Shown here one piece after another: positions 1-64,000 of a stretch of 64,000 bases of DNA; position 1 is the first letter of the stretch; every line of letters starts with the position of its first letter. The translations under genes and the position numbers were made by a program. The notes beneath the pieces were generated by a model. It saw only the letters and a list, made by a program, of their open reading frames with translations. It ran no database searches and had not been told where the DNA came from. This stretch comes from an uncultured Verrucomicrobiota bacterium (GTDB taxonomy: Bacteria > Verrucomicrobiota > Verrucomicrobiia > Limisphaerales > J093): NCBI GenBank assembly GCA_964535555.1, contig CAZHUS010000019.1:18555-82554 (forward strand). The letters run 5' to 3'.

Positions 1-567
1 AATGCGGGTGTAGCTGGTGGTGAAGCGCGCCCCCGTGAGCGACTCGTACAGGTTGTAGAGCTTCTCACGCTCGGTGAACGTGTGCAGAAACACGGTCATC
101 GCTCCCACGTCCATCGCGAAGCAGCCAATGCCCAGAAGGTGGGAGGAAATCCGGGCGAGTTCGCAGCAGATCACCCGGATGAACTGACACCTCAGGGGGA
201 GTTGCCGGTGAATGCCGAGAAGCTTCTCCACCGCCAAAACGTAAGCCACGTTGTTCGCCAGGGGAGCCAGGTAGTCCAGTCGATCCGTGTAGGGGATGAA
301 CTGGGTGTAGGTCATGTTCTCCGCGATCTTCTCATCCCCGCGGTGGAGATAGCCAACGTCCGGCACCGCCCGGGTGATGAGCTCCCCGTCCAGTTCGAGA
401 ACAACCCGCAAGACCCCGTGCGTCGAGGGATGCGACGGCCCCATGTTGAGGACCATCTTCTCACCCTGCAGTTCCTCGCCCGCGTCGGTCGGGGGCGAAC
501 CCGGAGACCCGCCCATCGCGGCCCGTGCCGCGGCATCCTTGATTTCGATCTCGCGTACGGCGGGCAT
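1..567 (-). CDS. nuoD: NADH-quinone oxidoreductase subunit D, N-terminal 189 codons (gene continues beyond the left edge)
   Basis: Absent from the ORF track because there is no in-window stop. My reverse-strand translation from ATG (567-565) reads MPAVREIEIKD...GEKMVLNMGPSHPSTHGVLRVVLELDGE...VPDVGYLHRGDEKIAENMTY, the conserved NuoD/49-kDa N-terminus. It begins 3 nt after the nuoC stop. Confidence 0.88.
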   Translation of the reverse strand, partial: MPAVREIEIKDAAARAAMGGSPGSPPTDAGEELQGEKMVLNMGPSHPSTHGVLRVVLELDGELITRAVPDVGYLHRGDEKIAENMTYTQFIPYTDRLDYLAPLANNVAYVLAVEKLLGIHRQLPLRCQFIRVICCELARISSHLLGIGCFAMDVGAMTVFLHTFTEREKLYNLYESLTGARFTTSYTRI

Positions 568-569
568 GC

Positions 570-1166
570 TCACCTCGCTTCGCGCGGCTCGGAATCGACC
601 GACCGCACACGCGGCTCCCGTTCAATCGCGTCGCGGCCGCCGGGTGCGGTCACAAACGGGCCTCCCTCCAGCGGCGCGGCCTGCGTGAAAGCAACCTCGG
701 GAAGCTCGGTGGGCTTGCCCGCGAGCGGAAAGTCCTTCCGCAAGGGGAAGTACGGGTACCCCTCCCACATCAGGATCCGGCGCAGGTCCGGGTGTCCGCG
801 AAACCGAATGCCCATCATGTCGTAAATCTCGCGCTCGTGCCAATCCGCCGTGCGCCACACGCCGGCGACGGTGGGCAGTTCCGACTTTTCCTCGCTGACG
901 TGCGTTTTCAGCCGCAGATGGCAGCGGTGTGCCAGCCCGTAAAGCTCGTAAACCAGCGTCCACCGAGGGTCGGCGCCGTAGTTATCGAGGCTCGAGATAT
1001 CCAGGAGAAAATCGAAACCCAGGGACTGGCGCGCGTACTCACAGACCTCGACGATCCGCTCGGGATCGGAAACGACCATCGTCAACTCGTCGCGGAACTC
1101 CACCGGTTCGGACACCAGATCGCCGTGGCGGGTGCGCAATTGCTGGATGAGGTCGCGGGAGTTCAT
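570..1166 (-). CDS. nuoC: NADH-quinone oxidoreductase subunit C
   Basis: 198-aa ORF with ...WHEREIYDMMGIRFRGHPDLRRILMWEGYPYFPLRKDFPL, typical of NuoC/30-kDa. Lies between nuoB and nuoD. Confidence 0.9.
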   Translation of the reverse strand: MNSRDLIQQLRTRHGDLVSEPVEFRDELTMVVSDPERIVEVCEYARQSLGFDFLLDISSLDNYGADPRWTLVYELYGLAHRCHLRLKTHVSEEKSELPTVAGVWRTADWHEREIYDMMGIRFRGHPDLRRILMWEGYPYFPLRKDFPLAGKPTELPEVAFTQAAPLEGGPFVTAPGGRDAIEREPRVRSVDSEPREAR

Positions 1167-1190
1167 GCCGGCTGGGCGTGGGGCGTCGGA

Positions 1191-1700
1191 CTACGCTGCC
1201 TGCTTCAGGGTCGCGACCACAGGCTCCCGCGTGACCTTGCCTTGAAGCTTGAGCATGGCGTCCAGCAGCGCCTCCGGGCGCGGCGGACACCCCGCCACGT
1301 AGATGTCCACCGGCAGAATCCGGTCAACGCCCTGGAGCACCGCGTAGCTCCGGTACATGCCGCCCGTTGAGGCGCAAGCTCCCATGGCGATCACATACTT
1401 GGGCGCCGCCATCTGGTCGTAAATGCGCCGGACCACGAGAGCCATTTTGTACGTCACCGTCCCGGCGACGATCATGACATCCGACTGCCGGGGCGAGAAA
1501 CGCATCACTTCCGACCCGAAGCGCGAGATGTCGAAGCGGCTGGCCCCGGTGCCCATCAATTCGATCGCGCAACAGGCCAGGCCCATGGGCATCGGCCAGA
1601 TCGAATTCTTGCGGAACCAGTTGATCACCGCGTCCAGGCGCGTGACCACCAAGTCGCCTTCGATCCGGGAATCATATCCAATGACCGTGCTCTTGTTCAT
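1191..1700 (-). CDS. nuoB: NADH-quinone oxidoreductase subunit B
   Basis: Carries the N2 cluster cysteine motifs [16 protein letters not shown] and [10 protein letters not shown] at 1700 ([10 protein letters not shown]) is preferred; the ORF can extend to 1730. Confidence 0.9.
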
Positions 1701-1785
1701 CCGTGGCTGAGACGGCGTGCGTCTCGACACCAGACGCTAGAGTGCGTACCGGGGGGTCGCAAGTTGTTTCCCCCGGGTGGGTGGA

Positions 1786-1896
1786 AGGACCGCGACCGCT
1801 CTGCGGTCGCAGCGCATGCAAGCGGTGCCCGGGTCGAGCTGGGTGAGCGCCGGCGAGCGCACGCTCGTGCTGCGGCCGGAGACCGGCCGCGGTCCT
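1786..1896. repeat. Intergenic hairpin repeat, family D (aggaccgcg...cgcggtcct termini); second copy at 7309-7427
   Basis: A shared core (ggtcgcagcgca.gcaagcggtgcccg ... gctgcggccg..gaccggccgcggtcct) is seen in both copies. The 9-nt termini are inverted repeats. Confidence 0.7.
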
Positions 1897-1929
1897 AAGC
1901 GTCTGGGTCGTCCATTCGAGGGCGCGGTC

Positions 1930-3150
1930 CTACTGGAGCCGGGCCGAGAGACAAAGATCGGGGCCAATCTTCCGCCACGAGACTTCCCCGAGCTGCCCGA
2001 TCGTCTTCCATGACGCGAAACCCTCAGCGGCCACCGCCTTGCGCGCCACCGCCCCGCCCACCACAAGCGGCGCGTAGAAGAACAAAATCCGCTGCGCCCG
2101 CCGCCCCTCGAGAAAGGCGCCCTGGACTTCTCCTCCCCCCTCCACCAGGAGATGGGTGACACCTTCGCGCCCCAGCCGTTTCAGGACCTGGCGGAGATTC
2201 AGTCGTCCCCGGGATGAGGATACGCGCACCACCTGGACGCGCTTCGCCAACGACTCAACCCGTTTCGCGGGAGCGTTCGGCCCCACAAACACCGTGGTCC
2301 GGTTCGCGAACTCGTCGGCCACGACGCGCGCCGTGGGCGGCGTGCGGGCGAGGGCATCCAGCACGATGCGCCGGAGCAATCGGCGGCGATCCACGGGAGC
2401 CGCGGAGAAATCGCCCGCCCCTGGCCTCGCCGCGCCCGGGCCAGCGGCTCGAACCCGCTTCCGCACCAGGAGCTGGGGATCGTCAGCGATGACCGTGTTG
2501 ACGCCCACAAGGATGGCGTCCACGCTGCGCCGGAGGTCCATGGCCTTTGCCCGCGCCGGAACGGCGGTCAACCACTTGGACTCGCCGCCCACGGTCGCAA
2601 TCTTGCCGTCGAGACTCATGGCCGCCTTGACGGTCACGAAGGGTGTGCCGTGAACGATCCAGTGATTGAACGCCTCGTTCAAGGGCGTGGCCGCGTCAGC
2701 GAGCAGGCCGTGCTCGACCTGCAGGCCGGCTTTTCGCAGCAGCCGGTAGCCCCGGCCGGCGTGTCGCGGGTTGGGGTCGGTGGCCGCCACGACGACCCGG
2801 GCAATTCCGGCCTCGACGATGGCGGTGGTGCAGGGCGGCGTGCGTCCATGAGTGCAACACGGCTCCAGCGTAACGTAGAGGGTCGCTCCGCGAGGGGATT
2901 CGCCGCGCCTGGCAGCGTCCCGCAAGGCTTCAATCTCCGCGTGCGGCGCACCCGCCCGATGGTGCCAACCCCGCCCCAGAATCCGGCCGTCTCTGACGAG
3001 AACGGCCCCGACCATGGGATTGGGCGACGTCCGCCCATAGCCACGCCTTGCCAGGCGCAGCGCGAGCTGCATGGCCTCGTGATCGTCGATTCGCACCTGG
3101 ACAATCGCAGCCGGGTCGGGCCCGGGCGTGACGGGAGCCGGGAGGTTCAA
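1930..3150 (-). CDS. ribD: Bifunctional riboflavin biosynthesis deaminase/reductase RibD
   Basis: GRTSPNPMVGAV, HAEIEAL and TLEPCCTHGRTPPC (CDA zinc motifs) followed by a reductase half. TTG start overlaps the upstream stop (TTGA). Confidence 0.9.
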   Translation of the reverse strand: MNLPAPVTPGPDPAAIVQVRIDDHEAMQLALRLARRGYGRTSPNPMVGAVLVRDGRILGRGWHHRAGAPHAEIEALRDAARRGESPRGATLYVTLEPCCTHGRTPPCTTAIVEAGIARVVVAATDPNPRHAGRGYRLLRKAGLQVEHGLLADAATPLNEAFNHWIVHGTPFVTVKAAMSLDGKIATVGGESKWLTAVPARAKAMDLRRSVDAILVGVNTVIADDPQLLVRKRVRAAGPGAARPGAGDFSAAPVDRRRLLRRIVLDALARTPPTARVVADEFANRTTVFVGPNAPAKRVESLAKRVQVVRVSSSRGRLNLRQVLKRLGREGVTHLLVEGGGEVQGAFLEGRRAQRILFFYAPLVVGGAVARKAVAAEGFASWKTIGQLGEVSWRKIGPDLCLSARLQ

Positions 3151-4514
3151 GACACGAACTTGCCCGGGTTGAGAATCCCCGCGGGGTCGAGGGCCTGTTT
3201 AACCCGGTGGTGCAGGGCGCGCACGGCGTCGTCCGCGGCGAGCGGCCACCACCGTTGCTTGGCGAGCCCGATTCCGTGTTCGCCGGTGACCACGCCGCCC
3301 CAGGCCAGCACCTGGCCGAACAGGTCGTCGAGGGCGGCTTCGCTGCGCTCCTTCGAGCCAGGCTGAGTCTGGTCCACCATGACGTTGACATGGATGTTGC
3401 CGTCCCCCGCATGACCGAAACAGGCCACAGGAAAGCCGTGCTTGCGCTGGAGTTGCGCCGCGAACCGGAACAGGTCCTCGAGCCGGCTCCGCGGCACGGC
3501 GATGTCCTCGTTCAGTTTGGTGAGGCCGGTGTCGCGCAAGGCGTAGGAAAACTCGCGTCGTATTTGCCAGAGCTTCTCGCACTCGGCCGCCCCGTGGGCG
3601 CGCTGCACCAAGAGCGTTCCGGCATTGCGAGCCACCGCTTCCAGGCCCCGAAGCTCACTGCGAACCGAGCGCGTCTGGCCGTCCAATTCGACGATCAACA
3701 TCGCCTCGCAGCCCTCGAGGCGCCGGCTGCCGGTACGCCGCTGGGCGGCCGCCAGCGTGAACTTGTCCGCAATTTCCAGGGCGCAAGGCAGGATGCCCGC
3801 CGCAAAGATGGCGCGGAGTGCCCGGGCGGCGTTGCGCATGGAATCGTAGCCAAGGCAGAGACAAGCGCGGTCCGGAGGAAGCGGCAGCAGCTTGAGCGTC
3901 GCTTCCGTGACCACGCCCAGCATCCCTTCGGATCCGACGAAGAGCCGCGCCAGTTCGAAGCCGCTCTTGTTCTTGTGCGTGCGCCCCCCCAATCGCACCA
4001 GCGTGCCGTCCGCCAGGGCGACCTCGAGGCCCAAAACATAGTCCCGCGTTACGCCATACTTGAGGCAACGGGGTCCACCGGCGTTGGTGGCGATGTTGCC
4101 CCCCAGGGTTGACTCCTTGCGACTGGCCGGATCCGGCGGGTAGAAGAGCCCTTTGGCCTCGACCCTTTCCTGCAGACGTTGGGTGGGCACGCCCGGTTCC
4201 ACCACCGCCACGAAGTCACCAGCGTTGATTTCCTTGATGCGATGGAGCCGCGCCAGGGACAGCACGATTCCGCCCTGCATGGGCACGCACCCTCCCACAT
4301 AACCGTGGCCGGCTCCTCGCGGAGTTACCGGGATGCCATGCTCGTGGGCAAAGGCGAGAATGCGCGCGACCGAGGCGCTCGAACCGGGGAGTGCCACCGC
4401 GTCGGGCGTGTGCCGGGCAAACCACTTGTCGCCCGCGTGCGCCTCGAGGGTTGCCTGATCGAACCGGAGTTCGCCCGAAGCCAGACGCCGCGCGAGCGTC
4501 TTCAGCTTCGCCAT
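3147..4514 (-). CDS. FAD-linked oxidase (GlcD / D-lactate dehydrogenase-like)
   Basis: FAD_binding_4-like N-half (PRGAGHGYVGG, GGNIATNAGG) and an FAD-oxidase C-half (HAGDGNIH). ATG at 4514 is preferred; an alternative TTG lies at 4538. Confidence 0.8.
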   Translation of the reverse strand: MAKLKTLARRLASGELRFDQATLEAHAGDKWFARHTPDAVALPGSSASVARILAFAHEHGIPVTPRGAGHGYVGGCVPMQGGIVLSLARLHRIKEINAGDFVAVVEPGVPTQRLQERVEAKGLFYPPDPASRKESTLGGNIATNAGGPRCLKYGVTRDYVLGLEVALADGTLVRLGGRTHKNKSGFELARLFVGSEGMLGVVTEATLKLLPLPPDRACLCLGYDSMRNAARALRAIFAAGILPCALEIADKFTLAAAQRRTGSRRLEGCEAMLIVELDGQTRSVRSELRGLEAVARNAGTLLVQRAHGAAECEKLWQIRREFSYALRDTGLTKLNEDIAVPRSRLEDLFRFAAQLQRKHGFPVACFGHAGDGNIHVNVMVDQTQPGSKERSEAALDDLFGQVLAWGGVVTGEHGIGLAKQRWWPLAADDAVRALHHRVKQALDPAGILNPGKFVS

Positions 4515-4534
4515 GGAATCACCGCTCGCTGCCT

Positions 4535-4756
4535 TCAATCAGCCTCCGTTGAAGCGGCGATCAATTCGCGGGCCTGGGCCGCGAGCTCCGGAGACACCGC
4601 GACCTGGATCTCCACGGCGGAAGTGCCGGAGCCGATGATGGCGAGGGCGGCATTCTCATGCAGCACGGTGGCTGGAATGCCGGCCGCCTCGAGCCGGGAT
4701 CGGATCAGATGCGCCTCGGGACCGCTGAACGTGCGAAAAACGGTAACGGGTTCCAT
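4535..4756 (-). CDS. Small DUF2007-like (putative signal-transducing) protein
   Basis: MEPVTVFRTFSGPEAHLIRSRLEAAGIPATVLHEN... resembles DUF2007. The upstream part of the 116-aa ORF looks non-coding. Confidence 0.55.
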   Translation of the reverse strand: MEPVTVFRTFSGPEAHLIRSRLEAAGIPATVLHENAALAIIGSGTSAVEIQVAVSPELAAQARELIAASTEAD

Positions 4757-4881
4757 ATCCGGAAGGCTACGCGGAGGCGCCATGGCCAGCAAGGGGCGCT
4801 TCGGCAGGCGCGCCGCAAACAAAGCGAAACCCCGGTCGACCGAAGCCGCCGGGGTCAGGCAGAGACGATCACGACCACCGG

Positions 4882-5811
4882 TCAAAACATCTTCGGGAGC
4901 GTCAGGGTCCCCGTGTGACCTTGAGGACGAGATTCGGCCAGCACCTCGTAGCCGTAGCGCGCCGAGATGAACAGCTTGGCCTTCTTCCAGAACCAGACTG
5001 CCTCCGGGCCCACGGCCACCACGTTGTCCTGATCGGGATCGGCCAGCACGCCGTCGTGCGCCTCATCGTCGGTCGTCTGCAACTGGTAGTGCGCCTGCAC
5101 GCCGAATTCCCAGGAGGGATTCAGCGCCTTGCTGATTCCGCCCTCGAGCGAGAGCACGTCGCCGGGGGTGATGCTCCAGTCACTGCTCTTGTAGTTGATC
5201 TCGTAGCGGCCCAACGCCGAGAAGGCCCAGCTCTTCTGCTGATCGAAGTAATAGGTGCCGCCCCCCGTGAACATGTGCGCCCAGGCGCCCTGACCGGTGC
5301 CCATTGTCAGGCTGCCCTTGTCCACGTTGCCCGTCGGCGCCCAGATCCCGTAGCCGATGCCGAGATCGAACTTCTGGAAATGCCACGACAACGTGACCGG
5401 CTCGATGAAGATGTCGCCCAGGTCGAAGACGGAGTCGCGGCTCCCGGCGACCTTGACGTCCTTGTAGATCAGCGGCACCAGGACATCGAGTCCGTAATGG
5501 CCCCCCAGGATCTTGAAGTCCGTGATCCAGATCGGCCGGATCGCGTTCGCATAGACGAACGCGTCGAATTCCACGTCCATCTTGTCGCCCGAGGCGTCGT
5601 TTACCTGCCCCGCCCCGTAGAACAAATTGTAGTCCCGCAGGTAGAAGCCCGGCGGCGGGAGCGTGCCCGATTTGAGACCCTCCACACCGATGGGATAGTG
5701 GCCCGTGAAACTGGGATAGGGCTGGGCCAGGGCCAGCGCGGGCGCCGCGAGGGCCCCGGCCAGAGTCAGCCCGCGCACCAGCGCGGACGGACGGCGTTGG
5801 GAGTTGTTCAT
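4882..5811 (-). CDS. Outer-membrane beta-barrel, MetA-pathway (phenol degradation)-like transporter family
   Basis: Signal peptide (LAGALAAPALALAQ), then LPPPGFYLRDYNLFY and alternating beta-strand patterning with a C-terminal F. Family call is from recall. Confidence 0.65.
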   Translation of the reverse strand: MNNSQRRPSALVRGLTLAGALAAPALALAQPYPSFTGHYPIGVEGLKSGTLPPPGFYLRDYNLFYGAGQVNDASGDKMDVEFDAFVYANAIRPIWITDFKILGGHYGLDVLVPLIYKDVKVAGSRDSVFDLGDIFIEPVTLSWHFQKFDLGIGYGIWAPTGNVDKGSLTMGTGQGAWAHMFTGGGTYYFDQQKSWAFSALGRYEINYKSSDWSITPGDVLSLEGGISKALNPSWEFGVQAHYQLQTTDDEAHDGVLADPDQDNVVAVGPEAVWFWKKAKLFISARYGYEVLAESRPQGHTGTLTLPKMF

Positions 5812-5829
5812 CGCTTCTGTGTTCTGCGG

Positions 5830-7134
5830 TTAGTCCTGCATCTTGCCGGAGAGATACGTGTCGTAGGCGGCCAGGTCCAGCATGCCGTGGCCGCAAAGGT
5901 TGAACAGGATGACGCGCGATTTGCCCTCCTCCCGGCACTTGCTCGCCTCGTCGATCACTGCGGCGATCGCGTGGGAAGGTTCCGGGGCGGGCACGATGCC
6001 TTCCGTGCGGGCGAAGAGCACCGCGGCCTCGAAGATCTTCGTTTGCGGGTAGGAAACCGCGTCGATCAGGCCGAGCTTGCGGGCGTGGCTCACCATGGGC
6101 GCCATGCCGTGATAACGCAGTCCACCGGCGTGAATCTTCGGCGGCATGAACTTGTGCCCCAGCGTGTACATCATGAGCAGCGGCGTCATCTCCGCGGTGT
6201 CCCCGAAGTCGTAACGCAGCTCGCCCTGGGTGACCGACGGACAGGAGGACGGCTCGACGGCCACCACCCGGTAGTTCTTCTTCGCCCTGATCTTCTGCTC
6301 CAGGAAGGGGAAGGTCAGCCCGGCAAAATTGCTGCCACCCCCCACGCAACCGATGATCACGTCCGGCGCCTCGCCGGCCATTTCCATCTGCCGGATGCTC
6401 TCCTGACCGATCACGGTCTGGTGCAGACACACATGGTTCAGAACGCTGCCCAGCGCGTACTTGGTCGCCTGTCCCTTGACCGCGTCCTCGATCGCCTCGC
6501 TGATCGCGATGCCCAGACTGCCCGGGCATTCCGGATCCTCCGCCAGCATCTTGCGGCCGAACTCCGTGTGCTCGCTGGGGCTGGGGTGGACGTCGGCGCC
6601 CCAGGTCTGCATGAGCAGCTTGCGATAGGGCTTTTGCTGGAAGCTCACCTTGACCATGTACACGGTGCAGTCCAGGCCAAACAGCTCGCAGGCGAACGCC
6701 AGGGAGCAGCCCCACTGCCCGGCACCGGTCTCGGTGGCCAGGCGCTTCGTCCCGGCCATCTTGTTGTAGTACGCCTGCGGGACGGCCGTGTTGGGCTTGT
6801 GGCTCCCGGCCGGGCTCACGCCCTCGTACTTGTAGTAAATGTGCGCCGGGGTCTGCAGCGCTTTCTCCAGGCGAACGGCGCGCAACAGGGGCGTCGGGCG
6901 CCAGAGCTGGTAGATCTGCTGCACCTCGCCCGGGATCTCCACCCAGCGCTCCGGGCTCATCTCCTGCATCACCAGGTTCTCCGGGAAAATGGCCGTCATC
7001 ATGTCGGGCGTCACGGGTTGACGCGTGCCCGGATGGAGCGGCGGCGGCAGGGGTTCGGGGAAGTCGGCCAGGAGGTTGTACCAATGGCTTGGGGCCTGGG
7101 CGGCCGTCAGGTCGAATCGAAGGGTCTGGCTCAT
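5830..7134 (-). CDS. trpB: Tryptophan synthase beta-like PLP enzyme, TrpB2 type
   Basis: [18 protein letters not shown] (PLP-lysine motif), [11 protein letters not shown] and a long TrpB2-type N-terminus. No trpA is adjacent. Confidence 0.88.
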
Positions 7135-7308
7135 GCAGTTCAGTGTGTTCCTGTGAACCGCAGGCAGTTACCAGCCAGACGCGCTAATAGCAACACTTTC
7201 CTGTTGAATGAACAGGCTGACGGTGCCTCCCGGCCTGACGGTAGCCGCGTCCCGACCGTGCCGGTTTCCAGCCCGCGGCACCTTCCGCAGGCTGGCAGCG
7301 CTCGGCGC

Positions 7309-7427
7309 GAACCGACCGCAATCGCTCCGTTCCAGGGTCGCAGCGCAAGCAAGCGGTGCCCGAGTTGAATTCTGTGAGCGCCAGGGGGCACAAGCTCGCG
7401 CTGCGGCCGCGGACCGGCCGCGGTCCT
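7309..7427. repeat. Family D hairpin repeat, copy 2
   Basis: Aligns by eye to 1786-1896. Confidence 0.65.
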
Positions 7428-7532
7428 GGATGCAGCCCTGATTCGGCTTGGTATTTGCTACCTCGGATGGCGGAATGCCTTCTCGATCGATGAGGACAAC
7501 CGCTGGCCCAGCTCTTCCCATGAATTTCCCCG

Positions 7533-7604
7533 GGAGCGCGGACTTCAGTCCGCAGGAAGCCACGCCGGTTAGGGGACGTCCCGGCGGGCTAAAGCCCGCG
7601 CTCC
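7533..7604. repeat. Family A double-hairpin repeat (ggagcgcggacttcagtccgcaggaagcc ... gcgggct.aagcccgcgctcc)
   Basis: The first 29 nt are identical to 46724-46752. Contains two short hairpins: gcggac-ttca-gtccgc and gcgggc-taaa-gcccgc. Confidence 0.75.
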
Positions 7605-7656
7605 GTAACGGTTCACGGTCCCCATGCGCGCCGGTCCTCCCGGCGTCACGGCTTCG

Positions 7657-7908
7657 CATGAACCTGCCCCGAAAAGCGGGGATGAATCCCCGCACTCCAG
7701 GCGCTTCGCGGCCCCGGACGTGCCTGGGAGCGGCGCGAAGCGTTTGGAGTGCGTCCGCTTTAGCGGCGCTTTTTGGTTCATGGTCACGGAGCAGGTCCAA
7801 AAGGAACAGGTGGCTTTCCATGAACCACCAGGTAGGGCGGCCACTCCGCTGCCCGCCGAGTTCGGCCCGCAGAGGACTGCGCGCCCTACCTGGGAGGGCA
7901 GGTTCATG
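7657..7908. mobile_element. 252-bp non-autonomous (MITE/REPIN-like) composite element with 12-bp TIR catgaacctgcc / ggcaggttcatg
   Basis: The terminal inverted repeats are exact. The interior is a 126-bp imperfect palindrome (7657-7782) plus a GTAG-REP doublet (7828-7893). A near-identical 255-bp copy in opposite orientation lies at 48222-48476. Confidence 0.75.
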
Positions 7909-7913
7909 GCCGG

Positions 7914-10900
7914 ATGCGCGTTAATCGTTCGGCGTCAATGCTCTCCATGAATCCCGCTCCCGAGTTCGTCCGCCGGAAGCTCGTCTCCCTGGTGCAGCTC
8001 GGCACCGCCTTGTTCCTCCTGCCGGCAACCGGGCGCGCCGAGACCGTGATCAACGAGCTTCACTTCAACCCGGACGTTAAGACGGAAGCCGTGGAGTTCA
8101 TCGAGCTCCACAACACGGCCTCGGAACCGGCGATCCTGACGGGCTGGCGCCTGTCTGACGGCGTGAGCTTCACCTTCCCGGACACGGTGATCCCCCCCGG
8201 AGGGTTCGTCGTGATCGCGGAAAACCCCGCCGCCCTCCAGGCGAAATTCGGCGTCAGCGCGCTGGGACCCTACGACGGGAAGCTTTCAAAGTACGGCGAC
8301 CGCGTCGTTCTCCGCGATCCGGGCGACGCCGTCCGGGATGAGGTCGAGTACGGCCTCGGTTTCCCCTGGCCGACCGTGGGCGATCCACCCGGCTATTCGA
8401 TCGAACTGATCCATCCGGGGCTCGACAACAATCTGGGTGGCAGCTGGCGCGCCTCGGTAACCGGAGGCGGCGTCCAGCCCACCTCGCGAACCCTCCTCGA
8501 GCGCCGCGGCTCGTGGCGGTACGCCAAGGGCGTCGGCGAACCCTCCTCGCCTTCCCCGGCCTGGCGGGATCCTGCCTTCCGCGATGAGGCCTGGGACGCG
8601 GGTGAGCTTCCCATCGGCTACGACCCTGCGCTCGACTTGGGAACGGTCCTGAGCGACATGCGCTACAACTACTCCTCGGTCTTCCTGCGCCGCGCGTTCA
8701 CCGTCGAGGATCCGGGTTCCGTTTCGGCGCTGGACCTCGAGGCCCTTTACGACGACGGCTTCAAGGTCTGGATCAACGGACGCAGCGTGCTGGATGTGAA
8801 CATCAGCGCGGGCGAGGTTGCCTTCGACGGAACGGCCGGTCCGGCGCGCGAGTCCAACGACTACGAGACCTTCGCCATGCCGAACGCGGCGGCGTTCCTC
8901 CAAAGCGGGGCGAATGTCATCGCCATCCAGCTCCACAACAGCTCGCGCGACGCCAGCAGCGATTGCTTCTTCGACTGCCGCCTCGTGGCCCGGTCGGGCC
9001 CGACCGGCCGCGGCCCGACCCCGGGCCGGGTCAATGCCGCGTTCGCCGCCAACGCCCCGCCGCAGGCGAGGCAGATCCAACATGTCCCGCGGGAACCGCG
9101 CAGCGGCGAAGCCGTTCGCATCACCGCGAAAGTCACGGACCCGGACGGCGTCGGGGCCGTGACGCTCCAATATCAACTCGTCGATCCGGGGGCCTACCTT
9201 GAACTGACCGACGCCGAGTACGAAAGCGCATGGACTCCGATGCCCATGCTGGACAATGCGCAGCAAGGAGACGAAGCCGCCGGCGACCAGGTGTTCACCG
9301 CGGTGTTGCCCGGTGATTTGCAGGTTCACCGCCGGTTGATCCGGTACCGGGTCGAGGTCGCCGACACAAGGGGCGCCTCGGTACGACTGCCGTACGCCGA
9401 CGATCCCCAGCCGAACTTCGCGTACTTCGTCTACGACGGCGTCCCCGCCTGGACGGGCGCGGTGCGACCGGGCAGCGCCGGTAACCTGGGTCAGACCTTC
9501 ACCGTGAGCGCGGCCGAGATGAACCGGCTCCCGGTGGTTCACCTGCTCGGGAAGCGGGCCGCGATTGAAGAGTCCACCTGGTTCAGTCGTTACGGGGGCG
9601 ACGCGTATCCCTGGCTCGGCACCCTGGTCTACGACGGACGCGTTTACGATCACATCCGTCACCGGGCCCGGGGCGGCGTCTGGCGCTATTCCATGGTGAA
9701 GAACATGTGGAAGTTCGACCTGAACCGCGGGCACGATTTCGAGGCGCGCGACAACTGGGGACGCAAGTTCGACACGCCCTGGACCAAGCTCAACCTTGGC
9801 GCCTCCATCCAGCAGGGCGACTACAACCATCGCGGCGAACAGGGCATGTTCGAGTCCGTCGGATTCCGGCTCTTTCAGCTGGCGGGCGTGCCGGCGCCGC
9901 ACACGGCCTTCTGTCAGTTGCGCATCATCGACACCCCGGAGGAAGTGGACGCCAGTACGCAATACGAAGGCGACTTCTGGGGCGTGTACCTGATGATCGA
10001 GCAGGAGGACGGACGCTTCCTCGAGGAACACGGACTCGCCGATGCCAATTTCTACAAGATGGAAGGCGGCACCGGTGAGCTCAACAACCTGGGCGCGGCG
10101 GGTCCGGTCAACAAGAGCGACTTGAACGCGTTCCTGAACGTGGTCAACGGCGGCGCCGCGGCCTCGGAAGCGTGGTTCCGCGCGAGCGTGAATCTCCCCG
10201 CGTACTACAGCTACCAGGCCATCGTGCAGGCGATCCACCACTACGACATCTGCTACGACAAGAACTTCTTTTACTACTTCAACCCCACGAACCAGGTCGT
10301 CACCGTCACGCCTTGGGACCTCGACCTGACCTGGGCCGAGAACATGTACGACCCCGGTTGCGGCGGCGTGGATCGCCTCAAATCGCGGATGCTCCCGAAC
10401 GCCTCGCGCTATCCCGCGCTCTGGCGTGAATGGCAGAACCGGATCCGCGAGGTGCGCGACCTGCTCTGGAACGAGGAGGAAGCCTGGCGCCTGATCGACG
10501 AGTACGCCGGCCGGCTTCGGGGCTCCACCAACGCGCCCGGCTTGCTCGATGCGGACCGGGCCCAGTGGGACTACAACCCCAAGATGAACAACAGCGCCTA
10601 CACCCAGAGCCCCGGAAAGGCGGGCCAGGGGCGCTTCTACGCCTGGCCGAACGAGCCTTCCGTCCCCCGCGACTTCCGCGGTGCCGTGCAGTTGATGAAG
10701 AACTACGTGAGCTTCCGCAGCACGAGCCCCGCCGCCCAGGCCCGCGCGCTCGACCTCCTGGCCGCAGACCCGGCCATCCCGGGGACGCCCGAGGTCACCT
10801 ATGCCGGACCCGCCGACTACCCCGTCAACGCCCTGCGCTTTCGCTGCTCGGCTTACAGCGGCAGCGCCTCGTTCGCCTCCATGCAGTGGCGGATCGGTGC

Positions 10901-13019
10901 GGTGGACCGACCGACCGCGCCAAGCTGGCAGTACGCCGAACCGTGGGCGTATGAAATCGAGGCGGTCTGGGAAAGCGGTCTCCTCGCGGCCTTTCAGGAG
11001 GAACTCGCCGTCCCGGCAGGCGTCCTCAAGCCCGGCCGGCTTTACCGCGCCCGGGCAAGGTTCCTGGACGCCACCGGCCGCGCCGGTCACTGGTCGGCCC
11101 CGGTCGAGTTCGTTGCAGGAACACCGGACAACCAGGTTGAACTCAAGCGCTCCCTGCGGCTCACGGAGCTGATGTTCCACCCCCCCGGCGGGAATACGAA
11201 TGAGTTCATCGAACTGCACAATGCGGATCCCGCCGCGACGCTCCGCTTGGATGGCGTCGCCTTCACCGACGGCGTGAACTTCGTCTTCCCACCGGGCGCC
11301 GCCCTCGCTCCGGCGAGCTACGCGCTGGTCGTGAGGGCGGACCCGTCGCGGAATTTCGAAGCTTTTCGCGCGCGTCACGGCATCCCCGAATCGGTGCCGA
11401 TCCACGGCCCCTACACCGGGAGTCTCGCCGATGACGGGGAACAACTGACGCTGAAAGCGGCAACGGGCGGCATCAACCTGGTCTCCTTCCGCTACCGGGA
11501 CGACGGCACCTGGCCGCTTGCCGCCGATGGTGCCGGCCATTCGCTGGTGCCTCGCTCCGATTTCGGCGAAGACAGCACCGGCCGGCTCGACTTCGGCGGT
11601 AACTGGCGTGCCAGCGCTTTCATCGGCGGATCACCCGGCGCGCCTGACCCGGAGCCAACCGACTGCGTCGTCCTGAACGAGATCGCTTCCCACACCGATT
11701 TCACCGGGGAGTTCGACTCCAACGACTGGATTGAACTCTACAACCCGGCCGAAGTCCCGGTCTCGCTCGCGGACGCCTGGTTCCTGAGCGACAGCGCCGA
11801 CGACCTTCGCAAGTGGCGGATTCCACCGGCAACCACGATCTCGGCGCGGGCATTCCGGAGCTTCGACGAGATCACCGGCTTTCACCACCCGACGAACACC
11901 GGGTTCGGAATCGACAAGGCCGGCGAACGTCTCTTCCTGAGTCACCTCCCGGGAAATGGAGCGGACCGTGTCGTGGATGCGGTGGAGCTTGCGGGCCAGG
12001 AGAACGGATGGGCCATGGCGCGGGTGCCCGATGGCGGCGTCTGGGACTACATCAACCCGAGAACGCGAGATGGGGCCGCGGTGCCCCTGGCGGGACGCGT
12101 GGTGATCAGCGAGTTCGTGTACCACACCGGTTTCGCCACGAACCTCGCCGATCCGGCCCAGCTCGAGTTCGTCGAGCTTCACAACGCGGCGGCGGGGCCT
12201 GCCCGGCTGGACGACACCCACGGGGTGTGGAGGCTCGGCGGCGGAATCAGCTTCGCGTTCGCGGCCGGGACGATCCTGCCGGCGGATGGACGCCTGGTGG
12301 TGGTCCCGTTTCCTCCGACCGACGCAACCCGGGTTGCCGCGTTTCGTGCCAGCTACCAGATCGGCTCAGTCGTCCGGCTGTTTGGTCCCTTCACCGGTCA
12401 GCTCGACAACGACACCGACCGCATCACGCTGGAACGTCCGCTCGCTCCGGATCTGCCCGGCGAGACCACCGGCACCGTGGTCGCGGACGAGGTTATCTAC
12501 TTCGATCAACCGCCCTGGCCGGGCAACGCGGACGGCAACGGGAACGGCTACACCCGACGCTTCGCTTCGCGACCCGGGAACGATCCCGCCAACTGGATGG
12601 CGACCACGCCATCGCCCGGCTCGGCGCCATCGCCTTCGACGCAGGACAGCGACGAGGATGGCATGCCCGATTTCTGGGAGCAGGCCCACGGCCTGGATCC
12701 CGCGGAAGCGGCGGATGCCGCCGCCGACCCGGACCGGGACGGCTTGACGAACCTGGAGGAGTTCCGTGCAGGTCAAGACCCGCACGAACACTCGGTGCGG
12801 CTGGTCGTGGCGGTACGGGACGGAGCGCTTGAATTCACCTTCCTCGCGCCCGCGGGACGAAGCACCGGTTTGGAAGCGTCGCCGACTGCGGACTCGGGCG
12901 ACTGGCTGCCGGTGTCGTCGACGGTCCTTGCGGCACAGGCAAGCACCGCGCCTCGCACGGTCCGGGTGGCGCCGCCGCCCGGTGCCTCGGCGTCCTTCTA
13001 CCGCGTCGGAATCTGGTGA
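7914..13019 (+). CDS. Secreted giant CotH-kinase-family protein with four lamin-tail domains (LTD) and TSP3-like repeats
   Basis: Signal peptide (LFLLPATGRAETVINE). LTD motifs (INE.H.NP..EFIELHN, LTELMFHPPG..NEFIELHN, LNEIASH..DWIELYN, ISEFVYH..EFVELHN). CotH core (YSMVKNMWKFDL..YEGDFWGVYLMIEQEDGRFLEEHGL). Start could be 7938 or 7947. Confidence 0.88.
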   Translation: MRVNRSASMLSMNPAPEFVRRKLVSLVQLGTALFLLPATGRAETVINELHFNPDVKTEAVEFIELHNTASEPAILTGWRLSDGVSFTFPDTVIPPGGFVVIAENPAALQAKFGVSALGPYDGKLSKYGDRVVLRDPGDAVRDEVEYGLGFPWPTVGDPPGYSIELIHPGLDNNLGGSWRASVTGGGVQPTSRTLLERRGSWRYAKGVGEPSSPSPAWRDPAFRDEAWDAGELPIGYDPALDLGTVLSDMRYNYSSVFLRRAFTVEDPGSVSALDLEALYDDGFKVWINGRSVLDVNISAGEVAFDGTAGPARESNDYETFAMPNAAAFLQSGANVIAIQLHNSSRDASSDCFFDCRLVARSGPTGRGPTPGRVNAAFAANAPPQARQIQHVPREPRSGEAVRITAKVTDPDGVGAVTLQYQLVDPGAYLELTDAEYESAWTPMPMLDNAQQGDEAAGDQVFTAVLPGDLQVHRRLIRYRVEVADTRGASVRLPYADDPQPNFAYFVYDGVPAWTGAVRPGSAGNLGQTFTVSAAEMNRLPVVHLLGKRAAIEESTWFSRYGGDAYPWLGTLVYDGRVYDHIRHRARGGVWRYSMVKNMWKFDLNRGHDFEARDNWGRKFDTPWTKLNLGASIQQGDYNHRGEQGMFESVGFRLFQLAGVPAPHTAFCQLRIIDTPEEVDASTQYEGDFWGVYLMIEQEDGRFLEEHGLADANFYKMEGGTGELNNLGAAGPVNKSDLNAFLNVVNGGAAASEAWFRASVNLPAYYSYQAIVQAIHHYDICYDKNFFYYFNPTNQVVTVTPWDLDLTWAENMYDPGCGGVDRLKSRMLPNASRYPALWREWQNRIREVRDLLWNEEEAWRLIDEYAGRLRGSTNAPGLLDADRAQWDYNPKMNNSAYTQSPGKAGQGRFYAWPNEPSVPRDFRGAVQLMKNYVSFRSTSPAAQARALDLLAADPAIPGTPEVTYAGPADYPVNALRFRCSAYSGSASFASMQWRIGAVDRPTAPSWQYAEPWAYEIEAVWESGLLAAFQEELAVPAGVLKPGRLYRARARFLDATGRAGHWSAPVEFVAGTPDNQVELKRSLRLTELMFHPPGGNTNEFIELHNADPAATLRLDGVAFTDGVNFVFPPGAALAPASYALVVRADPSRNFEAFRARHGIPESVPIHGPYTGSLADDGEQLTLKAATGGINLVSFRYRDDGTWPLAADGAGHSLVPRSDFGEDSTGRLDFGGNWRASAFIGGSPGAPDPEPTDCVVLNEIASHTDFTGEFDSNDWIELYNPAEVPVSLADAWFLSDSADDLRKWRIPPATTISARAFRSFDEITGFHHPTNTGFGIDKAGERLFLSHLPGNGADRVVDAVELAGQENGWAMARVPDGGVWDYINPRTRDGAAVPLAGRVVISEFVYHTGFATNLADPAQLEFVELHNAAAGPARLDDTHGVWRLGGGISFAFAAGTILPADGRLVVVPFPPTDATRVAAFRASYQIGSVVRLFGPFTGQLDNDTDRITLERPLAPDLPGETTGTVVADEVIYFDQPPWPGNADGNGNGYTRRFASRPGNDPANWMATTPSPGSAPSPSTQDSDEDGMPDFWEQAHGLDPAEAADAAADPDRDGLTNLEEFRAGQDPHEHSVRLVVAVRDGALEFTFLAPAGRSTGLEASPTADSGDWLPVSSTVLAAQASTAPRTVRVAPPPGASASFYRVGIW

Positions 13020-13187
13020 TCGCGGAATTCGAGCACGGTGTTGGCGACGGCCGCGCTTCGCTGATCTCAGCACCGGCGTGAGTCGGTTGGGGGTTCGATT
13101 GCCATCCAATGCGCGGTGGACTCCGCGACGCCGGCTTGATCCTGCCCCCGAGTTTTCCGGGGCCTGGCCCGTGTCCTCGCCGGCGAC

Positions 13188-15449
13188 TCAGAAGGTGTAG
13201 GTGAGCTTCGTCAGGATGCTTTGCTGGGTGCCATCGCCTTCGTTCACGTCGTTGTAGGCCAGATAGAGGTACGTGTTGTACTTGAGCTTCCAGGTGTAGA
13301 TCACGCTGTAGTTGTGCAACGCGTCGGGCCGGTTCTGGATCGAGGCCTTCACCCACATATCCCGGGTGATGTAAAGGTCGGCCACGAAGCGGTTGAGCCA
13401 GACGGTGTCCGAACTGCCGTCCGGCTGGTCTTCGAACCGCACCACCAACTCATGCCGGAGGGGGAGTTTCTCCCAGAACTTCCACCGCTTGGCCCCGATC
13501 ACCTCCTGGTAATCCGTATCCTCGAACTGGCCGAGTGCGTAGGTGAGGTTCACCGCCTTGAAGTACTGGGAGGCCCAGAGGTCCACGCCCAGGGCATAAC
13601 GCTCATTGTAATAGGTCGTGTAGTCGGAAGGGTCGTCGTCGTCCGGGAGGTGACGGTACTCGTTGAGGTAGGTCAGCCTGACCCCGAGGTCGTTGCGAAA
13701 CACCACGTTGCTGAACAGATCGTAGTCGCGGATCGTGTTCACGCCCGCTTCGTTCTCTAGCCAGCGCGGCGCGGTGCTGCACAGGATCTGCTTGTACCAG
13801 CCCTCCCCCGAACGCTTGTCGTACATGCCCAGGAAACCCGGCCCGAAGATGTCGCGCCGGGGAATATAGCCGAGCACGGGGTTGAACTCGGACGTGATCG
13901 CCGTGTAGCCCCACTGGAACGTCCACGGGTAGAGCGAGTAGATCAGCGCGACATTGCCGAGGAAATCGGTGGTATCGCGGTCCAGATCCTGCGTGGAGTC
14001 CTCGAGGTCCTCGTCGGCCGCCGCACCCTGGAACTGCACGCGCCAGGCATCGTTCAGAAAGAAATAACCGTCGGCGCTTCCGGTGTAGGCGTGACCCTCG
14101 TTCAGATGAGAGGCGCTGGCATAGTAGCCCAGGTAGGACCGCTCGCCGATGTCCTGGTTCAGTTTGATCACGCCGGAATTGCCGGAGTAATCGTAGTCGT
14201 GGGTGACCTCCCCGAAGACATCCATAACGTTGAAACTGAAACCGGGGATCAGTCCGGTGGCCTTGGCCGCGACATCGATGTCCGTGAAGCGGCGGCTGTA
14301 GTACACCCGGTGCGGCTGCCGCATCAGTTCCTCGCCCTCGCGGAAGAACAGCCGCTTTTCCGGCAGGAACCGCTCGGTGTCCCGCAGCTCGATCGAATCG
14401 TCGTCGGCCTCGAGATGGCCGTAGTCCGGCAGGATCGTCCAGGCCGTCGTGATCGCGGGATTGATGCGGAAACTGAAATCGGCCCCCGCCTTGGGCACGA
14501 CCTCGGTCTTGCCGTTGAAATCCACCCGTGCGCTGACGTAGGGCGTGAATTCCCAGTTCCGGTTGAACTGGCTGTCCTTGAGGTCCAGGTCGGTGAGGTG
14601 GCCGAAGTGGCGCGGTTTGTACATGTCCGTCGCGCTGTAACTCCAGAAGCTCGTGACGTCCGTGCGGCGCTGCATGCGGGTGATGTTGAATCCCCAGCGT
14701 TCGTCATCCCGGCGGAAGTAGTTCATCACCGTGAGCGGTATCTTCATCTCGAACGTCCAGCGATCGGCGAGCATCTTCGCCGCGCAATCCCAGTCGGCGG
14801 ACCAGCCGTAATTGAAGACGCCCGAGGGTCCCTCGTTGGCGTCCGCCTTGGTCCCGAGCGGATTTGTGAAGAAGGCGTATTTCCCGCGATGGTTGTGGGG
14901 CGGGTCGAAGTGGACCTCGACCCAGTCGTCGGCCACGAACGGCCGGTCTTCGTGCTGTTCGACGGCGCGGATCTTGGACATGTCCGAGTCCAGGCACTCC
15001 ACTGACAAATAAAGGTGGGTGCGCGTGTAGGCCACCCGAATGAGCGTCTGTTCCCCGGCTTCCTTGCCCGTGCGGGTGTCGATCAGGCCCGTGCCAACGC
15101 CGCACTGGGCCCAAAACGGTTCGTCCAGCACTCCGTCCACCTTCAACTCCGCCTCGACACGCAGGCCGGGTACTTCGGGCACGGGCGCCTCGGGACTCGA
15201 GTGTGGCAGGACGGAAGTTGCCCACAGCAGGGCGACCGCACCGATCCCCCCGCGGATTCCCGCGCCGATTTGACCGCCGGCCTTCGCCGGCACTCCGCCG
15301 CGCGGTGAACTTCCGGAGGTCCCGGCGGTACGCCCTTGCCGAGCCGGACGGAATGGCGGCTCCAAAGCCGCGGCCGCCATCTTCCTCCGCCTCGTTTCCC
15401 CGGCAGGACCGCCCGGTTTCCTGCCCGCCCGGAGTGAAAATCTCATCAC
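13188..15449 (-). CDS. CBM9-like plus DUF5916 domain protein (probable outer-membrane/hydrolase-like)
   Basis: VDGVLDEPFW...LYLSVECLD...DDWVEVHFDPPHNHRGKYAFFTNPLGTKADA matches the CBM9/DUF5916 pattern. Beta-rich C-terminus ends in YTF. Start is uncertain. Confidence 0.75.
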   Translation of the reverse strand: MMRFSLRAGRKPGGPAGETRRRKMAAAALEPPFRPARQGRTAGTSGSSPRGGVPAKAGGQIGAGIRGGIGAVALLWATSVLPHSSPEAPVPEVPGLRVEAELKVDGVLDEPFWAQCGVGTGLIDTRTGKEAGEQTLIRVAYTRTHLYLSVECLDSDMSKIRAVEQHEDRPFVADDWVEVHFDPPHNHRGKYAFFTNPLGTKADANEGPSGVFNYGWSADWDCAAKMLADRWTFEMKIPLTVMNYFRRDDERWGFNITRMQRRTDVTSFWSYSATDMYKPRHFGHLTDLDLKDSQFNRNWEFTPYVSARVDFNGKTEVVPKAGADFSFRINPAITTAWTILPDYGHLEADDDSIELRDTERFLPEKRLFFREGEELMRQPHRVYYSRRFTDIDVAAKATGLIPGFSFNVMDVFGEVTHDYDYSGNSGVIKLNQDIGERSYLGYYASASHLNEGHAYTGSADGYFFLNDAWRVQFQGAAADEDLEDSTQDLDRDTTDFLGNVALIYSLYPWTFQWGYTAITSEFNPVLGYIPRRDIFGPGFLGMYDKRSGEGWYKQILCSTAPRWLENEAGVNTIRDYDLFSNVVFRNDLGVRLTYLNEYRHLPDDDDPSDYTTYYNERYALGVDLWASQYFKAVNLTYALGQFEDTDYQEVIGAKRWKFWEKLPLRHELVVRFEDQPDGSSDTVWLNRFVADLYITRDMWVKASIQNRPDALHNYSVIYTWKLKYNTYLYLAYNDVNEGDGTQQSILTKLTYTF

Positions 15450-15587
15450 AGGAATGGCGGCAGACTACCGGTACGCACGCTGAGTGTCATGGGCGCGGAG
15501 GCTGGCCGCTCGGCGCTGCCGGGACGTTGACCCGCGTCAAACCCGCCTCGGGTCAGTCCACCGGCGGCGGCTCCCCGGAGTCGAGAG

Positions 15588-16865
15588 CTACACCGCCCAG
15601 GCAGGCGGATTCTTCAGCCGGAAAAGAGTCTCTCCCGCCTTCGGCACCAGGAACACGCCCTCGTCTTCGCGGTCCGCGAAATCCGGGAGGCGGAGGCTGG
15701 CGGGATCGCGGTAGCCCAAATTCACCGCGCGACACCGGGCTTCGGAGATCTGCGTGGCGAGCGTGACCCGAACGCGCGGCACTTCGACCCCGTTCTGAAA
15801 AGTTCCCAGCCCGTGAACATGCGTCGAATGCGCCAGCACGCCCCAAGGCTTCTCCTTGAACCGGTCCCACTGCGCGAGGAAGTAATCCCGACCATGGTAG
15901 CCCACTTCCTCGATCAAGCGGCCGTGCGTCACGCTGAACTCCGTGATGTGCGGCGCGTAAATGATCAGCTCGCCGCCGTCCGCGACCACCGGCTCGAGCT
16001 TGTACATGCACTTGCCCGCGGTCCAGATCTCGTCGTACATCGCGGGGGCGCAGGCCAGCACCGTGTGGTACGGACGCTCTTTGTACACGATGTGCGTCTC
16101 CCGCGAAACCTCGCTGGCCGCGTCCCACGCCGATTCCGGGGTGCCGCTGAAGATGCCCACCAGGGCGCCCTTGGGCTCGACCACCAGCGCGAGGCACGAC
16201 TTCGGCACCGGCACCAGCGCCCCGGCCCGATCGACGACCTTCCGCACCGGCGTCCACTTGTTCCCGATGATCCGGGGTGTGGTGATGACGGCCCCCAGCC
16301 AGTGGAAGAAGTTGAGGATCTTCGGCCCGCCGACACCAGGAAAGAGGTACTTGTTGCCGCCGGAGAACCCGACGACCTCGTGGGGAAAAACGGGCCCGAT
16401 GATGATCACGTGATCGTAGTCGAAGAGCAGCCGGTTCACCTCCACCGGGACTTCCAGGGCGAATCGACCGCCCGTCAGCTCACGCGTTTCCTCCGTGGAC
16501 AACGTGCCCACCTCCCGCAGGGCCGCGGGATCATCCCACGCGTGATTGAAGAAGCGCACGCGGCGGAAGCGATCGCGGCGCTCAGCCTCGGTGAGGTCAA
16601 GGCGCCGGCAGATCGCGGCTTCGCTCATCGGCTGGTGCGTGCCCAGCGCCACAAGGACATCCAACGCCCTCGCCGTCCCGCCGATCTCGTCGAAGAGGGC
16701 CTTGAAAACCAATCCCACCGGCGCCGTCCGCGTTCCGTCCGGAATGATCACGAGAACCCGCTGCCCGGGCGCGTCGCCACGGGGAAATGCGCGCGCGACG
16801 AACTCCGTCACCTCGGAGTCCTTGAGGGTGGTGCCGTGCGGCGCGGTCAGGCCGGCGTTTTGCAT
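15588..16865 (-). CDS. LarA-like (lactate racemase N-terminal domain / DUF2088) protein
   Basis: VLVIIPDGTRTAP, ALGTHQPM and GGNKYLFPG are typical of LarA-family proteins. ATG 16865 lies 4 nt after the SDR stop; an alternative GTG is at 16895. Confidence 0.7.
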   Translation of the reverse strand: MQNAGLTAPHGTTLKDSEVTEFVARAFPRGDAPGQRVLVIIPDGTRTAPVGLVFKALFDEIGGTARALDVLVALGTHQPMSEAAICRRLDLTEAERRDRFRRVRFFNHAWDDPAALREVGTLSTEETRELTGGRFALEVPVEVNRLLFDYDHVIIIGPVFPHEVVGFSGGNKYLFPGVGGPKILNFFHWLGAVITTPRIIGNKWTPVRKVVDRAGALVPVPKSCLALVVEPKGALVGIFSGTPESAWDAASEVSRETHIVYKERPYHTVLACAPAMYDEIWTAGKCMYKLEPVVADGGELIIYAPHITEFSVTHGRLIEEVGYHGRDYFLAQWDRFKEKPWGVLAHSTHVHGLGTFQNGVEVPRVRVTLATQISEARCRAVNLGYRDPASLRLPDFADREDEGVFLVPKAGETLFRLKNPPAWAV

Positions 16866-16869
16866 GGGA

Positions 16870-17679
16870 TCAAATCGTCTGGCAAAGGAACCCACCGTCG
16901 ACGCGGATGTCCGCGCCGGTCACAAAGCTGCTGGCCCGCGGACTGGCGAGGAACACCGCCGCTCCGACCAACTCCTGCGCTTCGCCAAAACGGCCCATCG
17001 GTGTATGGCCCCAGATCTGGCGGGTGCGCTCCGTGGGCGAGCCATCGTCGTTGAAGAGCAGTTTCCGGTTCTGTCCCGCCGGGAAGAAGCCGGGCGTGAT
17101 GGTGTTGACGCGCACGCCCCGGGTAGCCCATTCGCGAGCCAGGAACTGCGAGAGATTCAGCACCGCAGCCTTCGCGGCCGAGTAGCTGACCACCCGCGAG
17201 AGCGGCAGATGCGCCGAGACGCTGGCAATGTTGATGATGCTGCCTTTCCCACGCGCCGCCATCCCCGCTCCGATGAGCTGGCACGGCAGCAGGGCCCCTC
17301 CGACGAGGTTCAAGTTGTAGTTGGCCATCCAGGCCTCGAGCGGGATCTGGTCAAACGCACGCTCTGCCGAAACGGTGACCTTCGGATCATTGCCGCCGGC
17401 GCAGTTTACCAAAACCGTCGGCGCTCCCAAGCTGCCCTCGATGGCGGAGCCGGCCTCGCGCAGCGACGCTCCCTCGGTGGCGCTGGCTTTGAAAAAACCG
17501 GCCTTGTGGCCCTGAGTCCGGATCGAGTCCGCCCGTCTCTCGCCAGCGTCCGGGAAGAGATCCACAACGGCCACCGCCGCGCCGGCCGCCGCCAGCCCCT
17601 CGGCTATGGCTCCCCCCAAAACACCGCCCGCTCCGATCACGACGGCAACTTCACCTGCCAGATCAAACAGTTGTGACAT
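16870..17679 (-). CDS. Short-chain dehydrogenase/reductase (SDR)
   Basis: Contains the VIGAGGVLGG Rossmann motif, NCAGG and YSAAKAA (catalytic YxxxK). Confidence 0.88.
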   Translation of the reverse strand: MSQLFDLAGEVAVVIGAGGVLGGAIAEGLAAAGAAVAVVDLFPDAGERRADSIRTQGHKAGFFKASATEGASLREAGSAIEGSLGAPTVLVNCAGGNDPKVTVSAERAFDQIPLEAWMANYNLNLVGGALLPCQLIGAGMAARGKGSIINIASVSAHLPLSRVVSYSAAKAAVLNLSQFLAREWATRGVRVNTITPGFFPAGQNRKLLFNDDGSPTERTRQIWGHTPMGRFGEAQELVGAAVFLASPRASSFVTGADIRVDGGFLCQTI

Positions 17680-17793
17680 GGTTCGTGCGCCGATTCTGCA
17701 TAGCGGCCTGCCCCAGGCAAGCGGGCACGCTGGGCACGCCGAATTCGCCGCACCGGAAACGGCGCGCTCTCCCTTGTCGTCGGTGGCTCGGGG

Positions 17794-27000: not shown

Positions 27001-29628
27001 TTCCTGTTGATGAACCTTGAGACGGGTCGGATCGAGCAGCGCGGCGTCACCGGCCGCAACGGCGAGGGGCATGAAAGCCTCATCATGGCTCCGGACACCC
27101 GTTACCGGCAGTGGGTGTTCCATCCCGCCACGGGCCGGATCGGCACGGCGGATTGGATCAGTGGCCGCAGCGGAACGCGGTTCCTCTTGCCCGCGGTCAT
27201 CCTGCGGCGCGACCGCTCGGAAGACCAGGACAACGACGGCTTGCGCGACGCGGCGGAACTGATCATGGGCACCAGGAGCACCGACCCCGACACCGACGGG
27301 GACGGCGTGATGGATGGCGCCGAAGTCCGCGCCGGCACCAATCCCAATGACGGCCTGCCCGTCGCGACCGGAGTCATCGGTACTGCGGAAACCCCGGGAA
27401 CAGCCGTCGACGTGGTGGCCCGCAACAACTACGCCGTGGTGGCCGATGCGGGCGCCGGCGTTTCCATCTTCAACATTCAGAGCGGATTCACGCCCACCCT
27501 GGTGGCGCAGGTCGACACCCCGGGAAATGCCCGTGCCGTGGCGGTTCTCGGATTGCCCACCTCGAGAGACGAGCTTCGCGTGGCCGTGGCGGACGGCCCC
27601 GCCGGCCTGACCGTCGTGGATTTGGAGCTCCCGGCAAACGCCCGAATCACCCAGCAGGTCAACCTGGGCAGCCCTGCCCTTTGCGTGACCCTGCGAGGCG
27701 GGTTGGCCTACGTGGGCCTGGAAAACGGCCGGGTCGCCGTGGTGGACACGTACAGCGGGCTCGTGATGGAACGGCTCCTGGTCCAGGAACGCGTCTCGGA
27801 TATCGGCATCGTGGGTGAAACTCTCTTTGTCGCCGGCCAGTCGCAGCTCCGCACCTTCTCGTTGCTCGATCTCGCGGCCGGTCCCCTCGACTCCGTGGCG
27901 CTTCGGTTCTTCCCCGAGGGCATTACCCAGCGCCGCCGTCTCTTCCTCGGAACGACCCACGCCTTTGTCACCGGCTACCCGAGTTACGACGTGATCTCGA
28001 TCGCCAACCCGGCGGACTTGGTTCGCGTGGGCGATGCGATCGACAACGGCCCCAATTCCTTCAAGCAGATCGTCGACAACGGCTCCGGTCTGGGCATCGC
28101 CGCCGTCGGGGTCAACCCCCGCAACGACGGGACCCACCACGTCTCGCTCTACAACGTCTCGGATCCCACCAAGACGTCCCAGTTCCTATCTACGCTTACC
28201 ACGCCCGGCGTCGCCCACGCCGTTTCGCTCTACAACGGGCTGGCGTACGTCGCCGACGGGGAAGCGGGTCTGCAGGTGGTGAACTTCCTCGCCTATGACT
28301 CCGGCAACCAGCCTCCCAGCCTCTCGTTAACGGCGGACTTCCCCCTGGATCCGGCCGTCAGCGAAGAGGGGAAGCTCGTGGAGGTCGTCGCCCTGGCTCG
28401 TGACGATGTGCAAGTCGCCCGGGTTCAGTTTCTCGTCAACGGGACCGTGATTGGCACGGACGGCAACTTCCCGTTCAGTCAGCGCTTCCTCACGCCGCTC
28501 CGGGACGCAGCCGGCCAGAACAACACCTTTACCCTGCGCGCCCGCGCTTTTGACACCGGCGGCAACGCCACCTGGTCCACGGAGCACATCGTCACGCTGG
28601 TTCCCGATGCCACGGCCCCGCGGGTCCGAAGCAAGTTCCCGGCGGCGGGAGCGATCGTCGGCTCGACCGACACCGTGGCCGCCTACTTCACCGAGGCGCT
28701 CGATCCCGCCACCGCGAACCTCAACACCATCCTCCTCGTCTCAGCCGGGGCGGACGCCACATTCGGCACCGCCGATGACGCCGTGTTGCCCGGAGGCACC
28801 GTTGATTACCGCGGCAGCATTCAGGCCGCGTTCCTCAGTTTCGCTGAAAACCTCGCTCCCGGTCTCTACGGCGTCGTGGTGCGCCGCCCGCTCGCCGATC
28901 TCGTCGGAAACGCGCTGGCTGCCGACGTCGTCTGGACCTTCTGGGTCTTGGGTCAGACGGATGCCGACTCGGACGGCGTTCCGGATAACGTCGAACCCAG
29001 CCTCGGGCTGGACCCCAACAACCCCGATAGCAACGGCAACGGCATCCTCGACGGCCAGGAAGATCCGGATCGCGACCGGCTGGGCACCAGCTGGGAACTT
29101 GTTTTCGGTCTCGACCCGCGCTTGGCGGATTCGGACAGCGACGGTCTGAACGACGACCTCGAGGACGGCGACAACGACGGACTGTCCAACTTCGGGGAAC
29201 AGGCTGGTGGCGCCAATCCCAATAACCCCGACTCCGACGGCGACGGCTGGGATGATAACGGCGAGGCGGCCGACGGGAGCAGTCCCGCCGATCCGGCCTC
29301 GACACCCCGGGTCGCGCTGCGATCTGCCCTCCTCTCCTTCCTGAACGCGGTCGCGCAAACTCCTCCGCCGGGCACCCCGCTGCAGGTCGTGTCCGGCACG
29401 GCCAGCTACCTTAATGCGACGGCCGAAGCGCCGCCCGCAGGGACGCCTCTGACCGTGACCTCGCCGTTGGCCAGCTACCTCAACGCGCTCGGGGACGGGC
29501 CCCCGGCGGGGACTCCGCTCCAGGTGCTGTCGCCGTCAGCCAGTTACCTTAACCAGGTGCCCCAGACCTACTCCGGACCGGTCCTGGTTCCCTCCCGAAT
29601 CGTGAGCTATTTGAACCAAGCCCCGTGA
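24037..29628 (+). CDS. 1863-aa secreted multidomain surface protein. Order: N-terminal YFRL module, Big_5/SbsA-Ig, CarboxypepD_reg-like, (GD)34 linker, Cys-rich HExxH domain, Big_2, TSP3 repeats, LVIVD beta-propeller, Ig, TSP3 repeats, SYLN repeats.
   Basis: ATG 24037 gives the signal peptide MTNIRALRTTGLAVFAFCLGAVLRAADA. The track ORF start (23356) is an antisense read-through of argA. Domain calls come from motif reading (LVIVD: NYAVVADAGAGVSIFNI; TSP3: DTDGDGRSDNQE). Confidence 0.85.
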   Translation: MTNIRALRTTGLAVFAFCLGAVLRAADAPTLSVRALSGREVEISWPAAASAYVLHEAPSVGPGAAWSPVTQAPVPRGDSLLVLVNAIASDRYFRLVSTGPAALTTIASTSPPNGANGVAVTRETVIDFSAPLAADTVLTPTQFYAEFGGRRLLSRIELGTDRRRASLFYLENLPAGARVRVTLDGSSVRDSNGQALDADGDGQAGGSRQIFFDTFSTTPVATAAVIGHVFASDPEPGGAPGEFVNRPLAGVTITVDGAEETLRTTTDASGFFKLQPAPVGRFFVHVDGRTAQGSQWPGGNYYPFVGKAWEGVAGRDNTLAAGTGEIFLPLVKQGTLQTVSATEATRVTFPPEVISENPALKDVQVLVPANALYADDGTRGGKVGIAPVPADRLPEPLPPGLNLPLVITIQTDGPQNFAEPVPVRFPNLPDPATGKKLAPGAKSALWSFNHDTGKWEIVGPMTVTADGNYVETDPGVGVRQPGWHGTFPGSDGNCDNLLGGDGDGDGDGDGDGDGDGDGDGDGDGDGDGDGDGDGDGDGDGDGDGDGDGDGDGDGDGDGDGDGDGDGDCEVTEPACPPNAPGPVDQSDWPVTSNDADPGGNYTSHRGFEIQGGVCFDSASQSWKYRVNRLVWRGNINTSTNSGLVSTEPVPVDGGNVTQANQCTIITEMAGYLGRGRGVWHMRAASLAHEVHHRDIDWPGIVNPLWQNIEAAIEAESVPCEKSFAEAELILNAKVNAALGNLQTQFSADLTTFNAGHDGAKTDGAYQAGQNVLNGRIQEIRDYANAKGWPACPPFFLARHPAGLAGPGVPPIVALNAEAPLEVLSPPQTTRLQVVGTRDDGSTVDLTTAPGTRYESTDPSVITVAADGLVTAIAPGDATVIVRHSPDIDGHPRYASANFTVPRPTDLDHDGMPDQWERDRGLNPGSAADALADADRDLLHNVREFELGTDPNKADTDGDGRSDNQELLDGTNPLKADTRSRPLSLGLHYFLLMNLETGRIEQRGVTGRNGEGHESLIMAPDTRYRQWVFHPATGRIGTADWISGRSGTRFLLPAVILRRDRSEDQDNDGLRDAAELIMGTRSTDPDTDGDGVMDGAEVRAGTNPNDGLPVATGVIGTAETPGTAVDVVARNNYAVVADAGAGVSIFNIQSGFTPTLVAQVDTPGNARAVAVLGLPTSRDELRVAVADGPAGLTVVDLELPANARITQQVNLGSPALCVTLRGGLAYVGLENGRVAVVDTYSGLVMERLLVQERVSDIGIVGETLFVAGQSQLRTFSLLDLAAGPLDSVALRFFPEGITQRRRLFLGTTHAFVTGYPSYDVISIANPADLVRVGDAIDNGPNSFKQIVDNGSGLGIAAVGVNPRNDGTHHVSLYNVSDPTKTSQFLSTLTTPGVAHAVSLYNGLAYVADGEAGLQVVNFLAYDSGNQPPSLSLTADFPLDPAVSEEGKLVEVVALARDDVQVARVQFLVNGTVIGTDGNFPFSQRFLTPLRDAAGQNNTFTLRARAFDTGGNATWSTEHIVTLVPDATAPRVRSKFPAAGAIVGSTDTVAAYFTEALDPATANLNTILLVSAGADATFGTADDAVLPGGTVDYRGSIQAAFLSFAENLAPGLYGVVVRRPLADLVGNALAADVVWTFWVLGQTDADSDGVPDNVEPSLGLDPNNPDSNGNGILDGQEDPDRDRLGTSWELVFGLDPRLADSDSDGLNDDLEDGDNDGLSNFGEQAGGANPNNPDSDGDGWDDNGEAADGSSPADPASTPRVALRSALLSFLNAVAQTPPPGTPLQVVSGTASYLNATAEAPPAGTPLTVTSPLASYLNALGDGPPAGTPLQVLSPSASYLNQVPQTYSGPVLVPSRIVSYLNQAP
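25534..25737 (+). repeat. Hexanucleotide microsatellite (GGY-GAY)x34 encoding (Gly-Asp)34
   Basis: 204 nt of ggcgat/ggcgac units read directly, in-frame with the giant CDS. Confidence 0.95.
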
Positions 29629-29690
29629 GTTCGCCGCGCCATCGCACCACCAACCTTCAATCTCCGCAATCTGTGCAAACCGAGAAGCCC

Positions 29691-31748
29691 ATGAACACAA
29701 ACCTCCGCAACTGCCGCCGCTTCCTGGCGTCGGCCCGAGCGCTGCCGCTCCTCGCGGCGACGCTGCTGTTACCGCCGGTGCTGGCGGTCGACCCCGACCT
29801 GCCCTTCAGCAGTGGTTCCACGGGTGCTGACGGGCCCTTGAGGTTCCGCGAGATCGCCACGGGCCGGAACTCGCACGGGATGGCCTATGATCCGGTGCGG
29901 CAGCAGGTGGTCGTGTTTGGCGGCTACAACGGGAACAGCCTGGGCGATACCTCGACGTTCGACGGCACCAACTGGGTGCGGCGTTTCCCTGCCTCCAGCC
30001 CGGTCGATCGCTGGGGCCACCGCATGGTCTGGGACGCCGCCCGCAACGAAGTCGTCCTCTTCGGCGGCACCCGCAACACGGGCCGCTTGAATGACACCTG
30101 GACCTGGAACGGGACCAACTGGACCCAAAAATCGCCGACCACCGCGCCATCACCCCGGGACAACTTCTGCCTCGCCTACGATGCCGCCCGGCAGCGCGTG
30201 GTCCTCTTCGGCGGCGCCAACGGCGGCCAGGAAACCTGGCTCTGGGACGGCACCAACTGGACCGCCGCCAATCCCCCCAATCGGCCCCAGGCCACCGACC
30301 GCAGCGCCATGGAATACCACGTGACGCGCCAGGAAATCGTCCTGTTCGGCAACTACGGCCAGACCTGGATCTGGAACGGCACCGATTGGACGCAGCGCGG
30401 CTCCTTCCATGTGCCGGCCGCAAAAAGCTGGCCCACGCTCATCAACGACGGCACGAGCAACACCATTCTGATGTTCAGCGGCAGCAACCAGCAGGAGACC
30501 TGGTCCTGGAACGGCGAGGACTGGACCGAGCTCACCCCCCCGGCTTCCCCAAGCGGCCGCCAGTACCACCAAATGGTCTATGATACCACGAACCAGCGGG
30601 GTGTGATGTTCGGCGGCGATGTTCCCGGCGTGGACAACTACAGTGCGGATACTTGGTTCTTGAAGGCCGGCGCCTGGACCTCGTGGAGCAGCAAGATCCA
30701 GCTCTTCGACATGAGCTCACGCCCGAGCGGCGTATACAACTTCACCTCGATCACCATCCCGGCTGGCGTGACGGTCGCCTGGGTTATCACCAACCTCTAC
30801 TTCCCGCCCGTCCGTTGGCTCGCCACCGAGGATGTGGTGATCAACGGCTCCATCGACGTTAGCGGCCAATTCGCAGCGAACAACCTGCCTCCGGGCGTGC
30901 CGGCTCGAGGCGGCCCGGGTGGTTACGATGGCGGCCTGGGCGGCGTTCGCTTCAATTCCTCGGCAGCCTACGTGGGCCAACCCGGCAAGGGCCCCGGCGG
31001 CGGCGAGCCTGGCACCGCCCAGCAGACGAATCCCAACCTCCGCGACGGCAAACCGGGTGAGTACGCCAGCGACTACGGCAATGCCTTCCTCCAGCCCCTT
31101 GCAGGCGGTTCCGGTGGCGGCGGCGGCGCTTCCAACGCGGATTGGGACGGGGGCCGCGGCGGCGGCGGCGGCGGCGCCATCATGATCTCCTCGTCGCGCG
31201 ACATCATCATCAATGGCGTGATCCGCGCGAACGGGGGAGAGTATCAGTGGAGCAACGCCAGTTACGGCGGGCGCGGCTCCGGCGGCGCCATCCTGCTGCG
31301 GGCCGATCGGGTCACCGGCCCCGGATCCCTCGAGGCGTACGGCGGCCATCCCAACAATCCCAACGGCCGGATTCGCGTCGAGGCTTACGCCCGCACCCTC
31401 ACCGGCGGCCAAACCCCCCCCGCCGTGGTCGGACTTCCTGCGGCCAACGGTGGACTCAACCAGATTGGTTCGCTCTCGATCGTGAGTGTCGACGGCGCCA
31501 ATGTCGTGCAGCCTCCGAGCGGGAACCTGCAAACACCGGATGTCGTCTTCAGCGACGCGGGTCCGGTGGCGGTGGTCGTCAGCGCGACCGGGGTCCCCAA
31601 CGGCACGCCCGTCACCCTCACCATCACGACGAGCAGCTCCATCATCACGGCGGGTCCCCAAAACCTCCAGGAGGGGACCGCCACCTTCAACGCCACCGTG
31701 CCCGCAGGCATCGGCACGCTGCAGGCCACGGCGCAGTTCACGCAGTAA
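29691..31748 (+). CDS. Secreted Kelch beta-propeller protein with a C-terminal glycine-rich beta-helix-like region and Ig-like tail
   Basis: Signal peptide (LPLLAATLLLPPVLAV). At least 6 Kelch-like blades (VVVFGGYNG..DTSTFDGTNW, VVLFGGTRN..DTWTWNGTNW, and more). Gly-rich block GGSGGGGGASNADWDGGRGGGGGGAIMISS..GGRGSGGAILLRA. An alternative GTG at 29625 overlaps the upstream stop. Confidence 0.8.
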   Translation: MNTNLRNCRRFLASARALPLLAATLLLPPVLAVDPDLPFSSGSTGADGPLRFREIATGRNSHGMAYDPVRQQVVVFGGYNGNSLGDTSTFDGTNWVRRFPASSPVDRWGHRMVWDAARNEVVLFGGTRNTGRLNDTWTWNGTNWTQKSPTTAPSPRDNFCLAYDAARQRVVLFGGANGGQETWLWDGTNWTAANPPNRPQATDRSAMEYHVTRQEIVLFGNYGQTWIWNGTDWTQRGSFHVPAAKSWPTLINDGTSNTILMFSGSNQQETWSWNGEDWTELTPPASPSGRQYHQMVYDTTNQRGVMFGGDVPGVDNYSADTWFLKAGAWTSWSSKIQLFDMSSRPSGVYNFTSITIPAGVTVAWVITNLYFPPVRWLATEDVVINGSIDVSGQFAANNLPPGVPARGGPGGYDGGLGGVRFNSSAAYVGQPGKGPGGGEPGTAQQTNPNLRDGKPGEYASDYGNAFLQPLAGGSGGGGGASNADWDGGRGGGGGGAIMISSSRDIIINGVIRANGGEYQWSNASYGGRGSGGAILLRADRVTGPGSLEAYGGHPNNPNGRIRVEAYARTLTGGQTPPAVVGLPAANGGLNQIGSLSIVSVDGANVVQPPSGNLQTPDVVFSDAGPVAVVVSATGVPNGTPVTLTITTSSSIITAGPQNLQEGTATFNATVPAGIGTLQATAQFTQ

Positions 31749-31777
31749 CGCGCGTCAATCCCCTGACCGCTGATCTC

Positions 31778-31811
31778 GAACGGAGCGGCTTCGGCCGCTC
31801 CGTTCTTTTTT
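31778..31811 (+). terminator. Rho-independent terminator
   Basis: Perfect 12-bp stem gaacggagcggc / gccgctccgttc, loop ttcg, then tttttt. Lies 30 nt after the Kelch gene stop. Confidence 0.85.
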
Positions 31812-31926
31812 CGCCGAGCGCCGCCTCCGCCCGTGGTCTCTCCGGCTCAGGACAGCGGCTCGCCCGCAGGCTCATCCCGATCGAGGATGGCAGGGCAAGC
31901 GGGGTTGCCGGCGAACCCCGCCAGGA

Positions 31927-32967
31927 TCATCGCCCCATCAGGTGTTCGAGCACCAACTGGTCGAGCGCCGCATAGTTCCGGTCGGCCACCAGTTTCTGGG
32001 CTTCGTCCTCGGGGAAGGCCCGGGCTTTCTCCACCAATCGGAGGAACGTCCGCCGGCTGTTCTCGAGGTGGGCCGTCCAATGTTCGACTTTGGTGGTGCG
32101 GAACGGGTGCACGTCGAAGGCGACGTACTCGCCCTTGCGGCCGTAACCGTTGCGCTCGAGCGCGCGGACCTGGTTGAACGCCACGCGCAGATTGGCGGAG
32201 CCGAAGGGCTTGTCCTGGTCGAACTTCAGACCGTTCTGGTCGTTGAGGTGAAGCGACCACAGCTTGCCGAACATGCAGGCGAAATCGATCTCATCCGCAG
32301 GGTCGAGTCCGGCCAGCAAGGCGTGCGCGGTTTCGATCAGGCAGCCGACGCGTTTCGGATCGTCGGTGAGGTTCGACAGGGCCAGCGCGTGTCCAATCGT
32401 CGGCAGGTAGGCGAGATCCATCGGCTCATTCGGTTTCGGCTCGATGGCGATGCGGACGTTCTTGTCATGGGCGAGCATCTTGTTGATGGCCTCAACCAGT
32501 TGATCGAAGCATCGGCGGGCGTTCTTGCTTTCGCGGATGTAGCTGCCTTCGCGCGCCAGCCAGAGGACCACCAGGTTGCAGTCCAGGTAGTTGCCCACAT
32601 CGATGCATCGCAGCGAGCGTTCGATCGCGTATTTCCGGCACTTGGGATCGTTGCTCGTGTAGGCGCCGTCGATGGTGCGCTCGTCAAACCACAGGCGGGG
32701 CGCGACGATCTCCGCCACGATGCCGGCATCATCGAGCTTCTTCTTAAGGGCCTTGGACTCGGCTTTCAGCTGGGCGTCCGACTTGTCGTTGATGTCGGGC
32801 ACGGCGTCATCGTCGTGGAACATCATGGCGTCGTAGCCGAGTTCCTTCAGCTTCCCCAGCTTCCAGTCGAACGACTGGACCGGCCGCGTCGGCGGACCGT
32901 AAGGATCTTGACCTTCGCTCAGGTTCCAGGGACCGAAGCAGAACTTGTACGTCGTCGCTTTAGGCAT
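31927..32967 (-). CDS. Xylose-isomerase-like TIM-barrel enzyme (XylA-related sugar isomerase)
   Basis: KFCFGPWNLSEGQDPYGPPTR, VVLWLAREGSY and RIAIEPKPNEP resemble short (actinobacterial-type) XylA. ATG 32967 is used. Confidence 0.7.
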   Translation of the reverse strand: MPKATTYKFCFGPWNLSEGQDPYGPPTRPVQSFDWKLGKLKELGYDAMMFHDDDAVPDINDKSDAQLKAESKALKKKLDDAGIVAEIVAPRLWFDERTIDGAYTSNDPKCRKYAIERSLRCIDVGNYLDCNLVVLWLAREGSYIRESKNARRCFDQLVEAINKMLAHDKNVRIAIEPKPNEPMDLAYLPTIGHALALSNLTDDPKRVGCLIETAHALLAGLDPADEIDFACMFGKLWSLHLNDQNGLKFDQDKPFGSANLRVAFNQVRALERNGYGRKGEYVAFDVHPFRTTKVEHWTAHLENSRRTFLRLVEKARAFPEDEAQKLVADRNYAALDQLVLEHLMGR

Positions 32968-33254
32968 AGGTGTTGTGGCCGTCAGCTTAGGAATCACCAG
33001 CACTTTGGGAAGGAAAAAGCCCACGACCCACGACCCCACCACCCTGCGGCCCGACGGAGCCAAAGGCTGCCGGCGCATGTGACCCACCGCCCTGGCATTT
33101 CACGCCCGTGCGCCCCCAACACGACCCTCCGCCCGCCCCCTGGTCCCTGACGTTTTCCTGAAACAGCTATATCGAAAATCGGTACCGAGGCGCCGAGCTC
33201 CGACACCCAGCGAGGAGCGGGAAGACCGTGGGAGAGACCGCTGCGACCATCCGC

Positions 33255-35183
33255 TCAGGCGCAACGAGGAGCAGCCGCGATTTCAACGCCAGCCTCGGGA
33301 CCATCCTCCCAGGCCGTGACCGGCATCGGAAATCCTTTGAGCGTCAATCCGGGCACCGCACGCATGTTCGCCGACTCCCCCAGCCGGTTGCGCGTCGCTT
33401 CGTCCATCAGGATCTGTCCCGGGCGCGCCTCGGAGCAAAGCCGCGAGGCGAGGTTCACGCTGTTCCCGAGCACCGTGTAGTTGGCGCGGTCATCCGAGCC
33501 CATCAACCCGGCCACAACTTCGCCCGTTGCCAGCCCAATCCCGATCTCCAAGGGATGCTCGGCATCCCGGTTCATGGCTCGGCGCACGGTGATCATCTCG
33601 CGGGCGCAGGCCACCGCGTTTGCCGCGTCCTCGGGACCTTGCGAGGGGACACCAAAAACCGCCATCAAGAGATCGCCGACGAACTTGTCCACGAATCCAT
33701 GGTGCGCGAAGACGACGCGGGTGAGCCCGGTCATGTGCGCGTTAAGCAGGGCGATCACCTGGTTCGGAGGCATGCCCTGGGTTCGCGCCGTGAAGGCCCG
33801 CACATCACAAAACAGGACCGTGACGGTGGCGGTCGTGCCCGCCGGCAACGCCTCGGTGTCCACGAGTTGCGAAGCCACGCGAGGATCCGCCACCAGGTCC
33901 AGAACGCGTCGGTAACGCTCCTTGTCGGCAAGGCCCGCCGCCATCTGGTTGAACGAGGCCACCAGCCGCCCCACGTCATCCCGGCTTCGCACCGGGACGC
34001 GCACCTGGAGATTGCCGCGCCTCACGTCACCGGTCGCGGCATCCAGTTCCCGCACCGAGAGGGTCAGCCGGTTTGCCAGCCACAGACTCACCCCCACGCC
34101 GGCCGCGAGCACGAGCAAACTGATCAACAGGATGATCGACTGCAGCCGCCGCTCGGTCTGCAGCGCACCGGCCAGGCTGTAAAGTTTGACCTGATACGTC
34201 TGCGGGAAGGGCGACCCGGGATTCAAAAGGCGCAGGAAGACCCGGTACGGTTCCCCGTCATGCTCGAGCTGGAAGTCGCCGCGACGCGGTGGCGTGGTGG
34301 CAATCTCGGCGGCAAGCCTCGCGCTCAAGACCGGGCGGAGCGGCTCGGGAATCGTATAGGTGTGAAGCTGCCCCTGAAGCCAGAAACCCGCGAGGATGTC
34401 GCTCAGGTCACGCAGGTCTTCCGCCCCGTCAAACATCGGCGCGCCGAGCAACACCGCGCCCAGAACCTCGCCCGTCTCCGGATCCACGACGCCCGTCGTC
34501 ACCAACTCGAGGAAGGTGCGACCTTGCGTGTCATCACTGGGTGCCAGATAGGCCACCTCCTGCGCGTTCGAGAGGCTGAGCCTGCCACTCAACCCGGACA
34601 AGAGGTCGTCGAATCGACCGAACCTCATCATCCCCGGCCCTCCGGCCCGCGCTCCCACCGGAGCTTCTTCCGGACGGACGAGGTTTCCCTGGGCGTCGAG
34701 CACGCGCAGGAAAGCCATGAGAGATCCCATGCCGCGCTGCCGTCCGGACCCCCGGTCGCGATCAGGTCCAAACGCCGATGGACCGGGTATCTGCGGGGGA
34801 ATACGTTCCACCGCGTTGGTCTCGCCGTCCGGCCGCGATGGCCCTTGTGGTCCGAACCTGCCGAAGCCCGGACTTCCCATCATCACGGTCCGCGCCGCCG
34901 CGTAGACCGCGGCCGAATCACCCGTCTTCAGCCCGGAGCGCAGGGCATCCGAGGCGGCGAGGGTGGCTGCCTTCGCCTTGATCTCCGCGAGGCGGTTGTT
35001 CTGGCGCTCGACGAAAAACGCGATCTGCGACCGGAACTGCTGCTGGAGAGCCTCGGTGTAGGACCGCTGCAAGGCGAGCCGGGCGAAGTACAGCGTCGAG
35101 GCGGATACGCCCCCGACCAGGAGAACCATGGCCAGCACCAGCTTGGCGCGGAAACTCACGAAGGGCAGTCGATGCAGGGACAT
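33255..35183 (-). CDS. Membrane sensor adenylate/guanylate cyclase (periplasmic sensor, HAMP, class III cyclase)
   Basis: Two TM segments, a HAMP region (RELDAATGDVRRGNLQVRVPVRSRDDVGRLVASFNQM) and a cyclase domain (VLFCDVRAFT...KFVGDLLMAVFG). ATG 35183 is used. Confidence 0.85.
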   Translation of the reverse strand: MSLHRLPFVSFRAKLVLAMVLLVGGVSASTLYFARLALQRSYTEALQQQFRSQIAFFVERQNNRLAEIKAKAATLAASDALRSGLKTGDSAAVYAAARTVMMGSPGFGRFGPQGPSRPDGETNAVERIPPQIPGPSAFGPDRDRGSGRQRGMGSLMAFLRVLDAQGNLVRPEEAPVGARAGGPGMMRFGRFDDLLSGLSGRLSLSNAQEVAYLAPSDDTQGRTFLELVTTGVVDPETGEVLGAVLLGAPMFDGAEDLRDLSDILAGFWLQGQLHTYTIPEPLRPVLSARLAAEIATTPPRRGDFQLEHDGEPYRVFLRLLNPGSPFPQTYQVKLYSLAGALQTERRLQSIILLISLLVLAAGVGVSLWLANRLTLSVRELDAATGDVRRGNLQVRVPVRSRDDVGRLVASFNQMAAGLADKERYRRVLDLVADPRVASQLVDTEALPAGTTATVTVLFCDVRAFTARTQGMPPNQVIALLNAHMTGLTRVVFAHHGFVDKFVGDLLMAVFGVPSQGPEDAANAVACAREMITVRRAMNRDAEHPLEIGIGLATGEVVAGLMGSDDRANYTVLGNSVNLASRLCSEARPGQILMDEATRNRLGESANMRAVPGLTLKGFPMPVTAWEDGPEAGVEIAAAPRCA

Positions 35184-35265
35184 CAGTCTATCAGTCTGTG
35201 GATCGATTCCAGCCGTCGATTCGCCGCAGGCTGGCTTCGGACGGCTGATCAGACGTCCGCCACGG

Positions 35266-36222
35266 TCAGCCGGTAACGTGGAATCCTGAGGTCGCCGGCG
35301 TCCCAAGATCCGGAACCACCACCCGGAGCGCGCCCGGCAGCACGTGAAAACGCGCGGGAGTCTCGCCGACCACGTCGCCATCCAAGGCCAAGGGCGCAGG
35401 TTGATCACCCTCGATCGCCAGGCCCTCCCCGCTGAAATACCGCACCTTGGGATGCCTCGGAAACGTGCCCCGAACCAGCATCGGGAAGCAGCGGAAGGCC
35501 TCGAATCGACTCAAGGCCCGGATCCAGCAAAGCTCGAGCCGGCCATCGTCCATCCGAGCCCCGGGCGAGAGTCGCATCGCGCCGCCACCCGCCCATTCCG
35601 AGTTGCCCGCGCAGACGTGGAAGATCGGCTCGCTCGTGAACTCGCCCGCGTCCGCTCGCACGGTCATCCGGGGGGCACGAAAACCCACGAGGGCGCGGAA
35701 GAAACCCACCGAGTAGCTCAGCCGCCTGCCAAACACGCGTTTCACTCGCGGGCCGGTAAGGCGGAGCAGTTCGGCGGCGAATCCCGCGGCCGCGAAGAGC
35801 AGAGCGTGGTCGACCCGTTCCCGGGGGCCCTCTCGCCTTCGGACTTCGATCACGTCCACCGCCCGGGTCACTCCCTGGCGCAGGGCGAGCACAGCTTGAT
35901 CCCGAGTTCTCACTCCGAGTTGCGTGGCGAAGTCGTTGCCCGTCCCGACCGGCAGGACGGCCAGCGCGGTGTGCGGGGCGCCGGATTGAACCAGCCCTGA
36001 TGCTACCTCACGGACGGTGCCGTCGCCGCCTGCCGCAAGCACAACGTCGCTGGAGGCGGCGTGTGACCGGGCCCGTTCGACGAGCTCGCCTGGCTTCACG
36101 GATAGCGCCCTCTCGCACTTGAACCCTGCCGACTCGAGTGTCTTCAACGCCCCTTCCGCAACCGCCAAGGCACGACCGCAGGCCGCGGTGGGGTTGACCA
36201 GGAGGAGGAGCCGGCGGGGCAT
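35266..36222 (-). CDS. Diacylglycerol-kinase-family lipid kinase (YegS-like)
   Basis: LLLLVNPTA, AAGGDGTVREV and LPVGTGNDFA. ATG 36222 is used. Confidence 0.8.
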   Translation of the reverse strand: MPRRLLLLVNPTAACGRALAVAEGALKTLESAGFKCERALSVKPGELVERARSHAASSDVVLAAGGDGTVREVASGLVQSGAPHTALAVLPVGTGNDFATQLGVRTRDQAVLALRQGVTRAVDVIEVRRREGPRERVDHALLFAAAGFAAELLRLTGPRVKRVFGRRLSYSVGFFRALVGFRAPRMTVRADAGEFTSEPIFHVCAGNSEWAGGGAMRLSPGARMDDGRLELCWIRALSRFEAFRCFPMLVRGTFPRHPKVRYFSGEGLAIEGDQPAPLALDGDVVGETPARFHVLPGALRVVVPDLGTPATSGFHVTG

Positions 36223-36330
36223 GGGGGGCGCTTGAGCGGTGCAGCGGGTTGGCAACGCGCTGTCAGGGCGACACGCCTTGGGGGCGGCTGGTGCGGTCCG
36301 GGGCAACGTTCACCTCCGGTTCCCACGAAC

Positions 36331-37833
36331 TCAATACACGCGACGCAAGTGGGAAGGGAGGACGTTCAGTTCGGACCGGTATTTCGCGATCGTCCGCCGT
36401 GCGATCATGACCCCCTTCGCGGTGAGGAGCTTCACGATCTCCTCGTCGGAGAGGGGCTTGCGTTTGTCCTCCTGGGACACCATCTCGGAGATGATCTGCT
36501 TGACGCTCTCATTGGAAACCGCGCCATCGCCGCCCGACGTCGGCAGCCCCGAGGTGAAGAAGTACTTCATCTCGAAAACGCCCTGGGGAGTCTCGATGTA
36601 CTTGCCCGAAACCGCGCGGCTGACCGTCGTCTCGTGAACGCCAACGACCTGCGCGATTTGGGCCATGGTCATGGGACGGAGATGGGACACGCCATTTTCC
36701 ATGAACTCCCGCTGGCGTTGCACGATCTCGCGCGCAATGTTCATCAGCGTCTGCTGCCGCTGCTGCAGGCTCTTGATGAGGAACTTCCCCGCCCGGATCT
36801 TCTCGCGGATATACTCACGGACCTCCGTCGAGCTCTCGGGCTGCGCCATGATGTCCTTGTAGGTGTTGCTGATGCGCAGGTGGGGAACGGCCTCGTTGTT
36901 CACGGAGACCACGAAGTCGCCGTCCACGCGTTGAACGAACACCTCCGCCACGACGTACTGCTGGTCATCCGGAAGAAAGTCGCGTCCCGGTCGGGGCTCC
37001 AGGTGGCTGATGCGCTCGACGGCGTCCTTGATTTCGGCAAGGCCGGTGCCCAGCGCCTTCGCCAGTTCAGGGAGACGTCGCTTGCCGAGCGCCTCCATGT
37101 GCTGGTCCACGATCTGGTATTCGAGCGATTGCTGGCGTCCGGCCCGATCCAGTTGGAGCAGGAGGCACTCGCGGATATCGCGCGCACCCACTCCGGGCGG
37201 GTGAAAACTCTGGATCACTTTCAGCACCTCCGCGACGCCTTCGATGGAAACGGCCGCGGAGAAGGCCAGTTCGTCCAGGGTGGATTGGAGGTAACCCCGG
37301 TCATCGATGTTCCCAACCAGCAACTCGGCGATGCCGCGTTGCTTGCTGTCCAAATCGGAGAGGCGCACCTGTTCGAGCAAGTGCTCCTGGAGCGACGTGC
37401 CGGCCACCAGCGAGTCGAACATGAACTGGCGCCGCTCCTCGTCCTCTTCGCGGCCGCGAAGGGGCACGTTGGTCTGAGAAAAGTGGTCGCGCCATTCCTG
37501 GTCCATTTGCGCCAGCTTCTCGAACTCGGCCTGGAAATCGTCCACGGGGGCGGCCGAAGGCTTTTCAGTCGCCGGGTCGAATCGAAGGTCGGCGGGCGGC
37601 TCCTGAGGGTCAGAAGGATCGGACAGCGCGGGCCCTTCCTGTTCCTGTTGTTCGCGGCGGGCCAGTTCTGCAGCGGGGACTTCCTCGAGGACCGGGTTTT
37701 GAGAAAGTTCCTGCTCGACCAGGGCCTGTAGCTCCAGCACCGGCGCCTGGAGCAACGCCAGCGACTGCTGGAGCTGTGGCGCCAGCACCTGTTGCAGCGC
37801 CATACGCTGCGAGAGATGGAGGCCCTGAGCCAT
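36331..37833 (-). CDS. rpoN: RNA polymerase sigma-54 factor
   Basis: MAQGLHLSQRMALQQVLAPQLQQSLALLQ N-terminus, and a C-terminal RpoN box (ARRTIAKYR). ATG 37833 is used. Confidence 0.9.
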   Translation of the reverse strand: MAQGLHLSQRMALQQVLAPQLQQSLALLQAPVLELQALVEQELSQNPVLEEVPAAELARREQQEQEGPALSDPSDPQEPPADLRFDPATEKPSAAPVDDFQAEFEKLAQMDQEWRDHFSQTNVPLRGREEDEERRQFMFDSLVAGTSLQEHLLEQVRLSDLDSKQRGIAELLVGNIDDRGYLQSTLDELAFSAAVSIEGVAEVLKVIQSFHPPGVGARDIRECLLLQLDRAGRQQSLEYQIVDQHMEALGKRRLPELAKALGTGLAEIKDAVERISHLEPRPGRDFLPDDQQYVVAEVFVQRVDGDFVVSVNNEAVPHLRISNTYKDIMAQPESSTEVREYIREKIRAGKFLIKSLQQRQQTLMNIAREIVQRQREFMENGVSHLRPMTMAQIAQVVGVHETTVSRAVSGKYIETPQGVFEMKYFFTSGLPTSGGDGAVSNESVKQIISEMVSQEDKRKPLSDEEIVKLLTAKGVMIARRTIAKYRSELNVLPSHLRRVY

Positions 37834-38039
37834 GCACGCGAGCTTAAGCCAAGAGAACGGATTCACAAGCGCGAACCGCAACCGGACCTCGCCGCACCTC
37901 GCGCCGGCTGTTCCGACAGTACCATCACGATGCATGCTGAGCAGCCGAGAAGGGGGTGGCTGAGTGAACCGCCCGGTTCCGAGCTCGCGTGCCGCAATTG
38001 AGGTTGTGCGCGGCGGAGCCTTCCGGCATCAACGCGGGC

Positions 38040-38399
38040 ATGCTGTATTACGTGGCGGCCTTGGTGGGTTTGGTCAGCGGCGTCACCAGCGGGATCTTCG
38101 GCGTCGGCGGCGGCATTGTCATGGTGCCCGCGCTGACCCTCTGGCTGCGCCAGGACATCAAGACCGCCATCGGCACCTCGCTTGCCGTAATCGTTCCGGC
38201 GGCGTGCATGGGTGTTTTCAAGCACGGGCAGTTCGGTCACGTGCAATGGCGACTCGCGTTGGCGATGATCCCACTCGCGTTGGCCGGGGGTTATGTCGGC
38301 GCCTGGCTCGCCAAGGTCACTCCGTCGGCGACTCTCGGGCGCCTCTTCGGCGGGTTCCTGTTGCTCGTCGGCGCCTACCTGCTGCTGCGCAAGCAGTGA
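38040..38399 (+). CDS. Half-size (about 4-TM) TSUP/TauE-SafE family membrane protein
   Basis: GVTSGIFGVGGGIVMVPAL...AIGTSL matches the TSUP repeat unit, but the protein is only 119 aa. Confidence 0.7.
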   Translation: MLYYVAALVGLVSGVTSGIFGVGGGIVMVPALTLWLRQDIKTAIGTSLAVIVPAACMGVFKHGQFGHVQWRLALAMIPLALAGGYVGAWLAKVTPSATLGRLFGGFLLLVGAYLLLRKQ

Positions 38400-38405
38400 C
38401 CGTGC

Positions 38406-39035
38406 TCACATCCCGAGCCGGACACGGCGTTCCTCGAGTTGCGATCTCCATCGCGCGAGGTAGCCGAGCAGTTGCGCGATTTCGCCCAGACGGTTCAGCG
38501 GTAACGACTCCAGCCGTCCGGGGTGACCAGGGGGCGGCGCGGCTTCCCACGCGATGTTCAGATCGCGTAACTCAGCCATTAACGAGTCCTCCCATGAGCC
38601 GATTCGCCGGAGCAGCGCATCGAGGCGTTCCATGTCAGCCATCCCCCGCTCGAACTGTTGCAGGCGGCGCATCGGGGACGTCTCCGCCCCACGTTCAGCC
38701 AGCAAAGCATCGACTGCCCGGCCAACCGCGCCGACCTCGGTGAATAGCTCGATGGTTCCGGGTGGGATGCGTTGAACGTCGGGCGGATCTGTTCCCTGTT
38801 CGAGCCGGAGCAGGTGAGCGACACGGCTCTTGGGGTCTCGAAGGCATCCGTAGGCACGGTTCAACGCCGTGAAATGCGCCGTCGCCGCGGCCCTCGAAAC
38901 CTCCCCGGAACCATGGAAGCGATCCGGGTGCGCCCCCGTCGAGAGCGCATGGAACCTCTGCTTCAGCGTGTCGGGATCGATCCACGGACGGCGCGGTTCC
39001 CCGAGCAGCGCAAAGCAGTCCGTGGTGGATTCCAC
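38406..39035 (-). CDS. hscB: J-domain co-chaperone, HscB-like
   Basis: DCFALLGEP...LKQRFHALSTGAHPDRF (HPD motif) plus a helical C-domain. Lies next to an A-type Fe-S carrier. Confidence 0.65.
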   Translation of the reverse strand: MESTTDCFALLGEPRRPWIDPDTLKQRFHALSTGAHPDRFHGSGEVSRAAATAHFTALNRAYGCLRDPKSRVAHLLRLEQGTDPPDVQRIPPGTIELFTEVGAVGRAVDALLAERGAETSPMRRLQQFERGMADMERLDALLRRIGSWEDSLMAELRDLNIAWEAAPPPGHPGRLESLPLNRLGEIAQLLGYLARWRSQLEERRVRLGM

Positions 39036-39050
39036 AGGGAAACAGGCGCG

Positions 39051-39440
39051 TCAGGCACTGAAGCTCTCCCCGCACGAACAGCTCGAGGCCGCGCTCGGGT
39101 TGTTCACCTTGAACCCACCGCCCTGCAGCGCTTCCAGGTAATCCAGTTCCGACCCGGTGACATAGAGCGCGCTCTTGGGATCGACCACGACCCGCACCCC
39201 ACCGCTTTCCACCAGGATATCGCGACTCGCCGGGGCGTCCTGAAGGTCCATTTTGTACTGCAACCCTGAGCAGCCACCGCCCACCACAGCCACGCGGAGC
39301 ACCCCGCCAGGGCGACCTTGCTTGGCGAGCAATGCCTGGACGCGCGCGGCGGCAGCGGCCGTCACTCTCACGAGCCGTTCGTCACCGAGCCGAAACGACG
39401 GTGGAGTCGAGGTCGCAGTGCTTGTCCCAGAAGCCAACAT
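39051..39440 (-). CDS. A-type iron-sulfur cluster carrier (IscA/ErpA/HesB family)
   Basis: GGGCSGLQY and a C-terminal SCSCGESF cysteine triad. Start is uncertain (the ORF extends to 39512). Confidence 0.85.
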   Translation of the reverse strand: MLASGTSTATSTPPSFRLGDERLVRVTAAAAARVQALLAKQGRPGGVLRVAVVGGGCSGLQYKMDLQDAPASRDILVESGGVRVVVDPKSALYVTGSELDYLEALQGGGFKVNNPSAASSCSCGESFSA

Positions 39441-39578
39441 AACAACGACGCCCAACGTAACGCGCCTGGCGCGCCGGTCAACCGTTGCGGGACAGTTGGA
39501 TGACGAACGCACGTCGGCGCCCGTAGGCCGCGGACGAGGAAGCGCAGTGCGAGTCTCGGCTCGCTTCGCGGAGGAGGC

Positions 39579-40118
39579 TCAGGCTGCTTCAAGGCCACCC
39601 AAGGCCAGCCGGAAGCCGCAGATCGGCAACTGGTCCTGCAGGAAATCGAGGTCGGTGGACCGCCTGAAACCGAGTCGTTCGTACAGCGCCCAAGCCACCG
39701 GCATGGCATGCGTGGTGTGGAGTATGACCTGCTGCTTGCCTTGCTCCCGCGCCAACGCGATGCATGCCAGAGTGAGCGCCTTCCCCACCCCCAGGCCCCT
39801 CGATTCCGGCGCCACTCCGAGCAACCGGATGCCGGACGCGTGCCGTTGCGCAGGGGCCGTTCCGCCCGAACCGTAATGCGCCATGTCGCCGAAGTAGACG
39901 ACGCCCCCGAGCAGCTTCCCTCCCGTCCTCACAGCCACCAAAACGCGGACGGAGGGTTTCTCGCTGAACTGCTGAATGGCGGCGAGCATGGCGTAATAGC
40001 CTGGCTGCTCCGCCGGTCGGGGAAAGCCCGGGAGCCCCGAGTAGACCTCGATCAACAGACGCCCGAGGCCGTCGAACTCGTCTGGCTTGGCGTCGCGGAT
40101 GTGGAATCCAGTACCCAT
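39579..40118 (-). CDS. GNAT-family N-acetyltransferase
   Basis: LLGVAPESRGLGVGKAL (acetyl-CoA P-loop-like motif) and YERLGFRR. Confidence 0.8.
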   Translation of the reverse strand: MGTGFHIRDAKPDEFDGLGRLLIEVYSGLPGFPRPAEQPGYYAMLAAIQQFSEKPSVRVLVAVRTGGKLLGGVVYFGDMAHYGSGGTAPAQRHASGIRLLGVAPESRGLGVGKALTLACIALAREQGKQQVILHTTHAMPVAWALYERLGFRRSTDLDFLQDQLPICGFRLALGGLEAA

Positions 40119-40129
40119 GCTCGCCGCTC

Positions 40130-40147
40130 GGGGTCAGTCCCTGAAAT
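40130..40147. repeat. Left inverted repeat of the RAYT unit
   Basis: Exact match read directly. Overlaps the RAYT stop codon and lies 12 nt upstream of the GNAT start. Confidence 0.9.
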
Positions 40148-41183
40148 CTGCACCAGGACGGGGTCTACGACCAGCCTTCCCAAGCAACTCCCTCCATTCT
40201 CGCACGCGCTTGTCCCGGCTTTGCCTGACCACCTTCACGGCGCGACTCACGCTCGATGCGTGTCCCATCGCCAGCCGTTCGCTGATCCATCGACACGACA
40301 CTGCCGTCCACTGCCGCAGTCCCCAGGCGAGCACTTGCTTGGACGGAGTCACGCCGGGTTCATTCGCCCAGTCCCTCCCGGTCCAGCGCAACGTCTTCTC
40401 CGCTGAGTCCAGCCATCGCTCCGCCGCCAATTCTCCATGGGCGTCGATGGCCTCTCCAGCGACCGAATCCGCCATTCTCCCTTCCATTCCGCGTTCCATC
40501 GCCTCCAACAACTGCACGCGGAATCCGCGGCTGCCGACGTACCATCCCTTCCGCAGTTCTCGCCATTCGTTCTGCAGCTCTCTCCCCTTGCGGGGGTCGG
40601 CACATTCCAGGGCCCGGCTTTCCAGATACGCTTCATAACCGCGGAGCGCGGATGCGGACCCCGCCTGAAACCCGAGCGCGCCCCATACTCGGTCCCTCCG
40701 AAGCCACCCGGCGAACCGCTGCCGATCATCGACGTACGAGGGATAACTGCTCCAAGCGTACTCACGCAACTTCTGCTCCCCCGGGCGGATCAGTCCCGCC
40801 CTTACCGGGTTGAGATGGATGTACGTGCTCACGATGCCAAAATACGCCTCCTCGCCCGTGTCGACGACGATGGCCTTGTAGCGTCCGGCGAGGACGTGTC
40901 CTGTGAGGCGGTGCCGGGCGTTGAAGCGACGGGTGTACGTGCCCTGAAGCCAGTGCATCCCCACCACGAGATTCGCTTCGGGTGTTTCGACGAGCAGGTG
41001 ATAATGGTTGCCCTTCAGCACGTACGCGTGCACCTGCCAGCCCGTCTTCTCGCAGGCTTCGCCCAGGGTGGTCAGGAACTGACCCCGGTCGGCGTCGTCG
41101 CGGAAGATGACGTTGCCCTGGTTGCCGCGGCTCATGACGTGGTAGACGGCTCCCGGGAACTGGATTCGGAGGGGGCGGGCCAT
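40134..41183 (-). CDS. REP-associated tyrosine transposase-like protein (IS200-like Y1 HUH domain plus C-terminal DnaA-domain-IV-like HTH)
   Basis: YHVMSRGN, GNHYHLLVETP (HUH) and YIHLNPVRAGLI (catalytic Tyr helix). The C-terminal ISERLAMGHASSVSRAVKVV resembles the DnaA-C HTH. Confidence 0.8.
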   Translation of the reverse strand: MARPLRIQFPGAVYHVMSRGNQGNVIFRDDADRGQFLTTLGEACEKTGWQVHAYVLKGNHYHLLVETPEANLVVGMHWLQGTYTRRFNARHRLTGHVLAGRYKAIVVDTGEEAYFGIVSTYIHLNPVRAGLIRPGEQKLREYAWSSYPSYVDDRQRFAGWLRRDRVWGALGFQAGSASALRGYEAYLESRALECADPRKGRELQNEWRELRKGWYVGSRGFRVQLLEAMERGMEGRMADSVAGEAIDAHGELAAERWLDSAEKTLRWTGRDWANEPGVTPSKQVLAWGLRQWTAVSCRWISERLAMGHASSVSRAVKVVRQSRDKRVREWRELLGKAGRRPRPGADFRD

Positions 41184-41220
41184 GGCGATGCGATGAGGCT
41201 GCGGCGCCCAGGCGGGGTGT

Positions 41221-41255
41221 CAATTTCAAATCTCAAATCTCGAATTTCACATTTC
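41221..41255. repeat. Five tandem AT-rich heptamers (caatttc aaatctc aaatctc gaatttc acatttc)
   Basis: Read directly. Lies 38-72 nt upstream of the RAYT start and is the most AT-rich patch of the window. Confidence 0.85.
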
Positions 41256-41268
41256 AGGGACTGACCCC
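41251..41268. repeat. Right inverted repeat of the RAYT unit
   Basis: Exact reverse complement of 40130-40147. Confidence 0.9.
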
Positions 41269-41314
41269 TCTGGAAAAGCTTGGCCGGGGGCCGGGGATCC
41301 GTAGGCTGCACGCC

Positions 41315-42247
41315 GTGAGCCTCCTCCACGTCCAACGCCTTTCCAAGGCCTTCGGCTCGATCCACGCCGTCGAGGAGGTCAGCTTCGAGGTCCGCCCCGG
41401 CGAGATCTACGGCCTGCTCGGACCCAATGGCGCCGGAAAGACCACGACGATCTCCATGGTCTGCGGCCTGTTGACGCCCGATGCCGGCACGGTTCGCGTC
41501 GACGGCCAGGATTTTTGGAGCGATCCGCAACGCGCCAAACGCGTCATGGGCGTCGTTCCGCAGGACATCGCGCTGTACGAGGAGCTGACCGGCCGTGAGA
41601 ACCTCGAGTTCTGGGGAAGGATCGCCGGCCTGGATCGCGCCGGGGCAAGGCAACGCGCCACCGCCCTCCTCGAATCCCTGTCGCTGACCGACCGGGCAAG
41701 CGACAAGGTGAGAACGTACTCCGGCGGGATGAAGCGCCGCATCAATCTCGGCTCGGCACTGCTCCACCAGCCGAAGCTCCTCCTCCTCGACGAACCCACC
41801 GTGGGGATCGATCCGCAGGCGCGGGCGAACATCCTGGCCTTTGTGCGCGGGCTCACCGCCAACGGCACGGCGATTCTCTACACCACGCATTACCTGGAAG
41901 AGGCCGAGGCCCTTTGTCAGCGGATCGGCATCATTGACCACGGACGGTTACTCGCCGAAGGCACGCTGGATCAACTCCGCGACCGATTGGGCGGGGATCG
42001 CCTGTTCGTGCTCGAGGGTGCGTTGGACGGAGTCGAACCCGAAGGCTGGCCCACCTTCAACCAGCGGTTCCGGGTGATCCAGAAGTCAGCGACGCAGCTG
42101 ACGGTGGGGGCGGTCGGCGAACGCGACCCCGGGGAATGCCTGAAGGAGCTGTTGGCGCTCCCGGTCAAGATCGGGAACGTGACCGTCAAACGCCCCAGCC
42201 TGAACGACGTGTTCCTGCAACTGACGGGCCGCGACCTCCGGGAGTAG
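41315..42247 (+). CDS. ABC transporter ATP-binding protein (ABC-2/DrrA-like)
   Basis: Walker A GPNGAGKTT, signature YSGGMKRR and Walker B LLLLDEPT. Confidence 0.9.
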   Translation: MSLLHVQRLSKAFGSIHAVEEVSFEVRPGEIYGLLGPNGAGKTTTISMVCGLLTPDAGTVRVDGQDFWSDPQRAKRVMGVVPQDIALYEELTGRENLEFWGRIAGLDRAGARQRATALLESLSLTDRASDKVRTYSGGMKRRINLGSALLHQPKLLLLDEPTVGIDPQARANILAFVRGLTANGTAILYTTHYLEEAEALCQRIGIIDHGRLLAEGTLDQLRDRLGGDRLFVLEGALDGVEPEGWPTFNQRFRVIQKSATQLTVGAVGERDPGECLKELLALPVKIGNVTVKRPSLNDVFLQLTGRDLRE

Positions 42248-42248
42248 C

Positions 42249-43547
42249 ATGCGCATGCTCGCGGTCATGCTGGCGAAGGACCTGCGCCGCGCGTGGCGCA
42301 ACCCTCTGCCGTGGCTGATCTTCATGGCGGTGCCGATGGTCATCGTGGCTCTCATCGGTTCCGCCTTCGGACCCCGCGCCTCCGGCGAAGGCGGACTGGG
42401 CAGGATCCGGTTCGCGCTCGTGGATGAGGACGACTCGCCCTTGACCGGCTTGTTGCGAGGCGCGGCCAACCAGGCCCAGGGCGCGAAGTACCTTGATCCG
42501 GTGGTGCTGAATCGCGCCGAGGCGGAACAGCAGCTCCGGGACAACCAGATCAGCGCCCTGCTCCGGATTCCTGCCGGGTTCACGAAGGACTATCTCACCA
42601 CGACGAATCCCGTGGCGCTCGAGCTCGTGAAGAACCCGGCCCAGTCGATCCACCCCGCGGTGATCGAAGAGTTGCTGGGCGTCGTGGTCACGGGGCTGGA
42701 CGTCGTCAAGCGGCACCTCGCCTCCGAGCTGCCTCAGTGGCAGGCGCTCTTTGAAGGCCAGGGGGATCACCGCAACCTGGCCGACCTGATCGTCCGCGCC
42801 GGAGACCGTTTTGAAGCCGCACGGGCGTATCTGGATCCGTTGCGAGTGAGCTACGTGACCGGAACGCCCACGCCTTCAACCCAGCCGGCAGACCAGACCG
42901 TGAATGCCGCCGCGCCGACGCCATCGCGCCCCGCGTTCAATCTGTTCGGCTATCTGCTTCCGGGCATGGCCGCCATGTTTCTTCTGTTCCTGGGCAACAA
43001 TGCGGTCACGGACCTGAAGCAGGAGCTGCGGCATGGCACGCTGGCCCGGACGCGAACGTTGCAGCACCGACTGCTGGCGTTTGTCGGCTCCAAGCTGGTT
43101 TTCGCCGTGGTCATGCTGTGGATCTGCGCCACCATCATGCTCGGGGTGGGCGGCGCGATCTTCCGCATCCACTGGACCCACCCCGGCGCGGTCGTCGGAT
43201 TGACCGCGGGCTATGGCGTCTTCGCCGCCGGGCTCATGTGTTTCCTGGGTTCGCTGCTGGCGGGTGAAGAAAGGGCGGACGCGCTGAGCACCATCACGGC
43301 CATGGTCATTGGACTCGCCGGTGGCGGGGCGTTTCCCGCCGAACAACTGCCCGGGTTCCTGCGCGATCACGTCACGCCCTGGTTGCCCAACTACTGGTAC
43401 GCGAAAGCGCTCCAGGAATTCAGTTTCGGCAACGCCTCTTTCGCGTGGACCCAGACGGCGGTGTTGACCCTCGGGCTGGGGCTCGGGCTGGCGATCCTCG
43501 CCGCGATCGTCCTGCAACGGCGCATCGGCCAGGGGAGGACCGCATGA
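42249..43547 (+). CDS. ABC-2 family permease
   Basis: N-terminal TM, a large external loop and a C-terminal 5-TM bundle. Starts 2 nt after the ATPase stop. Confidence 0.8.
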   Translation: MRMLAVMLAKDLRRAWRNPLPWLIFMAVPMVIVALIGSAFGPRASGEGGLGRIRFALVDEDDSPLTGLLRGAANQAQGAKYLDPVVLNRAEAEQQLRDNQISALLRIPAGFTKDYLTTTNPVALELVKNPAQSIHPAVIEELLGVVVTGLDVVKRHLASELPQWQALFEGQGDHRNLADLIVRAGDRFEAARAYLDPLRVSYVTGTPTPSTQPADQTVNAAAPTPSRPAFNLFGYLLPGMAAMFLLFLGNNAVTDLKQELRHGTLARTRTLQHRLLAFVGSKLVFAVVMLWICATIMLGVGGAIFRIHWTHPGAVVGLTAGYGVFAAGLMCFLGSLLAGEERADALSTITAMVIGLAGGGAFPAEQLPGFLRDHVTPWLPNYWYAKALQEFSFGNASFAWTQTAVLTLGLGLGLAILAAIVLQRRIGQGRTA

Positions 43548-44677
43548 ACGCGCTGCTTCGCATCGGACACACGGATGTCCTCATCTTCCTCCGCAGCGCC
43601 GTTTCGTACGTGTGGCTCTTTGCCATGCCCATGGTGTTCATCTACTTCATGGGCTTCGCCAACCGCGGTCCGGGCGACCCGGCGAACCCGCGTCCCGCGG
43701 TGCTGGTGGAGAACCGGGACACGGGCTTCATGGGCGGGTTGTTCCTCGAGGAGTTGGGAGCGCAGGGGATGCGGACCTTGCCTCCCGACCAGGCGCAGCA
43801 GGCCGAGCGGGGGATCCGGATTCCCGAGGCGTTCACCGAGCGAGTGCTATCCGGGGACGGCGGCCGGGTGAACTACTTCGAGACCGGGAGCGCTCGAAAC
43901 GGTGAAGGCGCGATGATCGAGTTGCGGCTGGTCCGGGCGGTGATCGCGATGAACTCGCATTTGCTGTCAGCCGCCACGGGTCCGGGGGCCGGGTCCGGGC
44001 TTACCGAGGCCCGGGTGCGGGAGGCCCGCTCCGCCCCGGCGATGGTGCGGCTGGACGCGAAGTTTGCAGGGCGCCGGCCGGTTCCGAGTGGCTATCGGTT
44101 CTCCGTGCCCGGGAACATCGTGATGTACGTGATGATGAACCTGCTCGTGTTCGGTGGGGCGACGGTGGCATCACAACGAAGCCGCGGCGTGCTGAAACGG
44201 TTGGCGGCGCAGCCGGTGACGCGGCTCGCCATCGTGGGGGGCAAGATCTACGGACTGCTGTTGCTGGGTTTGGTGCAGGTGGTGGTCTTTCTCGCGGCTG
44301 GCCGGTGGCTCTTCGGGGTCGAACTGGGGGCGAATTTCCCGGCGGTGCTGGGGGTGTTGCTCCTGTACTCGTGGGTGGCGGCGGCCCTGGGGGTCCTGCT
44401 CGCCTCGGTGGTGAAAGCCGAGGACAAGGTGGTGGGGCTGTGTGTGATGGTCTCCCTGCTGATGGCGGCCCTGGGGGGTTGTTGGTGGCCCCTGGAGATT
44501 GCGCCCCCGGCACTGAAGTTCATCGCGCATCTGTTGCCGAGTGGCTGGGCCATGGACGCGATGCATCAGTTGATCAGCTTCGGCAGCGGCTTGGAGTCGG
44601 TGGTGAAGCCGGCCGGGGTGCTGACGGGATTCGGCGTGGCGGCGACCTTCCTGGCCGCGCGAAGCTTTCGGGTTTGA
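43544..44677 (+). CDS. ABC-2 family permease (second subunit)
   Basis: Same topology as the first permease. ATG 43544 overlaps the previous stop (ATGA). Confidence 0.8.
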   Translation: MNALLRIGHTDVLIFLRSAVSYVWLFAMPMVFIYFMGFANRGPGDPANPRPAVLVENRDTGFMGGLFLEELGAQGMRTLPPDQAQQAERGIRIPEAFTERVLSGDGGRVNYFETGSARNGEGAMIELRLVRAVIAMNSHLLSAATGPGAGSGLTEARVREARSAPAMVRLDAKFAGRRPVPSGYRFSVPGNIVMYVMMNLLVFGGATVASQRSRGVLKRLAAQPVTRLAIVGGKIYGLLLLGLVQVVVFLAAGRWLFGVELGANFPAVLGVLLLYSWVAAALGVLLASVVKAEDKVVGLCVMVSLLMAALGGCWWPLEIAPPALKFIAHLLPSGWAMDAMHQLISFGSGLESVVKPAGVLTGFGVAATFLAARSFRV

Positions 44678-44761
44678 GCGTTGATCGAGGCGACCGGCAG
44701 GTCACCGCCAACCTGGCGCGCCCGCATGTCCGTGCGCGAACCGTGGCCATCCCAGGCCGCC

Positions 44762-45817
44762 TCACTCTGCCCGGCGCATCCGCCAGAGACTGTCGGCGGA
44801 GTAGAGGACCAGCGCCGTCCAGATCAGGGCAAAACCGACCAGGCGGGCCCGGTCAAACGGTTCGTGGTATACAGCGACGCCAATCAGGAGCTGGCACGTG
44901 GGGGCCACGTATTGGAGCAAACCGATTGTCGAAAGCGTAATCCGGCGAGCCGCGGCGGCGAACATCAACAGCGGCAGGGCCGTCACCACCCCGGTGAACA
45001 CCAGCAGCAGATTCGAGCCTGGCGAGACGTGTCCGAGTGCTCCCGCCCCGCGAGCTTCCGCCGATGCGAGGTAAGCGACCGCCGGAAGCCAGAGAATGGC
45101 GGTCTCAAAGGTGAGTCCGTGAAGGGCCCCCAGCGGGGCGGTCTTCTTCAGGAACCCGTACATAGCGAAACTGAAAGCCAGTACCAACGCCACCCAGGGA
45201 AGGGTGCCGTGCTGCCAGGTGAGGTAGCCCACTCCCGAGGCGGCGAGCAGCACGGCAAGCCATTGCGCCCGACGCAAGCGTTCCCGCAGGAACAGCACCC
45301 CGAGCAACACGCTCACGAGCGGATTGATGAAATAGCCCAGGCTCGTCTCGACGATCCGGCCGGCGTTGACCGCCCAGATATAGGTCAGCCAGTTGACCGA
45401 GAGCAGCACCGCCGCCAGGCTGTACACCGCCACGATCCGGAGACTGGCTTGATTCCGGAGCACCTTCCACTCCCGTCGCGCCAGCACCAGGCCGATCAAC
45501 AACACAAACGACCAAACCACGCGGTGCGCCAGAATCTGGGGGGCAGGCACACCCTGGAGGGCCTTCCAGTAAACGGGCAGCACGCCCCATAACAGGTAGG
45601 CACACACGGCCAGGGCCATTCCATGACGCGATCCGGTCACGGTGCGGAGGCTGGGCAGAACCCGGGGCCCGGCAAGCAAATTGAACGAGCGCCCCAGACC
45701 GCATTTCTCACCAGACATGCGGGCCATGGGCAAGACCACCCCGGAAATCAGCACGCGAAGGGAGAAATCCCGGCCCGCCAGGCTCGGGCGTTGACGAAGT
45801 TCGGGCGCGGCGGTCAT
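44762..45817 (-). CDS. rarD: EamA/RarD-family transporter
   Basis: GMALAVCAYLLWGVLPVYWKAL resembles the RarD N-terminus, with about 10 TM. The true start is probably internal (GTG 45640 or ATG 45718). Confidence 0.75.
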   Translation of the reverse strand: MTAAPELRQRPSLAGRDFSLRVLISGVVLPMARMSGEKCGLGRSFNLLAGPRVLPSLRTVTGSRHGMALAVCAYLLWGVLPVYWKALQGVPAPQILAHRVVWSFVLLIGLVLARREWKVLRNQASLRIVAVYSLAAVLLSVNWLTYIWAVNAGRIVETSLGYFINPLVSVLLGVLFLRERLRRAQWLAVLLAASGVGYLTWQHGTLPWVALVLAFSFAMYGFLKKTAPLGALHGLTFETAILWLPAVAYLASAEARGAGALGHVSPGSNLLLVFTGVVTALPLLMFAAAARRITLSTIGLLQYVAPTCQLLIGVAVYHEPFDRARLVGFALIWTALVLYSADSLWRMRRAE

Positions 45818-45923
45818 CTTGGCGGTACGCCCCGTCGGATGTGGTCAGCGTGAGGTCGAGCCTTCCGGCCAGACCCTCGCCGAAGGTCGGATCGACCGCC
45901 CCGCTTCCCGCCGGGCCGTTTCC

Positions 45924-48900
45924 ATGAACACCCTCTCCGATCTGGTCCGCGCCGGGTGGCTGGGCCTGGTGCTTGCCTCGGTCCAGGCTGCCGACCCGAC
46001 CCTGCTCACTTCGTGGAACTTTGAGCGCGCCGGTGACCTGGAAGGCTGGAAACCCAACGCGCATCTGGACGGCGTGACCGTGACGGACGGCGCCCTGCAT
46101 TGCCGCGCCACCGGCAGTGATCCCATTCTCGAACTCGGCGCGCCCCTGGCGGTTCACGCCAGTCCCTGGCAGTTCCTCGAGGTGCGCCTGCGCGCCAGTC
46201 ATGACGGAACGGGCGAGTGGTTTTGGAGTGCCACAACCGAGGGCCGTTTTGGCGGGTTTTCGCAGGACAAGTCGACGCGGTTCCAGATCCGGGGCGGTGA
46301 CTCCTGGCAGGTGGAGCGCGTCTTTCCGTTCTGGCAGGCCGAGGGCAAGATCGTGCGGCTCCGGTTCGACCTGTTTGACGCGGCGACCTTTGCCGTGGAC
46401 GCGATCCGGATCGGCGAACTCGCGGTGCCGCCGACGGCACGGGTGCCCGAGTTCGACTTCATTCATTCGGCGCAGGGTTGGCAGGCGACCGACGGTTGCG
46501 AGACCGGGCAGGGTGAAGCGGGCCTGCGGCTGCGGACCGTGCGAGCAGGCGGTTTCCTGCTGGGCCCGCCGGTGCGTTTCGCCGCCCACGAGCGCACCGT
46601 GCTCTCACTACGCCTGGTCGCGCCGCGGGGAGGCCACGCGGCCCTGCTTTTCGCTACCGCGGAATCGCCCGGGATGCACCGGCATGCCTTCTCCTTGGAA
46701 CCGACTCTCCGTGAAACGCCTGCGGAGCGCGGACTTCAGTCCGCAGGAAGCCTCACCGGCGCAGGGCCGTCCCTGCGGGCTGAAGCCCGCGCTCCTCACC
46801 GGCCTGTGGCCTCGGAGCATGGCCTCGGGGCCAAGGGGACTTCCCAGGAAGCAACCTACAACCTCGACCTGCTGGCGGCGCCTGACTGGAACGGGACTCT
46901 CGTCGCGCTCGGCTTCGAAACCGGTGAACCGGAGGCGGGCAGCATCGAGCTTCGTTCCCTGAAAATCCTCGCGGCTCCGGAGGGGCCACCGCAGGTGCGC
47001 ATCAAATCCTTTGGAGTCGAAGAAGCGATTCCGCGGGTGGGGCGTGCGACTTCGCTGGAGGCGATCGTGGTCAACACAGGCGCAACGGCCGTCTCGAACC
47101 TGACCGCCACGGTCCGGCTCGAACGTGGCGGCTCGGTGATCTCGAACCTGCCGGTGTCGCGGGTCGTCTCGAGGCTCGGGTTTGAAGAGGAGGTGTCGTT
47201 TCGTTGGGAGTTCAGATCGGACGCGGCGGGGGTTCACCGCGCAACCTTGGAGGTCGCCGCGGCGGGGCTTTCAGCCATCACCGCCGCGTCGGACGTCTCG
47301 TTTGCCCCGTCGCTGGGGCTTCCCCAAGCGCAGGGGGTGCCTGATCCGGTCCCGGTGCGCGGGCCGTACGAAGTGGGGGCGTACTACTTTCCGGGCTGGA
47401 AGACCGCAGGGGCGTGGCAGCCGATCCGTGGGTTTCCGGAGCGCCGGCCGGTGTTGGGCTGGTACGAGGAGGGAGCCCCCGAGATTGCGGACTGGCACAT
47501 CAAGTGGGCCGTGGAACACGGGCTGACCTTCTTCGTGTACGACTGGTATTGGTCGCAGGGGATGAGACAGCTCGAGCACGGCCTGCACGACGGCTATTTG
47601 AAGTCGCGCTTTCGACACCTGCTGAAGTTCTGCCTGCTTTGGGCGAACCACAACGCCCCGGGAACTCACTCATTCGATGACTGCCGCGAGGTGACCCGCT
47701 ACTGGATCGCGAACTACTTCCGACTTCCGGAGCACCTCACCGTGGACGGCAAGCCCGTCGTCATCATTTTCAGTCCGCAGCGGCTCACGGAGGACCTCGG
47801 GAGTGACGGGGTGCGTCGCGCATTGGACGCGATGCGGGCGATGTGCCGGGAGGCCGGGCTTGCCGGACTGGAATTGATCGCGTGCGTAGGCGAGGTCGGG
47901 CAGGCGCGGATCGCCGCCCGGGAGGGCTACGACGCCGTGACGGCCTACACCTGGCCGGGCTTGGGAATGACCGGGAGCGGGCCGTTTGCTCCTTACGCCG
48001 ACATTCTGGAAGGTTACCGCAAGCAGTGGGCGCAACTGGTGGAGCTTGGCGAACTCCCATTGCTGACGCCGGTGTGTGGTGGTTGGGACAGCCGGCCGTG
48101 GCATGGGGCCAATAACCTGGTGCGCTACGGAAGGACTCCGGCCTTGTTCCGCCAGCATCTGCAGGACGCGAAGGAGTTTATGGAGAGCAATGACGCCAAA
48201 CGGTTGGGAGCACATTTGGGCTATGAACCTGCCGTTCCAGGTAGGGCGCGCAGTCCTCTGCGCGCCGAACTCGGCAGGCAACGGAGTGCCCGCCCTCCCT
48301 GGTCGACGTTGATGGAGAGCCACCTGTTCCTTGCGGACTTGCTCCGTGACCATGAACCAAAAAGCGCCGCCAAAGCGGACGCACTCCAAACGCTTCGCGC
48401 CGCTCCAAGGCACGTCCGGGGCCGCGAAGCGCTTGGAGTGCGGGGATTCATCCCCGCTTTTCGGGGCAGGTTCATGGGAAGCGGGGTGGCGGCTCGTCAG
48501 GAACCTCGCCCTGCCGATGGCCCGGCCGGCTCTCGGAACGGGTCGGGTGTCCTGCCCCTGGTCCTCATCGAGGCGTGGAACGAATGGGGTGAGGGCTCTT
48601 ACATCGAGCCACACCGCGAGTTCGGCTTCGGCTACCTGGACGCCGTACGCGACGTGTTCGCCGCCCCGGGAGATCACCTGGACGTCACGCCCGCGGACGT
48701 CGGGCTCGAGCTCCGACAGGTTCCCGCCGAAACACCGGGGCGGACGTCGTGGGACTTCAGCGAGAGCGACGAGGGTTGGTCCTGCGGGATGAATCTCATC
48801 GAGTGCCACACGGCGGGAGGAGTGACTTCCGCCCGGACGGCCGGTTCGGATCCGGCCTTCTTCAGTCCGCCGCTCCAAGCCGCTGCCGGCGACTGCAGCG

Positions 48901-49166
48901 CCCTCGAGTTGCGGATGCGGCTAGGCACGGAAGCCGGTCGAGCCTTTGAGGACCGTGCCCAGCTTTTCTGGCGCACTCGTCAACTGCCGGAAAGCGAAGC
49001 AACGAGCGTTCGCGTCCCGGTCCACGCCGACGGAGCGTGGCACGACTACCGGATAGTTCTCGCGGGGAACCCACGCTGGCGTGGCGTCGTGACGCGGCTG
49101 CGGCTGGACCCCTGTTCGCGACCTGGGGTGGAGGTGGCCCTGGACAGCGTGCGGTTGGTGCCGTGA
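45924..49166 (+). CDS. Secreted GH99-like/WbsX-domain protein flanked by repeated CBM-like modules. Carries two in-frame repeat-element insertions, so it may be a pseudogene.
   Basis: Signal peptide MNTLSDLVRAGWLGLVLASVQA. WbsX-like core GAYYFPGWK...FFVYDWYW...LLWANHN...GGWDSRPW...IEAWNEWGEGSYIEP. Insertions are described under findings. Confidence 0.75.
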   Translation: MNTLSDLVRAGWLGLVLASVQAADPTLLTSWNFERAGDLEGWKPNAHLDGVTVTDGALHCRATGSDPILELGAPLAVHASPWQFLEVRLRASHDGTGEWFWSATTEGRFGGFSQDKSTRFQIRGGDSWQVERVFPFWQAEGKIVRLRFDLFDAATFAVDAIRIGELAVPPTARVPEFDFIHSAQGWQATDGCETGQGEAGLRLRTVRAGGFLLGPPVRFAAHERTVLSLRLVAPRGGHAALLFATAESPGMHRHAFSLEPTLRETPAERGLQSAGSLTGAGPSLRAEARAPHRPVASEHGLGAKGTSQEATYNLDLLAAPDWNGTLVALGFETGEPEAGSIELRSLKILAAPEGPPQVRIKSFGVEEAIPRVGRATSLEAIVVNTGATAVSNLTATVRLERGGSVISNLPVSRVVSRLGFEEEVSFRWEFRSDAAGVHRATLEVAAAGLSAITAASDVSFAPSLGLPQAQGVPDPVPVRGPYEVGAYYFPGWKTAGAWQPIRGFPERRPVLGWYEEGAPEIADWHIKWAVEHGLTFFVYDWYWSQGMRQLEHGLHDGYLKSRFRHLLKFCLLWANHNAPGTHSFDDCREVTRYWIANYFRLPEHLTVDGKPVVIIFSPQRLTEDLGSDGVRRALDAMRAMCREAGLAGLELIACVGEVGQARIAAREGYDAVTAYTWPGLGMTGSGPFAPYADILEGYRKQWAQLVELGELPLLTPVCGGWDSRPWHGANNLVRYGRTPALFRQHLQDAKEFMESNDAKRLGAHLGYEPAVPGRARSPLRAELGRQRSARPPWSTLMESHLFLADLLRDHEPKSAAKADALQTLRAAPRHVRGREALGVRGFIPAFRGRFMGSGVAARQEPRPADGPAGSRNGSGVLPLVLIEAWNEWGEGSYIEPHREFGFGYLDAVRDVFAAPGDHLDVTPADVGLELRQVPAETPGRTSWDFSESDEGWSCGMNLIECHTAGGVTSARTAGSDPAFFSPPLQAAAGDCSALELRMRLGTEAGRAFEDRAQLFWRTRQLPESEATSVRVPVHADGAWHDYRIVLAGNPRWRGVVTRLRLDPCSRPGVEVALDSVRLVP
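46724..46795. repeat. Family A double-hairpin repeat, copy inside the CDS
   Basis: The first 29 nt are identical to 7533-7561. Translated in-frame as ERGLQSAGSLTGAGPSLRAEARAP. Confidence 0.75.
48222..48476. mobile_element. 255-bp TIR-bounded composite element (inverted relative to 7657-7908) inside the CDS
   Basis: TIR tatgaacctgcc / ggcaggttcatg. Interior modules match the 7.7-kb copy. Confidence 0.8.
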
Positions 49167-49277
49167 GACGACGACGGGCGGCGTCGATCACACCAATACA
49201 CGAGCGCCGTGGAGCAGGCTCCTCCCCGTCGGTTCGGCCCGGTTGCGTGCCGCGGGCGGCCCGTTCAAGCTGCGTCC

Positions 49278-52200
49278 ATGAAAGCGGCCCAACTGGTGGC
49301 CCACGGGGCGCCCGGACGCGTTGAGATTCGCGATGTTCCAGACCCCACGCCTGGCCCCGGCGAGGTGGTGGTTCGCGTTCGACAGTGCGGCGTGAATCGG
49401 CTCGACCTGTGGCTCGAGGAAGGGGCGCTGCCGATCCCGATCGAACTTCCCCGCACGCCGGGCAGCGAAATCGCCGGCGACGTGCATGCCGTGGGTGAGG
49501 GCGTCCAGGATTTCCGCGAAGGCCAACGCGTGGCAGTGCAGTCGAACCTGTTCTGCGGCACGTGCGAGTTCTGTGCGCGGGGCGAGGAGTCGCTGTGCCT
49601 GAATGCGCAACTGCTCGGGGTGCAGGCTGACGGCGGGTTTGCCGAACTGGCACGGGTTCCGGCCACGGCCCTCGTAAGCCTCCCCGCGGAGGTCTCCTAC
49701 GAAACCTCGGCTGCGTTGACGCTGGCCGGCAGCACGGCGATGCACATGTTGATCGACCGGGCGACGGTGCGGCCAGGCGACTGGGTCTTGGTGATGGGCG
49801 GGGCCAGCGGTGTGGGTTCGGCGGCCATTCAGATCGCGCGCGGCCTCGGAGCCCACGTGATCACCACCGCGTCGAACGCGGCGAAGCGTGCCCTGGCCCT
49901 GGAGCTCGGCGCCGAAGGCGTGGTCGATTCGTCGTTGCCAACGTGGCCCGCCGAGGTGCGCAAATTGTCCGGGCGCCGCGGCGTTGACCTTGTGGTCGAA
50001 CACGTGGGGGGAAGGGTTCTCGAACAGGCCTTTCACTGTCTCGCGCGGGGCGGAACGGTCGTGACCTGCGGCGCCACCGCGGGACGGCAACCGACCTTGG
50101 ACCTCTGGCCGTTCTTCGTGAAGCAGCAACGACTGGTTGGCAGCTACGGCCGGACGCGGCGAGACATGCGCGCGACGCTGGACTGGGCGGCGTCGGGTCG
50201 CTTGAAGCCCGTCGTCGATCGCGTCTTCCCGCTGGCCGAAACCGCCGCGGCACTTGGGGCCCTGAGAAGGCGCGAGGTTCTGGGCAAGGTCCTGGTCGCG
50301 TGCGCGAGCGTTTTGTTGATGGCGCTGCCGCGGGTCCACTCGCAGCCCTGCTTCGAGGACCGGCCCGTGGACCATGATGTCCACGAAGCCCGCCCGCTCC
50401 CTCATTCCCGGGCGAACGATGTCCGCCGCCTGGCCCTCGGATCCGACGGCCGGGTGTGGGCAGCGACCGCGGGAGGCGTGTTCGTGACGACAGACCAACC
50501 GGCTCCGTGGGTGGACTTGGAACCCTCGGCTCTGGACGGTCCGGCTTTCGACATCGCGGCCGATGTTGAAGGCGGCATCTGGGTTGGAAGCTGGAACGGC
50601 TTACACCATCTGATCGACGGCAAGGCCACGCGGGTCGCTGGCGTCGAAGGCCCGATCGCCGCCGTGAGCGCGGCGACCAACCTTGTTCTCGCCGCGGGGC
50701 CGGAGGGTAGCTACCTGGCTCGTGACGGACAATGGGAGCGAATTGAAACAGGCGCGTCGCGGTACCTTCATCGCGTGGCGATCGAGCCTGGCGGAGCTTG
50801 CTGGTTCGCCACCGGCATGGGCTTGTATCGCTGGACACCCGGTGGGGGAGCGTACTTCCGCGTGCCCTTCGACCGGGTCAGCGCGGACGTTCGGGATTGG
50901 GCGGCCGAGGATGACGGCGGGGTGGTCGCGGGCACGTTGGGCGGGTTGGAGCGGTTTCGCAAGGGACGATGGCACCGCTCGGATGAGGCGAGCGACGGTC
51001 TTCCTTCCGCCGACGTGCGCTGCGTGGCGCGTGGTGCTGACGGCCGCCTGTGGGTGGGCACGGCACGCGGTCTGGCGCGGCAGGAGGATTCGGGGTGGGC
51101 GGTTCGCATGGGACGGCGTTGGCTGCTGGACGATGACGTTCGGGATGTTCTCGTTGGCACGAACGGCTCGGCGTGGGTGGCAACGGCGGGCGGCGTGAGC
51201 GTGCTCCGGCGCCACCAGATTTCGCTGGCCGAAAAGGCCCGGCGCTTTCATGACGTGCTCGAGGCCCGCCACGTCCGGCCGCCGGGCCTGGTCGAGAAGT
51301 GCCGCCTGAGCAAGCCGGGCGACGTCTCGAGCTGGACGCCCATGGACGACGACAATGACGGTGGCTACACCGCCGTTTACCTGGCCATGGAATCGTACCG
51401 TTACGCCGTCACGGGTGATCCCAAGGCGTTGGCCGGCGCCCGGCGCGCCCTCGCTTCGCTGGAACTCCTGCAACGCGTCACCGGCACTCCGGGATTCGTG
51501 GCGCGCAGCGTGGTGCCTTCGGACTGGACCCAGATGCATGATCCGAACGTCGCGTGGAGTGAGGCTGAATGGGCCGCGGCCCGGATCGGCGATCCGCGCG
51601 CCAAGCGGGTGCCGGAGCGCTGGCGGCGTTCATCCGATGGCCACTGGCTCTGGAAGGGCGACACCAGCAGCGACGAGATCACGGCGCACTTCTTCGGCTA
51701 TTACGTCTTTCATGAACTCGCGGCGGACGCCAGCGACCGCGCGCGTATCCGGGACCAGGTCTGCCGGATCACCGACCACCTTGTCGACCATGGGTTCACG
51801 CTGACCGATCTCGATGGCCAGCCCACGCGCTGGGGCGTGTGGGCGCCGGAGCGACTGAACGAGGATCCCGACTGGGCGATGGAACGGGGCATCAACTCGG
51901 TCGAGATGCTCTCGTTTCTGAAGCTCGCCTCCCACGTCAGCGGCCGCGCCGAGTACGACGCCCGCTACCGTGACCTCATCGAGCGGCACCACTACGACCG
52001 CAACGTGGAGGAGGCGCCGAACCTCAACCCGGCATGGCGGACGCATATCGACGCGGAACTGCTGGCGTTCGCGTATCCTGCGTTGCTGGCGCTGGAGACT
52101 GATCCTCGACTTCGCAAGCTGTACCGCGCGAGCTTCGAGCGCTGGCACGAGGCGGTCCGCGCCGATCGCACCGCCTTTTTCGAACTCCTCTACGCGGCTC

Positions 52201-52505
52201 ATGCCCAACCTCGTCGGGAGGACCTCGGGAACGCCGTGACCACGCTGCGCGACACGCCCCTCGACCTCGTGCGCTGGACGGTCGACAATGCCGCGCGCGA
52301 GGACGTCCGGCTGCGACGGTTCCCGCAGGTCGAGGCGTGGCAGACGGACCGGGTGCTGCCCGCGGCGGAGCTTGGTTACTCGCGAACGGACCAGAATCCC
52401 TGGCTGGCACGCCAGGGGGACGACGGGAACAGCGAGAGCGATGGCGTCTTCTGGCTGCTGCCTTACTGGATGGCGCGCCACGCGGGCATCCTCCGCGGAC
52501 CGTAG
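49278..52505 (+). CDS. In-frame fusion of a zinc-type MDR alcohol dehydrogenase/quinone-reductase-like domain (about 340 aa) with a Reg_prop-like beta-propeller and an alpha-helical (toroid-like) domain
   Basis: The ADH part contains PGSEIAGDV, GGASGVGSAAIQ and GKVLV. Then ACASVLLMALPRVHS, propeller repeats (RVWAATAGGVFV, RLWVGTARGL, SAWVATAGGV) and a long helical C-domain. Confidence 0.7.
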   Translation: MKAAQLVAHGAPGRVEIRDVPDPTPGPGEVVVRVRQCGVNRLDLWLEEGALPIPIELPRTPGSEIAGDVHAVGEGVQDFREGQRVAVQSNLFCGTCEFCARGEESLCLNAQLLGVQADGGFAELARVPATALVSLPAEVSYETSAALTLAGSTAMHMLIDRATVRPGDWVLVMGGASGVGSAAIQIARGLGAHVITTASNAAKRALALELGAEGVVDSSLPTWPAEVRKLSGRRGVDLVVEHVGGRVLEQAFHCLARGGTVVTCGATAGRQPTLDLWPFFVKQQRLVGSYGRTRRDMRATLDWAASGRLKPVVDRVFPLAETAAALGALRRREVLGKVLVACASVLLMALPRVHSQPCFEDRPVDHDVHEARPLPHSRANDVRRLALGSDGRVWAATAGGVFVTTDQPAPWVDLEPSALDGPAFDIAADVEGGIWVGSWNGLHHLIDGKATRVAGVEGPIAAVSAATNLVLAAGPEGSYLARDGQWERIETGASRYLHRVAIEPGGACWFATGMGLYRWTPGGGAYFRVPFDRVSADVRDWAAEDDGGVVAGTLGGLERFRKGRWHRSDEASDGLPSADVRCVARGADGRLWVGTARGLARQEDSGWAVRMGRRWLLDDDVRDVLVGTNGSAWVATAGGVSVLRRHQISLAEKARRFHDVLEARHVRPPGLVEKCRLSKPGDVSSWTPMDDDNDGGYTAVYLAMESYRYAVTGDPKALAGARRALASLELLQRVTGTPGFVARSVVPSDWTQMHDPNVAWSEAEWAAARIGDPRAKRVPERWRRSSDGHWLWKGDTSSDEITAHFFGYYVFHELAADASDRARIRDQVCRITDHLVDHGFTLTDLDGQPTRWGVWAPERLNEDPDWAMERGINSVEMLSFLKLASHVSGRAEYDARYRDLIERHHYDRNVEEAPNLNPAWRTHIDAELLAFAYPALLALETDPRLRKLYRASFERWHEAVRADRTAFFELLYAAHAQPRREDLGNAVTTLRDTPLDLVRWTVDNAAREDVRLRRFPQVEAWQTDRVLPAAELGYSRTDQNPWLARQGDDGNSESDGVFWLLPYWMARHAGILRGP

Positions 52506-52560
52506 GCGTGGTTGATCTCCATCAATGCAGCGGCCGTACCGCGCAGGCATTCTTGTTCTC

Positions 52561-52788
52561 ATGAACGAGCCCGTTGTGGTCACGGTCGATGCCCGCGGAT
52601 TGGAACCGCCCCAACCGATGGTGCGGATCCTCGAAGCCCTGGGCACGCTGGGTGACAGCGCCACAATGCGGGCGCACACCGATCGTCGCCCCATGCACCT
52701 CTATTCCCTGCTCGAAGAACGCGGTTACACCGCGCAAACCCAGCCCGCTGGCGATGGAAGCTTTGTCACCGACATTCGCCGCGCCTGA
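52561..52788 (+). CDS. DUF2249 (TusA-fold-like) small protein
   Basis: VDARGLEPPQPMVRILEAL...DRRPMHLYSLLEERGY is the DUF2249 pattern. Confidence 0.75.
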   Translation: MNEPVVVTVDARGLEPPQPMVRILEALGTLGDSATMRAHTDRRPMHLYSLLEERGYTAQTQPAGDGSFVTDIRRA

Positions 52789-54313
52789 CGTCATCCGGGC
52801 CGCCTCGGGAAAGCGTTCCACCGCCGCACCGGCCTCGGCCCCGGCCAGTGCGCTGGCGCCTTCTGTGACGCTGCCCTTGCGCTTCGTGCTCACGGGAACC
52901 GCGTGCCTGCTCGCGGGGACGATCCTCCTTGTCGTCAGGCCGGACATCCTCGCCGGCTACCACTACAACCAGTACGTGGTGGCCGCGACGCATCTGTTCG
53001 TGCTGGGTTTCATCGGCTCGATCGTGATGGGAGCGATGTACCAACTCGTGCCGGTCGCGCTCGAGGCGCGCTTGCACAGCGAGCGGCTCGCCCGGTGGCA
53101 GTTCGCGTTCCACGTCGTCGGTTTCGCCGGCATGGTATGGATGTTCTGGAGGTGGGATCTCAAGCAGGTCGGACATTTCGGGTCCGCATTCGGTTTCGGA
53201 GTTGGCCTCTTCGTCTACAACATCGTGCGGACCTTGCGACGTGTTCCCCGGTGGAATGTCGTCGCGACGGGGATCAGCTCGGCCCTGGTCTGGCTTTCGG
53301 TGGGGGTTCTGGCCGGACTCCTCGTCGCCGCGGGCAAGTGCACATACGACTCGACCGAGACGCTCGACCGGTCGAACCCGCTGTGGGCGGCGTTGAAGGG
53401 GTTGCAGGCCGCAGCGGGCTGGGTGAACCGCTTCGATCCGCTCGGCGTGATGCACGCCCACGCGCATGTCGGCGTCGTCGGGTTCTTCGTGATGATGATC
53501 GTGGCGGTGTCCTACAAGCTCGTGCCCATGTTCACGCTGGGCGAACTGCAGAGCGATTGCCGCGCGCGGTGGTCGATCCGGCTGCTGAACGTCGGGTTGG
53601 CGGGGCTGTTTCTCGCGCTGGTGCTGCACAGTGCGTTGAAACTGCTCGCGGCGCTCGTTCTCGTCTCGGGGATCGCCGTCTACTTCGTCGAGATCACGGC
53701 CATTTTTCGGGCGCGCCGGCGCCGGGTGATCGACTGGGGTTTGCGCCATTTCATCACGGCGCTCGGCGTGTTGGGAGTGGTGTCGGGGCTGGGTTTGTTC
53801 CTGAGCTGGCCCGGGCTGCCGGTGACGATGTTCACGGCGCAACTGGAAACCGTGTACGGCTGGCTGGGCATTGTCGGTGTGGTCTCGTTCACCATCCTTG
53901 GATTCCTGTACAAGATCGTCCCGTTCATCGTGTGGTTTCGGCGCTACAGTCCTCTCGTCGGCCGCACCCAGGTTCCCGCGCTGGCCGAGTTGTACTCGGA
54001 ACGTCTCCAGGTCATCGGGTACTGGGGCTTTCTAGCCGGGCTGCTCCTTTCCAGTGTGGGAGCCGCGCTGGGAAACCCCGAGGTCGTCCGCGCCGGAGCG
54101 GCGACATTGCTGGCCGGCCTCGCTGTTTTCGGCGCCAACCTCGCCAGGATGCTGCGTCACCTCTGGCGGCGGCAACCCGTCCCGATCGTCCCGGAAGGCA
54201 CCACCCTGCAACGCTCTCCCCATGAACCGCCAGCAGCGAGGGCGGACACTCCGTTGCCCGCCGGATCAACCGCATCCGGAGCGCCACGGACGGCGCGCCC
54301 TACCTCTCCATGA
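52754..54313 (+). CDS. Polytopic membrane protein (about 12 TM), possibly heme-copper-oxidase-subunit-I/NnrS-like. Function unknown.
   Basis: A motif recurs three times: HLFVLGFIGSIVMGAMYQLVPV, HAHVGVVGFFVMMIVAVSYKLVPMF and LGIVGVVSFTILGFLYKIVPF. ATG 52754 overlaps DUF2249 by 35 nt. The last roughly 25 codons are repeat-derived. Confidence 0.7.
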   Translation: MEALSPTFAAPDVIRAASGKRSTAAPASAPASALAPSVTLPLRFVLTGTACLLAGTILLVVRPDILAGYHYNQYVVAATHLFVLGFIGSIVMGAMYQLVPVALEARLHSERLARWQFAFHVVGFAGMVWMFWRWDLKQVGHFGSAFGFGVGLFVYNIVRTLRRVPRWNVVATGISSALVWLSVGVLAGLLVAAGKCTYDSTETLDRSNPLWAALKGLQAAAGWVNRFDPLGVMHAHAHVGVVGFFVMMIVAVSYKLVPMFTLGELQSDCRARWSIRLLNVGLAGLFLALVLHSALKLLAALVLVSGIAVYFVEITAIFRARRRRVIDWGLRHFITALGVLGVVSGLGLFLSWPGLPVTMFTAQLETVYGWLGIVGVVSFTILGFLYKIVPFIVWFRRYSPLVGRTQVPALAELYSERLQVIGYWGFLAGLLLSSVGAALGNPEVVRAGAATLLAGLAVFGANLARMLRHLWRRQPVPIVPEGTTLQRSPHEPPAARADTPLPAGSTASGAPRTARPTSP

Positions 54314-54477
54314 ACCTGCCCCCAAAAAGCGGGGATGAATCCCCGCACTCCAGGCGCTTTGCGGCCCCGGACGTGCCTTGGAGCGGCGCGAAGCGTTTGG
54401 AGTGCGTCCGCTTTAGCGGCGCTTTTTGGTTCATGGTCACGGAGCCGGTCCGCAAGGAACAGGTGGCTCTCCATGAA
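54238..54477. repeat. Repeat cluster: degenerate REP doublet (54238-54307) plus the 126-bp palindrome module and linker (54309-54477)
   Basis: Matches the modules at 7657-7908. Begins inside the 3' end of the membrane-protein ORF. Confidence 0.75.
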
Positions 54478-54501
54478 TGACACTCTCCTCAACCGACCAG
54501 C

Positions 54502-54807
54502 ATGAACACCGTCACGACGACTGCCGTTGAATCGGCCTTGCGCCAGGTCCAGGACCCGGAGCTGGGCTGCAATCTCGTCGACCTCGGCTTGATCTACAGC
54601 GCCGAGATCGAGGAGGACCAGGTGTACGTTCGGATGACGCTTACCACCATGGGCTGTCCCATGCACGAAAGCCTCGTCGAGGGCGTCCGCACCGCGCTGT
54701 TGAATCTGGAGGGCGTCCGCCATGCCGACGTGGAGGTGGTTTGGGATCCGCCCTGGACCCCTTCGATGATGACCCCCGCCGGGCGCGCCCTGGTCGGGAT
54801 GGCTTGA
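54502..54807 (+). CDS. DUF59/MIP18-family (SufT/PaaD-like) metal-sulfur cluster assembly factor
   Basis: VQDPELGCNLVDLGLIY...VRMTLTTMGCPM is the DUF59 signature. Confidence 0.85.
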   Translation: MNTVTTTAVESALRQVQDPELGCNLVDLGLIYSAEIEEDQVYVRMTLTTMGCPMHESLVEGVRTALLNLEGVRHADVEVVWDPPWTPSMMTPAGRALVGMA

Positions 54808-54887
54808 CCCGCGTCCGCGGCGGTCGGGCGCAGCGAGTGGCGACCCACCCATTTGTGAGTACATTGGCGCCGAATACTTGGCGTCAT

Positions 54888-57203
54888 ATGCACTTACAGC
54901 CTTCCTCCCGTGCGAGCGTTCGCACGTGGATCGCCTCCGGCAGCATCTTGGGCTTCTGCGCGGGGCTCCTTGCCTCCGAAGTCGCGGGGCTTCCCCTGGT
55001 GAGCGAGGTGGAGGCGCAGCCGCTGATTGCCCAAAGCCGGCGGTTGGTGGAGGCGGCCGCGTTCACGGGATCACCGTTTCCCGCCACCGACCTCGAGGCG
55101 CTCGAGGCTGCCTACCGGCTGAGTGACGATCGCGAGGCCGTGGCCGGCATCCAGCGCATCCTGGATGCCCATTGCCTGGCGGCGGTTCAGATCAACCCCG
55201 AGTCGCGCGTCAAGGTGGCCCGCGGGCCGGCGGCGGCCGAGTTGGTGGAACGCGGCTGGCGGCAGTTCCTCATCAAGGTCCACAACGAGGCGGGCGTGAC
55301 CGCGGCTCTGCGGGTGGAGAGCCCCAACGCCGGCGAGGTGTATCGCCGCGAAGATCAACCGCGCGCCTTGGGAGCGAATCGGGATCTGTGGCTGGAAGCG
55401 ACAATGTTCAACCACCAGCCGCTGCAGCCCACACTCAGCGGCCTTCCCGTCGAGTACCGGATCCTCCAGCTCTTCAGTCGCGATCGTGGCAGGCGGGAGG
55501 CGCGGCTGTCCTTCAACGTGGGCCAGGGCACGCAGGACCTCGGCTTCCGCAACGAGGTGGACCTGCTGTTCGAGTGCCGCCCGGCCAGCGAAGTGACCTT
55601 TCAAGTCCGGGACGAGCTCGGCCGTCCCACCACCGCCGGCTTTGTCATCCGGGACACCGCGGGAAGGGTCTATCCTTCGCAGGCCAAGCGGTTGGCACCC
55701 GACTTCGGATTCCACCCGCAGATCTACCGCGCCGACGGGGAGACGGAGCGACTGCCTCCGGGCGAGTACCGGGTGGAGTACGGCCGCGGACCGGAATACC
55801 TGCGCCAAGCGGGCACGTTTCGTGTGAGCGGAGAGGACGCGCGTTGGGAATTCGGGCTGGAGCGCTGGATTGACCCCGCGCAGCGCGGCTGGTGGTCCGG
55901 TGATCACCACATCCACGCCGCCGGTTGTGCCCATTACGCGCGTCCCACCGAGGGCGTTCACGCGGCGGACATGATGCGTCATTGCCTCGGGGAGGACTTG
56001 AAGGTCGGCTGCAATCTGACGTGGGGTCCGTGCTTCGATTACCAGAAGCAGTTTTTCACGGGCGAGGACGACAAGGTCTCCCAGGCACCCTACCTCCTCC
56101 ATTACGACGTCGAGGTCTCCGGGTTTGGGTCCCATGAATCCGGTCACCTCTGCCTCCTGCGACTCAAGGAGCAGATCTACCCGGGCGGCGAATCGAAGCG
56201 GCACTGGCCAACCCTCGGCCTGAACACCCTGCGCTGGGCAAAGCGGCAGGGTGCCGTGTGTGGTCCGGCGCACTCGGGTTGGGGACTGGAAGTCCGGACG
56301 GCGGAGCTTCCGAACCACGAGATCCCGCCGTTTGATGGGATCGGCGCGAACGAGTACATCGTCGACGTCACGCACACCGTGGAGGGGCCGGAGGGTACGC
56401 CGGTTCCCGCCGTGGATTTCCTGTCCATGGTCGACACGCCTCACGTTTGGGAACTGAACATCTGGTACCACACCCTGAACGTCGGCTATCGCACCCGGAT
56501 CAGCGGCGAGACCGACTTCCCCTGTATCTACGGCGAACGCGTCGGCCTCGGCCGGTCGTACGTGAAACTCGATGGGCCCGTAGTCTATGGGGACTGGTGC
56601 GAGGGGATCCGCCGCGGGCGTAATTACGTCGGGGACGGCAAGAGCCACCTGATGGACTTCCGAGTCAATGGGGCGGCGATGGGCGAGGGTGACAGCGAGG
56701 TGCGTCTCGCCAGGGCGGGAACCGTTCGCGTCCGACTGGACGCTGCGGCCTGGCTCGATCCCGAGCCGCGCGTGGACGGGCGGGCGCAGCCGTATGCCGA
56801 CAAGCGCGTCCTGCCTTACTGGGATCTCGAGCGGGCGCGCCTGCCTCGCACGCGGAAAGTCCCGGTGGAGGTGGTGGTCAATGGCCGTCCGGTCGCCAGC
56901 GAGGAACTCACGGCCGACGGCCAGCTCCGCGAGCTGACGTTCGACGTCCCCATTCAGCGCAGCAGCTGGGTCGCGGTACGGGTGTTGCCCTCGTCCCACA
57001 CCAATCCCATTTGGGTCCTGGTTGCGGACCAACCCGTGCGCGCCTCGCGTCGAAGCGCGTCCTGGTGCCTGGCCGGCGTGGATCAATGCTGGCGCCAGAA
57101 GCAGCGCGCGATCAAAGCCGCGGAGATGGCCGACGCCGAGGCGGCCTACGAACACGCGCGGGCCAGCTACCGGCGCCTGCTGGCGGAATGCGACCGCGAT
57201 TGA
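54888..57203 (+). CDS. Secreted CehA/McbA-family (PHP-like) metallohydrolase
   Basis: Signal peptide, then WWSGDHHIHAAGCAHY and EVSGFGSHESGH histidine clusters. ATG 54888 is used. Confidence 0.75.
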   Translation: MHLQPSSRASVRTWIASGSILGFCAGLLASEVAGLPLVSEVEAQPLIAQSRRLVEAAAFTGSPFPATDLEALEAAYRLSDDREAVAGIQRILDAHCLAAVQINPESRVKVARGPAAAELVERGWRQFLIKVHNEAGVTAALRVESPNAGEVYRREDQPRALGANRDLWLEATMFNHQPLQPTLSGLPVEYRILQLFSRDRGRREARLSFNVGQGTQDLGFRNEVDLLFECRPASEVTFQVRDELGRPTTAGFVIRDTAGRVYPSQAKRLAPDFGFHPQIYRADGETERLPPGEYRVEYGRGPEYLRQAGTFRVSGEDARWEFGLERWIDPAQRGWWSGDHHIHAAGCAHYARPTEGVHAADMMRHCLGEDLKVGCNLTWGPCFDYQKQFFTGEDDKVSQAPYLLHYDVEVSGFGSHESGHLCLLRLKEQIYPGGESKRHWPTLGLNTLRWAKRQGAVCGPAHSGWGLEVRTAELPNHEIPPFDGIGANEYIVDVTHTVEGPEGTPVPAVDFLSMVDTPHVWELNIWYHTLNVGYRTRISGETDFPCIYGERVGLGRSYVKLDGPVVYGDWCEGIRRGRNYVGDGKSHLMDFRVNGAAMGEGDSEVRLARAGTVRVRLDAAAWLDPEPRVDGRAQPYADKRVLPYWDLERARLPRTRKVPVEVVVNGRPVASEELTADGQLRELTFDVPIQRSSWVAVRVLPSSHTNPIWVLVADQPVRASRRSASWCLAGVDQCWRQKQRAIKAAEMADAEAAYEHARASYRRLLAECDRD

Positions 57204-57956
57204 TCAGAGATTCAACCGACCTTGCCGGTACGCCTCGTCGGGTCGCGCGGAAATCCGTTCGACGTGCGGCGGGAGCAGGAACGTAGGCCCTCCCATGGCG
57301 GCGGCTCCCGCGAAGATGGCGGCCGCTTTGTCCGCCATGAGCAGGCACGCCAGCACCGCCTGGGGCGAGTTGCCGAGCGCGATGACGCCGTGGTTCTGCA
57401 GCACGATCAGCTTGGGAACCCGGTCGTGGTCCCGCAGGTAATCCTTGGTCCGCTCCCGGATCTGCCACGCCAGCGGCAGCCCGGGATCCGCGTAAGGAAC
57501 GTACACGGACGCTGGGCCGCAAAACACGATCTCATCCGGGAACATGCGGTGTTCGGCGAAGTCCCGGGCCCGCGGGGAGCAAAGGATCTGGTTGGCCCGG
57601 AGGGGGTGGCAATGGCCGACAAAGCCCACGCCGTCCAGCGTCAGCAACCAGGCGTGAAACGCCGCCTCGAGGCTGGGCTTCGGTCCTTCCGGGTTGATGC
57701 GTGACTCGCGGAGCGCCTTCTCGACCTCGGCATCCGGCAGGCTCTTGCGGTCCAGCAAGGCCAGCAGGCGGGCGGTGTCGCACACGGTGACCTCCGACTC
57801 CTTCAGGTCCGCCAGCCGGGCGCCGCTGGCCTTGACCGCGAACTGGGTCGGGCTGAGCCGTACCGAGGTGTTGCCCTCGCCGAGGATGGCGAGTTGCCGG
57901 TCCTCACGGCCGATTTGGTGCGAGAGTTCCAGCAGGTCAGCGATGTCGGACGGCAT
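57204..57956 (-). CDS. Class II aldolase/adducin-family protein
   Basis: LGEGNTSVRL, GHCHP and VLQNHGVIALG. Confidence 0.8.
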   Translation of the reverse strand: MPSDIADLLELSHQIGREDRQLAILGEGNTSVRLSPTQFAVKASGARLADLKESEVTVCDTARLLALLDRKSLPDAEVEKALRESRINPEGPKPSLEAAFHAWLLTLDGVGFVGHCHPLRANQILCSPRARDFAEHRMFPDEIVFCGPASVYVPYADPGLPLAWQIRERTKDYLRDHDRVPKLIVLQNHGVIALGNSPQAVLACLLMADKAAAIFAGAAAMGGPTFLLPPHVERISARPDEAYRQGRLNL

Positions 57957-57960
57957 GATT

Positions 57961-58377
57961 TCAGGGCAGTTTCGGAGCCCGCACCGGCAGCGGATCGGCC
58001 TTGCGATACGCCAGCCCCTGGAACAGGGCGACCAGGTCGCCGGCGTCGTCCCGCACCTCGACGGTGTAATTGCCGAGCTTCGGATTCCGCGAGACCTCGC
58101 GCGCCACCGCGGTCAGCGTGCCGCTCCGGGCGGCCTTCATGATTGTGACATTGGCATTGATGGCCACGGCCACGGTGCCATGCGAGTTGGAGGCCAGCGC
58201 GAACGCGAAGTCAGCCAGGGTGAAAATCGCGCCACCGTGCGCGATGTCGAGTCCGTTGAGGTGACAAGGCTGAAGGACCATGCGCGCCTGGGCGTAGCCC
58301 GGCGAGACTTCGACCAGTTCGATGCCGCTGTGGGCGGCGTAACGGTCGCCCTGGAAGAAGGCCTTGATGTTGTCCAT
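57961..58377 (-). CDS. PaaI-family hotdog thioesterase
   Basis: HLNGLDIAHGGAIFTLADFAFA is a typical PaaI/4HBT motif. Confidence 0.85.
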   Translation of the reverse strand: MDNIKAFFQGDRYAAHSGIELVEVSPGYAQARMVLQPCHLNGLDIAHGGAIFTLADFAFALASNSHGTVAVAINANVTIMKAARSGTLTAVAREVSRNPKLGNYTVEVRDDAGDLVALFQGLAYRKADPLPVRAPKLP

Positions 58378-58394
58378 GGCCGGCGGGATCGAGG

Positions 58395-60464
58395 TTAGCT
58401 GAGGAGGCGCCTGGCGGCTTCGACCAGTTTGGCCGTGGTGAGCCCATGCTTCTCATACAGCTGCTCCGCCACGTATGCCGACTGGCCGAACTCGCCTTCG
58501 ATGCCCAGCGACACGGCGCGATGCGGGATGCCGGCGCGGGCCAGGGCGTGGGAGAGTTGCGCGCCCATGCCGCCGGTTACCTGGTGGTCTTCGATCGTGA
58601 CGAGGCGTCCACCGCAGTCGCGCACGGCGCCTCCAATCGTCGCCACGTCCGGCCGGTTGATGAAGGGACTGTTGACCACGGTCGCCTTCACGCCCTGGGA
58701 GGCCAGCGCGGCGCCCGCCTCGATGACCTTGCCGGTAAGGGTGCCACAGCCGACCAGCACGACATCCGTTCCCTCGGCAAGCACCTGGGCCTTACCCCAC
58801 GCGTAACTCGCCGTGCCACTCCAGGCGACGGGGTAGTTCTCGCGGCCGACGAAGAACACCACCGATTCCCCGTCCTCGCCGCGAGCCCGCGCCTCGGCAA
58901 TGCGCCGGGCGGCTTCGAACATGAAGGCCTCGGCCTCATCGGCGCACGACGGCGCGACGACCACGGTATGCGGAATCGCGCTCAGGGCCGCAAAGTACGT
59001 GGTGGCCTGGTGGGAAGCGCCGTCCGCCGCGTCCTGCAAGCCGACATGCGAGAAGATCGCGATCACCGGCGCTTGGGAGAGCGCAGCCATGGTCAACGGA
59101 AGGTTGCCCTTGGTCACGCCGAACTGGGCGAACGTGTCCACGATCGGGATGAACCCGAGCTTCGAAAGCCCCGCGGCGGTGCTGACCATGTTGGCTTCCG
59201 CAACTCCGACCTCGATCCAACGGTCCGGGAAGCTCTTCTGGAAAGTGCTGATCCCGGTCGAACCCTGAACGTCGCACGACACGGAGAACACCGGGTGTCC
59301 GGCCTGGGCCGCCCGGATCGCGCCCTTGGCGAGACCGCTCTGGACCTTGTCCTTCTTCAAGGGGACCGCTGTCGGCGCCGCTGCGTTCGCCGCCTTGGCC
59401 TTCTTGGCAGCCTCCTTCGTTTCCCACTCCGCGCGCAGAGCCTTCGCCCAGTCCAGGAACTCCGCGGGCGGGTTTCCCCCGTAGATCTCGCTGACGAACT
59501 CCACCGCCTTCTCACCGTTTCCCAACGGGAAGCCGTGTCCACCCGAGGCACTTTCCTCGGTCGCCTTCACCCCGAACCCCTTCACGGTCCTGCACCGCAC
59601 ACAGACGGGCTGCTTCGGATTGCTCCGCGCCAGGGCCAGCGCCGACTCGAGCGCCTGGTAGACCGCTTGCAGATCGTGGCCGTTCCCAACTTCGATCACC
59701 TTCCAGCCAAGCGCGCCCATGGCCGCAAACGTGGGCGCCATGCTGAAAGCGTCCTTGCTGATCCGGCCGGACAGCTTTGTGTCGTTGTCGGAGATCAGGA
59801 GCACAAAGGGGTTCATCCGGCCCTTGGCTGCCAGCCCCGGAATCGCCGCGAAAGCCTCCTTGGCCTCGCCCTCCATGGAGGCGCCGTCGGAGACGACCGC
59901 GATGGTCACGCGGATGTTTCCGACCAGGCGGTCCGCGACGGCCAGACCCTGGGCTTGAGGCAGCGCCGAACCCAGGGGGCCGTTGCTCAACAGGACGCCT
60001 TCCGGGTTGAGATGCGATTCGCCGTGGCCGGTGAGCTTGCTCTCGATGCTGCGGAAGCCCTTCAGCGACTCAAACGTCAGCCCGTCAAAACCGTAGTTGG
60101 CGCGCAGGGCGTAGACGCCATTCTCCGCGTGGCCGGCGTCGTTGACGTAGTTGTAGGCCTCGTGCCATTCGCGGTCCGTCGTCGAGAACATCAGGCCGTG
60201 AATGGCGGCGTTCATTTCAGCAAACGCCGCCGGCCCGCCCCAGTGACAAGCCGCACCCCCGTTGACGGCGTGGATGTCCATCAACGCCACGAGCGCCCGG
60301 GTGGCGCGCGGATCGGCCAGGACCACATCCGTGCCATCCTGGCTCTTGATGGTTACGGCGTATCGGGGTTGTTGACGCGGTGCCCGGGCCAGGCGGGACT
60401 TGAGCTTCAGGGGAGTCAGGGGAGGCGCCTCGACGGGTTTCACCGCGGATTTGTCTTCAGCCAT
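58395..60464 (-). CDS. Transketolase-family ThDP enzyme (single-chain, atypical N-terminus)
   Basis: VSDGASMEGEAKEAF (GDG..EG-like ThDP motif), a pyrimidine-binding middle domain and a C-terminal TK domain. Confidence 0.75.
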   Translation of the reverse strand: MAEDKSAVKPVEAPPLTPLKLKSRLARAPRQQPRYAVTIKSQDGTDVVLADPRATRALVALMDIHAVNGGAACHWGGPAAFAEMNAAIHGLMFSTTDREWHEAYNYVNDAGHAENGVYALRANYGFDGLTFESLKGFRSIESKLTGHGESHLNPEGVLLSNGPLGSALPQAQGLAVADRLVGNIRVTIAVVSDGASMEGEAKEAFAAIPGLAAKGRMNPFVLLISDNDTKLSGRISKDAFSMAPTFAAMGALGWKVIEVGNGHDLQAVYQALESALALARSNPKQPVCVRCRTVKGFGVKATEESASGGHGFPLGNGEKAVEFVSEIYGGNPPAEFLDWAKALRAEWETKEAAKKAKAANAAAPTAVPLKKDKVQSGLAKGAIRAAQAGHPVFSVSCDVQGSTGISTFQKSFPDRWIEVGVAEANMVSTAAGLSKLGFIPIVDTFAQFGVTKGNLPLTMAALSQAPVIAIFSHVGLQDAADGASHQATTYFAALSAIPHTVVVAPSCADEAEAFMFEAARRIAEARARGEDGESVVFFVGRENYPVAWSGTASYAWGKAQVLAEGTDVVLVGCGTLTGKVIEAGAALASQGVKATVVNSPFINRPDVATIGGAVRDCGGRLVTIEDHQVTGGMGAQLSHALARAGIPHRAVSLGIEGEFGQSAYVAEQLYEKHGLTTAKLVEAARRLLS

Positions 60465-60622
60465 AGCGAGTGTGTTTCTAACGCCAAACGGAAGCGCGAG
60501 TCTAAGAAAGAGCCTGAAAAAGGGAAGGTGGATGTAGCGAAGCCTTATCCCACGCGGGAGCAGACACGGGCTTCATTCACCCGAAGGATTCCCCAGGTAT
60601 TCCACACGACACTTGCGGGCGG

Positions 60623-61420
60623 GTGTCGGGAACGACGACACTGCTTGCGCGCGTCCGGTTGAAGAGCTTGTTTCCCATCGTCTTTGAGGATGCAGATTTG
60701 CTCGTGCTGCATAAACCGGCCGGGCTGGTCTGCCATCCCACCAAGGGCGATGCCCTTTCGAGCCTGATCAGCCGCGTCCGGCTCCACCTGGGACCGGAGA
60801 GCACCCCGCAACTGGTGAACCGCCTCGACCGGGAAACCAGCGGTCTCGTGGTTTGCGCTCGCAACCCCGACGCCGCCCGGGCGCTACGGCGGGTCTGGGA
60901 AAGCCGCGCGGTCCGCAAGGTCTACCTGGCGATCGTCCACGGCCGGCCGGAAACCGATGCCGGTGTGATCGAGGCGCCCCTGGGTCGGGACCATGCCAGT
61001 CCGGTAGCCATCAAGGACTGTGTTCGGGCCGACGGGGCGCCTGCCACGACCCAGTGGTCGGTTATCCGAGATTTCCAAAGGAACGAAGGCAGCTTTGCCC
61101 TGCTGCGGGTCGAGCCCCTGACCGGCCGCAAACACCAGATCCGCATTCACCTCGCGCACCTGGGGCACCCGGTAGTCGGGGACAAGATCTACGGTGGCGA
61201 CGAACAGGCCTACCTGGCGTTTGTCGAAGGTCGCCTGACGCCGGAGCAACGACGCCGATTGCTGCTGGTCAACCACGCCCTGCATGCCGCCGAACTGGCG
61301 TTCGAATGGCGGGGACAATGGCGGACCTTCGACTCGCCGCCCGAGGCCGAGTTCGTCGAGTTCCTGGGCCCCCTCGAACCGGGACTGCTCTCACCCCTGC
61401 ACCGAAGCCAGCCCATGTAG
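60623..61420 (+). CDS. RluA-family pseudouridine synthase
   Basis: LLVLHKPAGLVCHP, NRLDRETSGLVV (catalytic Asp) and KHQIRIHLAHLGHPVVGD. GTG start; no S4 domain. Confidence 0.85.
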   Translation: MSGTTTLLARVRLKSLFPIVFEDADLLVLHKPAGLVCHPTKGDALSSLISRVRLHLGPESTPQLVNRLDRETSGLVVCARNPDAARALRRVWESRAVRKVYLAIVHGRPETDAGVIEAPLGRDHASPVAIKDCVRADGAPATTQWSVIRDFQRNEGSFALLRVEPLTGRKHQIRIHLAHLGHPVVGDKIYGGDEQAYLAFVEGRLTPEQRRRLLLVNHALHAAELAFEWRGQWRTFDSPPEAEFVEFLGPLEPGLLSPLHRSQPM

Positions 61421-61712
61421 GCAGGGCGGGCACTCCGTTTGCCGCCGGATCCAGGGGTGGGGTAGGGCGGGCACTCCGCTGCCCGCCGAGCCGGCGCGCC
61501 CTACCTGGAACCATGAACCGCCCGGTGAGGGCACCGGGCCTACAACCTGCAGGCCGAGTCCCCCGCCCCGGCGGGACCCGTTCCTCATATCCGACCAGGT
61601 CAAGGAGATGTGTGAGCTACGCATGAACCGGCTACGAGAAGCGGGGGGGCTGAACCCCCGCACTCCATGCGCTTCGCGACTCCGGACGTGCATGGGAGCG
61701 ACGCGAAGCGTC
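61417..61712. repeat. Repeat cluster: two direct GTAG-REP heads plus a truncated partner (61417-61508), hairpin gcccggtg-aggg-caccgggc (61519-61538), and half of the palindrome module (61622-61712)
   Basis: Matches the REP-b sequence gtagggcgggcactccgctgcccgcc and the left arm of the 126-bp module. Overlaps the rluA stop. Confidence 0.7.
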
Positions 61713-61720
61713 TGGTCTGT

Positions 61721-62761
61721 CTAAAACCGGTCGATCACGACCACACCCGGATTTCGGAACTCCCCCATGCCCTCGAGCTCCGCCGCCGATTCCTCGAGGG
61801 TGACCGTGCGTTGCACCAGACGGCGCGGATCCAGTCGGCCTTGCGCAATCAAGGTCAACAGGGCCGGGTAGGCGTGCGCCGGCATCCCGTGGCTTCCGAG
61901 CAGCTCCAATTCCTTCGCGATTACCAGGTGCATGGGGATCGGCGGATCACGGTGCTCGGCCAGCATCAAGCCCACCTGGACGTGCCGGCCGCGCTTCCGC
62001 AGACACGCAACCGAGTTGCGGCATGTCGGGATACTGCCGAGCGCGTCCAGCGAGAGATGCGCCCCGCCGCGGGTGAGTTCTCGAATCGCGCCGGGGACGT
62101 CTTCCACGCGTCCGGCCTCGAGGACTGCGGCGGCACCGAGCTCTCTCGCCAAGGTGAGAGCCTCGTTCTTCACATCCACCGCCACCACCGCCGCCCCCGA
62201 AGCCACGGCGATCATCACCGCCGCCAGGCCGACTCCGCCACAGCCATGCACCGCCACCCATTCGCCCGGCGCCACCCGGCCCTGGTGAACGACCGCCCGA
62301 AACGAGGTCGCAAACCGGCAACCCAAGCTCGCCGCGCCCACGAAGTCGAGCGGCTCGGCGATTCGGATAAGGTTGGCGTCGGCGTGCGGGAGGGCGACGA
62401 ACTCGGCGAACGCACCCCAAGCCGTGAACCCCGGCTGGAAGTAATCATCGCAGACCTGGGGATCGCCAGTGAGACACTGCGGACAGGTCCCGCAACCCAC
62501 GGCGAACGGAATGGTCACCCGATCACCCGGCCTCCAGCGATGCACGCCGGAACCCACCGTCTCCACAAGCCCGGCCAGCTCGTGTCCGGGGACGTGAGGC
62601 AGACGGACATCCGGGTCATGGCCCCTCCAGCCATGCCAGTCGCTGCGGCAGATCCCGTTGGCATGCACCCGCACCACCACGCCGTCGACGGGCGGCACCG
62701 GATCCGGAACCTGGCAAACCCGTAGCGGACCGCCGAATTGCTCGTAAACGACGGCCTTCAC
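61721..62761 (-). CDS. Zinc-dependent alcohol dehydrogenase (MDR family)
   Basis: [21 protein letters not shown] (structural zinc) and [12 protein letters not shown] start overlaps the AKR stop (GTGA). Confidence 0.88.

Positions 62762-64000: not shown

Follow-up and report, generated by a model that had tools for sequence, protein, structure and literature searches.

In Rickettsia and other bacteria, repeated palindromic DNA is already known to have been inserted in frame into protein-coding genes. The Rickettsia palindromic elements (RPEs; Ogata et al. 2000, cited in Delihas 2011, PMC3184786), as they are presented in that review, are palindromic, occur both in intergenic regions and in frame inside genes, and are about 100-150 nt long or more. 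In-frame fusions between genes and bacterial MITEs have been described as well, for ERIC/YPAL (Delihas 2007) and for the Coxiella MITEs (PMC5896051). Moreover, Di Nocera et al. 2013 (PMC3733652) reported intragenic REPs from several species and an abundance of GTAG repeats in the verrucomicrobium O. terrae.

The element analyzed in this work was found in a stretch of 64,000 nt (64 kb, hereinafter the window) and shares features with each of these systems. Like the RPEs, as far as they are described in the above review, it adds to its host protein a peptide that is absent from the orthologues and leaves the ORF unbroken. However, its sequence is unrelated to that of the RPEs and it belongs to another phylum (Verrucomicrobiota-type); the insert embeds several unit types and, with its 98-114 codons, exceeds a single RPE in length; copies inside genes, common for RPEs, seem to be rare in the hairpin family found here. 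As for the GTAG REPs, the REPINs and the BIME-like mosaics, one of the units (module B) is likewise made up of paired GC-rich hairpins, each GTAG-tagged, in inverted orientation, and the units are similarly clustered with linker motifs and mostly extragenic, whereas the largest one (D, 128 nt) lacks the GTAG tag. Lastly, unit D resembles the MITEs, in the form in which those sources portray them, in its terminal inverted repeats, its several open frames and the existence of intragenic copies, but no clear target-site duplication is visible either at this locus or in a filled/empty pair of orthologues (P0001/P0003) discussed below, and a search for a parent IS with matching ends, covering the 64 kb, yielded none.

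The host gene

The element lies in an ORF that, as claimed in an earlier note on this DNA, stays open throughout: the frame 45819..49166 (+) is uninterrupted and, counted from a TTG at 45819, encodes 1115 aa, while the ATG at 45924 gives a product of 1080 aa, an exact match of which is present in a public protein collection. The assignment to the GH99-like/WbsX domain, made in the same note, is confirmed by the score of PF14307 (Glyco_tran_WbsX; 93.7 bits vs. a gathering cutoff of 25.1). The match is obtained in two stretches, the best of which stops at residue 792, close to where the insert begins. Pfam/HMM matches to insert-bearing genes of this kind get split by the insert. The features of the gene that are relevant to what follows are:

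45924..49166 (+), secreted multidomain GH99-like/WbsX host gene (ORF, PF14307, orthologues, fold match)
~46704..46844 (+), first in-frame repeat insertion, ~45 codons (TLRETPAERGLQSAGS...GLGAKGTS), in a beta-sandwich loop (repeat match; absent from orthologues)
48558..48611 (+), beta-strand and catalytic motif LVLIEAWNEWGEGSYIEP (E922, E925), invariant among orthologues

The protein has 75 orthologues in the Verrucomicrobiota/Limisphaerales. A Foldseek comparison of its model retrieved 5ngw (TMt 0.55) and the GH99 structure 4acy (TMt 0.52), that is, a (beta/alpha)8 barrel fold, and the host profile exhibits a weak similarity (E = 1e-6) to the solved GH99 enzyme 5ngw. The barrel fold and the N-E-W-x-E-G motif are common to the host protein and to the GH99 endo-alpha-mannosidases/mannanases (BxGH99 4ad1, BtGH99 4acy, OpGH99A 5ngw). 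Although the E-value of the whole-sequence comparison with BxGH99 is weak (0.23), the NEWxEG motif itself is exact, the host NEWGEG aligning with the NEWHEG of 4ad1 in such a way that E922 and E925 correspond to E333 and E336, the general base and the catalytic acid of BxGH99 (PMC6055899).

Extent and reading frame of the large insertion

The earlier note had located a segment of 255 nt (48222-48476) between ...QDAKEFMESNDAKRLG and LVLIEAWNEWGEGSYIEP; its position, its start on a codon boundary at 48222 and the translation given for it are all correct, but its boundaries are too narrow, and the figure of exactly 85 codons cannot be retained. The homology with the intergenic copy of the element covers 306 nt (48177-48482; 89% identity) and, junction to junction (TTTATGG starting at 48177, TTCATGG at 48471), the unit measures 294 nt. 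In comparison with most orthologues the extra material amounts to 114 codons, and 27 more non-conserved residues lie between the element and the catalytic strand. The short loop that the earlier note had ascribed to the homologues is real: the distance from GGWDSRPWH to EAWNEWGEG is 155 aa in this protein vs. a mode of 41 aa in the 64 orthologues possessing both motifs, a 13-residue linker being the commonest state of the loop, and the linker of OpGH99A (5ngw) is also short at the point where the host has its large insert.

With the boundaries of the earlier note the intergenic copy (7657-7908, reverse strand) does have a length of 252 nt; measured from junction to junction, however, it is 289 nt long and hence not a multiple of three. 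A length of 3n is thus ruled out as a property of the element, and no meaning can be attached to the fact that the intergenic copy measures 3n, because its length varies with the choice of the boundaries. Nor is the absence of stops statistically remarkable: the element is stop-free in three of its six frames, as are 37% of all the 255-nt frames in this window (66% GC). In GC-rich genomes a stop-free repeat of 3n length is no evidence for a coding function. As far as composition is concerned, GC3 is 0.65 in the large insert and 0.67 in the first one vs. 0.79-0.81 in the flanks, and half of the residues of the inserted loop (~114 residues) are Arg, Ala, Gly or Pro.

Architecture of the element and its copies in the window

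A mosaic of palindromic units makes up the element: a REP doublet tagged with GTAG, a hairpin of 128 nt and linkers, with GGTTCATGG as the joining motif. This motif occurs 11 times in the window vs. about 0.4 expected. The modules of the genic copy and the stretch that follows them are:

48177..48229 (+), module A, linker unit between TTTATGG and CTATGAACC that translates as FMESNDAKRLGAHLGYEP (alignable with the intergenic copy)
48237..48302 (+), module B, two inverted GTAG-tagged REP-like hairpins (REPIN-like doublet)
48309..48358 (+), module C, linker unit (TTGATGGAGAGCC...CCATGAACC), read as MESHLFLADLLRDHEP (repeat identity)
48350..48477 (+), module D, imperfect palindrome of 128 nt with CCATGAACC and GGTTCATGG at its ends (inverted repeats)
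48478..48557 (+), 27 additional codons downstream of the element (GSGVAARQEPRPADGPAGSRNGSGVLP; GC3 0.67, GC2 0.74)

The alignment of module A to the intergenic copy extends upstream of the start first assigned to the element, and the same type of peptide, in the form FMRSRDAGRTGAHGDREP, is also encoded by the intergenic array (P0078). That this module might be ancestral gene sequence (its FMESNDA recalls FLETNQA in the orthologue P0002) was considered and ruled out, the 18-residue peptide type and its DNA recurring in the intergenic array. Module B is an inverted repeat with arms of 32 nt, 78% complementary (48237-48268 with 48271-48302), and an equivalent doublet is found in the intergenic copy (7828-7859 with 7862-7893); GGTAGGGCG followed by a stem-loop occurs seven times in the window vs. 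0.36 expected, always within repeat clusters. The copies at 7651-7825 and 54320-54477 share 95-96% identity with module C. In module D, terminal inverted repeats (CCATGAACC at 48350-58 and GGTTCATGG at 48469-77) enclose the core arms (48380-48399 and 48423-48442; 20 nt, 95%). The predicted fold of the 306-nt composite is very stable (-148 kcal/mol, z = -4.6); no terminator-like site was found in the element, and an Rfam scan of the whole window at the gathering threshold gave no match. The 294-nt unit is flanked by TTTATGGAGAGC and TTCATGGGAAGC, a 9/12 direct repeat whose sequence is the same as the internal junction motif.

The stretch 48478..48557 probably combines the ancestral linker with an older remnant of repeat origin. 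A related motif is present, in the opposite orientation, in the insert of P0001 and in an intergenic region (L001), and its peptide AARQEPRP follows a C-D unit in an unrelated TamB-like protein (P0088).

Five repeat clusters were detected in the 64 kb; their copies are 80-96% identical, and four of the clusters are intergenic or placed at a gene end. The copies outside the host gene are:

7518..7619 (+), intergenic copy of the first-insertion palindrome type (repeat match)
7651..7952 (-), complete intergenic copy of the composite, with modules A, B, C and D; it ends where the next gene downstream has its start codon region (89%, 306 nt)
18313..18575 (+), intergenic B-C-D copy, 3' of a ribonucleotide reductase gene (80% over 266 nt)
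54216..54477 (-), partial copy, with modules B, C and D, that overlaps ORF 52574-54313 at its 3' end (repeat match)
61419..61715 (-), intergenic cluster of GTAG hairpins with a diverged D hairpin (repeat match)

The host gene harbors a second, smaller insertion of repeat origin (46704-46844), which contains the palindrome GCGCGGACTTCAGTCCGCAGG...CCTGCGGGCTGAAGCCCGCGC, matches the intergenic sequence 7518-7611 at 80% and is missing in all 20 of the aligned orthologues.

Orthologues and other carriers

Alignment with the orthologues, a check that the earlier note had proposed, revealed that the sequence of the large insert is absent from every one of those aligned, while the downstream catalytic motif and the C-terminal domain align in frame. 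The loop is expanded in a few of them, reaching 159 aa in P0001, 88 in P0002, 86 in P0003 and 55-59 in P0006, P0008, P0012 and P0014. P0001, whose protein is identical in two metagenomes, carries 219 nt more in this loop than P0003, its closest relative in the search, in which the site is empty; this insertion contains module C in the opposite orientation, and the P0001 contig also carries an intergenic copy of the inserted element. That P0001 gained a related element in frame, again in this loop, is an independent, parallel event. In the case of the host gene itself, no close relative with an empty site was found, and a metagenome scan with a subfamily-specific 22-mer returned three chance-level matches of 23-26 nt and neither copies nor empty-site alleles.

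Outside this family, the TamB-like P0088 embeds a C-D unit in frame, using the same reading frame. The peptide of the element was found in only 15 proteins among 1.84 billion, most of which are spurious repeat ORFs, and word-indexed protein searches with the peptide in two frames gave one protein each, one of the two, P0077, being a spurious ORF on the repeats of this very window. The 19-mer of the module D hairpin core is present in more than 110 GTDB contigs, the shared part being limited to unit D (70-76%). In this wider hairpin family no convincing genic copy emerged from 72 sites; the best genic candidate (L085) resembles a disruption of the 3' end and not an in-frame insert within the gene.

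Structural setting and fate of the host protein

In the AlphaFold model of the host protein (pTM 0.82) the two inserts have a pLDDT of 25-36, and residues 253-295 and 759-862, corresponding to them, are the only stretches of more than six residues below 50, although such disorder is partly expected by construction for an insert without alignment counterparts. The model, a check proposed in the earlier note, places both inserts in loops, the rest of the protein being predicted with confidence. The order of the elements (helix 728-754, insert, strand 868-871, EAWNEWGEG) places the large insert, according to the model, in the helix-to-strand loop immediately preceding the strand that carries the catalytic ExxE.

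Overall, we consider it probable that a mosaic of selfish palindromic repeats was inserted into a permissive loop of the GH99-like barrel and has been tolerated by the enzyme. The mosaic would have entered a helix-to-strand loop of the (beta/alpha)8 barrel, on the face opposite the active site; since the inserted length is 3n and the frame in which it is read has no stop, the gene would remain intact, and its product would carry a disordered surface loop of ~114 residues tolerated by the enzyme, together with a smaller insertion of the same kind in a beta-sandwich loop. We propose that selection purges disruptive insertions and that, therefore, only in-frame copies in loops survive. The host protein is presumably made and active. 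Tolerance, one of the outcomes envisaged in the earlier note, is supported by the position of the loop, the conservation of the 96 invariant residues, the selection on the flank, the second insertion and P0001. The case extends the RPE-type conversion of selfish DNA into protein sequence to genomes of the Verrucomicrobiota type and to a glycosidase-like enzyme with a TIM barrel, and the two inserts in one gene plus the distant orthologue P0001 represent a clean, doubly replicated natural experiment on the tolerance of domain insertion.

It might be argued that the insertion(s) inactivated the enzyme too recently for a stop or a frameshift to have appeared. The absence of stops weighs little against this idea, given the number of open frames in the element and in the window, and a 114-residue Arg-rich loop, placed only five residues ahead of the catalytic strand, could impair folding. 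Furthermore, the copies of the element are 89-96% alike, and therefore the insertion may postdate the split from L118, a relative 91% identical, and the hairpin family is nearly always extragenic (69 of 72 evaluable sites without a spanning ORF). Nevertheless, both of two separate insertions are in frame and both fall in loops of the model, outside secondary-structure elements. None of the 96 family-invariant columns is changed in the host, the catalytic ExxE being intact, and 5 of the 204 columns conserved in at least 95% of the sequences are changed vs. an orthologue median of 4. The dN/dS of the flank, which the earlier note had indicated as a check, is 0.12 (dS 0.27) vs. L118 over the 114 codons downstream of the insert, a value that is based on 8 non-synonymous differences, averages both lineages and refers to the C-terminal domain only. 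In simulations of neutral drift, with indels left out, the ORF remained open in only 8.5-0.6% of the runs at 2.5-5% divergence, and the loop of P0001, identical in two samples, received a similar insertion independently. A young pseudogene, the second possibility raised in the earlier note, is accordingly unlikely, though less so for a very recent insertion, in view of the invariant residues kept and of the low downstream dN/dS.

The same note had also envisaged exaptation, that is, the acquisition by the loop of a selected function, be it as an Arg-rich tether, as a binding or regulatory segment or as an mRNA hairpin tuning translation or folding. The independent expansion of this loop in several orthologue lineages, the use of the same reading frame for the C-D unit in the unrelated TamB-like protein and the very stable predicted RNA fold would fit such a scenario. 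However, the expansions differ from lineage to lineage, with sequences that are unrelated or oppositely oriented, and the 13-residue linker is the commonest state; the base composition of the insert is that of non-coding DNA, its peptide is predicted to be disordered and is not conserved in the orthologues, and the few proteins sharing it are mostly spurious. Exaptation is thus unsupported, and we regard it as quite unlikely.

Even though repeats are a known source of assembly misjoins and this lineage is poorly sampled, it is extremely unlikely that the misassembly of a repeat-rich MAG contig, or a sequencing error, put the repeat in the gene, in that both flanks belong to the same gene, in the same frame and colinear with the orthologues, the genic copy differs by 4-20% from all the other copies of the window and therefore is no collapsed duplicate, and an orthologue assembled independently from each of two samples exhibits the same phenomenon.

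Candidate mobiliser and recurrence of the insertion

Concerning the force that might have spread the units, the window contains a possible mobiliser:

40134..41183 (-), Y1 (IS200-like, RAYT-like) transposase gene, candidate mobiliser (PF01797, E = 1e-9)

In its product (349 aa) the HUH-like NHYHLL and YIHLNPVRAGL motifs are visible, and the NCBIfam model REP_Tyr_transpos scores 41 bits, under its cutoff of 80. Neither GGTAGGGCG nor GGTTCATGG occurs within ~6 kb of the gene, which is not flanked by repeats (no REPtron), and no RAYT-like homologue adjoins the hairpins in 114 other loci. We infer that a transposase of the Y1/RAYT type moves the units.

One might further speculate that the helix-to-strand loop of the GH99-like enzymes is a recurrent landing site of REP mosaics across verrucomicrobial lineages for reasons beyond its permissiveness: the codons of the helix end (R/E-F-I/M-E; GGTTCATCC or GAGTTTATGG) would mimic the junction/target motif GGTTCATGG, a Y1/RAYT-like enzyme would insert the units at this point with no duplication of the target, and the units themselves would have evolved frame neutrality so as to persist in genes. 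This idea is rather unlikely as it stands.

Lastly, gene callers make spurious ORFs on these repeats, and two of them, deriving from this window, have entered public protein collections.

Repeat insertions in the GH99-like gene

The earlier note had described an ORF that stays open through a 255-nt composite element at 48222-48476, and this is accurate as far as it goes. Indeed, position 48222 is a codon start, the translation is as previously read, and the GH99-like/WbsX identity is borne out by a PF14307 (Glyco_tran_WbsX) match scoring 93.7 bits (cutoff 25.1); the exact 1080-aa product (start ATG 45924) is present in the public protein collection. Repeat homology, however, begins 45 nt to the left of the proposed start (48177 vs. 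48222) and, in the comparison with the 7.9-kb copy, spans 48177-48482 (306 nt, 89%).

Host gene, insertions, and repeat copies (copies from self-comparison of the window)
45819..49166 (+), host ORF, open, 1115 codons
From ATG 45924 (+), host product, 1080 aa, N-terminal signal-like segment
46704-46844, smaller in-frame insertion in the same ORF, ~45 codons, a different palindromic repeat
48177-48229, unit A of the composite, linker
48237-48302, unit B, two hairpins in inverted orientation, both starting GGTAGGGCG
48309-48358, unit C, linker
48350-48477, unit D, 128-nt imperfect palindrome
7651-7952 (-), repeat copy
18313-18575, repeat copy
54216-54477 (-), repeat copy
61419-61715 (-), repeat copy

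The insert is a mosaic of these four units, with GGTTCATGG or the complement of this motif at their junctions, and the 48222-48476 segment recurs at four further sites with identities of 80%-96%. Since both of its inverted hairpins start with GGTAGGGCG, unit B is a GTAG-tagged REP doublet; it fits the GTAG REP class of Di Nocera et al. (PMC3733652), who also reported REPs within genes and Verrucomicrobia that are rich in GTAG. The window has 7 occurrences of GGTAGGGCG and 11 of GGTTCATGG, nearly all within repeat clusters, where chance would give about 0.4 of each in the whole window. The predicted fold of the composite reaches -148 kcal/mol (z = -4.6), and Rfam holds no family matching it.

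The length of the element depends on its delimitation. The genic and intergenic copies measure 255 and 252 nt within the limits first proposed and 294 and 289 nt from junction motif to junction motif, and the extra material relative to orthologues amounts to 114 codons. Thus, an insert of exactly 85 codons holds for the first limits only, and the multiple-of-three length of the intergenic copy is an accident of the chosen boundaries. Openness is also weak evidence: three of the six frames of the element lack a stop, as do 37% of the 255-nt frames of the whole window (66% GC).

A COX1-like ORF (52574-54313) overlaps at its 3' end with the cluster at 54216-54477, and its final ~32 codons (...SPHEPPAARADTPLPAGS...) and stop codon are encoded by the repeat. 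Two proteins of the public collection, P0078 (217 aa; window 7168-7821, minus strand) and P0077 (56 aa; about 54313-54480, plus strand), are exact translations of repeat arrays and are spurious gene calls made on repeats.

Selection and predicted structure

We consider it probable that the inserts in the GH99-like ORF are selfish insertions tolerated by the host enzyme. Of the 96 columns that do not vary among the other 61 sequences, none is changed in the window protein, which differs at 5 of the 204 conserved at ≥95% (orthologue median, 4). GC3 is 0.79-0.81 in the coding flanks versus 0.65-0.67 in both inserts, which are unameliorated non-coding DNA. The dN/dS check on the flanking domain, over 114 codons downstream of both inserts and against L118 (a 114-aa fragment of a 91%-identical relative, the protein's cluster representative), gave dS = 0.27, dN = 0.033, and an omega of 0.12 that rests on 8 non-synonymous changes, averages both lineages, and may refer to a split older than the element. 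When neutral substitution of 2.5-5% was simulated, just 8.5% to 0.6% of runs kept the ORF open, indels uncounted. Taken together, the intact invariant columns, GC3, omega, and the simulation favour a live gene, within the limits given for omega. A young pseudogene, to which a recent element and a two-lineage average would leave some room, appears unlikely given the invariant columns, the omega value, and the rarity of open frames under neutrality.

In the AlphaFold model (62-sequence alignment; pLDDT 80.6, pTM 0.82; numbering that of the ORF minus 46), pLDDT falls below 50 for more than six consecutive residues at 253-295 and 759-862 only, i.e., in the two inserts. The larger one lies between helix 728-754 and strand 868-871 (LVLI), after which comes EAWNEWGEG. 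In (beta/alpha)8 barrels, catalytic residues lie at the C-terminal ends of strands, which would place this helix-to-strand loop on the face opposite the active site. The host domain compares with GH99 structures 5ngw and 4acy at TM 0.52-0.55, and each residue of its NEWGEG pairs with one of NEWHEG in BxGH99, whose general base is E333 and whose catalytic acid is E336 (PMC6055899). Exaptation of the repeat-encoded loop seems to us quite improbable.

Recurrence in orthologues

The homologue search returned 75 proteins with identity up to 60%, the named members being Verrucomicrobiota or Limisphaerales MAGs. The short loop that the earlier note gives for homologues is confirmed: most of the 64 having both motifs show a GGWDSRPWH-EAWNEWGEG distance of 41 aa, versus 155 aa in the window protein, and 5ngw also has a short linker here in the family profile alignment. 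Yet several orthologues are expanded at the same spot, namely P0001 (159 aa), P0002 (88), and P0003 (86), with smaller expansions (55-59 aa) in P0006, P0008, P0012, and P0014. The DNA of P0001 (locus L001), compared with that of its closest relative in the search, P0003 (L003), revealed a clean 219-nt (73-codon) insertion in this loop.

Insertion and empty site
L001 7031-7240, site of the insertion in P0001, in frame
L003 2486-2570, empty site in P0003

The P0001 insert begins with CCATGAACC. Within it, unit C (82% over 50 nt) is inverted relative to its orientation in the window, and its contig also bears an intergenic copy of the insert with 76% identity (L001 1171-1380). Comparison with the P0003 empty site shows no target duplication. 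The P0001 insertion is a parallel event, independent of the window insertion. Assemblies of two different metagenomes yielded the identical P0001 protein. For the window insertion, an artefact is very hard to credit.

The smaller insert of the window gene matches the palindromic repeat at 7518-7611 (80%), is predicted to be disordered, and has no counterpart in any aligned orthologue. Among the other orthologues, P0012, P0020, and P0023 have insertions of repeat-like peptides (e.g., ...EALIRSQKSEVGGQRDDQSLLTSAP..., ...KSAIRNPQSEI...) at yet another site, the third, within the N-terminal domain (alignment A2, columns 254-300). In-frame insertion of repeats appears to be a tendency of the whole GH99-like gene family. 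The C-D unit is also found in frame in P0088, an unrelated protein with a TamB domain, 500 residues ahead of that domain.

Element family and candidate transposase

The 19-nt core of unit D is present in >110 GTDB contigs, whose genomes share only this unit with the window, at 70-76%. No ORF spans 69 of the 72 evaluable sites; the best genic candidate was rejected, not being an internal in-frame insert. The family is essentially extragenic, with in-frame genic copies as rare survivors. Across loci L005-L114, the 19-mer GCACTCCAAACGCTTCGCG forms inverted pairs in Verrucomicrobiota MAGs of 55-68% GC. Its conservation extends across phyla, to contigs labelled Parachlamydiales (27-48% GC) and to MAGs labelled Acidobacteriota, Heliobacteriaceae, and Bifidobacteriaceae. 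At L074 3363-3625 the arm order is inverted relative to the window.

One transposase gene lies ~5 kb upstream of the host gene:
40134-41183 (-), Y1 (IS200-like, RAYT-like) transposase, 349 aa, PF01797, E = 1e-9

Since it scores under the NCBIfam cutoff for the RAYT equivalog, has no flanking repeats, and has no homologue near hairpins in 114 other loci, its tie to the repeats is one that we only infer. Its upstream spacer (41222-41255) contains an AT-rich TCAAATCTCAAATCTCGAATTTCA motif.

In-frame palindromic repeats within genes are already known: Rickettsia palindromic elements (RPEs) and further repeats fused in frame to genes are among the matters reviewed by Delihas 2011 (PMC3184786), and REPs within genes are reported by Di Nocera 2013. 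The lineage and the host protein are new, and the mosaic insert, the two insertions within a single gene, and the independent recurrence in this loop of an orthologue set the present case apart.

In a single 1098-aa ORF (49209-52505), a Zn-dependent alcohol dehydrogenase that is complete (aa 49-363) continues in frame, uninterrupted by a stop, into a Reg_prop-containing protein with a signal-like segment of its own; loss of a stop codon or fusion of two genes in the same frame could explain this. Finally, 13 overlapping tandem copies with 12/18-nt spacing occupy 25477-25764, within a giant ORF of ~2090 aa (23356-29628).
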